From Magallana gigas (lineage: Eukaryota): 64,000 nt of DNA. The position numbers were made by a program, and so were the translations under genes. Shown here one piece after another: positions 1 through 64,000 of the stretch (positions within the stretch are counted from its first letter, which is position 1; each line of letters starts with the position of its first letter). Below the pieces are notes generated by a model. It worked only from the letters and a program-made list of their open reading frames with translations. It had not been told where the DNA came from and searched no databases. The stretch covers positions 16,120,001 through 16,184,000 of the forward strand of contig NC_088860.1 in NCBI RefSeq assembly GCF_963853765.1, in the 5' to 3' direction.

Positions 1-453
1 ATATCTTTTTTACTTTGTACAACTAAAAGAGATTAGAAATGGGTCAGTACGTTGAAGTAATTTTCTTTTGATCAAATTTGTTTTAAATGATGGACATAAC
101 AGGCTTTTATAACAAGGATAGGATAACTTGGTTTTATTGCAAATAGAAAACTTCCTAAGTACTGGATTAGAGACAAGTTCTGGCAGCTGGCTAGTGTTTT
201 TGATGATCTGTGGTTGTAATTATTCATTAAGAAAGATTGTGAGGCCCAAAGCTAGTGCTCTTTGTATATATAATATGCAAAAATCTCATCAGTGCATCTT
301 TGATGGGAAGTGACTTCATTGGTAAGCCATAAGATAAGCAAAAGCTGGATATATTCTGCATGCTAGCCTGCTACATCAGCCAGGGTTAGTTAGTAGGGGG
401 CCATGTAAGACTGTTACCTGCTGAATAGAGAGAACCAGGCAAGTTTGTGTCAC

Positions 454-3400
454 TTACACTAATATTGGTTCTCCCTTCATCAGGCAATCATTCTGCGATC
501 TGTCCACTAGAGGAATTTTCAGGTCGTTTTTCTCTGGTTCTGATACAAAGCTCTCAAGGCCACAAGACTGGTACTTGAACAGCATCATTATGACTGAGCT
601 CCACAGCAGAGCAGATCCTATAGAGAGGAAGGAAGGAAGTCATAAACACAAATTGTATACTTGTCAAAGATATTGTGTCACATGAACAAATAGATTTTAT
701 TCTAGCTTTTACGCAGTAACAAGACTGCCTTTATGGGTACTATACCATGTGACCTGCATCTTACTACACTATCATTTAGGCGACATACATTAAATCCTTT
801 ATTTATCATTTATATGCCCTCTTTTGACTTACTAATGAAAAAGTACCTGACTCAGTTTTTTCAGGACCATCATCTTTTTTAAATATAAGTTTTCTATCTA
901 CATTCTGTACTGGCCCTGCAGGTTCATACTTTAATTGATTAAGGAGAGCTAGGGCAAGAAGCAAATTGAAATATTTTTGTAAAAAATTATGCAAACTTTG
1001 CATATTTACTTTATCAACTTATCAACTTGTTACAAAATTCAATGGAATAAGACAATAGGTAAACTAATTTTACTTCCTTTGCAAAGTCCATAATTCATTT
1101 GCCCCATATTCTACCACTCATAAATGCTTTCATGTGGTACATTGTTTGATATAAAAGGTGTAAGTTATCTGAACATGTGAATAAAAAAACCTGTTTGTCA
1201 TATTGGTCATAGCTAAAAATATTTTCACTTTTTTTCCATGACGCAAGGAATTACTGCTCCCATTATTACCATCTTGTTAACACTCATACCAACCTGCTAA
1301 GTAGAAAGCGTACTTGAACTCTGTCTCCTCTTGAATCAACAGACCTAAAAAGTAAAATAAGATATATTAAGTTTGTTGTATATATATAAACAATTCTAAA
1401 TTCTCTGAAAAAAGAAAACTTCTTCACCGATGACTTCAGTAATATATACTGGTGTGTATATATATAATACATGTATCTCGCGATTTTACGCGAAAATAAA
1501 TTACTTGCGTATCATAAGGAATTCACAGTACCCTGGTATGCATTAAAATTTGACAACTGAGGGTATGTATGACAAGTCAGTCATTATGCAACTATTTGAT
1601 TGTCAAAATATGAGTTGTACATGTATACCAGAATTCATAATAAGAGTATCAACTTAAAACAAGAAGCATGATTATACAGGTATGTACCCTTCACCTATGA
1701 AAATTATGTATATGTTAAAAAAAATCAGCTCATAAAATTTATGTGATATGCTTTAGTTCACATTATGTGTCTCTATTAGAAAACATAATGATAGATGAAT
1801 AATTTTTGGTAACACTGCCATAATTATTTTGAAGTGGGCCATTAAGGATGTATAGGGCACCTGTTGATATTAATGGGGATAAAAGTACATTAAAATAAAA
1901 AAGACTTTCATCGTTTCTTAAAAATATTTTAAATTTCTTTGAAAATGAAAAATATTTTTAATTTCTTTGAAAATGTAAAAAATAATAAAAGCCACTGTGG
2001 GTTTTGAACTCGTGACTTGCAAATCCAAAGTTAACGTTCTAACCCATGGCGCTACTTTGTAAAGTAACAATTTCAGGAAAGAAAAAGTTTATCAAATTTT
2101 GTTTGATTTTATTGTTTACTTTGATTGGTCACAATATGGAGGTGTCCCATACAACCTTAAAATACAGGAAGCTGAATTTTCAATTATAATTTTAATATAT
2201 TGGTACCATTGTGAAATGTTGTCTTTCTTTTTTTTATTTTACAAAATAATTTTCCATACTGTACCTACCTTCTGTTGTCGGGGTTTTTTTTGGGGGGGGG
2301 GGGGGGGGGGGGGGGAATACAATGTTTTTAGACCGAACATAAGATCTTTTTTAGGGGGGGGGGGGGAAGGGTGGCAATGAAATATTTTTTCATACTGTAC
2401 TGTACATCGTCATTCAGATTTTACAGGTAAATTTCTTTGTACTTTAAGGTTTACCCAACCACAACAAACATCTTTATTTGAAATAAAATCTGGTGACTTA
2501 TTTTAATCCCTTCATATTTTCATTTGAATAACAGGTAAACTTTTGAACCCTGATTCATTATTAGTCCATAAATTTACATTTATGACAACATGCATGGCTA
2601 CTATCATATTAATGGTACATGTATGAATATTTTTAATAGCTTAAAAAAAATGGTAAACAATTTCTAAAAATTTTGAGAAAATGCACATATCACTGCTATA
2701 TCATAGACTAGTATAAAAATTTGTGATAAATAGGAAGACATGTATTTCTTAGTGATATTTTAACTTGTTTAGTATATTTATATTGGGTTTAAAGCTTTAA
2801 CATTATTGTTTATAACTTCAATTTTAGCAAACTGTTGTTAAAATGTCTGGTATCATAAAAAATATTATATTTTTATCAGTCTAATCAATAATTTAATTGT
2901 GAAATTTCTATTCATGCATGGCAAATATCAATAAAGGCATGGTATTTAATGTCTATATTTTTAGATGACTATATACACATGTACTAATCTTGAATGAGAG
3001 TTTACAGTTAACAAGAGGTTTTTTTCAGCCCTACCATCCCCTTTCCTTTCCTTTATAATCAATTTACATTTTGATAATAATGTTAAACTGAGTCATCCAC
3101 ACTCTTGTACATTGTACAGGGTCCATCCAAGTTCGGTATGCATACTTGTGAGGTTACTGGGTTTATTTGTTTATAACTATCCCAACTAGCTCCTTAGTAC
3201 AGGTCAGTGATTCTAAGCTGTGCTAATTAGGAATGCTCCAAGATATATATGTACACCATATGTCATACAACAGAGACAGGTTTCATTAGTTTTCCTTACA
3301 CTAATGCTGAAAATTTTTAATCATACATTATTCTATGTAGTAAAGATGCCATTGAAAATAAAAACAAGACACATCAATTAATACATATAATTATACAATT

Positions 3401-6400
3401 GGTGTAAAGATACGTTTGAAAAAAAGTTGTTTGCAAAATCAGGATACAAAAATATGTTCAGCAATATATATATACAAGGCCAACCTTTATATACTGTGAG
3501 CAAACTTTAACCTTTCATGGGTTTAGAGCTTCAAGATATTACCCACTCTTTCTAAATGAAGGAATTCTGAAAGGGACATGCATCACAAGTATTCCTACCC
3601 CACCAAGCCTTAGTTTTCAAGTTCAAATACCAAAAAACTTTCAAATTAATTTATCAGATGTCATATTTTAACCCCCTAGGCACTGCTTTTTCCAGAACAC
3701 ACTAATGAATTATGAAATCAAATACACAATTATACAAATAAGAACTGGTTTGGAGAATCTTATGCTTTTAAACAAGCTGCTTCATTGTTTATAAACCATA
3801 CACTCAGTTTATATATATACATTTGGTAACTTTATCAAATATCTTTTTTTTAATGCTGGTAAATACTTCATGTACAAGTTATCAACTGCACATGGTTTAA
3901 GTGAAATAAAGAAAAAAAACTCTTTTTATGTTCAACTTGTCTCTCTGCTTGTTTCTTTGTCTCTCGGCCCTTTAAATTTCAAATGCTACTACCCGTCTAA
4001 AGGGATTGATACGATCTGCATGTTCTTTACATTTGCAATTGAGTATCTGTATTCAATAGAATTGATACTATGTCCATGAAGATATTTTACAATTGAGTAT
4101 CAAGAGAATTGATACTATGTCCATGAAGATATTTTACAGTCATACAGTGTATAATATATATCCCTCCTGAGTTGTAAAGAAAAATAAAAGGTACTGGTAA
4201 TTGAAGATTGTCTGGTACAACGAGTGTCGATCTGAATGGCCACAACCCCCTCAATATTAACATGAAGACATTGTGTTCATCCACTGTTTTATCACATGTC
4301 AAATTCATTGTTACTAAGTTACTTAGCTATAAAGCATTATAGAAACTGTCTAACCCCTACACATTCCCAGTTATAAACCATTCCATAACTGAAGGGCTAT
4401 CCAACCCTGCCAAGGCATGGACAACATTAACAGGTTCTATCTAAATGTTTAATTTCTCACAAGAATTGTGATATTAACACATGTTGTCTGCCAGCCAGCT
4501 GACATTTAATTCATACTGTTTTGTTCCAAAAAATCAAATTGTCGGTGTTATTTTCCTGGGTCTTATATTCTGAATCAGCTTTTATGAACTTTACAAAACT
4601 GCATAGTGTTATAAATAATAAATAGACTACATCACCATATCAAATCAACAAAATAGATTTCTTTTATCAAAATTGTTCTGCAAGAAGAAAACACATTATT
4701 GAAGCTGCACAAGGGAATTCCATATGAAGGATAAAATTACTGTGAATTTATACATGTAAGCAGTCAGAAAACCTATATTGAGGTTTAACCCATTGTTCAG
4801 ATATCTGTATGGTGATAAAGCACCCAAAACTTGGATCTGTTTACTGAAGAGAATGAAATGTTAGCTTTGATAAGTGATAATTCAGTGTCAATATACCTGG
4901 TGTATTTCACCTGCCGATTTCGCAGCAACAACTAGCCTATTACAAATGAATTATCTGATGATTTCACTATGATAGAGAAGAGCTATAAGATACATAGATC
5001 TTTTATCTAGTTGGAAAATGCAAGCTTGGTAGAGTTCAATGATACTGGTGGACCATGGGGATAACAATTGATCATTCTTGGGTAAAGTACGTTGCAAAAT
5101 GTACTGAAAACTGCATTGCACAACAATTCTTCATGTCCAATTTACTCAGTGAATCAATCCAGAATTGCAAATTCTGATACCAAGTTTACTTTAGTAAATG
5201 TAAACACTCAGCAAGATCCAATGTATCAGATTTTGAAATACTTTGATTTCCCTTTTAATGTGAAATTACAATGAAGGCAAAGATGTGCCTCATATCTTTC
5301 AGGAAAATCAAACACATAGATGTTTATCATGGAATTACCGGTACATTACAAATTACATGTATATTTCAACAAAAATTTTGTTGCTATCCTCAAGAAATGG
5401 TGAAGTTGATTCCATAAAAAAACAAAGCAAACAAAAACTTGAGCAGAACCTGTCTCGACACTCGTTCCACATGAAAAATCTATAGGGTTTTATGGTTTTT
5501 GTGATGAACAATCCATATCATTTGATATTAAAAATCTGTTGGGGGTAAGCACCTCTGACTGCCCTTGTGAAGGTAACAATTAAGGACCTCTGACTGCCCT
5601 TGTGAAGATAACAATTAAAAACTATAGCTGTATAAATTTATAGCAGCTAGCATGATTTGGTAGAATAAAGAAAATGAACATTGCTTTTTTTCCTTTGACA
5701 TGACCCCTACAAATGGACAGGGCTCAAAATTGTATTTTGCAAAGTAATGATTAAACTAAATGAATAATTGCCGAGGCCCCCTATCCTCACAAATATGGAA
5801 AGATATTTGCTATGATTTAAAAAAATCACATTTAATTTCATTAATAAATACATGTATGCCTTTAATTTTACATAAACAACATACCTGCTGCTGGTCCTGC
5901 CATGATAGATCCCATAGCTATCATAAAAGAAAGGTAGCCATTGCCCTTGGCAATGCATTCTGGTCCAAGTAATTCTCTTGAGGCTTGAGAAAGAAAGGTG
6001 GTCCAATATCCACTGTAAAACCCAAACAGTATGGAATAACCAATTTGTCCAGCATAGTCATCAAACAGCAGGGGGCAAATTCCAGTGATGACCACACCAA
6101 GACCTATAGAGCACAGGATGGCTGTCATGTCATCCAAAGTGCTGTTATGTCCCATGAAAGAAAATATAACCCTGGAGGTAAAGCTTGCCATACCAACACA
6201 AGACACCAAAAATACAGAAGTCTCAAAAGAAGAATCTTGGTCCATTGCATAAGATGGCAAGTACATGTATATCACAGTAGAGCCAAAACTCCAGAAGAGA
6301 TTTGCTATACACATTCCGTGGAAAGTGATGTTTCGGAGCGGTACACAGGAGAGCAGAGGCATCAGGTGCACTTGTTTGCCGTGGGCCACTGGAGACATCA

Positions 6401-9400
6401 AGGCCCCGCATACACACAGATTGAGGGCTATTCCTGAGAGGATCCACAGAGTGCCCCTCCAGGCCAGGTGCTCCAGGAGGGTGCGGATCAGGATCGGAAA
6501 GACGACTATTCCAGCTCCTACACCGCTCAGCACCACGCTCAGGGCCTGCATACGCTGCTTGTAGAAATGCTGCTCCACTGCCATGATAGAGGGTGTGCAG
6601 GCTAAACCAAAACCAATGCCTAGAAGAGAAAATTTAGACATGATCTATATAACTGATAAATTTTTTAATCTCTAACTATCAAGCATGCAAGTTGAATTTA
6701 CTCGTACACATAACAGATGCATAAAGTTTACACAATAAATAAACAAGTTGTAATCAGTAATCAGAATATTATTTTAATTGCCACTGATCAAACTCAGAGT
6801 TGTGGAAAAACTAATTTAATGCTTATGACCAGAATTATGCCACTGTTGCCTGTTCAAACAATCAGTTTTTCCTATTGGCATCAGTACATTTTATTCATAA
6901 TTCTTGTAAAATATATAAAGACGATATCTATATTGTGTGAATTCATCTTAGCTTTATCCAATGAGTTGAAAAGTGTATATATTTGTGTGGCTTGCTTAGC
7001 AAATATAACCATTTCAAAGACTTGTATAAAGCAAATATAAAATCAAGCAATTAGACATTCTATTTATATCACAGGATTTGATTTATATTATAAAGCTTTT
7101 GAGACAACCCCTTAATTAACATATATTGATTTTTTTTAGCCTAATCTATGATGCAATGTTGTTCAGTTATTGTGAACTTGTGCAAAACAGTTGAGTATGT
7201 CATTTCAGAGATAAAGCTTAAATAAAGATAATTTAGAGCTTAATCACTATTTGGAAATACTGACGACTTGAATAGTCAAATTTGTTGACACGCGCACCAT
7301 TAAAGTTGCAAAAGCTTGTCAATTTGAAATGACTCGAACAAGGAACACTAAAAGTTGTAAATATTTAATAAAACCAATTCTATTCATTGAATTTCATTTG
7401 AAGATAAAAATATTGATTAAGGATGATTATGAATGATGAAATAAAAGTCTTAAATTTAGAGGCATTTTTTCGGTAAGTTCTTGTACCGGTATATAGAAAT
7501 AACCACAGAGTTCTGTTCTCATCTTAACTTCTTGAGAGCCAACGTGATTTGCAGCTTTATTAACAACACACCTATGTGTCCTCCTTCTTTTCTTAATTTA
7601 TCTTCGATAAAAATATCTTCAAACATCCATTTTAAATCAATTTTTGGTAGTAGAAATATGATGAGGAATATATAGAAAAAACTTCAAAAACTAGGTCACT
7701 AAAGCATTGATGGGAGGGGCTCTGTCAAAAACAGTTCTGACCGTAAGTACATGTATTTGATATTAAAGCATCCCCCTTTGATAATTTAAAGCAAAAGTTT
7801 ATCACACGGGTAGTAAACACCACACGTATGAGATAAAAATAATAATGCTTTTGAGTAGAAATTACAGAAACCAGCATGGCCAATGAGTACCCATGCAATC
7901 AAATATGACTGAAGGTACAAAATTATTTAAAAATGCAGTAGAGTTATAGAGAAAGAAGCAAACTATGATGGAAATCAACTGAGAAGATTGCAGTTCTTTG
8001 GCTTCAAAATGACATGTAATATTTGCACTACAGTAGCAAATTATGATCTAAGGAAACATAGACAGAATTCTTGTCGGATAAACAAACTTCAAATACTCTT
8101 TGAAAGCATTTTATGAAAATTCAGCTCTTTTATCAAAGAGCATGCAGACTCGAGATCACCATAAAACATGAGTAACATTGGAGCCAATATGTTAGGAAGA
8201 TGTTTGAGCAACAGCTGAAATTTGGAAACATCCATGCAATATCTTAAGATAATCATAGCATTTTAGATTTACTTGAAGTAAGTAACAAACTCTAGATAAG
8301 GGAAACATAGAAATAAATGTTTTGCATTTGTGAATAAATTTGGACAGCCTTAAAATAAGCCACTGACAGATGGTAAAATTATAAACAAGAAATCAAATAC
8401 TGTATTTTTTTTGTTTCACTTTATCTGTTGGGAATTCTTTCAAGGATTTCCAGTTTACAAAATCATGCGTGCTAACTTGGCAATAGAGAGCCCTGACACA
8501 AACAATTTGTTTTCCTCGATATGGCAAGAGTCACAATTGCAAAATATGACATTTCAAAATAAGTTTATTGTCAGTCATTTTGTTTTGTGATAATCCACTT
8601 GATATGATGTGAGGCATGCATGTATAGTTGGTTCAACATTGGCAGTTTTGGCCAAAACAACAAAAAATCATGCTAATTAGGCAAAGTAAGTCAAATATGA
8701 ATGACCAGGAAGTTCATCTTCTCGATAAATTTGTGGAACTATACAAATGTACACTTGCTAAAACAAAACAACAGCCAGCTTCAGTTCTAATGTCAAGTTC
8801 TAATTAGTCATCATTTACATCAAAGAAAAGTATTGATTAATTGTTCCAGAATGATAAGTGTAAACCAAATATTGTTACATTATACAGGGAATGACTGGAA
8901 ATTGTTTTCATTTGTGAAGAACTTTAGTGTAAGCAAAACTCTAACCCCCCCCCCCCAATAAAAATGTTTGTGGTATATGAATAAGTTTTGACAAGATCAA
9001 GAAACAGAGATTTTACCTGTAAGCACCCCAAAAGTAAGATACACCTGGTACATCTCAGTGACCACCATTCCCATGGACAGTCCGAGAGCTGAGACCAGTC
9101 CTCCTAGGATCACGCTCCATCGGCATCCAAACTGAACCATGAAAAATCGCATCACCACACCTATAATGTCACACGAAAACATTGCAACAATGAGGAAGTC
9201 ATCAAAATATAAAGAATGGCAGGTCTTAATCAACTTGATTATTTTCTTTTGACAAAAGCCTCAAAAATTTTCTATAGCATTAATAATGATTTTTGCACTG
9301 AATATCTTGTGATAAATTGCATTATAAGTACATGGATTGTAAAATCTCTTCACTCAATGCTTAAACATGTTCCAAAGCCCTTGCAAATTTTGCATGCACA

Positions 9401-11181
9401 TCCAGGCATAATCGTTTTGGAAGTTTTTGTCGCATCGAATAAATCATTGAATCTTGCTTACTGTATCTTTTGAGAAAGCTCAAACTTGAAGAAATTTAGG
9501 ATCCGCTTACTTGTTAAAGCAGTCGTGTACAGCAATATCGAACCAATCCATGATGTGTTGAAATGGTCCTCATTAAAGATTTTACTGAACACAATATGGA
9601 ACACTCCAATGCTATAAGTTATTCCACAAATAATAAACTGCGTGAAGAAGGCAGCGATGGCAACCACCCATCTATTTCCTCCACTGTCCCTCGGCAACAT
9701 CACGTCAGGAACACTGATCGCAATCATCTAGGGACTGAAAAAGAAATACACCACATAGAACGTAACTTCAATCATTCAGTTTTCCATCATAAAAAAGCCT
9801 GTTTTGTGAAAAACTGCAACTGGAAAACTAATTCTACGGTAATTTCTCTCCCCCCCCCCCTCTCTCTCTCTTTCCCCATAAAGAAGTGGACATGCTTAGC
9901 CTTCATGCAACTACATCCCTGAAGAGAATACCATGTTGTATATATATGTTAGTAGATGCTTAAGAATCACTCAGATATAGCATGTTACCGGTAATAGAAA
10001 AAAATTCACAAACATTACACATCTGTTATTTTGACTCCATAATTAAATACCATTAATACCAGTGTACATGTATCTACCGCACTGTGCCTTAGAAGCATTT
10101 ATAATTCCCATGCCTACTGTCCTCAATTTTAACATTAAACAGGCTTCTAAAGTGGTGTTGGGATACATACATTGATTAATACAACACTGCATGGTGAAAT
10201 AATTTTATCTGCATGTCCTCAACAGAGATTTCATCAAGGCCAACGCCGATACAGTCAAAAACAAAAGATCCGATGAATGTCAGAGTTAGTTATGGCCAGT
10301 CGTTCTGTCTTTGGGAAGAGTAAGTGAAGCATGCAAAATGGCCGTCATATCGGGGTTTGATTTGGCTACTGCTCCTTACAAATTACAGGAGTCAGTTTTT
10401 TTAATTACTACCGATACATGTTTTGGCTATTTTGTAATCTTTAAATTTAATGTGTACCAAAAGCTTGGTCATTCTAAAGAAGACAGATCAGCAAGTTATG
10501 GGTTTTAAATGTGACCCAAATTTCTGTATACTGTTTTGTACCTGCATTAAAATTTAATAATGCAGTATTTTGACACCAGCTATTAACATAAAAAGCCAAG
10601 AGGTTTGCTGCAAGCAAAAAATATTATAAACTCATTCTTTTACATGAATATTCATATGCACATGTATCATGTGTATTTATTACTTTGCAATCAAATCATT
10701 GCATTATGCTTAAGGGAGCCTAAATAATTATTCCACCTTGAAATGGCTACATAAAGCTAAGCTCAGATATTAATTATTACTTTCTCAAACTTTGGCAGCT
10801 GGGTATATACCAGGTAATCAAATATATTACACTCTTTCAGTAGAAACGTTAGTGTATCTACAAGCTACATTGAATTCACAGACCATTTCAGAAAACACAA
10901 AATACAAAATCTTAATCTTCATGATTTTGTCACCAAATATATTAACATGCAGGTACTGTTGGTTCACGCTATATTAAAACAAAAACTCAAAAATACATAA
11001 AGATCAAATGCATGATCTCAATACTTAAACAAAAAGGCCAATGAACATTTTCACCTTTAAGACCTTTTTATGTGCTAGTACAAGGGTCAGTCCACCCTTC
11101 AATGGGCACAATTCAACCAGGTCAGTTTCACTGAATTCATTCGTAACATACCTGAATATACACTCTTTTCATTGCCGCCAT
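454..11181 (-). CDS. SLC16A: Monocarboxylate transporter (SLC16/MCT family, MFS), about 436-446 aa
   Basis: Phase-consistent GT-AG exons: 11181-11152 (MAAMKRVYIQ, tentative), 9727-9511, 9160-9017, 6619-5885, 1344-1294 (GLLIQEETEFKYAFYLAG), 617-454 (TAA at 456-454). MCT-like motifs: DSGGNRWVVAIAAFFTQFIICG, FGCRWSVILGG, QHFYKQR, GSIMAGPAAG. Multiple hydrophobic helices. Confidence 0.9.
1991..2055 (-). mobile_element. tRNA-derived (SINE-like) head in an MCT intron
   Basis: Minus strand has A-box-like TAGCGCCATGGGTTAGA and B-box-like GTTCAAAACC; no intact cloverleaf. Confidence 0.45.
5551..5620. repeat. 35-bp tandem duplication
   Basis: ACCTCTGACTGCCCTTGTGAAG(G/A)TAACAATTAA occurs twice. Confidence 0.9.
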
Positions 11182-11332
11182 AGTTCACAATTTCACTTTT
11201 GATAAAATGTATCCTAATATGAAATCATCTTGCTGGTCTGAAGTAGGATAATCGGACAATACACAGCACTTCTCTTTGTGTCACTTGCTCTGAGGCAAAA
11301 CAGCTGACAAGGAGGGGGTAAAGGTCACTTAC

Positions 11333-12104
11333 CACGTGATCATTTGTTTACCACTGTCAATCATTTTCCCCTCCACGTCACACAGTACATATACCGTTAT
11401 GCAATACACAGTAAAGTTATATAATGTTTTTGATACCTACTGAGTTTAATAGGAAAGTTGTTGACAGAAAAAATAACTGCGAAGATCATTGATTAGAAGA
11501 CAGTTACACCACAACGCTCCAGTACACAAATTGTTCAGACACGTGAAATTCAAGAGTTGGCGGATATTTACAACATATTACGGTGTGTTGGTTGATTTAG
11601 GTATAACCTACAGAAGTGTTAATAAATATATATTTACTTCCTTCATCTAGTCAATCTCATTAACAAACATTAACGTGCTGGCCAATAAGCGTCATAGATC
11701 TATATAAAGCAATGTATAGTTGAATGGAATATATATGGAGAAAAAAAAATCATCCCACCACGTGTAGTCCTCAGAGCGACCAAACTCGAGAATAAATGTT
11801 CACAAAATTTCAAACCATAAATAATTAATAAACAAAATTGACTGACAATACACGCATGTACTGTGTATTACCTTGCAGCAGTCTCGCTATGCCCTCTGGC
11901 TTTGTTCTTCCATGTTTTCCGTCGGTGTGCTACACTTCCGTCCGTGTCGTCGGTGTTACATGCTGACAAGCCTTGGGGTCATAACATACCGTTTTACACA
12001 GTTAATACTCACGATATTTACGTAAAATTCACAGTCATTTTTGATAATTCAGAGAATATGGTATATATTTTTATTCTGTTTTGATCACGTGGTACCTGAC
12101 GTGT
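11333..12104. promoter_or_regulatory. E-box/HRE/CRE-like cluster at the 5' end of the MCT gene
   Basis: CACGTG at 11333, 11540, 11759 and 12086; extra ACGTG cores near 11374 and 11673; TGACGTG at 12097. A likely non-coding first exon ends at a minus-strand CAAG|GTAATA donor near 11871. Confidence 0.5.
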
Positions 12105-12848
12105 AAATGAGATGCAGGCGGATCCATTAAATTTACAGTAGAACCTCAGTAGGTTCTCTTTTACCGATATCTTTTTTACCCTAATTTACACTAATAATAA
12201 ACAACTTTAATTCAAAATATTAACAAGACACTGTGCTGATTAAGGAGTCTATCGTGCATTTAATTTAAATTTTAAACAGCTCTTTATATAATTAATTACT
12301 CACCTGTATTCAAATAAGACATTTTATCATTTACTTCCTCTTTGGAACAAACACGTTCTGTATATTAAACTGTACATTTGTAGTATTTTTAAAGAAAGGC
12401 TAAAAACCTTTATAAAACTTCATGATGCACTGTTGTATCATATCATGTGAATTAATGATAGCTTTTAAAGGATTGTACATATTTCGCTGAAAATTTTAAG
12501 ATTGATTCTAATCAAATCATATACACCCGTACAGAAGAAGAAAGGATAGGAATTTTTTTATGAGAAGCATTTCTCCTATGAATAAGTAATCAACAATATC
12601 AAACAGGAACATGTTCATCATATTACAACTTTTTATCTTAAAGTTCGATTGAACGAAATTTCCATTATTTTCCCATTGATAATTTTAAAATTATATTGAT
12701 CATGTAAATTGTTATATTATTCTTTTTAAGTTAATCATCATCAACATATAAAAACTCTGGAAAAAAGTACATTATATTAAGAGTATATATACAGATAATT
12801 TGTTTTGAAGCAGAGTTATTGCCCTTTTGCAGAGCAACAGCAGCTCAG

Positions 12849-15800
12849 CTAAAAGCGATTTTCGAAGAAGGACTCGAGAGATCCCCTTGGTTGGGCCACA
12901 GGAGGGTATCTTCTCTTTCTTTTACCAGTACCTCTGGGTGACATCCTTGATCTCTCAATGTAATCTTTCTTTTCCTACAATCAATGTCAGTGTGTCTATT
13001 ATGGTTTTAATATAGAATTAAGGACTCGAATATAAAAAGAATTTTTATTAGCATAAACTGGGTTAGTCTGTCTACTCTATAAAAATTAAAAAAGTGGTTC
13101 ATAATATATAATTATAAACTGCTGTAACCAAGTTACTCGAGTTCTAATGAACTCCAATAATAATACTCCTTATCATCTAAACAGTTGAACAGAGTAATCA
13201 ACTTTGATATTTTGCAGAAAAAAATGTTTTAAAATTACATTTCATTTACCCGGTAGATCAAAATAATGGGAATACATGTACCTGGTAAAGTTTGTCTTTC
13301 TCCTGCATTTTCCATCGCCTTCTGGTGGCCTAAAAAAAGGTAAATATTAGGATGCACACCTTTCAGTATGTATTTAGATTATCTATTGGAATGAAGAAGT
13401 CAAGATGTGGAAAATGAAAACTTTAAATTCTTTAAAAATCAAAATCAAGACTCTGGTACATTATCTACAAAATAAGTTCTTAGAAAAAAGGTTAACAGAA
13501 CCAATTCAACATTTCTATCAAAGATTGAATAGAAAATCTTATCAATTTACATTTACAATTTATACATCTATAGTACCTCACTACATCAAGGCTTATTATA
13601 CTAAAACACCATGTCAAAAGATGGCAATTTAAATGTTTTATTTGTTAATTTGTTTTTTATCAATCAATTTGGTTGAATATCATCATACATGTAGCACAGT
13701 GGTTAGAGTGTCGGGCTTGTGAACTGCAGATCAGTTCAAATCTGCCTGGGGCTTTTGTTTATAAATACATGTACTGAAATGAATTTTTGAAAATCATACT
13801 TTTTCATCCAAAAGCACATCAATATATACTTTTTACGTATCATGGTATCTACCATAGTCACATGATTTTCTGCTGATTTTAGAAAGTATTTCAAGGTGTA
13901 GTGAACCACTTTAATTTCAAGAACTAAAATCAACACTGATTTATGACTGAACTCACAGTGAACAATTAAATACGATTACTAATTTATATTAACAATATCC
14001 AAGACAAATATCCTATGCAATACATGTATAAAGGGTGTGCAAAGTGAAATGTGTTTGCTGTCAATTAACATATCATTTGTAATAATGTATTACATTTACA
14101 GCAGGAAATAATTCTTACAGTGAAAGCTATGTAAATCCCAAAGATGACATGAAAAAATATGAAGATAGCAGCAAGACTGACAATGGCATTGCGATCATAA
14201 ATCTTCACTTCTTTCATTTGGTATACGTAAGCTAAGGATTTCATTGCAGCATTTTGAGTAGCATTCAATGCAAGAAATATCAGTGCAGCCAGTACATACA
14301 GATCCTGTGAAAGAATAACGGAGCAAATAAAAAATTAATATTAAAGAACAAACATACATGTACCAGTATATGAAGCTGGTATAAATGTGTTTTACCAGTA
14401 TTTCATTTATTCATTTAGTTGCATGAATTTGTCAATTTCTGGAGTTTACTGATGAACACTGATTATGGGATTTGTTTCATTCAATTACCAGGTAAGTGAG
14501 GTATGAAATAGTTGGCAGACTTTGCTTGACGACCAGTTTAAAGGCGACAGCAGTAAGGAAAAGGGTGACATTGCACATCAGTCTGTCTGGAGAATTAACT
14601 TCAATGGAGTAGGAGGCAAAGGTCAGGCCAATGATCAGGAACTGTAACAGAGGTGCATGAGTACTAATCTACAAGGTGTTATTCTGAGAAAACATAAAAT
14701 ACAAAAGTATTTCAATGTATATACATACAATTTCTTTCAATTGAACATCAATTCCATTCATTAAGAACCAATCCAACATAGATCATTGCAATTCATAATG
14801 TTTGAAATTCTGTTCATGTCTCTCAGTTTGTAATAATTAATTGACATATTGTGTGCATATTACATGTAGCACTTTTGGTGTTTAGTGGGAATATATTTTC
14901 CAACCTTTAATTAAGGTTAGATTTGAATCTACACATTTCTTAATTTAATTTTAATTCAATTTTAAAGTTAATTTATGTGCATTGACATTTAGTCACTTGG
15001 AGAAATTGCTCACTGCCAAAATTGTTGAAAAGAATTTAAAATATATAGAGAAATGTAAAATTTTACTTCATATTATACTGAAAAATTATAATAATTACAA
15101 ACCACAATGAATATAATATTCCACACAAAATAGCCTATCTTCCTTGCCACCCTGCACTGTATATGAAGGATAGGATGGACAGTTGACCTAGCGTACTCCA
15201 CAGTTGTTTTGTCTCTGTAGGACTCAGTGTGGTTGTACAGGTTCCACTCCGAGGCATCCAGGAAGGCCTGAGTGTTGACTGAACTGAGAGAACTCTGGTC
15301 TTCAATTATCTCAATCTCATGAATCGACCTTTCTGTAGAGATGGAAATTGTCAGGTCCTGAAGTTGAAACAAACTCCATAAAGCAAAGAGTAGGGAAGTC
15401 AATGTCAGTCAAATTAGAAACAAATTAATTTTAAGGCATATTATTGAATGTATTCGATGTGCTTCCTAAAGACTTTTGTTGCAGAATTGAAAATATGATT
15501 TCTTTTATCTATGTAGATGAAATATCTATCAAACTGACAATTAATGGGCACAATATCTTTTTTGTTAATATACCTGGTACCTGCCTGATACATAAAAGTC
15601 ATTTATTCCTCTGGAGATGAAGAATACAATAATATCAAGAGCTTAAATTTACCTGAACATCCACTGGAAAGTGTTGCAATTCCAAATTCTCCTTAAAGAA
15701 GGCTTTGAATCTCCACATCAGCTGCACTCTTGGTGGATTATCATCATTGCTATGTAGAATAGAGTAGTCTATGTGTTCCTCTTCTATTGATCCGTCAATA

Positions 15801-17765
15801 TTCAAAATAATCAACTTTGGAGTCCACATCATTGATGGTTCAAAAACCTTAACGTTAGATTTTATAATACATATTATCTTTTAAAAAAATGATGCTATTT
15901 AATGCAGTAAAATATATTGTGTCTGAAGAACTAACTAAGAGGATGTATTTTAGCAAAGTATTTTTAAGGGAAGGGAGAATGTGGTTTTTCAGGGAACATT
16001 TATAGCTGTAAGCCAACTTTTATTCACAAAAGTAATACTTTATATCGCTTTTTACCAAAGATTATAAACAATGACTAATTTTTGCAATCAAGATGTAGGA
16101 GGAGTTATCCGTACAATGAGGGTACCTTATACGCAATATTTTGCCAAAAAATTACTAAGTGCAAAAGCTGGCAAAATGCACACCTCTGATATATGTACGA
16201 TTGATCTGCAAAAGAACAACTTCCTATCTTGAAAACTGTAGGAGGAGTTATTCGTACAATGAGGGTACCCTTTTGGCAGCCGCACGCCCCGCATTTCAAT
16301 AGTTTGATTTTTCCGTTGGAAAACCCGATTAAAAATAAAAGCTGCACAAAGTCACGTGCACTCGATTGGCTCTCGACTTTGATAAATATAGCAAATATTG
16401 TCTTGTTTAAAATCATTGTAGGTGGGAATTTCCTAAAATTTATAAATATCATGGTTATGTATGCATAGTATGGAAATTACATGTACATCATTCATAATAT
16501 CATATATGAGTAGCTAGCATATAAAGGTCTTCAAGGTATATGAAAATTATGATATTGCATGTATTAAGTGTGTGTAGAATATGTGGAATGAAAAATCATG
16601 GAGGTAATTACATGTGTAATAGGATAGAAGGAATAATAATATATTGAAAACATATGGCTGGACCAGGAATCGAACCCGGAATTCCTGTACCTCTAGTCAG
16701 GAGCTCTAGCACTGAGCTACCCTGGTAGATATCCATGGTCCATATAGCCCAAAGTACTTTATTCCTCCCTACTTAAATGGTCTTCATCCTTGAAGATCAC
16801 CCCAGGTTCTTCTCCTGGAAGAATTTAACCTGTTAGTTCCAGGGGCAGGTCCCAGAACCAAATGTAATAGGTAGGGAGGAATATTTAAAACATATGGCTG
16901 GACTGGGAATCAAACCCAAGACCCCTGTACCTCTAGTCAGGAGCTCTACCACTGAGCTACACAGGCCGATATCCACAGTCCATATAGCCCCAACTACTAC
17001 ACATGTATAATTTACACAGTACTCAACACTGATAAATGTGCGACAAATATCAGTAGCTTATATATTAGATTTGATAGAGTATCATAACAAAAATCACATG
17101 CATATCATAAAGTTTAACAAAAATCTTAGCATCGGTAGTTTGACTTTCGATTAATTAACAACAAATCATCAAGTATCATACGTGTAGCTGGCAAAAAGGA
17201 TCTAAGGTAGAAACTTTACAGTTGTCACAGTAGCACAATATGTATTTTATTGTACATGTATGTTGTATGCAAAGGAAAACTTGCAAAAATTTATTAACCT
17301 TTTCATCTGGCTTGATCAAGTGATCATGCCACTTTGCTTGGATGAAAATCTCTGACAGAAACTTCTGGTCCACTGTATCAATATCGTTTATTTTCAAAAA
17401 AGTGAGCTTTATTTCTACTGTCACCTAAAAAACCAAACAAAGTTAACAATATACACAGATAAACTGACAGACATGGTGATTCCAATATACATTTAACATC
17501 CAAAAATTTATTTTTTGGGACTACATGTATTATGATAAAAAATGAGCACCTTATCTTCTCTCAGAGCACTGAGATCTTTTGACAGAATTGATCGAAGAGG
17601 TGCTAATCCTTGATGATTGCTCTCTGATTCAAGTGTTAATTCCAAAAGTCGATTAAGGAGTTCATTGTTTTTCTCAATGTTGCTGGATAAAGCTTTGAAA
17701 ACCTTGGCTAACTTGACATTTTCATCTACTGTTTTCTTGGAGTCCACTGTCTCCACCTCCAACAT
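12849..17765 (-). CDS. Cys-less pentameric ligand-gated ion channel subunit, copy A (434 aa)
   Basis: Eight phase-0 exons: 17765-17550, 17424-17299, 15847-15653, 15357-15103, 14641-14489, 14304-14119, 13329-13282, 12974-12849 (TAG). pLGIC motifs: DTVDQKF..EIFIQAKWHD, WTPKL, LELQHFPVDVQDL (Pro-loop without Cys), RVARKIGYF, M2 DRLMCNVTLFLTAVAFK, SLPTISYLTYLD, and M3/M4 helices. Confidence 0.88.
13691..13755 (+). mobile_element. tRNA-derived (SINE-like) head in a channel A intron
   Basis: TAGCACAGTGGTTAGAG (A box) and GTTCAAATCT (B box); degenerate stems. Confidence 0.45.
16095..16275. repeat. Dispersed repeat fragment with a 143-bp internal duplication
   Basis: GTAGGAGGAGTTAT(C/T)CGTACAATGAGGGTACC at 16095 and 16238; probably an internal core repeat of a non-autonomous element. 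Confidence 0.45.
16615..17001. mobile_element. About 390-bp bipartite element carrying two tRNA-like units
   Basis: Direct repeats 240 bp apart, each tRNA-like on the minus strand; TGTA...TACA termini; CATG on both flanks; internal perfect 13-bp inverted repeat (16760-16772 / 16871-16883). Confidence 0.65.
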
Positions 17766-17968
17766 AATCTTTTCAAGGAGAGTGTATCAACCGTTTCTAC
17801 AAGGAACAGTAGATCTATATCATAAATCAAATTACATACAACTCTAAAATTATAGTGACTGAAGAAAATCTTATCATACATTTTTATTGATGGTTTGTTA
17901 GCTTTCCTTAGTTCAAGTATTTTTATTTACAATTTTGACGTAAACTGCAGTTTTATTTCAAGCACACA

Positions 17969-17988
17969 TGGGGGGGGGGGGGGGGGGG

Positions 17989-18037
<49 letters not shown>
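17969..18037. repeat. poly-G plus (GA)n microsatellite
   Basis: Read directly; follows TTTATTTCAAGCACACA, the same position as the (GA)n in copy B. Confidence 0.95.
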
Positions 18038-18039
<2 letters not shown>

Positions 18040-20371
18040 ATTTGTGTACAAAATAAAGGGAGGGAATACTTTAAATATATTATCAGTTTCAGCATGGTAA
18101 ATATTGTAAATACTGAAGATTCCTCATGGTGTTTTTTGCATATTGAAATGAAACTGAATGCTGTATGTATATATAGAAAAGTTTTAATTTTTTTTTTAAG
18201 AAGTAAAATAAGGAATCTACAGTATAAAAGAAATACAACTACAGTATACTTCTAAAGATATACATAAGTGGAATGGTAGTTCAACTTGCATTATATCATC
18301 TAAGGGCAGGAGGACAACATACTTACGACCAGATTAAATTCAAGGCCCAAAGATCAAATCACTAGATGTCCAATGATTGAATCACTATATATGGCAACAA
18401 ACATTTGACAGCAACTGTTTTGATGAAATGATAAAATATAAAAGTTTTTATGTTTGATAAATATGTAACTAAAAAGCTGTGACTGCAACAATATTTGATC
18501 CTCAGTCAGAAAAAACTCATAGTAATGTTATCATATCAAAGATGTTATCACTTTTTCATAATTTATAATTTTAAAACAATTGAATTGAAATGACACTTTA
18601 TCAGACACTTAGCCCATTGCAAAGGCCTAAAAAAAATTGTGTGTTTAGGGTAACACTGATGAAAAAATTAGGTTAGGAAGGTAGGTATTTTTTTAATTTT
18701 ATCATATTTTTTTCTGCATGAATTCTAAGAATGTTTGTTTGTCATATTCAAAAACAGATTTTTTAATAGAAATAACATTAAATTCACAATCATATAAAAA
18801 CAGACATCTAAAAATGGTAGGATCGGGGAATTTTTGTAGGTTAGGTTGTGTTACCCTAAACACACAACTTTTTTTTTTTTAGGCCAAATTATGACGAATA
18901 TAATATGACAAACGAGTATTTTGTGTGGATGTCAGAGTTCATATTACACTGTTGATTCAGATTTCCTGTACATGGTCTAAACATAATATACATATATGTA
19001 CATGTATATCAGAAATTGAATGCATTAAAATCATAAAAATTTCTTATAATTTCACTGGGGTTTTTTTATATAGTCAAACCAGATTTTATAGTGTCAGTTC
19101 ACAGAAGTTTTAACAGTCTTTAAAAGTGGAGCTGAAATAAAAAGAATGATATAAGGCAATAAGTTCCACTAAATTATAACACCATTAAATTATCATTAGT
19201 TTTCATAAAGTTCTTTCATTGCAAACAACTGAGACTTCAAAGGCACATAAGTGCCCCCCCCCCCCTTTCTTAGTTATTACTAATATAAGTAAAATAAGGA
19301 TAAATCTATAATACGTAATAAAAGTGTATCATTATTATATGATTACATCAATCAAATATTTTGATGTCAGCCAAATAGAAAGGGGATCACATCTCGAAGA
19401 AATTATCCCCACGGCGTCCATCCATATAAAAAAAAATAGCAGAAAAGGGGGAGGGCAGATATAACACGCTATCCTTACTTCCTTACAAAAAGAACGACAT
19501 CATTAGCTGCAAAATTAAATTCAGATACAAAAATGAAACCAACTTAAGTAAAGGAAAAAAATCAAAAGCTTTTAAATCCCAAACCTTTACTGCAAAACGT
19601 GAAAATCTTCAAACATCGTCTGCAACAATTCCGGAAGTTGCAGTAGTTGTGTAGGATCAAAAACCGATGCTATCAAAGTTCCGAATTCATTTCGCCGAAT
19701 GGTCCAAGTAATAGTTTACAACACACGTGCTTCATTTGGTATAAATCTATTTATATGTATAAAACATGATATACATAAATATTACTATCTCAGTTGCGTC
19801 GAAGGTGGGGGGGGGGGGGGAGGCTACACTTAAAATCAGAAATCTTGACAAGCTAAAAAAAAAAAGGGGTATTACGGTTATGTTATTGTCAGACTCATCC
19901 AAAACAATTCTTAACAAGCAAAACAAACAAAACAAACAAACAAAAAAAATCATGTAATTACTAATCCGTGGGGGAAGGGGTAGCGAAATATATACCTATA
20001 TAGCTTATACCTAAAACTGCAATTTTCAATATCACTCCTGACAGCATTTTTACAAAGTCAATGTATCTCTTTTTAAGATGCGTAAAAATGACTACATGCA
20101 ATTAGTTCATACATAGAACTGAGTTTAATATGAATAATAACAATTACTTATGTTTTAAAATTAATCATCTCTGACCATCCTACATCGTGTTACACGAGTA
20201 AATCATCCTTGATTTTTCATTTGCCAGGTGTGGTTAAGATCTCATCATCATTAATATGCATGTACCTATCCCCAGTCACTACTGGTCGTACGTGATGCTG
20301 ATCGTGCCTGTGCTACGGTCGTGACTCCCTTGGTTGATCCTAGCATTCAAAATCGCGTTAAGTGCTTGAGA

Positions 20372-22425
20372 GGTGTGTTCCCGTTTTGCACACATTTGAT
20401 AATTATAGAACAAAAGGTTTGATTTGTGTTGTGATTGCAATTATAGTCTGCTTTCGGTCAAAGATTTTACCTGGATTTTTACCTTTTTTTTATCAGTGCC
20501 TTAACGATAAAACAAGAAGAATACAGATATTTTGTTGTGTTTTAGGTCTAATAACTATTTGTTTTTTTCGTTTGATAAAATAAAGATAATGATATAATTA
20601 AAAAGTCTGATAAAAAAAATAATGATTAGATTAGATGAATTGACTTTTACATTTTTGTCCATTTACCTTAAATATAAAACCAAATGAATTAGGAAAAATT
20701 GCCGGTCCAAAGCCAATTGGAAGCTGATTCAATGGATCATTATATGATAAAGGGGAAAACTACATAGACAGTCATATGGATTACTCCGTGTCTCTTTTTA
20801 CAATTGAGTTGCAAATTATGTAAAACGCATGTTTATAATTGATTGTTTGGTATCAACAGAAAAAATATTATGAAAGAAAACAGATCTTTATCACAAAATA
20901 TTTCAATGTTTGAACCAGCGACCTTGACAGTAGTTCGTATGGCATCACCGCTTTAATATATGGCGGGTCACTTTCTAGTTTTTCAAATCAGAGGTTAAAT
21001 ACATAAAAAATCTGACAAAAATAATATTTTAATATTGATGCGATATACCTCAAACTGAAAAAGGTTGAAAATGCATGAATTAGGTCTACATTTGATAGGT
21101 TTTGTGAATTAATCTTTAGAGTTTTTGAAGCATGCATATAACATTTCCTATTTATCATCATACAGTTTGTCTTTTTTCTTTGATTATTCAAGATATACCA
21201 CAACATAAATGAAAAATATTTAGCAGCGTTTTCACTAGACACATTTCTTCCATTTATGTCAGCAAAAGCAATAATTAAATAGTAACATATGATATTTCTC
21301 TTCGAAATTTTAGCATCTACATGTACTTCCTTTATAGGCAGTAAGTTAAACAAAGACGCTACATACTCAACATTTTTGCAATAAACTTTCTTGTTTAAAA
21401 AAAAATAATGAAATTGTTCATGACCAAATTGATGTTTGAAATCAAATTCAAGAATATGGATGTCAATTATTATGTAAATGTGCTTTTATGCAAGTTATAT
21501 TGTAACATAAAATACATGTAAATTTCAATTGCGAGAAGATATGTTTTTATTTATTTTATTGTCAATTGCCCTCGCAGGAATAGTGATATACATTTTGTAG
21601 ACTATAGCAATTAAGCAATTATCTCACCTGGTCAAATTCCCGTTTCGCACACATTTTTTCGATACCTAATTTTCAAATGTGTGCAAAACGGGAACAAACC
21701 AGTGGCGTAGCTAGACCAGAAAAGAAGTGCATGCTTAAAATGGCAGGGGGTATGGGGCCGCCATGAGACTCCCAGTGGGTCCAGGGCGAAGCCTGATGGG
21801 GGCCCAGGGAGCGAAGGCCCCGGAAGCTCATGGATTCTGACGATTTTTAACACTAAAAAATCATCGCAGAAATTGAAGGAATGCTCACTATTTAAGCATA
21901 TTTTTAGGCAGTTAAAATTGTTTTTGGTTTAGTTTAGGCTTAAAATAAAATCACAAAACTTCATTAAAAGCTAAAAGAAGAAAAAAACTTTTGACGTTTG
22001 TTTTTGACCCACTCAAAGCTTTTATTCTTAAGTTCATTTTCACCTAGTTTATGGTAATGAATATTTCAATAAAACTGTGATATTCTATGGGGGAAATTTA
22101 AAATGATGTGTAAAACTAAGTTCAAATGCAAAATAAATCTTTGCTTTATTAGGTACATGCATTGTGTACTGTTTCTTTAATATGGTACTCTAAGACCACA
22201 TTGCGTGTCTATATTTGGTACTTAAGACGTCCTTGTTTAGCATTGATAAATTTGTCGATGCCCCGTTGACGGGTTGTTGGAATAACTAACTATGGACCTT
22301 AATACTTGAATTCTTTTTGTAAATTCTTTTTTCTTTATTTTTTTACTGAGTTTCTTCCTTTTTTTCCAAAATGATTTGCATGCTCAGGCATATAAGCATA
22401 CATGGTAGCTACGCCACTGCAAACC
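20372..22425. mobile_element. Non-autonomous DNA transposon with about 28-bp TIRs and 8-bp TSD (GG...CC termini; Merlin- or MULE-like)
   Basis: GCTTGAGA at 20364-20371 and 22426-22433. Left TIR is GGTGTGTTCCCGTTTTGCACACATTTGA; its perfect 23-bp complement is at 21673-21695. The right TIR is interrupted by a nested MITE. Confidence 0.8.
21700..22419. mobile_element. MITE with 15-bp TIRs and 5-bp TSD, nested in the right TIR of the previous element
   Basis: CAGTGGCGTAGCTAG ... GTAGCTACGCCACTG (14/15 match); CAAAC at 21695-21699 and 22420-22424. Confidence 0.85.
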
Positions 22426-23559
22426 GCTTGAGATTGCAAGGTAAGACACACGGGCGTTTGACGTGCCAGTCGAAGGTGTCATGTTTGGAGCCGGGTTGCC
22501 ACTTGCAACTTGCGATGCTTATAGCTAGAACCGTGCTTGCGTCTAACGATTATCGAGCAACGACGTACGTTTACCTTTTGAACGGTGGTAATAACGCGTC
22601 GTAGGTCACCTGCAAGTCAATCGTTTCGACGTCTTTATGTGCCTCACGACAGTTGCTCAGACAGTTTTTAGTTTTTACATTAAAGATTTTTTTTTCTTTA
22701 AACCTGCACTGAAATGAATTTACCGTATAGGCAAGTGAATATTGAAAAATACATCAAAATAACTCGAAGAAAAGGAAAACTATAAGCTGTAGTTGCTGCT
22801 TTGATGATTAAACTAGCTAAGACTAGATTTAGACACGAATAAACAATGTTTTCAAAACATAATTTATAATTCGTATCTGATACCATAAAGGACTGAATAT
22901 TGCTCCGAAATCTAGAAGAAAGTCTGCGCAAAAAATATACTAATTTTAGCGAAGTAATTATCAAAAAATAATATTCCTGGCCACTATTATATCTCGTTGT
23001 GACGTTTTTGTTAACTTTTTGTTATCTTCAGAAAAGTTCTTACGAAACTCATTTATAATTCAATCATTTTAAAAAGCAAAGCCTACAAAATTCTTCCCTG
23101 TTATTCTGATTTTGATATTATGAATTTTGGGGTAAAAAGATGAGTTTCTGGACAAAATATCGCTGAAAACTGAAAAATTTCTAAACGTTTATTCTTAGGA
23201 CAACAATTTTAAAACATGAGATCAAATTTCTGCGGTTTCATAACATAAGAGACAGGATATAAAAAAAAAACTTCTTCAAAAACGGAAATTTGTGGGTTAA
23301 AAAGACTATATTTTTGACGAATTTGGGAAAAAAAATGAAAATGAATTATTATTGATAAAGTATAAAACTATTAAGTATAAACAAGTCGACTTTTTAAAAC
23401 TTTTTAGACAGCATACTTCATCACGATATGATGATAATCTTTACCTTTGACTAAACATCCCAATTTTGGGTTAATTAAACTCTTTTTACAGAAAAATTTA
23501 GAAAAACTGAATTTATGACTGCCGTCTTTTTAATTTGAACTATTAATTAATCAGTTTTT

Positions 23560-24090
23560 CTCAAAAACATGTATAACAATTTAGGTTTTGGATATATATG
23601 GAACTGTAAAGAACAATTTAATGAACATGTATTCTTACATGAAGTGAAGCAGAGGTTGACCGACATGTCTATACAAGAAGGACATGGCTACTTTGAAAAT
23701 TCTCCCAAATGTATAATGTATAAGCACTTATGTAATAATTTTGAAGTACAATAATATTCAACAAAACCAATACCAACTGTATATGTTCAATTTATAAGTA
23801 AATACCGTTTATCCTCTCATCAACTCGAGATTGAGCGTGGCAGATTTTATAATATCCATAGAAATGAGAGAGTTTGTAAACTATGTTCACTATCACAGAT
23901 TGAAGGTGAGTTTCATTTTATTTTAATCTGTCCATTTTATAAGGAAATAAGAAAGTTGTATGTAAAAAAATATTATTATGAAAAGCCTTCTGTTTTTAAA
24001 CTTATTCAATTACTTTCAACAAAGAATATCAAAGAGTTGTGCAATTTGGGAAAATACCTATATAAATACTCAAAATTACAATAAAATTAT
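23560..24090 (+). mobile_element. 5'-truncated LINE (CR1/L2-type ORF2 C-terminus), degenerate
   Basis: Translates as LGFGYIWN...KYRLSSHQLEIERGRF...ERVCKLC...IEGEFHFILICPFY..IRK, the typical non-LTR ORF2 C-terminal Cys/His motif; internal stop at 23752-23754. Confidence 0.85.
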
Positions 24091-24299
24091 AATTACTTTT
24101 TGTTTTGATAATATACTCTTCATTATCCTGTTTACTTCTGTCATGTATATTTTGCAGACTGTGCACACGCAGTCTAATACAAGATTGTGATGGTCTTTCT
24201 TTTTTGTTTTTAAAAATGCTTTCATATGTATATATGTTAAACCTATGAATCGTATGGTTCTTGGTAATAAACAATACAATATAGTAATATACATATGTA

Positions 24300-24846
24300 C
24301 ATATGAGAGCTAGTAAAAAAAAAAGATTTTCTAGGAGCCCCTGTCCCAGGGGGTCCTGATTTTACAATTTTGGTAGAAGGCTTCACGGACATGATAGTTT
24401 TCGAATACATAATTATATGAGAAGTTTTCGAATACATATATGAGAATAGTAGAAAATTTTCTAAGGTGTAATAAATTTTTACTACATGCTGATATTGGCT
24501 TGACCATAAGGTCTGAATCCCTGACCAGGGACAATGAACTCACAATTTTGGTAGATGGCTTCATGGACACCATAACCATTTATTATTTTTTTCCCAAAGT
24601 GTGTGGGAGTAGAGGAGACGATGTTGCAAAATGCGGCTATTTGCATATTTGGCCCGTCTATGAGCACATGGGGGTGTTAAGTCAAGAATCGTACAATTTA
24701 GATTCCTCTTACCGTAGAGATTTTTCACATTGGTTAAAAATGGTTTGTAGTTTTCGAGAAGATTCTGCAGTTAAAATGTAAAATTGTTGATGCGCACGGC
24801 GATGAAGGAAGATCAGTTGCAATAGGTCACATTAATGACTCAGGCT
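24300..24846 (+). mobile_element. Helitron/Pearl-type non-autonomous element with two degenerate Cg170-like satellite monomers
   Basis: Two about 170-bp-spaced ACAATTTTGGTAGA.GGCTTCA.GGACA units; 3' end GCAATAGGTCACATTAATGACTCAGG resembles the CvA/Cg170 element tail (recognised from memory). Confidence 0.65.
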
Positions 24847-24982
24847 TAACATACATTGATTTTGTATCCTGTAATGATAAAGTGTATCATGATAAATAAA
24901 CCAGCACATTCAAAAATAGGAGTTAATTAAGTGTTTTTAAAAGCAGAGTTATTGCCCTTTTTGCAGAGCACCAGCAGCTCGG

Positions 24983-27900
24983 CTAGTAGCGACTTTCGAA
25001 GAAGGACTCGAGAGATCCCCTTGGTTGGGCCACAGGAGGGTATCTTCTCTTTCGTTTACCAGTACCTCTGGGTGACATCCTTGATCTCTCAATGTAATCT
25101 TTCTTTTCCTACAATCAATGTCAGTGAGTCTAAGCTAGTTTAAAAAAATGTTTACAAGAATGTTTCAAATAAAGCAGAATTGAATTGAGTATATTAAACT
25201 GGGTTGAGCAGTTTACTCTACAAAAATTCTTATAATACACAAGCTATTGTAACCAAGTTCATATGATTATATTTAATTCAAACAGGAGTAATCAAATTGA
25301 TTTATTTTTAAAGATTACAATTATTTTAGATCAAAATATTGAGAGTACATTTACCTGGTAAAGTTTGTCTTTTTCCTGCATTTTCCATCGCCTTCTGGTG
25401 GCCTCAAAAAGATAAATGCTACCCTCCGTATTTTTAGATTACATATACTATAACAACTCAAGAAGACAAAATTTGCAAAAAATGTCTCGGTCATCACAAT
25501 TATTACAATTGATTTCAAGAATTCAAACTGTTAAATAATAAAAAATGATTACTCAATTATATGATTACTGTAAACCAATTGTACTATTATTCTCAACTAC
25601 TTAATTTCGCAATTTACCCGAGATGAACTTGATCGCGGCTGTAATACATGTAACATTATGTTTTTTTAGATTACCCCCGTTTCGTCACATATATTGGTCA
25701 TACCGTGTTTTATGTGAACCCCGTTTTTTGTAAGACAGTACTTCCAATAGCCTGGTTCCGGCCTACCCATTATGGGTAGGCCGGAACCAGGCTATACTCC
25801 CGAGTGTTTCATTAAAGGCACACGTTTTTTTTTCTTTTATTACAATTACATGTTTAGTAAATACTGGTTTGCGGTAAGAAATATTTGCGACAATGAGGCT
25901 CTTGCGAACTTCCCGACAATTTCTCGCAAGCAATTCAAATGGTTTACAGTATCATTGATGTCCAAGGTTAATAACCTAAGCAATGGAATTTTAAAGGGGC
26001 ATGGTCACGATTTTGGTCAAAAATTATTTTTCCGATTTGAATAATTACACTGCTTCAGTGAGGCATTCTTATTATTAGGCAAACAAAATTGAGTGTCATT
26101 TGTTGAGTTATGTGCGAATTACAGAGCTTACAATTCTTTGACATGTAAACAAAGCTTTTGTTTAAATTTTGAATGTTGAAGTGAAAATTTTAAATTTAGA
26201 CTTAAGATGAATGTGTTAAACATGTTAAACGTTAGGATCTGTTTATCTATGCTTAAAATGAAGAAGAAGATAAAAAATCAGCTTGAAAAAGGTTTTTAAT
26301 TGGTATATTCGATTGAACCTATGTAAACAAAAACAGGGCACGGGCCTTGTTTACACGACACAGATTTGTGAGCTCTGTATTTTGCCTAAAACTTAAAGAC
26401 TGACTCTCAAATTTCATTTGATCATTAGAAATGCATTTCTTAAGCATTGTTAATAATAAAAATAGAATTTGACGAAAATCGTGATCATGCCCTTAAAAGT
26501 GAATCGTGTCTGTTGTCGATCAATAATTCTTACAGTGAAGGCTATATAAATTCCAAAGACGATATGAAACAATATGAAGATAACAGCAAGGCTGGCAATG
26601 GAATTGCGATCATAAATCTTTACTTCCTTCAATTGATAAATGTAAGCTAAGGATTTCATTGCAGCATTCTGAGTAGCATTTAATGCAAGGAATATCAGTG
26701 CAGCCAGTACATACAGATCCTGTGAAAGATATTGAAAAGCATATAATTTATATACTGGTATAAAGTTCTATAATTTCATACTTTCATTTAGCTACATGAA
26801 CAATATCGGGAGCTTGTGAGCACTGATTATGGGATTTGTTTCATTCAATTACCAGGTAAGTGAGGTATGAAATAGTTGGCAGACTTTGCTTGACGACCAG
26901 TTTGAAGGTGACAGCAGTAAGGAAAAGGGTGATGTTGACAGCCAGTCTGTCTCCATTATCAACTTCAATGGAGTAGGAGGCAAAGGTCAGGCCAATGATC
27001 AGGAACTGAAACAGAGGTGCATTACTACTAATCTACTAGGTGTTATACCGAGATTTCTATGAAAACATAAAATACCGAAGACTAAAGTATATTTATGTAT
27101 ATCCATACATTCCGTTTCATTGAACATCACTCACATTCAAAAAGAAGCAAAGCCAAAAAATTGTTGGAGAAGCCCTTTGGGCTTCACACGATTTGATCAC
27201 ATGACCAACCAAGTTCATATCTAATTGAACTTTTCAACTTGCTGTTTATCTCTTAATTATGCTGAAAAATTATAATTATTACAAACCACAATGAATATGA
27301 TATTCCACACAAAATAGCCTATCTTCCTTGCCACCCTGCACTGTATATGAAGGATAGAATGGACAGTTGACCTAGCGTACTCGACAGTTGTTTTGTCTCT
27401 GTAGGACTCAGTGTGGTTGTACAGGTTCCACTCTGAGGCATCCAGGAAGGCCTGAGTGTTGACTGAACTGAGAGAACTCTGGTCTTCAATTATCTCAATC
27501 TCATGAATCGACTTTTCTGTACAGATGGAAATTGTCAGGTCCTGAAGTTGAAACAAAGAGTATGTAAGTTAATGCCAGTTAAATTACCGACAAATTAATA
27601 ATAAATATAATGAATGGTGGAAGGATTTTTTTTTTACCAGCAAGGCATTATTTAATGTATTCAGTGTGCTTCCTCAAGACTTGATCTTCACTGAATTGAA
27701 AATATCATTTCTATATCTATATTGAAGTAGTACTTGCCTGTTACACTTTAAGTCATTTATTGCTCTGGAGAAGTAGTACAATGACATCAAGAGCTTGATT
27801 TTACCTGAACATCCACTGGAAAGTGTTGCAATTCCAAATTCTCCTTAAAGAAAGCTTTGAATTTCCACATCAGCTGCACTCTTGGTGGATTGTCATCATT

Positions 27901-29051
27901 GCTATGTAGAATAGAGTAGTCTATGTGTTCCTCTTCTATTGATCCGTCAATATTCAAAATAATCAACTTTGGAGTCCACATCATTGATGGTTCAAATACC
28001 TTGATGTTTGATTCAAATACACATTTTCATTTTTAAAATGATGCTATTAAATGCCTTAAAATATATCGTGTCTGAATAGCTAAGAGGATGTACCTATTGC
28101 AAATTATTTTTAGGGGATTGAGGGGGCCATGTGATTGGTGGAATGTGGTTCTAAATATTATCTGTACAGCATGATATGTATTCTATTGTACATGTATGTT
28201 GTATGAATTCAAATGGACAGTCTATCAACTTTAAAATGTATTTACCTTTTCATCTGGCTTGATCAAGTGATCATGCCACTTTGCTTGGATGAAAATCTCT
28301 GACTGAAACTTCTGGTCCACTGTATCAATATCATTTATTTTCATAAAAGTGAGCTTTATTTCTACTGTCACCTAAAAAACCAAAACAAACTTGACAATAC
28401 ATTATATCATATGCATAAAACTGGATGGACAGACAGAATAAGGATAAACAGATCGTGCTCTGATGATTATCTCCCTTCATAAATTCATGAGTTTCAACAT
28501 ATGCATTCAGTGTATATATTATGTATAATCTCTGTGAGACCCCAGTCATTACAAGATCTTGATATGCAAGTTATCATGTAGGCCTATAAAAAAATAAAAT
28601 AGATTTAAAATAAAATCAACAAGAGGAAACATGGTAAATTGAGAGTGTAAAAGTTTTAAGAAAAAAGTTGATTCTCTTTTCTGATTTCAGAAAAAAGTAT
28701 AAAGTACAGACCTCAATACAATTCATGTATACAGACAGATAGAGACACCGACAATATTATTATGGTGATTCAAATATTTATTTTGCCTCCATAACTTTAT
28801 TATTTGGGAATTTTACGATAAAAAATGATTTATACCTTATCTTCTCTTGCAGCACTGAGATCTTTTGACAGAATTGATCGAAGAGGTGCTAATCCTTGAT
28901 GATTGCTCTCAGATTCAAGCGTTAATTCAAAAAGTTGATCAAGGAGTTCATTGTTTTTCTCAATGTTGCTGGATAAAACTTTGAAAACCTTGGCTAACTT
29001 GACATTTTCATCTTTTGTTTTCTTGGAGTTCACTGTCTCCACCTCCAACAT
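24983..29051 (-). CDS. Cys-less pentameric ligand-gated ion channel subunit, copy B (434 aa), tandem paralogue
   Basis: Exons 29051-28836, 28371-28246, 27999-27805, 27541-27287, 27005-26853, 26719-26534, 25402-25355, 25108-24983 (TAG). Exon lengths are identical to copy A; about 30 aa differences by manual count. M2 is DRLAVNITLFLTAVTFK. Confidence 0.88.
25747..25795. repeat. Perfect 49-bp palindrome (24-bp arms, 1-nt loop)
   Basis: ATAGCCTGGTTCCGGCCTACCCAT-T-ATGGGTAGGCCGGAACCAGGCTAT. Confidence 0.9.
25991..26496. mobile_element. Kolobok-like MITE (TTAA target site) in intron 6 of copy B
   Basis: TTAA-AGGGGCATGGTCACGATTTTGGTCAAA ... TTTGACGAAAATCGTGATCATGCCC-TTAA; absent from the paralogous intron of copy A. 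Confidence 0.75.
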
Positions 29052-29289
29052 AATCTATCTTAGGAGAGTGTATCAGCTGTTTCTAAAAGGAATAGTATCC
29101 ATGCATCTCAATCAAATTATATGCATGCATCTCAATCAAATTACATACAACTCAAAATCGATAGTGACTGAAGAAATTCTTAAAGAGTCAGTGATGGTTT
29201 TAAAAGCTTCAAATGACTTTCCTGAGTGCAAGTTTTTATTTTGTTTAGTTACAGATTTGACAAACTGGCACTTTATTTCAAGCACACAC

Positions 29290-29291
<2 letters not shown>

Positions 29292-29352
<61 letters not shown>
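29292..29352. repeat. (GA)n microsatellite
   Basis: Read directly. Confidence 0.95.
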
Positions 29353-29355
<3 letters not shown>

Positions 29356-29562
29356 ACCACCATAAATAGGTAAATCTATACTACGTTATAAAAGAGTATA
29401 ATGATAAAATAATTAAATTAGTTATTTGGATGTTAGCAAATAGAAAGGGAATCACATCTCAAAGAAAATTATCCCCATCCATCCATATGAAAAAATATCA
29501 GAAAAGGGGGTGGGGCCATGGGGAGAGGCCTAGAGGTAATACACGTTATCCTTACTTTTTTT

Positions 29563-29663
29563 CACAGGAGTCGGCAATCTTATCAATAGATAATACCTAG
29601 AGTCAAAATAAGTAAAAACCCGGTATTGGGTAATATTTATTGATAAGATTACCGACTCCTGTG
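29563..29663. mobile_element. 101-bp mini-MITE with 26-bp TIRs and 8-bp TSD
   Basis: CACAGGAGTCGGCAATCTTATCAATA ... TATTGATAAGATTACCGACTCCTGTG (25/26); CTTTTTTT on both sides; absent at the paralogous site in copy A (about 19475). Confidence 0.8.
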
Positions 29664-30127
29664 CTTTTTTTAAAGGAAAAAAAGCGATATCAGTAAGTAC
29701 AAAATTACATTCATATACAAAAAAAATAAAACCAACTCCAGTAACCCCCCCCCAACCCCCCCCCCAACCCCCCAAAAAAAACCCCAAGCAGTCTAAAAAA
29801 CCATACCTTAGGGGCTTTACTGTAGAATGTTAAAAGCAAACATCGTCTGCAACAATTCCGGATGTCGCAGTAGTTGTGTACGATTAAAACCCAATCGTAT
29901 CAAAGTCTCCGGGTTCGACTTTCCAAGTAAGGATGCTATCAGAGTTCTGTCGTTGGCAGACAAGAATTACTACAGTCTACTGGTAAATTTTGTTACCATT
30001 GGTATGCCGATAAAATGTAACTTTTTATGACAAATTTCTTTCTTTAAATTTACATTATAAAATTATCAAAAATATGCCTCGGAACCCCCCCCCCCTTGCA
30101 AACTGAAAAATTTTCTGGATCCGAATG

Positions 30128-30395
30128 GGAGTGAAGAAGACCTTTGATAGAGTGAAGATTTTTAGAGAAATGACAAAAACCTTTAAGAGAGTGGTGGTAT
30201 ATACAAGTATGGCGGGAATAAGGAAGACATAAACGGGGAGTGAAGAAGCTAGACAGGTGTGTGAAGACCTAAAGGAATGTGAAGAAGACCTATAGAAGAC
30301 GTATCTAGAGGAGAGTGGAGAAGACTTAGAGGGATGAATTAGTAATGAAAGGGATGAAGAAGACTTGGAAAGGGTGAAAAATATCTAGAGGGAAC
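30128..30395 (+). repeat. Degenerate purine-rich minisatellite (GAGTGAAGAAGAC-like)
   Basis: Recurrent GTGAAGAAGAC variants with a strong purine bias on the plus strand. Confidence 0.5.
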
Positions 30396-30540
30396 TACGA
30401 AAGCTTGCATAATCCACGGAAAATGGATTATTCTGGTTGGCGCCTTCCGTCACACTCATTTTAGAAAGAAAAATGTTTACGTAACAAATGATCAAAAACG
30501 GGCCCGGGTTTGTTATCGAACGCAGCGGCGAAAAGACCAA

Positions 30541-30630
30541 ACCATCGTCTCAAGCCACGGGTTTTGTGTCCATTCTATTTCCCCTTGTGGAAATAGAATG
30601 GACACAAAACCCGTGGCTTGAGACGATGTA
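30541..30630. mobile_element. 90-bp fold-back insertion (perfect 40-bp arms, 6-nt loop)
   Basis: Arms 30543-30582 and 30589-30628 are exact complements; ACCAA flanks both sides (30536-30540, 30631-30635). Confidence 0.8.
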
Positions 30631-31206
30631 ACCAAATAACACGGAAGTTTTAACAGCGAAGTCAGAGTAACTCCTTTTAAGATCTAACGTTACAGTCCCT
30701 ATAAAGATGCATAATTAGTTCATTAATTACATTAAGTTTAATATAAATAATAACAATTACTTATGTTTTAGAATTAATTATCCCTCTTGAATCGTGACCA
30801 TCCTACATTGTGTTGTACATGAGCGAGTCGTTCTTGATTTTCCATTTGCCAGTTGTGGCTTAACGATCTCCTACGATCATTATTTACATACCTAACGTTC
30901 GTTTCCTGTTTCTTGATTGACCTTTTTTCTGCATATAATCAACTACATACGTAAAAAATATCAGATTAACTTTTAACATTTGATATGGCAAAGAACGAAG
31001 TCAATTATCAACGTATTTTTAATTACACTATTTCCATTAACAATAATTTTATTCAACTATTGACTACTAGTACTGTTGAGTGTGTATGGAAAAAAAAATT
31101 GATGACACATGCATTTTAACGACAAAAAAAATCTGATTTCATGCCATGTACATAATTTATATATTAATAAACTTCTTTTTAAATATACGTGTACGAACAT
31201 TTTATA

Positions 31207-31270
31207 TACAGTTGAACTTTGATATCTCGAACACTGATTTCTCGAATGGATATGGCGAAGTCATTTATAA
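31207..31270 (+). mobile_element. Tc1/mariner(pogo)-type MITE end
   Basis: TA-CAGTTGAACTTTGATATCTCGAACACTGAT; a homologous end in reverse orientation lies near 49450-49500. Confidence 0.5.
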
Positions 31271-33206
31271 GTCTTAACCCCTTATTGTACTAAACAACCC
31301 ATTCGAAGCGATGCTATTTTTTGCTTTAAAAAGCTGAACAGATTTTTTAAAATATGAATTGTCAAATGAAGGAGGCCGCATGTAATCGTGATCATATTTT
31401 GATATTTATACACGTATCTCCAAACTAAGAAGAGAGTGGTCATTTTTAAACTTCTAGAATGATGTAGAAAACAATCAATACTTCAACGAAAAGAAAGTGC
31501 TTCTTTTGCCTAGATGTACTGGTATATATTGTAATCAAAGGAAAGTAAAGTTAGTTCATTTTGAATTACACGGATCAATTGTTGACCACCCAGTCTCCTT
31601 TCGAGAAATAGCGATATATTTATAAATCAGTTTGCTTTACTTCCTTGCGAGATTATTTCACCCATGTTTTGGAGTGACTATATTTATTTGTAAAGGTATT
31701 GAATAGACACATTTGTTCTCCTTTGGGGTGATGAATTTTGAAAAATGTGCTCTCCGTTTCAGAATTTATTAACATTCTCAAAGTCCATGAGCAGGAGTCG
31801 AACACTTCTTTTATTTGATGACTATCTCCGAGAATATTTTTGGGGGATGGGGGTGGGGGTTACATATGTTTCGTAGGGAATTGGGTATTGAATATATTCT
31901 TATACGATAACAATACTGCCGTTTACAATTACGATGCGTTACGATTATCCAAATGGAACCAGTTTGACATGCAAAGGATTTGGTTGAGATGTTATTGTTA
32001 CATTTGCTGCCTCTATATAAAGTACAACTGGACACAACAACCCAAACCTAACAGTCTAGCATTTCGATCCTTTATTCCTAGATATTAAAGATTTAGTTTT
32101 TACCTTTCCTTTGAAAGGTCATTATTCCATTTAAAAATACTCCTATTTTGCACTTTGATAATATATTATTGGCGCCAGATTTTTAAATAAAACTTCAAAT
32201 ATACCTATAGTTACTAGATATACTTCAACATTTGTTATGAATTCAGGATTTAAGTACTAGTGACTTATCGTATACAATATGAAAATATGCCTTTTTGAGT
32301 TAAAGTCAATATCATCAACAGCTAACTACGAATCATTATGTTGACTTAAAAATGATATGTCCTGTGTAAGGGCACGTAATTGAAAAAAATCTTTAATACC
32401 TAAACACCAATCAAAATTAATATAAACTGTTCTAAATATACTAAAGGAAGAACTAAATTGGTCCTTTAATTAAAAACCCATCTTCCTCAATTAAATTAAC
32501 ACTTATCAAAGTTAGGTTGATTTTGTCTTTAGCTAACACATTTTTCTAATTTTTTGCATAAAATTTTCTTCAATAAAACTTCGTAAATAACTCCCGAGTG
32601 AGTGCAGTAAATGAATTAATGCAACGTGCCCCTGAAATATATTTACATAATTTCATCGCGGGCGTGGGGACAAATCTGCTATCGTAAACTTCTCAAACTG
32701 AATACCACGGTGGCGGTAAAGTAGTCGCAAGTTGATTCCAAACTTTTCAGTATCGAGTAAAGAAAGGTAGACATAATTATTATTTATCTGACTTGGTTTT
32801 AGTTCAGGACAGTTATGAGTTTCTGTGTAAAACCGTATGTCAGAATTTGAACTAGACCGAAATGTCGTCACGTCAAGATTTGACATGTCATCATACCATA
32901 AGGCTTACCCACTAATTGTCATTATAACTCATTAGTTTTCCTAAAACCTACTCATTTTTGTTTCCTCGCTTGAATCCCAAATTTCGTAAATATTTGGTGT
33001 GCGCAGGGAATTTTTTCACGTAAGAATCGGCGCCATTCAACGTTCAAGAGGTCTTCCAAAGTGTTAAAGTATATGTGCGAAACATGGATTTAAAAATATG
33101 CTAGTGGAATAGGTAAGTGTACTTTTGGTGTTGTATATTAAAGACGACATTCAAAAGATCGTTGCTAGAGTTCATGATTGGAGAACAGTTCATTAAATGC
33201 TGTAAA

Positions 33207-33611
33207 ATGGATGGTTTTGGTGAAGAATGTAGGAAAATGAGCAACGCTTCTCTGTCATTTAGGATGAAGACTGCTGAAAATGGTTCAGCCAGAAACCTCC
33301 AACAGAGTCAACTGGCCAGAGACAGTATAGATAAAAGTCAATGTGAAATGTGCTGGGAACGAACTAGGCTTTCTTCGTCTACGTGCATTCACTGTTTTAA
33401 GAATGAAATAAGAAATCCCAAACCTAATAGAAATAATATAGAACCATCTTTCTTTGACTGGACATTATATGGTATCGAAATGCTAGTCGTACCCTTAGCA
33501 AATTCCAGGGAACACAATGTGATAAAACTAAAATGTCAGGACGTGAAATCCAAGGATTTTAAAATCAGGAATGACCAATTTTCTCAAAAAGAAGGAGCAA
33601 ATCTTTACCCA
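33207..33611 (+). CDS. Candidate coding exon with a CxxC-x10-CxxC motif (possible alternative first exon or separate gene)
   Basis: Lies within the 177-aa ORF 33117-33650. AAAATGG start at 33207, phase-0 donor CCA|GTAAGT at 33611, CpG-rich sequence upstream (about 32950-33060). Confidence 0.4.
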
Positions 33612-34806
33612 GTAAGTATCGCCCTTCTCGTTATATATCCTATTTCCTGATATGCAGTGTGATTAAGTATACACTCAATTACCTATTTCAATACGTGTTT
33701 TTCTGTTAAGAGGGCTGGATAGATGTGATCATTGTAAGACTTTATAGATCTCCTAAGGAAGAAGAGCTTTATATATGAAGATATAAAAACATTCAAATTT
33801 TGAAGTTAGAATTTATGGAGTTTTTCTTTACTTCATAATAGGTTATAGCTTAACAAGCCATATTAAACATAAATTAACTAAATGTATAGTCGACTACTAA
33901 TCTTATTACAATGGGTACACTGCCCAAAGTGTTGTTTTTTTCAAGTCGCATAAAAACTCCGGTATTAGATATTTTGGTTCTATAGTGAAACATGTATGAT
34001 AGCCAGTATTTGACAAAGCTTTCTTTGTATGCATGGTTATATCTATCTGCTTATAATGAACAATATTTTACATTAATTCAATAAGTCTGTCAACTGTCAA
34101 ACACAAATTAATTATATGAATAGTTTTGTAAACACTTTGAATATCCTTAGGCGTGGTTATGGTTAGTGCGTGTTTCTTTCAATGATTTTAGACTTATTCA
34201 TACAGTTTGTTTTTCGTACACCTTTTTCTGGTTGCTTATGGTTGTCAAAACAGCGTCTCAATGCGAGAGAGAAGTTAGAATATCATGATAAAGATTAATT
34301 AACCTTAACGTTTTGTGTGCAAAGATACTTGAATATATGTGTCGTGGTTTCATTTAAGAAAAAAACCCACCTTTAACAATTTACATAAACTTGTTTACTC
34401 CAAACATTTAAAAGTATGTCAAAATACCACACACATTTCGCTTTTCAGTGATTTTAGCAGGATGGCAGTATGCTAGTTATCAAAACATCAAACGCGATAT
34501 TTCAATTCAGTTGCCAAATACACACGTTTATGTATGCCACAAAGTCAATATTTGACATTTTTTGTTTCTTTACGTGAAATGTTTGATTAATAATGTTCGT
34601 TTTCCAAGGTGCAAGTAGTAAATTTATCGAAAATATATAAAGATTCCATGAGTAACACATATATAATTTGTGAAAATAATAAAAAGAATACCCTAAATGT
34701 ATTATTGATAAAACTAAATAAAAAATGAAATGAAATAGATTCATCCCACACAGAAGCACAATTGCAGAAATGCCTGCTATCTTTAACATTGGCAGGATAA
34801 CAGTGT

Positions 34807-34816
34807 TATATATAAG
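34807..34816 (+). promoter_or_regulatory. TATA-like box upstream of the SEA-EGF-Ig gene
   Basis: TATATATAAG about 55 nt before the ATG at 34868. Confidence 0.4.
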
Positions 34817-34867
34817 GACCTACTTATTATTCTGGTTGCAAATTTCATCCGCCAAAGACATGTTAAG

Positions 34868-37800
34868 ATGGACAGGACAATTCCTTATCCCGGAATATAT
34901 GAATATGTAATGATTCTAGTCTATAAAACAAGCATTCTTATGTTTTTGTTAAATGAACATAAAGCTGATACAATACTCCTGACTTACGACTTAGTTAGTC
35001 TCCATTGCTAGTACCTTAAAATACTATAATTGCTGAGAAAATCTTAAACTTAGTACTATCGTGTTAAAAATTAAAATAAAGTTCAAAATTAAAACTTTTG
35101 TATAAATCTTGTTTTACAGACGTTATGAAAAATTATCACATTTGGACTAGCTCAAACTCATAGTTCAATAGTGTTTATTGCATTCTTGTTTATTTGATTC
35201 CAGAAGAGGACCATTAAAGCATACAAGGACATACCGATTCCACTGAGCAACAACAGTGGTGCATCCATCACAACAATACTATTGATCATACTGATGGCGA
35301 TCACATACACTACGGCAGAAGCACAAGGTTTTTAATTTTGTTTAATTCCCTCAAGAACTTCTCTCATACTCAAACATGCCATTTATGAAGAGTTAATTTT
35401 AAAAATCTTTCATTTGCAATTTGTTTGTAGAAACACATCAGTGGGATGTGTCAATGGTAGTTGATAATGTGGATTATACTTCTGGGATGGAGAAAAACAT
35501 GTCACGCGAATTTACCGACCTCGCAGACACTTTGTGTTTAGGAGTAAGTCATGAAATATACTGTGGTTTCATCAATATTCGTTTGATACCAATTTTCGTA
35601 GATTTCGTAGTTAAGTTGATCCATGAAATTAAATGTTCATTGAAGTGCAATTTCTATTAACATTTTGTATTGATAGGGTCATTGGCCTTGAATTTATGTA
35701 TCCTTGAAACTGTGATTTTCACTTTATTCACTAAAATTGATACCCTTGAATATTAATGAAATCACAGTATGTAAATATTCATTTGAAAATTTGTTTGGCA
35801 TACCTTTGTTTTGCTTTTGTTTTTCGCCAAAGCTTGCTAGCTTTAACCCCGAATTACTTTAACACTGGAAAAAGAATGCGTGTTGTATCTCATCGTTTTT
35901 TTTTCAGCTATCAGGTTATCTTATGGAGAAAAAGGAACAGCGAGTTGGATGCCATGTGGAACATCTGAGGTAAAGCATGCTGCATGGCCTTACAACTGTT
36001 TTTGAATCTTTCTCATTGATTTGTTAAAATCTTTATATGAGCTACCTTTCATCAATTCCATTATACATGAGAAACAACCACGGTATTACACAATATAAAA
36101 AAATTAACATGCCTTTCAGAAAATCCGCCACATCCAAGGTGGAAGTCAGCTTGACAATTGACAACCTCCCCCTTAAGGTATTTGGATCCAAGGATAAAGT
36201 TCTTAACAGAATACTACAAGACTCTAGGCATCTCAGCCAGAACGGCAACGACTACATTGAAATCAAGAGTTACCTCATTCCAACAACATCCATACACGTG
36301 GTGCAAAAGACCGAGACAGGTCCACAGTTATCAAGTATGTAAAATTCTAGGCCATATTGCAGTTTTTAAAGTTCATTCGATCAATGCCATAAATCTGAAA
36401 ATCATTTTTGTTTGTTTAGCTATTTTGTTGCTCAGCTTTGTATGGATCCAAAAAGGAGATCTATAAATCAAAATACATGTTTTTGAAATTTTTTTTCATG
36501 GAGTTTATTTAATTCTATTCATTCCTATTTTTAATATCAGAACCAATACTGGACAGTGAGCGACCAAGAAGAGGAGTTAACACCTCCAAACTTCCGGTGG
36601 TCAGTGAGGGCACCCCCGTGGTGACTACCACCCCGAAGTCACGTGTCACAACCGTGGAGATCGTGTGGGCCACGAACTGGTGGGACGTGTTCCTGTCCAA
36701 GTATCAGTGGGGGGAGGAGGATTTATTTGGTTCCGAGACAGGGGCAACTCTCTCCAGACTTCCTGGTAAGATGGCAGTTCTTAATTTAATTATCTAGGAT
36801 ATATATATAACGGTAGTTCATCGAATGCTCCAGCGTTTCGTTGTGGTACCAAAAATAAAATTTGACTTTAATTACTTAAATAACGAACGTATTCATAGTT
36901 TTACCATAATATAATTGGACAAACTGTTTATTTACTTAAGCGGAAAACATTGAGTTTCGTTACTAAATAAAACTTAATGTCGTTTTGTGGTTTTTAATTT
37001 CTATAACGATAACTTTAATGACCTCCACTGAAAACAAAAACAAGGAGACAACGACTTGTAAATACAGTTATTTCTGACGTTTACATGTGCATTTGTTTGG
37101 TACATTGACTTGATCGATGTTAAAAAGTAGGTATTTTTTGTGAAGTTCATGCGATTATTCAATTTCTAGTAACCTACACATGATTAATGCGTGTCTGAAA
37201 TAATCACCACGATCAGCGATTACCGCGACTGTTTCCTGAGTGACACGATGACTCTTCCATGTCAGAATGCCAACGATTTCATTTTATTTTTTTGTTAAGA
37301 TCATGTCTGATTGATTCATGATTTGATATAGAAATTCATAAAATACTTAAATTTTGATGTTATGCAATAATATTTAAAGGTTCAAAAATAAAGATACTTA
37401 AACTTTAATGAAATTCTATGAAATCTTAATGCTTAAATATGTGTACAACATATATACGTATATTTTTGTTTGTTTTGTCATATTTTCCGAATACTACTTT
37501 TATATATGCGTAGATGAAGAATGTCAAAATAAAAGTAGGGACAAGTTCAAATAATTAGACCGACCTTGATTCAAATTTATTCTTCGATGAAGATGAGAAT
37601 GGAAAAATGTGTTGGCGTGGCAACAGAAAATATCTATAAATCATAAAACATTCTTATTTTCAGAAATGGAACGAGGCGTTTTGACAACGTTGTATAAAGT
37701 TTGTGCAATAAACAATGAGGAATTGCAAATATCTAAGAATTGTTAGCAATCATATAAATTCCAAATTATCTTTTTTTAAATGAAGTATGTATATAAATTT

Positions 37801-40168
37801 TTCGACCATTGAGCTCAAACCTAATTGAAACCTTTTAAAAGGGCATTTCATTAATTCAAGCGAAAAAAATCACGAACGAGCCATTTTCATAAGATAATAA
37901 TTTGCAAGCGCATCATCTCGCTCGTAGCTCGACAACTGACATTCAAATTTTCATTATTCCGTTATCCATTAAAAATTTTCTAGCACTACTAAAGCACTGC
38001 AAACATTAGGAAAAGGCAAATGCAATTTGCAAATTGTCATCCCAAACCGTGATCATGCTTCTTGAATTTTTTATTTATCGTATGATAACAAAGTCTTATA
38101 TACATGTAGATATACGAACAGTTCACTATCATTGTTGTCACTGTCATTGTTGTCCTTGTCTTTGTTGTCCCTGTCTTTGTTGTCCCTGTCTTTGTTGTCA
38201 CTGTCTTTTTTGTCATTCTCTTTGTTGTCACTGTCTTTTTTGTCACTCTCTTTGTTGTCAATGTCTTTTTTGTCACCCTCTTTGTTGTCACTGTCTTTTG
38301 TTGTAACTATCTTTGTTGTCACTGTCATTGCTGTCCCTGTCTTTGTTGGCCCTGTCTTTGTTGTCCCTGTCTTTGTTGTCACTGTCTTTTTTGTCACTCT
38401 TTGTTGTCACTGTCTTTGTTGCCACTCTCTTTGTTGTCACTGTCTTTTGTTGTAACTATCTTTGTTGTCACTCTCTTTGTTGTCACTGTCTTTTTTGTCA
38501 CTTTCTTTGTTGTCCCTGTCTTTGTTGTCACTGTCTTTGTTGTCATTCTCTTTGTTGTCACTGTCTTTGTTATCACTGTCTTTTTTGTCATTCTCTTTGT
38601 TGTCACTGTCTTTTTATTGTCACTCTCTATGTTGTCACTGTCTTTTTGTCACTCTCTTTGTTGTCACTGTCTTTTGTTGTAACTATCTTTGTTGTCTTTG
38701 TTGTCCCTGTCTTTGTTGTCCCTGTCTTTGTTGTCCCTGTCTTTGTTGTCACTGTCTTTTTTGTCACTTTTTGTTGTCACTGTCTTTTGTTGTAACTATC
38801 TTTGTTGTCACTGTCTTTTGTTGTAACTATCTTTGTTGTCACTGTCATTGTTGTCCCTGTCTTTGTTGTCCCTGTCTTTGTTGAAACAGTGTTTTGTTGT
38901 CACTCTCTTTGTTGTCATTGTCTTTTTTTGTCACTCTCTTTGTTATCATTGTCTTTTGTTGTAACTATCTTTGTTGTCATTGTTGTCTCTGTCTTTGTTG
39001 TCATTGTCTTTGTTGTCCCTGTCTTTGTTGTCACTGTCTTTTTGTCACTCTTTTTGTTGTCACTGTCTTTTGTTGTAACTATCTTTGTTGTCACTGTTAT
39101 TGTTGTCCCTGTCTTTGTTGTCCCTGTCTTTGTTGTCACTCTCTTTGTTGTCACTGTCTTTTTTGTCACTCTCTTTGTTGTCACTGTCTTTTTTGTCACT
39201 CTCTTTGTTGTCACTGTCTTTTGTTGTAACTATCTTTGTTGTCACTGTCATTGTTGTCCCTGTCTTTGTTGTCACTGTCTTTTTTGTCCCTGTCTTTGTT
39301 GTCACTGTCTTTTTGTCACTCTCTTTGTTGTCACTGTCTTTTGTTGTAACTATCTTTGTTGTCACTGTCTTTTGTTGTAACTATCTTTGTTGTATGACAG
39401 TCTTTTGTTGTCACTGTATTTGTTGTCACTGTCTTTGTTGTGACAGTCTTTTGTTGTCCCTGTCTTTGTTGACCCTGTCATTGATGTCACCTACTTTGCT
39501 GTTTCTGTCTTTGTTGTACTACCTTTGTTGTCACTGTCATTTGCTGTCATTATCTATGTTTTCACAGTGTTTTGTTTTCACTGTCTTTGTTGTCACTGTC
39601 TTTGTTATCACTGTCTTTTACTGTCACTGCCATTTGTTGTCATCATCGCTGTGGTCACTTTATTTGCTGTCACTTTATTTGTTGCAATTGTCATTGTTGT
39701 CACCTACTTTGCTGTCATTGTTTTTGTTATTACTGTCTTTGCTGTCACTATTTTTGTTGTCACTGTCTTTGTTGACACTGTTATTTTTTGTCAATATCTT
39801 TGCTGTCACTATCATTGTTGTCATTGTCTTTGTTGTCCCTACCTCTGCTATCATTGTCTTTGTTGTCACTGTCTTTTGTTGTCACTGTCTTTTTTGACAT
39901 TCTCTTTGCCCTCACTATCTTTGTTGCCACTGTCTTTGTTGTCATTGTATATGTATTCATTGTATATGTTGTCATTCCCTATTTTTGTCACCGTCTTTGT
40001 TGTCACTTTCTGTGTTGTCACTTTCTTTATTGTTTATATGGTAGAAGTGGACAACTGCCTCCACGAGGACATGTGTAAGAATGGGGGCACCTGTGTCAGT
40101 GACGAGATGTCCTACTCCTGTGTGTGTCGGGAAGGCTGGACAGGAGTCCACTGTGAAAAAGGTATCAA

Positions 40169-40238
<70 letters not shown>

Positions 40239-43200
40239 GAGAGAGAGAGATTTTCGATAACAAAATTTTGTCTTTTACTAAAAAAAATTCTGACGTATTG
40301 TTTCCTAAGAAATGTTATGCATGCAATCTTCAGTATCTATTTTGTATTGTAGACTTGGACGAGTGTGCGAGGAATCCCTGTAATGGACGACCCTGTACAA
40401 ACACTGTCGGATCCTATCGGTGTGCTTGTCCAGATGGATTCACAGGAAAAGATTGTACCGAAGGTCAGCATTATCCAGCTGTATCAAATAAATACTTTAA
40501 AAAAGACTATTTACTATGCAATCATCATTATTTACACATAAGGTTATAAATCAAATCTTACTACTTGAATGCCAGAGAATAATTTTTGCTGAAAAACTTA
40601 TTGAAATTTCAAGAACATAGATATCATTTTGATGCTTAACAAATATTTCATGATTGGGATTCGGTGTAAGAACATTAAGAAAACTTTGTTTCAATTGAAA
40701 TATTCAGATATAGACGAATGTAGGACCAATCCATGCACGAACAATGGAGTCTGTACAAACACTAAGGGATCCTACCTATGTACATGCTCTCCAGGATGGA
40801 CGTCCAGCAACTGTCAAGATGGTAAGATGCATTTTTTAAATCATTCTAAATGGTGTGCCTACTACAAGGGGAATGTCCGTTTTGACAGCAAGCTCTGAAT
40901 ACCGATGATTATGGGCACAGGGAACTCGCAGTTCAAACGGGCTTCGTATCCATAATTGTTAGCAAAAGAGTTTGCGGTCAAAACGGGCTTTTTGTAACCA
41001 TATTTGTTTTTACAAAAGTGCTCGTGGTCAAATGGGCTTTGTATCCCTCATTTTTGGCACTGTGGTTTGGGAGTTGTCATGTTGTGAATTTTGTATTTAC
41101 TGCCACCCGGTAAATTCAAAATTCACAACATGACAGGATCATAACGGTCTTTGAATCCATATATAATTGAATATTCAGGTTGACACATTTCAAAGTCTTT
41201 TTTTAACGCAGATGTCGATGAATGTGATTCCAGTCCATGCAAAGTGGGCAGTGTATGTGTGAATAGTGAAGGCTCATACACGTGTGAATGTGAGAATGGA
41301 TGGGGAGGGAAGAACTGTACGGACGGTAAGTCACGGAGGCGTCTCTCGGTCTTCTTATGGCTTATGTGCTCTTTTGAACAAAACATCCTGTTTTTTGCGC
41401 TGGTATATTAGTATTGCTCTTCAGAATCAGTAGTTGTTTATTATGAAGTTAACTGAATTTATCTTTTTATAAAATTAATAGTAAATTAAGTACACTACTA
41501 TATGAAGTCGTGTATTTCATCCAATATGGGTATATATACACGTATCTCTACAAATAAGATCATATTCATAAGGGAACATCTATCAAAATTTTCTGAAAAA
41601 CTACTAACAACGCTCCATGCAGTGTGTAAAACTCTGATATATTCTAAATTTAACTTTGATATTCAACTTGATTTACGTGTACTTTGAATGTGATTTTGCA
41701 TAGCTGAATACTGAGAGGTTCCTTGAGTGAAAGTCCGATGTAGGGATTGTAGATGAGCAATATGGATCAGGGGCCTCGTTTACATTTCCTATTTACCAAA
41801 AAACAACTAAGATTGAGCAGATACTCTTACTTACTGTGCGAGACATTAATCTATCAGCATTAGCAAATCAATTTTTTGAAAAGATTTTCGGAATTTTAAA
41901 AACAAATAAAATGTCAAAAGCGACCATTATGTTTCTCATTATGCGGGCCATGTGAAGATTTAATAACGACAATAAAGAATAAATTTTTACACACCGCTAG
42001 TCGTGATATGACCAAACAGTGATAAATTACGTTCCTTTGTTTTTGTTGTCAACAAGAAGAAAAAATGTCAAAATTAATGTTTTCACAGTCTTGGTTGACT
42101 AAGAATGCATTTATGGTCATTCTTATCGATATATTTTATTTATTTTCATGTAAAGTATATTATCTTCATGTAGATGTTGATGAATGCTCTACCTCTCCGT
42201 GTGGAAACAACGGGGTCTGTAAAAATACTGTTGGGTCTTTCCAATGTTCCTGCAGTGAGGGGTGGTCAGGAAGCACCTGTGAAAACGGTATGACTCAACA
42301 CATATTAATCAAAGTGATTTAAATAATGAATAACTAAAGTTTGACTTTGAAAATCTTATTTTTATAAACAAAAATAGAATAAATCGTGTGCATAAAAATT
42401 ATGCTTTTGTTTAATTTCGAGAGCTTTATTTCGAGGATTTAATTTACTATGAGTAGATTTGCATTCAGTGTTTTTTTCTTCTTTTCTTCAAAGATCTAGA
42501 CGAATGCTTATCATCTCCTTGTCAGCATGGAGCTGTGTGTAAGAACACCAAGGGAAGCTACTCGTGTTCATGCAACGACGGCTGGGCAGGCAAAGACTGC
42601 AACGAAGGTACTATATAATTATATTCTATACAATTTAGTTTACAATTTTATTTTCTTATTAAGCATGTCGTTGAATGAAAAGCTGTTTTGTACAGGCAAA
42701 GAAGAAAATAACGTTTTACTCTTTTTCTTTCTTTTTTTAATTGCACGTTGTATTATGTTTCTAAGAAACATTGGAAAATATCTTAATCGTAGATCCGTCT
42801 CTTAGCTCAATATCCGAACATGTATTTTGTTTTTTATAATTAAGACATTGATGAATGTAAAGTCCAACAGCCTTGTGCCAATGGTGGACTCTGTACAAAC
42901 ATTGAAGGGTCGTTTGAATGTGCGTGCGCCGCTGGATGGACAGGGGTCAACTGCACCGACGGTAATTAAAATTAAACAAATAGGTATATGTCTGCATGCT
43001 TGATAAAGTGTTTAACGTGCCTGACATAATATAAATAAAAATCATTATCCAAAAATGCAGCTGTGATTTGTAAACGCTTCATGCTCCAGGATCATGAAGC
43101 AAACTTTAATTTAAGTAAAAAAAAAAATTAAACTGTCGTAATGTCTCTTGATTGAAATCACTAAAAATAAAATAGAAATGCAGTTAAAAGTGTTTTGATT

Positions 43201-46200
43201 CCAAGTTGTAAATTACAAACAATCGTCCAAATATGATCAACATTCATTTTATGACTAAAATTTTGTCTGAATTCTGAAAATGTTTAATGCTTCATGATCC
43301 TGAGGCAAGATCTAGTAGAATGCTATACATGTACTTGGTATTCAGTTTTAAGCATATTTCTATAGAAGTATTTCCATACATATATATATATGTAAACACA
43401 TCAGTAATATTTGATCTAATTCGTTCTTCAGATGTTGACGAATGTTTCGATTCTCCATGTGGGGAGAGTGTTCCTTGTGTCAATGTAGAAGGCTCCTATT
43501 CCTGTGAATGTTTAGATGGATGGACGGGCAAAAACTGCACGGAAGGTAGACCATTCTAATACCAGTTCTCAAAAAGTTTGACCCCCTTTGATTGATAAAG
43601 AAGCATTACGGATTTTTTAAAATCAAAATTTGACCCGGAGAAATTGGTGTCTTCGCATGTCTACCAAATTTTAATTATAATCCTAAGATTGATTTTTCCC
43701 CCAAAGATTTAAGTAGTCCTACGTATAAGTAGATATGACAATAACATTTTTCTTAACGGTTAGAACATAACAAAATCAATTGATTCTGAAGCTTTAAAAC
43801 AAATATTTGAAATTGTATTTTCCCTTTATAGTTTAGAATATAAAAACAAATTTCCATTGCTTCTGAAGCTTTGACCATATCTCAAATGCTTTGCAGACGT
43901 AGACGAATGTGAAATCCAACAGCCTTGTGCTAATGGCGGAGTCTGTACAAACATGGAAGGAACGTTTGAGTGTACTTGTGCTACAGGGTGGACTGGAACT
44001 AACTGTACTGACGGTTAGTAACTACTCAAATTTACGCAGTATTTTATTTCAGACGACAGCATGATTAGGCTAATTTTGGCTCTCTAGTCGATAGCTATTC
44101 CGTTTTAAAATTGAATTGGCTGGATTTTTTTTTCTGTTAAATTTTTAACCATAAAATGAAACAAAATGTGAACGAATTGAAATCGAATAAAAATTAAAAC
44201 ATCTGTATGTGAAACCAGTTGCTGCACAAATCAATAAGTATAGCATTATTGTATTATGCATGGATATAAGTATCTCGGTAAAAAAGGGTTTCCAACCAGT
44301 GATATGCAGAAGATCAAATCATAAACCATTGTTAGCAAAGATAGGAAAGATTCCCTTTTAAATAAAAAATTACATGTTTCAGACGTTGACGAGTGCGTTG
44401 ATTCCCCGTGTGGAGACGGTGTTCCCTGTATCAATGTGGAGGGGTCCTATTCCTGTCGTTGTCTGCCCGGGTGGAGCGGTCAGAACTGTACAGAGGGTGA
44501 GACACGGTGTCTCTTTTATTCAAAATAAAATGAGCATTAGTTTTGTTCCGATATGTTTTCCCAAATTCTTCAGCTGAAACTAAAAAACATCTAAATACAT
44601 TGATAATACATAATTATGGTCGGTGGGTTGATACTATTTCCATGGCATATAAGCATTGTACTATTCAGCTTATAAATACATTCTTGTCCATAGATATCGA
44701 TGAGTGTACCGATGACCAAGCTCTGTGCAGCAATGGAGGTTCTTGCGTGAACTTGGAGGGGTCTTATAGGTGCGACTGCATCAATGGCTGGACGGGGAAA
44801 TCTTGCGATGAAGGTATATCATTTATGAGCATAAATCATAAATGGAGTTTTAGGCTTTTGTTTTTTCTTTGATTAAAGTATTACCATGTACTTGCATACC
44901 CGGTTGTTTGATTTAACCAGATTTGGACGAGTGTGCTGACTCCCCTTGCCCTGATGGCAGTAGCTGTATAAACCAGAACGGCAGCTTCCTATGTGACTGT
45001 ATGGAAGGATGGACGGGCCAGTATTGTGAGCTAGGTAAGCCACAACTACTGTCCGACAACATATGTCAACATATAGCACTATTCTGTTGGTAATGATTAA
45101 GAAAGAGACTATGTTTTCTTCTGAACAGATATTGACGAGTGCCTGTCAGTTGACTGTGGCTATGAAGGCGTCTGCAACAATCTGAACGGATCCTTTGCGT
45201 GTGATTGCCCGTCTGGGTATACAGGAACACCTTGTGCTGGTAAGATAAAAGTTCGTCTTTCTAATTAACGTACAATATACTTTTTAATATGCTATACAAT
45301 TTACACAGAATTTTAAAGGAATTGTTAAAATTCATCTACGAGCATTGAATCTAAAGATTTTATTTTTTCAACTATCAACAATTTTCAACTGCCAACAGAT
45401 CCATAACAAATTATAGTCTACATGTATTATAAAGTTATTAAATAATAAAAGGCAGAAGTGACATCATCAATTAAATGTTAATGCATTGTGTGTAGATGTC
45501 GATGAATGCAGCGAAGATCCTTGCATCAATGGAGGAATCTGCAAAAATAATGTCGGTTCATTTTTATGCACATGCGCACAAGGATGGGAAGGCGATATAT
45601 GCAGCAAGGGTACTAATCAATGGCATAGAATCTTACTTCTGCATAAGTCCTTAAGATGATTTACTATAAATTGATTCAACTAAAAAAATCATAATTGAAA
45701 TAGCCAGTGTGGTATTTTCTTTTTACTTTGATTCAAAAATAACGTTTCTCATTTTTAAAACATTCTTATTTTTAGACGTTGATGAATGTGCCCAGAATCC
45801 TTGTTCTAACGGAGGAGTGTGTCAAAACATGGACGGGACTTACCACTGTGATTGTCCAGCATCTTTGGTTGGAAAGGACTGTACAGCAAGTAAGAATACC
45901 ACCCTCTTTAATACTAAATTGTAATTTGGTAAATTTAGATACAGTTAATAAACATTACCAAAGAATCTAATGAATTTGTTTTACACTCAAGAAAGTAAAA
46001 TATTGTTTTAACTTTAACGGTCGTAATTTCACAGCTTCTCTCTAGAACATATGTAAAGGGAATTAACTTCTTATTATCAACCCAGCCTCTTATAACAAGA
46101 AATGCCAGTGATAGAGACTTTAAACATTTAATATTAATCATGTACAATATATTTCTAATGACACCTGAACTCCAACGTACATGTATAAACAAAACAAAAA

Positions 46201-48578
46201 TTAGATTGTTATTAGTATGAATAAACATTCTATGAAGCGACTTACTGAAAACTCTATACATGTAGACCTGTGCTATAGTAATTTGTGAATAATTATCGTG
46301 TTTTCGATTTTACAAAAATCAAATAAACGAATTTTCGTGTGTTAGGAATGTTTTTAATGGGAGCTGAAGGACAGTACGGTTCTAGCGTCACCATTAGTTG
46401 CGGGGTTCAGGGTCTAGACGACTGGCAGACTATTGAAATCAGACACAACAACAGAACACTCTACCAAGTAAACCCTAGCGGTCTGTTCACCGACTTCACA
46501 AACAGCAGGATAGCCATCAACAGTACCGCGGTCAGCAATGGAGCCGAAGTGTCCCTTACCTTCAGAGATCTCCACTGTGAGGATGATGGGCAATATCAAT
46601 GCATGGTGGACGGGAACTCTAAAAACACCATGAACCTTGTAGTGAACAGTAAGGAGAAACCAGTTTATAAATTCAATTTTGTTAATTTTCATGAAGCAAC
46701 AAGACAACAGTAGGGAAAGCACAAAACAGAATAAATTTTTTAACTTCATTGAATAAAACATCATGCAGTAAGGAGGAAACGTTTTATAAAGATATTTAGT
46801 GTTTATAAACTATAAAGCAACAAAACAACAGTGAGGAGAAAACGCTTTATTTAGACAATTTTGTTAAATTCCATAAAGCAACAAAGCCTGATTTGCAAAT
46901 TATTGAATTACTTACTTTGTTGGTGGACACATATGCCCATAATCAAAACTTTGGTTTACCTCTTAATATGTACGCTTTCAGATTAATTGTGAAGTGTATA
47001 AGTTAAAGATAACATTTGTTTTAATGTTTCCAAGCTTATATACTAGTATTAAAAATTATTCTGAACAGAATCAAAGAATAAAATTAGAAAATATTTTTAA
47101 AAAATCGCTTAAATTTTTGCATTTTTAGAACCTTCCTCTGGAGAGCCAACTAGAATTATTAAACAAGAGAGGTTCGTGGATAACCGTAACACAGTCAGTA
47201 TACAATGTCAGGGACATCCCTCTTATCCGAATGGAAATCTCAAATTCCAAGTCAAAATGAAGAACGAACTAGCTTTCAAAGATTTTACGTTTCCGATTGA
47301 TGTCCGAAACGAGCTCTCTGCCGACTGTTCACGGACACAGATTGTGACGATAACTTCCGCTTTTGACCAGAACTGGGACCAGGCGACCATTAAATGTTTG
47401 GAGGACGATTCCGGGAACTTCGACGAAACAGTTTTAGACATTTTACCAGGTTTGTAGTTTTCTTTCTAATGAGTAATACACTACATGGAAATATGAATCA
47501 TGGTATGTACTTTGTGTCCATTCACTTAAGAAGGAGAAGCAAATTGGAAAAACTATACCTAGGTAATGAAATAGATATATATTATAAATATATAGCAGAG
47601 AAATGATAATTCAATAATATCTGGGAAAAAAATGTATTTTGTTTAATTCGATATGTATTAGAGTTAAATTTTATATATTACAGATAACTATTGTATAAGA
47701 GCACCCCCGAACACCATGGTATATCTAGAGCATCCACATAATCCAAGGAAATTTGTTCAATGCTCGAACCAACAACCTACGATCGTCCAGGAATGTGACA
47801 CTGGCAGTTGTTTTAATGAAAATGATCAGAATTGTGGATCTTGTATCAAAGGTAGATAAAGTAAAAAAAAAAGATTTAACCCACATTTATATCGTAAATT
47901 AAAAAAAGGAATAAATTAATTATTGCTTCAATTAATTTTTGCCAATTTTCACTCAGTGATTTAGTTAAAAAAAAGTTAACATGTGACCTTAGTTAACACA
48001 CATCTTAATACTTGTTGAATGTTTATACTTGAAAAAAAGGGTTGTACTTCATACTGTGCATATTAAAGCTTTCTAAATTGAAATTGTATTTTCGGAATAA
48101 CTTTGTTTTAAAAAAATGGATACTAGTTTTTTATCATGTATTAGTTTTGCCTCTAAGAGACAAGGATGTGATAGTGCTTTGTCTGCAGCAGCAAAAACGA
48201 GTCAAAACAAAACTTTTCAACATCGTACATACAATCAAATAATGTAAATTATCTACATACCATCTTGATTTTACACTTTATCAGAGTAATAAAAGCTCAG
48301 GCAATAGAGTTCAGTACAATTTTTGGTAGTGAATTTGGTTTGTTGCTCCTGTTGATAGTAGACTGTTTACAAAATTGAAATGTCGTCTTAGTGAAAAAAG
48401 TACCTATCTTGTTTTATAGAGTGTTCAGAAAACCCGTGTAGCAATGGCGCATCCTGCTGGATTGTGAATGGAGTTTTAACTTGTGACTGTGTCCCAGGCT
48501 GGGATGGTTCACTCTGTGAGCAAGGTCAGCTCCTTGTCTATCTATCTTTTCCGGTGGAATGAAAAAAAAAATTCTATC

Positions 48579-48637
<59 letters not shown>

Positions 48638-61492: not shown

Positions 61493-64000
61493 GTATGGTT
61501 TTATAAGCATACACATATGATACTACGTTGATTGATAGATTATTGTTCTTTAAAATCGAGACGTATACATTTCAATACAAGTGCAGATAATATTTTCAAT
61601 TCTTCATCAAGATTTAGTGACTTTATATATAAGACGTTCAAACAAATTATTAAAATATTTTGGCATTTTAGTGTTTTAAAGTGGATATCGTTAAAAATAT
61701 TATTAAAAGTTCGACAATAACAAAACATTTTCCGGGCAATCTTTTTCCATTTTTTTCTTTGGTTTTGTTATATAAAAGAGTATTGCTAAATACCACGAAG
61801 GTTAATTCTTGATCTATGCTTGGTGTGACTAACAATGGGTGCCACAATCTCAAAAGTCTGAAACGTCATTTACATATTTGTAATGATTTATTGCCACATT
61901 AAAATGATGGAGCTCGTTATCATTTCTAAACAAAATAATACACCACCTCTTTGTAGTATTATGGTATTTTTTAGCCAGTTTCACATAAGGAAGGATAATG
62001 ATTTTTAAGTAATAACTAAGCAAAAGTATGTTTTACGTGAAATTCTTCAAAGTAACCATGAAATCGGCACAAACGTGAATTTAAGAAAGACGTTTTAAAG
62101 AAGCTTCAAATCTCAAAAACAAGTAAACAATTATTACGCAAACATTAATATTAATATCAAAATGAACAAATGGAAATGAACAATTTTAGTTAATTAGTAA
62201 AAAATGAATTTTATTCTTAGATTTTGTCAATCATGTAACATAAAACTTAGGTACCACTAAACAAACATTATGATTTTCCTGTTATAGGATCTCGACAAAT
62301 TAGAATATCAAATCAATAATAAAGTTTGGCTGTTTTCTTTCCGTTTGTTTTTAATTACACTTGATATAACATTTTAAAACAAAATCTCCAAAGTAAGGAA
62401 AGTACATGTTAATCCTAGTACAATTATTTAAAATTCACAAGACTTTGAAATTTTAATTTTATGCATGCATTTAGTTTATCAGGTATTTGTCATCAATTAC
62501 ATAATGTGCTAACCATAGTTAAAACTTGATTAACATATTTTATTAATTTTGAGTTATATAGCTCAATAAATGACCAAACAAAAAGTGACAGGGTCGCGTA
62601 TTCTAGATTAATTTTTATCAATTTTGATTTTGATGTATAATGGGCAAAGTGTAAAGCGTGTTCTTGCTTGAAAAATAGTTTTGTTTTAAATATAATTAGT
62701 ATTTATATTCATATTAATGTTAAAGCACATACAATCATTATTTAACTACAGATTAAGTTTAGTTGTATTTAGCTATCATAATAATATCAACTTGCAAGAA
62801 TAACAATTTGTCATCAATTTGACAAACACATGGCGATTTTTCCAGATAAAAAAAAGGATATTTAAATCCAAAGTTATGCAAATGTTGATTGGTAAAGGTT
62901 TCTAATTGCAATCCCAGCTAACTTTATTTCGTGTACACGTTTTTTCATCAGCATTACAGCAAATTACCGCTTTTATTCTACTTAGAAAATAGCAAGCAAT
63001 TATCACATGGTTTTCAATAAAGTTTATAGCTCACTAAATTTAAAAGAAGAACAAACAATAAATAATCCAAATAAAACGACATAGGCATATAGAATATGTA
63101 TGAGAATGCACAGTTATAGAATTATTATGCATTCACATCAGTGAGTCTAAAGATATGGGTCGGAATGTAATGTATGTCCTATATTTGACTTTAACAGATC
63201 ACCTGTTCATATCAAGATATTAATATAAAATAATCAGGGTCGTGCAAATACAAATAATGAACTGTATTGACTCATCCTTTTCTTAGCAAAATCCTTGCAT
63301 ATTAAAATTTATTGCAAGACGATGATAAGTGCAATTCAAGCACAATTGCACATTAAACTATAATGGTACCTCTTGGTATTCTGATATGAAAATATCTATC
63401 AAAACGAAAATAGTGTCGCTTTTTGTCATTAAATAACGACAGAAATAAATTATTTTTATTGCCAGAGAAAGCCTTTTAAAGTCAGTTCACCCTTCATTTT
63501 CGTCAACTCGGTCAAACAATAAACTGTCATATCATACGGCCCATTCAAAAGCAATTAACCCGTTCCATCTCGTTTTCCTAGTGCAAAAAATTATTGTTGC
63601 AATCTAAAAAGTAATAGTTCTGATACTTAAGTTTTATATAAAAAAGGGTCATAACACAAAAGTTCTTTGATATTCAAAATTTGTTAAGCTTGCATGAATT
63701 TATACATGGGAAAAACCTAATTGATTACTCTTATGTGATTGATAGCCGGACAATAACATAAGTTACAGATTACCGATGGTATACTGTGTCCGATGATGAT
63801 CTGTTTCGGTAGTAGAATTGACACGCTTCATTGATTTTATTGACTTTAAAAGATTCATTTCAGGATGTAGACATAGATATTGCATGTGATAAATTGATCG
63901 GAAACTTAAAAAATTATCTGTCTCGGAGACAATCTCTTTCGTTAAACATCCATAACTTTACTAAATGTAAAACACGCAGTATTTAAAATGTGGCAATGGA

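What the first reader, a model, noticed from the sequence alone, without database searches (positions are those of the whole stretch)
12849..29051. Tandem pair of Cys-less (Pro-loop) pentameric ligand-gated channels
Seen: two intact 8-exon, 434-aa genes with the full pLGIC motif set. At the Cys-loop position they read ENLELQHFPVDVQDL, so Glu and Leu replace the two cysteines while the invariant Pro is kept. Known: canonical animal Cys-loop receptors carry C-x13-C; Cys-less forms are typical of prokaryotes (GLIC, ELIC) and are reported in some invertebrates with largely unknown ligands. Inference: a recently duplicated orphan channel pair that could form homo- and hetero-pentamers.
Basis: partly seen in the sequence, partly recalled or inferred. 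Interest (0 to 1): 0.75.

Follow-up and report, generated by a model that had tools for sequence, protein, structure and literature searches.

The report
Oyster Cys-less channel gene pair
Two neighbouring Pacific oyster genes encode subunits of an already published, uncharacterised branch of the neurotransmitter-receptor channel family that lacks the usual disulphide loop, and the whole branch also lacks an export signal, so its sensor domain may face the inside of the cell.

Summary
Two intact 8-exon, 434-aa genes lie in tandem on the minus strand (12849-17765 and 24983-29051). All introns are GT-AG. Both read ENLELQHFPVDVQDL at the Cys-loop position. My models equal two RefSeq Magallana gigas proteins residue for residue, and RNA contigs confirm six coding junctions of copy B.

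Full-length proteins pass Pfam Neur_chan_LBD (41 bits, cut-off 26). The AlphaFold model matches glycine and GABA-A receptor chains (Foldseek E 4e-21).

The copies are paralogues, not alleles. Crassostrea angulata has the same tandem pair, and each oyster copy groups with its angulata orthologue.

The family is already published as the Cys-less Pro-loop clade (Jaiteh 2016). An older model of copy A, K1RDB6, is in that paper's alignment. As stated, the finding is therefore known.

One aspect appeared in no paper I found. All 49 aligned clade members, plus flatworm, rotifer and metagenome relatives inspected separately, lack a signal peptide. They have almost no glycosylation sites in the ligand-binding domain and carry a conserved basic helix after M4. 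This fits a cytosol-facing ligand-binding domain, at roughly even odds and untested.

The parts
28836..29082 (-). Copy B exon 1 (5'UTR 29052-29082, ATG at 29051, 72 codons). An in-frame stop at 29055-29057 lies inside the exon.
   Evidence: RNA joint 29082->29807 and joint 28369->28834
29807..29860 (-). Copy B upstream non-coding 5'UTR exon (3' end exact at 29807, 5' end approximate)
   Evidence: RNA contig joint with CT..AC ends and depth in bins 29626-30023
28246..28371 (-). Copy B exon 2 (42 codons, strands beta1-beta2). Alone it gives a weak Neur_chan_LBD hit.
27805..27999 (-). Copy B exon 3 (65 codons), with WTPKLIILN and the Pro-loop residues E167-Q179 at 27805-27843
27287..27541 (-). 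Copy B exon 4 (85 codons): end of the Pro-loop (D180, L181 at 27536-27541), beta7-beta10, pre-M1 Arg, first half of M1
   Evidence: the RNA joint fixes the donor at 27287
26853..27005 (-). Copy B exon 5 (51 codons): rest of M1, the M1-M2 loop EVDNGDR and M2 (26892-26966), M2-M3 linker
26534..26719 (-). Copy B exon 6 (62 codons): M3, the 18-aa M3-M4 loop, M4
25355..25402 (-). Copy B exon 7 (16 codons): conserved basic post-M4 motif ATRRRWKMQEKDKLYQ
24983..25108 (-). Copy B exon 8 (41 codons plus stop): basic C-terminal tail
   Evidence: identical to the RefSeq protein; junction not seen in RNA contigs
17550..17765 (-). Copy A exon 1 (ATG at 17765; in-frame stop at 17787-17789)
17299..17424 (-). 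Copy A exon 2
15653..15847 (-). Copy A exon 3, with Pro-loop residues E167-Q179 at 15653-15691
15103..15357 (-). Copy A exon 4
14489..14641 (-). Copy A exon 5 (the M1-M2 loop EVNSPDR and M2 at 14528-14602; most diverged at protein level)
14119..14304 (-). Copy A exon 6 (M3, short loop, M4)
13282..13329 (-). Copy A exon 7 (basic post-M4 motif)
12849..12974 (-). Copy A exon 8 plus stop

Best explanation
These are two intact, transcribed, tandemly duplicated Pacific oyster (Magallana/Crassostrea gigas) genes. [quoted passage not shown]

Shown: each protein has a GLIC-like beta-sandwich ligand-binding domain (LBD) and a GlyR/GABA-A-like four-helix pore domain. An aspartate sits at M2 -1', a leucine at 9', and the FPxD Pro-loop lacks its disulphide.

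Inferred from the family: five subunits form a cation-type channel opened by a still unknown ligand.

Shown: the duplication arose in the Magallana lineage after it split from C. virginica, and both copies remain under purifying selection. The copies differ most in the selectivity filter, M2 and M4.

Inferred: the clade has no signal peptide and a net-negative M1-M2 loop. It also has a conserved basic helix after M4. I therefore lean (about even odds) to an N-in/C-in orientation, with the LBD in the cytosol.
For: Gene models and RNA junctions. Exact identity to RefSeq proteins of M. gigas.

Family identity: Pfam Neur_chan_LBD scores 41 bits against a cut-off of 26 for both copies, and Neur_chan_memb 29.9 against 28.1 for copy B. 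The PDB phmmer search covers residues 71-376, best to the GLIC-GlyR alpha1 chimera 4x5t at E 2.5e-20. The AlphaFold2 model has mean pLDDT 78.5, with ten strands followed by four long helices. Foldseek top hits are GlyR and GABA-A chains, E 4e-21, TM-score 0.60/0.75. Invariant residues are P175, F174, D177, R251 and P307.

Published clade: K1RDB6 is an old model of copy A and is in the Jaiteh 2016 alignment. Relatives occur in molluscs, corals, nemerteans, an annelid, flatworms and rotifers.

Paralogy: gene tree and the C. angulata tandem pair. Overall dN/dS is about 0.35.

Topology lean.
Against: There are no functional data for any member of this subfamily.

Neur_chan_memb is below its cut-off for copy A (21.3 against 28.1).

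The E7-E8 junction was not seen in the RNA contigs I laid.

Pentamer formation, ion selectivity and gating are inferred from homology only.

Every characterised pLGIC has an extracellular or periplasmic LBD. That is a strong prior against the cytosolic-LBD part of the statement.
Confidence: 0.85

Rival explanations
1. The identity is the same, but the orientation is canonical. The LBD is extracellular or luminal, as in every studied pLGIC, and is translocated without a cleavable signal peptide (M1 acting as an N-exo signal anchor, or an unrecognised signal). The basic post-M4 helix would then lie on the outer face against the LBD.
For: All solved pLGICs have the LBD outside, and these proteins match them over the whole core. 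Planarian relatives are reported in mechanosensory neurons with a seizure-like RNAi phenotype (cited in PMC9874803), which suits a surface receptor. Some canonical receptors also have a short post-M4 helix (my own knowledge).
Against: No hydrophobic N-terminal segment exists in any of the 49 aligned members or in the flatworm, rotifer and metagenome relatives. Maximum Kyte-Doolittle 10-mer hydropathy in the first 40 aa is at most 1.95, against 2.4-3.0 in six canonical oyster pLGICs. In copy B an in-frame stop lies in the mature 5'UTR. The N-flank of M1 is about +3 and its C-flank is net negative. The LBD has a median of 0 N-glycosylation sequons, against 1-4 in controls. In the human membrane proteome, large translocated N-terminal domains are typically preceded by a signal sequence, and N-cyt multipass proteins are mostly even-numbered (PMC13220792).
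Confidence: 0.45
2. The two copies are allelic haplotypes, falsely placed in tandem by the assembler of a highly heterozygous genome.
For: Oyster genomes are very polymorphic (my own knowledge). Exons are 90-98% identical between the copies.
Against: An independent chromosome-level assembly of C. angulata has both genes in the same order, strand and spacing. Each gigas copy is sister to its angulata orthologue with support of 100/97 and 100/99: 8 and 3 residue differences, against 30 between the copies. Introns differ by large indels and are only 78-88% identical where they can be aligned. RefSeq models both loci in both species.
Confidence: 0.02
3. One or both copies are decaying duplicates with no channel function.
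For: dN exceeds dS in exon 5 (0.108 against 0.070). Predicted isoforms skip exon 2 or frameshift the tail.
Against: Both reading frames and all 14 splice-site pairs are intact. Overall dN/dS is 0.35. Both copies are retained with few changes in C. angulata. Copy B is transcribed and correctly spliced. All family-invariant residues are present.
Confidence: 0.05
4. The genes are a recent lateral acquisition from a bacterium or protist, or contamination. Jaiteh et al. raised lateral transfer as one possibility for the clade.
For: By sequence the LBD is closest to cyanobacterial GLIC among solved structures. The M3-M4 loop is short, as in prokaryotes.
Against: Each gene has eight exons with spliceosomal introns. 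A 45-55% identical paralogue on another chromosome shows matches that start and end close to this gene's exon limits. Homologues occur across molluscs, nemerteans, annelids, flatworms, rotifers and corals. The locus lies inside a 51-Mb chromosome, with conserved neighbours in C. angulata. Any transfer would be ancient.
Confidence: 0.02
5. The channel sits in the mitochondrial inner membrane, inserted like the four-helix Tim17/22/23 proteins with both ends in the intermembrane space. The LBD would then be in a periplasm-like compartment.
For: The protein has four TM helices, no cleavable signal, and a bacterial-like LBD.
Against: The loops that would face the matrix (M1-M2 and M3-M4) are net negative or neutral rather than positive. 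The basic tail would face the intermembrane space. No presequence-like N-terminus is present.
Confidence: 0.04

Closest known systems
Metazoan Cys-less 'Pro-loop' pLGIC clade (Jaiteh, Taly and Henin 2016, PMC4795631; flatworm members in PMC9874803)
   Same: The Pro-loop has a polar residue and then a hydrophobic residue in place of the two Cys, and the FPxD motif is kept. An acidic residue sits just before M2. The distribution is dominated by Lophotrochozoa. K1RDB6, an older model of copy A, is in the published alignment.
   Different: Nothing places it outside the clade. The published work trimmed the N- and C-termini. It did not mention the missing signal peptide or the conserved basic post-M4 helix (one search found no occurrence of 'signal peptide', 'N-terminal' or 'C-terminal').
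GLIC (Gloeobacter proton-gated channel) and the GLIC-GlyR alpha1 chimera 'Lily' (PDB 4x5t)
   Same: These are the best sequence matches among solved structures (E 2.5e-20 for the chimera, about 1e-12 for GLIC). They share the Cys-less loop, a very short M3-M4 loop and an acidic ring at the inner end of M2.
   Different: GLIC is a bacterial protein exported to the periplasm. The oyster genes have 8 exons, a 70-aa hydrophilic N-terminal extension with a long predicted helix, and a 57-aa basic tail after M4. By sequence the pore domain is closer to GlyR/GABA-A than to GLIC.
Canonical metazoan Cys-loop receptors (GlyR, GABA-A, nAChR)
   Same: The fold is the same (Foldseek E 4e-21, TM-score up to 0.75). 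They share WxPxxxxxN, the pre-M1 Arg, the 9' Leu and the SLPxxSY M2-M3 linker, which resembles that of GlyR/GABA-A.
   Different: The oyster proteins have no C-x13-C disulphide, no signal peptide and no long M3-M4 intracellular domain. Their LBDs have almost no glycosylation sequons and a loop-B region without an aromatic residue. The RefSeq names ('acetylcholine receptor subunit alpha', 'GABA receptor beta-3-like') are automatic and misleading.

Membership tests
pLGIC / Pro-loop receptor superfamily | Neur_chan_LBD domain (Pfam PF02931) above the gathering score | tested here: met
   41.6 bits (copy B) and 40.9 bits (copy A) against a cut-off of 26
pLGIC / Pro-loop receptor superfamily | Neur_chan_memb pore domain (PF02932), four TM helices | tested here: met
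   Copy B scores 29.9 against a cut-off of 28.1. Copy A scores 21.3, below the cut-off. Both align to solved chains through M4, and the model has four long helices after the beta sandwich.
pLGIC / Pro-loop receptor superfamily | Invariant Pro in the beta6-beta7 loop (FPxD) | tested here: met
   F174, P175 and D177 are invariant in 49 sequences
pLGIC / Pro-loop receptor superfamily | Overall fold matches solved pLGIC subunits | tested here: met
   Foldseek against PDB: the top 50 matches shown are all GlyR/GABA-A chains, E about 1e-20, TM-score 0.55-0.60 (by the model's length) and 0.67-0.75 (by the chain's length)
pLGIC / Pro-loop receptor superfamily | Assembly as a pentamer around a central pore | not testable with these tools
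The A+B pair job gave no verdict.
pLGIC / Pro-loop receptor superfamily | Ligand-gated ion conduction | not testable with these tools
   Needs electrophysiology
Canonical metazoan Cys-loop receptors | C-x13-C disulphide flanking the loop | tested here: not met
   Glu167 and Leu181 occupy the two positions in both copies. No Cys pair is conserved in the family: only C247 (43 of 49) and C79 (21 of 49) recur in the LBD.
Canonical metazoan Cys-loop receptors | Cleavable N-terminal signal peptide that places the LBD outside | tested here: not met
   A hydropathy scan shows none in 49 members, while six canonical oyster pLGICs show one. An in-frame stop lies in the 5'UTR of copy B mRNA. SignalP was not available.
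Canonical metazoan Cys-loop receptors | Long M3-M4 intracellular domain and a short tail after M4 | tested here: not met
   The M3-M4 loop is 18 aa and the post-M4 tail is 57 aa. Canonical oyster controls end within about 10 aa of M4.
Metazoan Cys-less Pro-loop clade (Jaiteh 2016) | Cys-less loop with a polar first and a hydrophobic second residue, grouping with Lophotrochozoan Cys-less sequences | tested here: met
   The loop reads E..FPxD..L. The nearest relatives are molluscs, nemerteans, an annelid, flatworms, rotifers and corals. K1RDB6, a partial model of copy A, is in the paper's S1 alignment.
Prokaryotic pLGICs (GLIC/ELIC type) | Bacterial or archaeal gene, intronless, exported to the periplasm | tested here: not met
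   There are eight exons with GT-AG introns in an oyster chromosome, and no export signal.

The most novel reading that the evidence does not exclude
The whole metazoan Cys-less clade, including this oyster pair, may be inserted N-in/C-in, so that the 'extracellular' ligand-binding domain sits in the cytosol. These would then be pentameric channels gated by an intracellular ligand or condition, at the plasma membrane or on an organelle. Loss of the disulphide and of glycosylation sites would follow from life in a reducing compartment. The conserved [KR]RRRxMxEKD[KR]xY helix after M4 and the variable hydrophilic N-terminal extension would be cytosolic regulatory or trafficking modules.
Probability: 0.45. 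Interest if true: 0.85.

Novelty: already known. Interest (0 to 1): 0.45.

Why it matters
As stated, the finding adds little. The clade was described in 2016 and both genes are in RefSeq, under misleading names.

Its value is as a clean, RNA-supported and structurally well-predicted example of a branch of the neurotransmitter-receptor superfamily whose ligand, ion selectivity and cell biology are all unknown.

If the family-wide lack of a signal peptide really means a cytosol-facing sensor domain, it would be the first pLGIC with reversed orientation. It would also explain why these animals kept a disulphide-free form. The open question of what Cys-less animal pLGICs do would then have a direct test, namely applying ligands from the inside.

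The flatworm members have been proposed as anthelmintic targets (PMC9874803). Orientation would decide how a drug must reach the binding site.

Tried and rejected
- Single exons against Pfam gave only a weak Neur_chan_LBD hit for exon 2 (E 1.9e-4) and nothing for exons 3 and 4.
- Exon 4 alone against PDB gave only chance hits. Exon 3 alone gave GLIC at E about 0.1-0.5. The full-length database proteins were needed.
- Complex prediction on residues 69-404 of B with A gave no verdict (score 0.02, alignments not used). This is neither support nor evidence against binding.
- A profile search with the 49-sequence alignment added almost no new taxa, because only the 8000 best word-sharing candidates were scored.
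- The raw-read RNA run X24 gave reads only on an intronic high-copy repeat, with none on exons at about 1% sampling. It says nothing about expression level or transcript ends.
- The DNA run X2 covers copy B at a word depth of about 30-50, but without a genome-wide baseline I could not turn this into a copy number.
- Four literature searches for any discussion of pLGIC orientation, missing signal peptides or intracellular pLGICs found nothing relevant. The library lacks most subscription journals, so this is not proof of absence.
- I considered and rejected allelic haplotypes, pseudogenes and recent lateral transfer; a mitochondrial location I judged unlikely (see the rival explanations).
Full report
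**What is in the sequence**

A stop-to-stop scan of the minus strand between 12.8 and 29.1 kb shows two parallel series of conserved open segments. Joining them at GT..AG sites gives two 8-exon genes, all in phase 0, each with a 1305-nt CDS encoding 434 aa.

- Copy B exons: 29051-28836, 28371-28246, 27999-27805, 27541-27287, 27005-26853, 26719-26534, 25402-25355 and 25108-24983.
- Copy A exons: 17765-17550, 17424-17299, 15847-15653, 15357-15103, 14641-14489, 14304-14119, 13329-13282 and 12974-12849.

Both read ENLELQHFPVDVQDL across the exon 3/exon 4 junction, so Glu and Leu replace the two cysteines. The copies differ at 30 of 434 residues, with dN 0.036 and dS 0.103. No third copy or fragment lies in the window.

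**Independent support for the models**

The two translations are identical to database proteins P0205 (copy A, XP_034330349.2) and P0207 (copy B, XP_011457008.3). Both are from Magallana gigas, named 'acetylcholine receptor subunit alpha' and 'alpha-like'. This also identifies the genome as Pacific oyster, as earlier scan notes had said.

Contigs of two RNA runs laid on copy B show joints at exactly my exon borders for introns 1 to 6. That includes the ambiguous exon 4 donor at 27287. The E7-E8 joint was not covered.

The same contigs show a 5'UTR intron from 29082 to 29807. The mature mRNA therefore contains the in-frame stop at 29055-29057, two codons before the ATG. No upstream coding exon can be joined in frame.

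**What the proteins are**

- Pfam: the full-length proteins pass Neur_chan_LBD at 41 bits against a cut-off of 26. Neur_chan_memb scores 29.9 (copy B) and 21.3 (copy A) against 28.1.
- PDB by sequence: copy B aligns over residues 71-376. The best match is the GLIC-GlyR alpha1 chimera 4x5t (E 2.5e-20), followed by GLIC (about 1e-12) and GABA-A gamma2 and GlyR alpha2. The LBD is therefore GLIC-like and the pore domain GlyR-like.
- Structure: an AlphaFold2 model built on a 49-sequence alignment has mean pLDDT 78.5, with 85-92 over most of the core. It shows ten strands and four long helices. Its best PDB fold matches are GlyR and GABA-A chains (E 4e-21, TM-score 0.60/0.75).
- Conserved residues: family-invariant residues include F174, P175, D177, R251 (pre-M1) and P307 (M2-M3).
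- Pore: M2 reads D(-1')R(0')LAVNITLFL(9'). An acidic -1' ring is the usual mark of cation selectivity, an inference also drawn for flatworm relatives in PMC9874803.
- Binding site: read by eye from the protein sequence, the loop-B region (TEKSIHE) has no aromatic residue, so nothing points to a classical transmitter.

**Paralogues, not alleles**

An exon 4 search of 1.8 billion representative proteins found 242 relatives. A word-index search named them: many bivalves, gastropods, a chiton and stony corals. Cluster look-ups added nemerteans, an annelid, flatworms and rotifers.

C. angulata has one orthologue of each copy, with 8 differences to A and 3 to B, against 30 between A and B. Its chromosome carries the two genes in the same order and strand, about 7.5 kb apart, next to a large EGF-repeat gene.

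A maximum-likelihood tree groups A with A-angulata (100/97) and B with B-angulata (100/99). The two pairs are sisters (99/97), and C. virginica, Saccostrea and Ostrea lie outside. The duplication is thus young but older than the gigas/angulata split.

The oyster genome holds one further subfamily member, on another chromosome, at 45-55% identity. Its matches start and end close to this gene's exon limits. It also holds many distant, intronless canonical pLGIC genes.

**Already known**

Jaiteh et al. [quoted passage not shown] Their S1 alignment contains K1RDB6_CRAGI. K1RDB6 belongs to the same 90% cluster as these proteins and is a partial old model of copy A.

Flatworm members were described in 2023 (PMC9874803). 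As written, the finding is a correct re-discovery.

**What I did not find in the literature**

Every clade member examined starts with a hydrophilic segment of 50-213 aa. In the 49 aligned sequences, the highest Kyte-Doolittle 10-mer hydropathy in the first 40 residues is at most 1.95 and mostly below 1.3. No 19-mer before the LBD exceeds 1.32. Six canonical oyster pLGICs, taken as controls, score 2.4-3.0 with obvious signal peptides, have a Cys at the loop position, and end just after M4.

Other features, from the 49-sequence alignment unless stated:

- N-glycosylation: the LBD has a median of 0 sequons (mean 0.43), against 1-4 in the controls.
- Cysteines: no Cys pair is conserved.
- Loops: the M1-M2 loop is net negative. 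The M3-M4 loop is 18 aa in all but ten of the 49 aligned members.
- Tail: the 25 residues after M4 carry 8-12 Lys/Arg in most members. They include the conserved motif [KR]RRRxMxEKD[KR]xY, which the model builds as a straight extension of M4 at pLDDT about 88-90.
- Breadth: the loop motif and hydrophilic N-termini recur in flatworm, rotifer, nemertean, annelid and two metagenome sequences. The full post-M4 motif recurs in the flatworm Opisthorchis, the rotifer and the nemertean Tubulanus, with looser basic tails in the annelid and in Lineus.

**Reading of these features**

Without a signal peptide, M1 should act as the signal anchor. Its N-flank (RVARK, +3) is more positive than its C-flank (EVDNGDR, net negative), which favours N-in. 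Four helices then put the C-tail inside as well, agreeing with its charge. A recent census of human membrane proteins reports that large translocated N-terminal domains are typically preceded by a signal sequence. It also reports that N-cyt multipass proteins are mostly even-numbered TMD pairs with short, slightly negative outside loops (PMC13220792).

All of this fits a cytosol-facing LBD, and a reducing compartment would also explain the lost disulphide. Against it stands the strong prior that every studied pLGIC has its LBD outside. I used only a hydropathy scan, not SignalP or an experiment, so I put the odds near even.

I reached it from the sequence before seeing that note (then) and tested it only in silico.

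**Other points on the pair**

- Seven of the 30 residue differences fall in residues 280-297, which cover the M1-M2 loop and M2 from -4' to 13' (binomial p 2e-4). Position -2' is Pro in copy A and Gly in copy B. Position 2' is Met in copy A and Ala in copy B.
- Exon 5 has dN 0.108 against dS 0.070.
- Synonymous divergence is uneven. Exon 6 has 10 synonymous codon changes in 62 codons, against 13 in 372 elsewhere (p 4e-4). Introns 5 and 6 are barely alignable. This suggests gene conversion over the 5' half or a mosaic history, and I did not resolve which.
- RefSeq isoforms skip exon 2 (copy A). In copy B an acceptor 10 nt further downstream in exon 7 frameshifts the tail and removes the basic motif.

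Noticed in passing
window 14489-14641 and 26853-27005 (exon 5 of both copies): Differences between the paralogues cluster in the selectivity filter and M2: 7 of 30 fall in residues 280-297 (binomial p 2e-4). Position -2' is Pro or Gly and position 2' is Met or Ala. Exon 5 has dN 0.108 against dS 0.070.
   Followed up: partly
window 14119-14304 vs 26534-26719 and introns 5-6: Synonymous divergence is about 4-5 times higher in exon 6 (dS 0.32) than in exons 1-5 (0.04-0.09). Introns 5 and 6 hardly align. Possible causes are gene conversion over the 5' half or a mosaic age.
   Followed up: partly
window 15972-17231, inside intron 2 of copy A: A 1.2-kb insertion absent from copy B holds two tRNA-derived SINE-like copies (about 16611-16736 and 16836-16976). 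ARAGORN calls a degenerate tRNA at 16895-16967.
   Followed up: no
window 25845-26441, intron 6 of copy B: A very high-copy repeat. DNA contig word depth is up to about 131,000, against 30-50 in the flanks. The repeat is also abundant in RNA runs, and all raw RNA reads of run X24 landed here.
   Followed up: no
window 17991-18036 and 29292-29353: Perfect (GA)23 and (GA)31 microsatellites sit about 230-300 bp upstream of the ATG of copy A and copy B. They lie inside the duplicated block. In copy B the microsatellite is inside the 5'UTR intron.
   Followed up: no
window 25355-25402 and 17299-17424: RefSeq isoforms X2: in copy B an acceptor 10 nt downstream in exon 7 frameshifts the tail to KAMENAGKRQTLPGKERLH and drops the conserved RRR motif. 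In copy A exon 2 (42 aa, beta1-beta2) is skipped.
   Followed up: partly
window 38123-40033: A 1.9-kb minisatellite of 127 copies of a 15-nt unit (TCACTGTCTTTGTTG, 78% matches) causes the strong AT skew. The C. angulata neighbour on that side is a 1686-aa EGF-repeat protein.
   Followed up: no
G000:C2:57521485-57526361 (locus L002): A third member of the same subfamily in the oyster genome, 45-55% identical, whose matches start and end close to this gene's exon limits. Its Pro-loop reads ENLELDDFPFDVQDL.
   Followed up: partly
window 56984-57133: A run of 150 N (assembly gap or mask), left untouched.
   Followed up: no

What the first reader, a model, noticed from the sequence alone, without database searches (positions are those of the whole stretch)
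14489..27005. Paralogue divergence is concentrated at the ion-selectivity filter and pore
Seen: ligand-domain exons 3-4 differ at about 4 of 150 residues, while the M1-M2 linker/M2 differs at 7 of 18 (A: NSPDRLMCNVTLFLTAVA; B: DNGDRLAVNITLFLTAVT). With R as 0', A has P-2' D-1' M2' A13' and B has G-2' D-1' A2' T13'. Known: -2', -1', 2' and 13' set charge selectivity and conductance (G-E-K/R in cation channels, P-A-R in anion channels). Inference: B has a cation-type filter, A an unusual hybrid P-D-R filter, so the same stimulus might give different ionic outputs.
Basis: partly seen in the sequence, partly recalled or inferred. Interest (0 to 1): 0.72.

Follow-up and report, generated by a model that had tools for sequence, protein, structure and literature searches.

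The report
Oyster channel twins differing at the pore
Two neighbouring, expressed copies of an uncharacterised oyster ion-channel gene are almost identical except for a short stretch lining the narrow inner end of the pore, a stretch that does not vary in other oysters, so the copies probably pass ions differently.

Summary

**The genes.** Genes A (17765-12849) and B (29051-24983) lie in tandem on the minus strand. Each has 8 coding exons and encodes 434 aa. Both are spliced and expressed. They belong to the Cys-less pentameric ligand-gated channels of molluscs.

**The divergence.**
- All 7 residue differences in exon 5 fall within 18 residues (-4' to 13').
- Twelve mismatches lie within 30 nt. 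The silent sites around them are nearly identical.
- In Ostrea, Saccostrea and C. virginica this segment varies only at -2' (S/A).
- The excess of A/B differences here, relative to outgroup variability, gives Fisher P=2e-5.
- Both copies are derived. A gained D-4'N, P-2', A2'M, V3'C and I5'V. B gained S-3'N, G-2' and A13'T.

**Background.** Synonymous divergence is low in exons 1-5 (about 0.06) against 0.32 in exon 6 and about 0.2-0.28 in introns. A second species label carries A-like derived bases at B's exon 2. Both points indicate gene conversion outside the pore patch.

**Interpretation: partly supported.**
- Both copies keep the family-wide D-1', so a switch of charge selectivity is unlikely. 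A difference in conductance or Ca2+ permeability is more likely.
- dN does not significantly exceed the neutral rate.
- Exons 1 and 6 also diverge.
- B carries a loop-C Pro-to-Ser change.
- Function is untested.

The parts
12849..18658 (-). Gene A, whole transcribed span (5'UTR exon 18658-18327, then 8 coding exons; 434 aa)
   Evidence: A 1909-nt spliced transcript contig from a public run (L022, encoding P0171) maps at 99-100% identity, exon by exon.
17550..17765 (-). A exon 1 (start codon; N-terminal helix; no signal peptide)
17299..17424 (-). A exon 2 (beta1-beta2 of the ligand-binding domain)
   Evidence: weak per-exon PF02931 match
15653..15847 (-). A exon 3 (ends at the FPVDVQ Pro-loop motif)
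15103..15357 (-). A exon 4 (rest of the ligand domain, loop C, M1 start)
14489..14641 (-). A exon 5 (M1 end, M1-M2 linker, M2, M2-M3 loop)
14543..14596 (-). A 18-residue pore segment, -4' to 13' (NSPDRLMCNVTLFLTAVA). The 30-nt core is 14567-14596.
14119..14304 (-). A exon 6 (M3, short M3-M4 loop, M4)
13282..13329 (-). A exon 7 (basic post-M4 tail, ATRRRWK...)
12849..12974 (-). A exon 8 coding part, including the stop codon
24983..29051 (-). Gene B, coding span (8 exons, 434 aa)
   Evidence: Same exon structure as A. Splice joints in two RNA-type runs fall at the predicted boundaries. The UniProt Magallana gigas entry P0182 is a mis-modelled version of it.
28836..29051 (-). B exon 1
28246..28371 (-). 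B exon 2
   Evidence: joint between exons 3 and 2
27805..27999 (-). B exon 3
27287..27541 (-). B exon 4 (includes the loop-C Pro-to-Ser codon at 27358)
26853..27005 (-). B exon 5 (M2 exon)
26907..26960 (-). B 18-residue pore segment (DNGDRLAVNITLFLTAVT). The 30-nt core is 26931-26960.
   Evidence: RNA-run contigs with 0-1 mismatches cover it.
26534..26719 (-). B exon 6
25355..25402 (-). B exon 7
24983..25108 (-). B exon 8 coding part

Best explanation
A and B arose by a lineage-specific tandem duplication. The parent gene looks single-copy across bivalves and encodes an orphan Cys-less pentameric ligand-gated channel subunit. The window's species is Magallana (Crassostrea) gigas or a sibling species.

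Short-tract gene conversion and purifying selection keep the N-terminal and ligand-binding exons, and most of the M2 exon, almost identical between the copies. A 30-nt patch has escaped this homogenisation. It encodes the end of the M1-M2 linker and the cytoplasmic half of M2 (-4' to 5'), and 13' differs as well. Both copies fixed radical replacements there.

The most likely reading is that selection maintains a difference in pore properties. Both channels probably stay cation-selective because D-1' is kept. A has lost the -4' acidic ring, has a rigid Pro at -2' and a bulky Met at 2'. It is therefore predicted to have a narrower, lower-conductance and less Ca2+-permeable pore, or a different blocker profile, than B (G-2', A2', T13'). 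The nearly identical extracellular domains would also allow A/B heteromers with intermediate pores.

- **Shown:** the gene models, expression of both copies, the localisation and polarity of the substitutions, and the heterogeneity of silent divergence.
- **Inferred:** selection as the cause, and every functional consequence.
For: **Gene models and expression.**
- A is confirmed by a spliced transcript contig.
- B shows splice joints at the predicted boundaries, B-specific contigs over its pore patch, and no intron coverage, in two RNA-type runs from different studies.

**Family.**
- Pfam PF02931 and PF02932 match.
- The AF2 model has mean pLDDT 80.9 and matches GlyR, GABA-A and GLIC at E about 1e-19.

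**Duplication.** A and B are sisters (support 100/97) inside (Ostrea,(Saccostrea,(C. virginica,(A,B)))). The genome holds only two close copies.

**Localisation.**
- Exon 5 has dN/dS 1.54. The 18-residue segment has dN 0.36 and dS 0.13. The rest of exon 5 has dN 0.
- The sliding window shows one sharp pN peak at codons 271-300.

**Constraint elsewhere.**
- The segment is invariant in three other oyster genera except for S/A at -2', and nearly invariant across bivalves.
- Paralogue differences against outgroup-variable sites are 7:1 in the segment and 23:139 elsewhere, Fisher P=2e-5. Against exon 6 the test gives P=0.004.

**Both lineages derived.** Several codons carry multi-nucleotide changes: GCT to ATG, GTC to TGC, TCT to AAT.

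**Homogenised background.**
- dS is about 0.06 in exons 1-5, 0.32 in exon 6, and about 0.2-0.28 in introns (Fisher P=0.0006).
- 115 silent sites around the patch carry 6 mismatches, P=6e-6 under a neutral rate of 0.2.
- A genomic contig from a second species label is anchored in B's intron and carries A's derived bases at all three exon-2 diagnostic sites.

**Fixation.** No variant appears in B's exon 5 or 6 in four runs. B's exon 5 is identical in the second species label.

**No ectopic donor.** Nothing else in the genome matches A's patch within 3 mismatches.

**Recurrence.** SPDRLM also occurs in Dreissena and NGDR in Haliotis. P-2' always co-occurs with Met at 1' or 2'.

**Mutational precedent.** GlyR A-1'E (a P-E-R filter) is cation-selective with PCl/PNa 0.34. 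Removing P-2' as well strengthens this to 0.13 and adds Ca2+ permeability (PMC2233820).
Against: - **Not above neutral.** Against the unconverted neutral level (0.2-0.3), the patch's replacement divergence is not significantly higher once its post-hoc choice is allowed for. The core has pN 0.44, binomial P=0.009-0.12 before correction.
- **Weak contrast with the rest of the gene.** The N:S contrast between the segment and the rest of the gene is borderline (P=0.053).
- **Possible single events.** Clustered multi-nucleotide changes can come from single complex mutations, which inflate dN/dS.
- **No functional data.** No ligand, current or localisation is known for any member of this family.
- **Topology is uncertain.** The family lacks a signal peptide and has a basic post-M4 tail.
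- **Weaker TM match for A.** A's TM-domain Pfam score (21.2) is below the curated cut-off (28.1), while B scores 30.1. This also fits partial degeneration of A's pore.
- **Limits of the conversion evidence.** It rests on contigs, which drop rare variants. Only the exon-2 case is anchored in B-specific intron sequence.
Confidence: 0.6

Rival explanations
1. Relaxed constraint or partial loss of pore function in one copy. After duplication A became redundant. Its pore degenerated toward a poorly conducting or purely modulatory subunit, and B's changes are minor drift.
For: - A carries the more radical changes: loss of D-4', P-2', Met at 2', Cys at 3'.
- A's PF02932 score falls to 21.2 bits, against 30.1 for B and 26.1 for Saccostrea.
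- The patch's divergence is statistically compatible with the neutral rate.
Against: - A is intact, spliced and expressed. Its transcript-derived protein stands for a cluster of 32 member sequences.
- Relaxation would have to be confined to about 10 codons, while 6'-12' and 14'-23' in the same exon show no change at all.
- B also changed at three otherwise invariant positions.
- The same SPDRLM state occurs in what appears to be Dreissena's orthologue.
- The A and B terminal branches are symmetrical, 0.035 and 0.039.
Confidence: 0.2
2. Mutational artefact of evolution. One or two complex multi-nucleotide events, or short templated patches, were fixed by drift, with little functional consequence.
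For: Differences sit in two tight clusters: 5 mismatches in 8 nt and 7 in 12 nt. Each cluster is mostly attributable to one lineage. A's second cluster can also be written as two 1-nt indels plus three substitutions, which is my own inspection of the codons.
Against: - The positions hit are invariant across oysters, so they are not free to drift.
- Two independent clusters in two lineages within the same 30 nt is an unlikely coincidence.
- No donor template exists in the genome within 3 mismatches.
- The resulting states recur elsewhere in the family.
Confidence: 0.1
3. Charge-selectivity switch, the strong form of the reader's idea. A's P-D-R filter makes it anion-permeable or non-selective while B is cationic, so one ligand gives opposite ionic outputs.
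For: P-2' is characteristic of anion-selective channels. A also lost the -4' acidic residue.
Against: - D-1' is retained. In GlyR an acidic -1' with P-2' present already gives cation selectivity (PMC2233820).
- A's linker has the cation-type length. It is one residue shorter than its LPQNR paralogues and than GABA-A gamma2.
- The anion-associated T13' is in B, not A.
Confidence: 0.07
4. Assembly or annotation artefact, for example a chimeric or mis-assembled M2 exon.
For: None found.
Against: - A's patch is present in an independent transcript contig.
- B's patch is present in the UniProt M. gigas entry and in four independent runs, two of them RNA-type.
Confidence: 0.01

Closest known systems
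Cys-less ('Pro-loop') pentameric ligand-gated channels of Lophotrochozoa, surveyed by Jaiteh, Taly and Henin 2016 (PMC4795631)
   Same: - Pro-loop FPxD motif without the two cysteines.
- Short, prokaryote-like M3-M4 loop.
- Distribution in molluscs, cnidarians and rotifers.
- A and B are members of this clade.
   Different: That survey lists predicted sequences only. It reports no function and no paralogue comparison. The pore-localised divergence of a recent tandem pair is not described there, nor in the other papers I found.
Engineered selectivity-filter mutants of GlyR alpha1 (A-1'E, P-2' deletion, T13'V; Keramidas et al. 2002, PMC2233820) and the alpha7 nAChR triple mutant (the latter from memory)
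   Same: The same positions (-2', -1', 13') differ between A and B. A's P-D-R is a natural analogue of the engineered P-E-R filter. B's G-D-R is an analogue of the filter lacking the Pro.
   Different: - The changes here are natural and have not been measured.
- A's Pro is a substitution, not an insertion.
- Further changes at -4', 2', 3' and 5' accompany it.
Molluscan nAChR subunits that became anion-selective through M1-M2 changes while keeping ACh binding (Lymnaea, van Nierop et al. 2005; recalled from memory, not checked here)
   Same: Within one ligand family, paralogues diverge at the selectivity filter. The principle is the same input with a different ionic output.
   Different: Those subunits lost the -1' acidic residue and gained a PAR-like motif. 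A and B both keep D-1'. They are recent tandem copies with converted ligand domains, and their ligand is unknown.
Divergence islands in gene-converted tandem duplicates, such as primate red/green opsin tuning sites (general knowledge of the Innan/Teshima models)
   Same: Silent divergence is low across most of the pair, with a sharp peak of replacement differences at functionally critical sites.
   Different: Here the island is a channel pore segment. Conversion is inferred from dS heterogeneity and one anchored contig, not from population data.

Membership tests
Pentameric ligand-gated ion channel (Pro-loop) superfamily | Ligand-binding domain matches Pfam PF02931 above the curated cut-off | tested here: met
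   A (P0171) scores 40.9 bits against a cut-off of 26. The Saccostrea orthologue scores 45.2. The public model of B lacks exon 2 and scores 24.3.
Pentameric ligand-gated ion channel (Pro-loop) superfamily | Transmembrane region matches Pfam PF02932 above the curated cut-off | tested here: inconclusive
   B scores 30.1 bits against a cut-off of 28.1, which passes. A scores 21.2 and Saccostrea 26.1, both below it. The short M3-M4 loop and the divergent family lower the scores.
Pentameric ligand-gated ion channel (Pro-loop) superfamily | Fold: extracellular beta-sandwich followed by four TM helices | tested here: met
   The AF2 model has mean pLDDT 80.9, with ten strands followed by four long helices after the beta-sandwich (H247-270, H276-299, H308-336, H339-397). 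Foldseek matches GlyR, GABA-A and GLIC at E about 1e-19, with TM 0.7-0.83 by target length.
Pentameric ligand-gated ion channel (Pro-loop) superfamily | Conserved Pro-loop FPxD motif, 0' Arg, 9' Leu and the M2-M3 loop Pro | tested here: met
   FPVDVQ is at the exon 3/4 junction. The profile aligns ungapped to GABA-A gamma2 M2, placing R at 0' and L at 9'. F, P and D of the motif are invariant in 38 relatives.
Pentameric ligand-gated ion channel (Pro-loop) superfamily | Pentameric assembly and ligand-gated current | not testable with these tools
   The ligand is unknown.
Classical Cys-loop receptors | Two cysteines flanking the Pro loop | tested here: not met
   The residue after FPVDVQ is Asp, and there is no upstream partner Cys. 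A and B therefore belong to the Cys-less clade of PMC4795631.
Cation-type selectivity filter (G-E-K/R) | Acidic residue at -1' | tested here: met
   Asp in both A and B, and in 31 of 37 relatives.
Cation-type selectivity filter (G-E-K/R) | Small residue (Gly) at -2' and the short linker length | tested here: inconclusive
   B has Gly and A has Pro. Both have the short linker, one residue less than their LPQNR paralogues and than GABA-A gamma2.
Anion-type selectivity filter (P-A-R) | Neutral -1' (Ala) with an inserted Pro at -2' | tested here: not met
   A has P-2' by substitution and keeps D-1'. B has neither feature.
Concerted evolution by gene conversion | Silent divergence is heterogeneous along the pair, and donor-type derived bases appear at the other locus | tested here: met
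   dS is about 0.06 in exons 1-5, 0.32 in exon 6, and 0.2-0.28 in introns. An intron-anchored contig of a second species label carries A's derived bases at all three exon-2 sites of B. Tract boundaries and rates were not resolved.
Positive selection on the pore patch | Replacement rate significantly above the neutral rate, or a significant MK or branch-site test | tested here: inconclusive
   Local dN/dS is 1.5-2.7, but it is not significant against a neutral rate of 0.2-0.3 after allowing for post-hoc window choice. The contrast with outgroup conservation is strong, P=2e-5. No codon-model test or MK test was possible.

The most novel reading that the evidence does not exclude
Selection against gene conversion keeps a natural 'same ligand domain, different pore' pair. 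A and B, alone or as heteromers, turn one still unknown stimulus into distinct ionic signals. The recurrent filter states (S-P-D-R-L-M in A and Dreissena, N-G-D-R in B and Haliotis, against the ancestral S-A/S-D-R) would then define discrete, convergently evolved pore classes in an uncharacterised animal branch of the pLGIC superfamily, with -2' Pro functionally coupled to a Met at 1' or 2'.
Probability: 0.35. Interest if true: 0.65.

Novelty: new variant of a known kind. Interest (0 to 1): 0.5.

Why it matters
Animal Cys-less pLGICs are known only as predicted sequences. I found no report of a ligand, a current or a physiological role for any of them.

This pair is a minimal natural experiment. 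The two proteins are 93% identical, and the pore differences are a handful of residues at the positions that mutagenesis has tied to charge selectivity, conductance and Ca2+ permeability. Single-copy orthologues supply the ancestral state.

If the divergence is adaptive, three things follow:
- Pore properties in this family can be retuned quickly while the sensor domain is held constant.
- The P-2'/Met coupling becomes a testable structural rule.
- The pair is a clean example of a divergence island maintained inside a gene-converted duplicate.

Tried and rejected
- **Per-exon Pfam scans** gave only sub-threshold hits. Full-length proteins were needed.
- **Global MAFFT of the two loci** misaligned exon 2 because of large intron indels. 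I replaced it with blockwise alignments.
- **An ectopic donor for A's patch**: a whole-genome pattern search with up to 3 mismatches found only A itself. More distant paralogues have a longer LPQNR/KPESR linker and cannot be donors.
- **An alternative longer exon 3 start in A** (AG at about 15878) was rejected. B has no in-frame AG there, and the transcript uses 15847.
- **An exon 6 read-through to the stop**, as in the public B model, was rejected on the transcript and the joints.
I could therefore not separate A-type from B-type proteins of other Magallana species inside the 90% cluster, and could not date the duplication.
- **The first sequencing-run run** failed because the machine was busy and was repeated.
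- **A-like letters in RNA contigs over B exons 2-4** are probably cross-mapped A transcripts. I did not count them as evidence for conversion.
- **P0182's A-like residues at 160 and 186** are ancestral states. They are therefore ordinary polymorphism, not evidence for conversion.
- **The 'Cys-less' clade of the MolluscaGenes preprint** refers to loss of the YxCC motif in nAChR-like sequences and is probably a different group.
- **Complex prediction** was not used. It cannot model pentamers, and I make no binding claim.
- **The search of earlier findings by words** returned nothing.

Full report
**1. What is there**

Both quoted peptides are in the window on the minus strand, A at 14596-14543 and B at 26960-26907. 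They belong to two tandem genes with identical structure. All introns are phase 0 with GT-AG ends.

| Exon | A | B |
|---|---|---|
| E1 | 17765-17550 | 29051-28836 |
| E2 | 17424-17299 | 28371-28246 |
| E3 | 15847-15653 | 27999-27805 |
| E4 | 15357-15103 | 27541-27287 |
| E5 | 14641-14489 | 27005-26853 |
| E6 | 14304-14119 | 26719-26534 |
| E7 | 13329-13282 | 25402-25355 |
| E8 | 12974-12849 | 25108-24983 |

Each gene encodes 434 aa.

- **A is confirmed by a transcript.** A 1909-nt spliced contig from a public run maps exon by exon at 99-100% identity. It adds a 5'UTR exon at 18658-18327.
- **B is transcribed.**
  - Contigs from two RNA-type runs in different studies carry joints at exactly the E7/E6, E6/E5, E5/E4, E4/E3 and E3/E2 boundaries.
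  - They cover B's pore patch and exon 6 with 0-1 mismatches.
  - They leave the introns uncovered. The two DNA-type runs laid beside them do cover the introns.
- **Species.** The UniProt Magallana gigas entry P0182 is B, mis-modelled: it lacks exon 2 and reads through the exon 6 donor. The window therefore comes from M. gigas or a very close relative.

**2. Family**

- The full-length proteins match Pfam Neur_chan_LBD, and for B also Neur_chan_memb.
- An AlphaFold model of A has mean pLDDT 80.9. It shows a beta-sandwich plus four long helices and matches GlyR, GABA-A and GLIC structures at E about 1e-19.
- The Pro-loop motif FPVDVQ is present but both Cys-loop cysteines are absent, and the M3-M4 loop is about 15 residues long. 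A and B therefore belong to the Cys-less clade of invertebrate pLGICs described from sequence surveys (PMC4795631).
- Relatives occur across bivalves, gastropods, a chiton, rotifers and corals.
- I found no functional study of any animal member.
- A profile of exon 5 aligns without gaps to GABA-A gamma2 M2.

**3. The observation, tested**

Residue differences by exon:

| Exon | Differences |
|---|---|
| E1 | 7/72 |
| E2 | 2/42 |
| E3 | 1/65 |
| E4 | 3/85 |
| E5 | 7/51 |
| E6 | 8/62 |
| E7 | 0/16 |
| E8 | 2/41 |

- All seven E5 differences lie in the 18 residues from -4' to 13'.
- At the DNA level they form two clusters, 5 mismatches in 8 nt and 7 in 12 nt. The 45 nt before them are identical, and the roughly 120 nt after them, running into intron 5, differ at only two or three positions.
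- Shuffling the gene's own differences gives P=0.003 for the best 10-residue window, P=0.012 for 18 residues, and P<0.0002 for 12 mismatches in 30 nt.
- A sliding window shows one sharp pN peak (0.23) at codons 271-300. A lower hump over exon 6 comes with high pS.
- The counts and the clustering are therefore real. The phrase 'concentrated at the pore' needs the qualification that exons 1 and 6 are also moderately diverged.

**4. Polarity and constraint**

- **Tree.** A maximum-likelihood tree follows the species tree: (Ostrea,(Saccostrea,(C. virginica,(A,B)))). A+B has support 100/97, and the terminal branches are equal at 0.035 and 0.039.
- **Copy number.** The genome has only these two close copies. 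The next paralogue is 44-61% identical.
- **Outgroup conservation.** In Ostrea, Saccostrea and C. virginica the segment reads EVDS(S/A)DRLAVNITLFLTAVAFK. Only -2' varies. Pinctada and scallops differ by little more.
- **A is derived** at D-4'N, x-2'P, A2'M (GCT to ATG), V3'C (GTC to TGC) and I5'V.
- **B is derived** at S-3'N (TCT to AAT), x-2'G and A13'T.
- **Contrast with outgroups.** Paralogue differences against outgroup-variable sites are 7:1 in the segment and 23:139 in the rest of the protein (Fisher P=2e-5). Against exons 2-4 the ratio is 6:50 (P=2e-5), and against exon 6 it is 8:21 (P=0.004). The slowest-evolving part of the protein among species is the fastest-evolving part between the paralogues.

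**5. Gene conversion and the neutral yardstick**

- Synonymous divergence is 0.04-0.09 in exons 1-5 and 0.32 in exon 6. Aligned intron blocks give about 0.2-0.28. The contrast between exons 1-5 and exon 6 gives Fisher P=0.0006.
- The 115 silent sites flanking the patch carry 6 mismatches. These are the synonymous sites of exon 5 outside the segment plus about 40-50 nt of each flanking intron. Under a neutral rate of 0.2 this gives P=6e-6.
- A genomic contig from a run with a different species label is anchored in 63 nt of B-specific intron. It carries A's bases at all three exon-2 diagnostic sites. Two of these are A-derived replacements (L82, L95). This is direct evidence for A-to-B conversion in that lineage.
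- No variant appears in B's exons 5-6 in any of the four runs. B's exon 5 is identical in the second species label.
- The pattern is a divergence island inside a homogenised background.
- Against the unconverted neutral level the island's replacement divergence is at or modestly above neutral. For the 18 residues dN is 0.36. For the 10-codon core pN is 0.44. The binomial P is 0.009-0.12 before any correction for choosing the window.
- Two things argue for selection rather than drift. The sites are otherwise invariant. And the same exon shows no change at all at 6'-12' and 14'-23'.
- Clustered multi-nucleotide changes could also be single complex mutations. No donor template exists in the genome.

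**6. Function, inferred**

- Both copies keep Asp at -1', as do 31 of 37 relatives.
- Their linker has the cation-type length. It is one residue shorter than in their LPQNR/KPESR paralogues and in GABA-A gamma2.
- In GlyR alpha1, A-1'E alone gives a P-E-R filter and cation selectivity (PCl/PNa 0.34). Deleting P-2' as well strengthens this to 0.13 and adds Ca2+ permeability (PMC2233820).
- I therefore expect both A and B to be cation-selective.
- A has lost the -4' acidic residue and has P-2' and M2'. It should have the tighter pore, with lower conductance and lower Ca2+ permeability. B has G-2', A2' and T13'.
- The role of the -4' 'cytoplasmic ring' in conductance is recalled from the nAChR literature and was not checked here.
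- 'Same stimulus' is plausible because the extracellular domains differ at only six residues. However, B has Pro241Ser in loop C, at a site conserved in at least 90% of relatives.

**7. Recurrence**

- SPDRLM, A's state, is also found in Dreissena. NGDR, B's state, is found in two Haliotis species.
- Every sequence with P-2' has Met at 1' or 2': 5 of 5, against 4 of 33 for the rest (Fisher P=2.5e-4). This is not corrected for phylogeny, and there are about three independent origins.
- This suggests discrete alternative pore designs rather than decay.

**8. Verdict**

The best explanation is a selectively maintained divergence of pore properties in a lineage-specific, gene-converted tandem pair of orphan Cys-less pLGIC subunits (confidence about 0.6). 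The rivals are:
- local relaxation or degeneration of A's pore (0.2)
- complex mutation plus drift (0.1)
- a true charge-selectivity switch (0.07)
- an assembly or annotation artefact (about 0.01)

The scan had already noted the tandem pair and its missing signal peptide on this same stretch (s1-385444, s1-385493).

This is a new variant of a known kind and of moderate interest. It is a clean natural experiment, but the family has no known ligand and nothing has been measured.

Noticed in passing
window 17765-17550 and 13329-12849 (A); 29051-28836 and 25402-24983 (B): Neither copy, nor any relative inspected, has a signal peptide. The AF2 model gives a long N-terminal helix (residues 7-43). 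M4 continues as one helix into a strongly basic tail (TATRRRWKMQEKDK...). The membrane topology and cellular location of this family are open, which bears on which end of the pore the -1' ring faces.
   Followed up: partly
window 27358 (B exon 4, codon 241): B has Ser where A, all outgroup oysters and at least 90% of 38 relatives have Pro. By my reading of the strand pattern, the site is in loop C. It is a possible difference in ligand sensitivity between the copies.
   Followed up: partly
window 26453-29051 (B): The public UniProt Magallana gigas model of B (P0182, named GABA receptor subunit gamma-2) omits exon 2 and reads through the exon 6 donor into the intron. Its name and its C-terminus are therefore unreliable.
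   Followed up: yes
window 28183-28384 (B exon 2 and flanks): In a run with a different species label, the B locus carries A-type bases at all three exon-2 diagnostic sites and at two nearby intron sites. This is a likely A-to-B gene conversion tract.
   Followed up: partly
window 25887-26450 (B intron 6): Contig depth runs to the thousands in all four runs, with many loose ends. This is a high-copy repeat or transposon fragment.
   Followed up: no
window 15971-17232 (A intron 2): There are about 1.26 kb of extra sequence relative to B. It contains two similar ORF-like units (17057-16836 and 16772-16611), so it is probably an inserted repeat.
   Followed up: no
G000 C3:4.62-4.67 Mb (L006-L009, L016-L018); C2:57.5 Mb (L003/L013); C6:9.49 Mb (L005/L014): More distant Cys-less paralogues exist, including a cluster of four on contig 3. 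Their M1-M2 linkers are one residue longer (LPQNR, KPESR, KTESR) and have no acidic residue at -1'. They form a different filter class from A and B within the same genome.
   Followed up: partly
P0160 (Dreissena), P0162/P0169 (Haliotis), P0018/P0177/P0180 (Gigantopelta): Filter states recur convergently. SPDRLM appears in Dreissena and NGDR in Haliotis. P-2' is always accompanied by Met at 1' or 2'.
   Followed up: partly
window about 5871-9727, minus strand: Long open frames look like a multi-pass transporter of the major-facilitator or monocarboxylate-transporter type, downstream of gene A. This was judged by eye only.
   Followed up: no
window about 38000-40300: A long low-complexity tandem repeat is open in several frames (TVTTKT / DSDNKD units) and has extreme AT skew (-0.65). 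It overlaps the stretch another first-stage note calls an unusual extracellular protein.
   Followed up: no
window 56984-57133: A run of 150 N (assembly gap or masked). It was left untouched.
   Followed up: no
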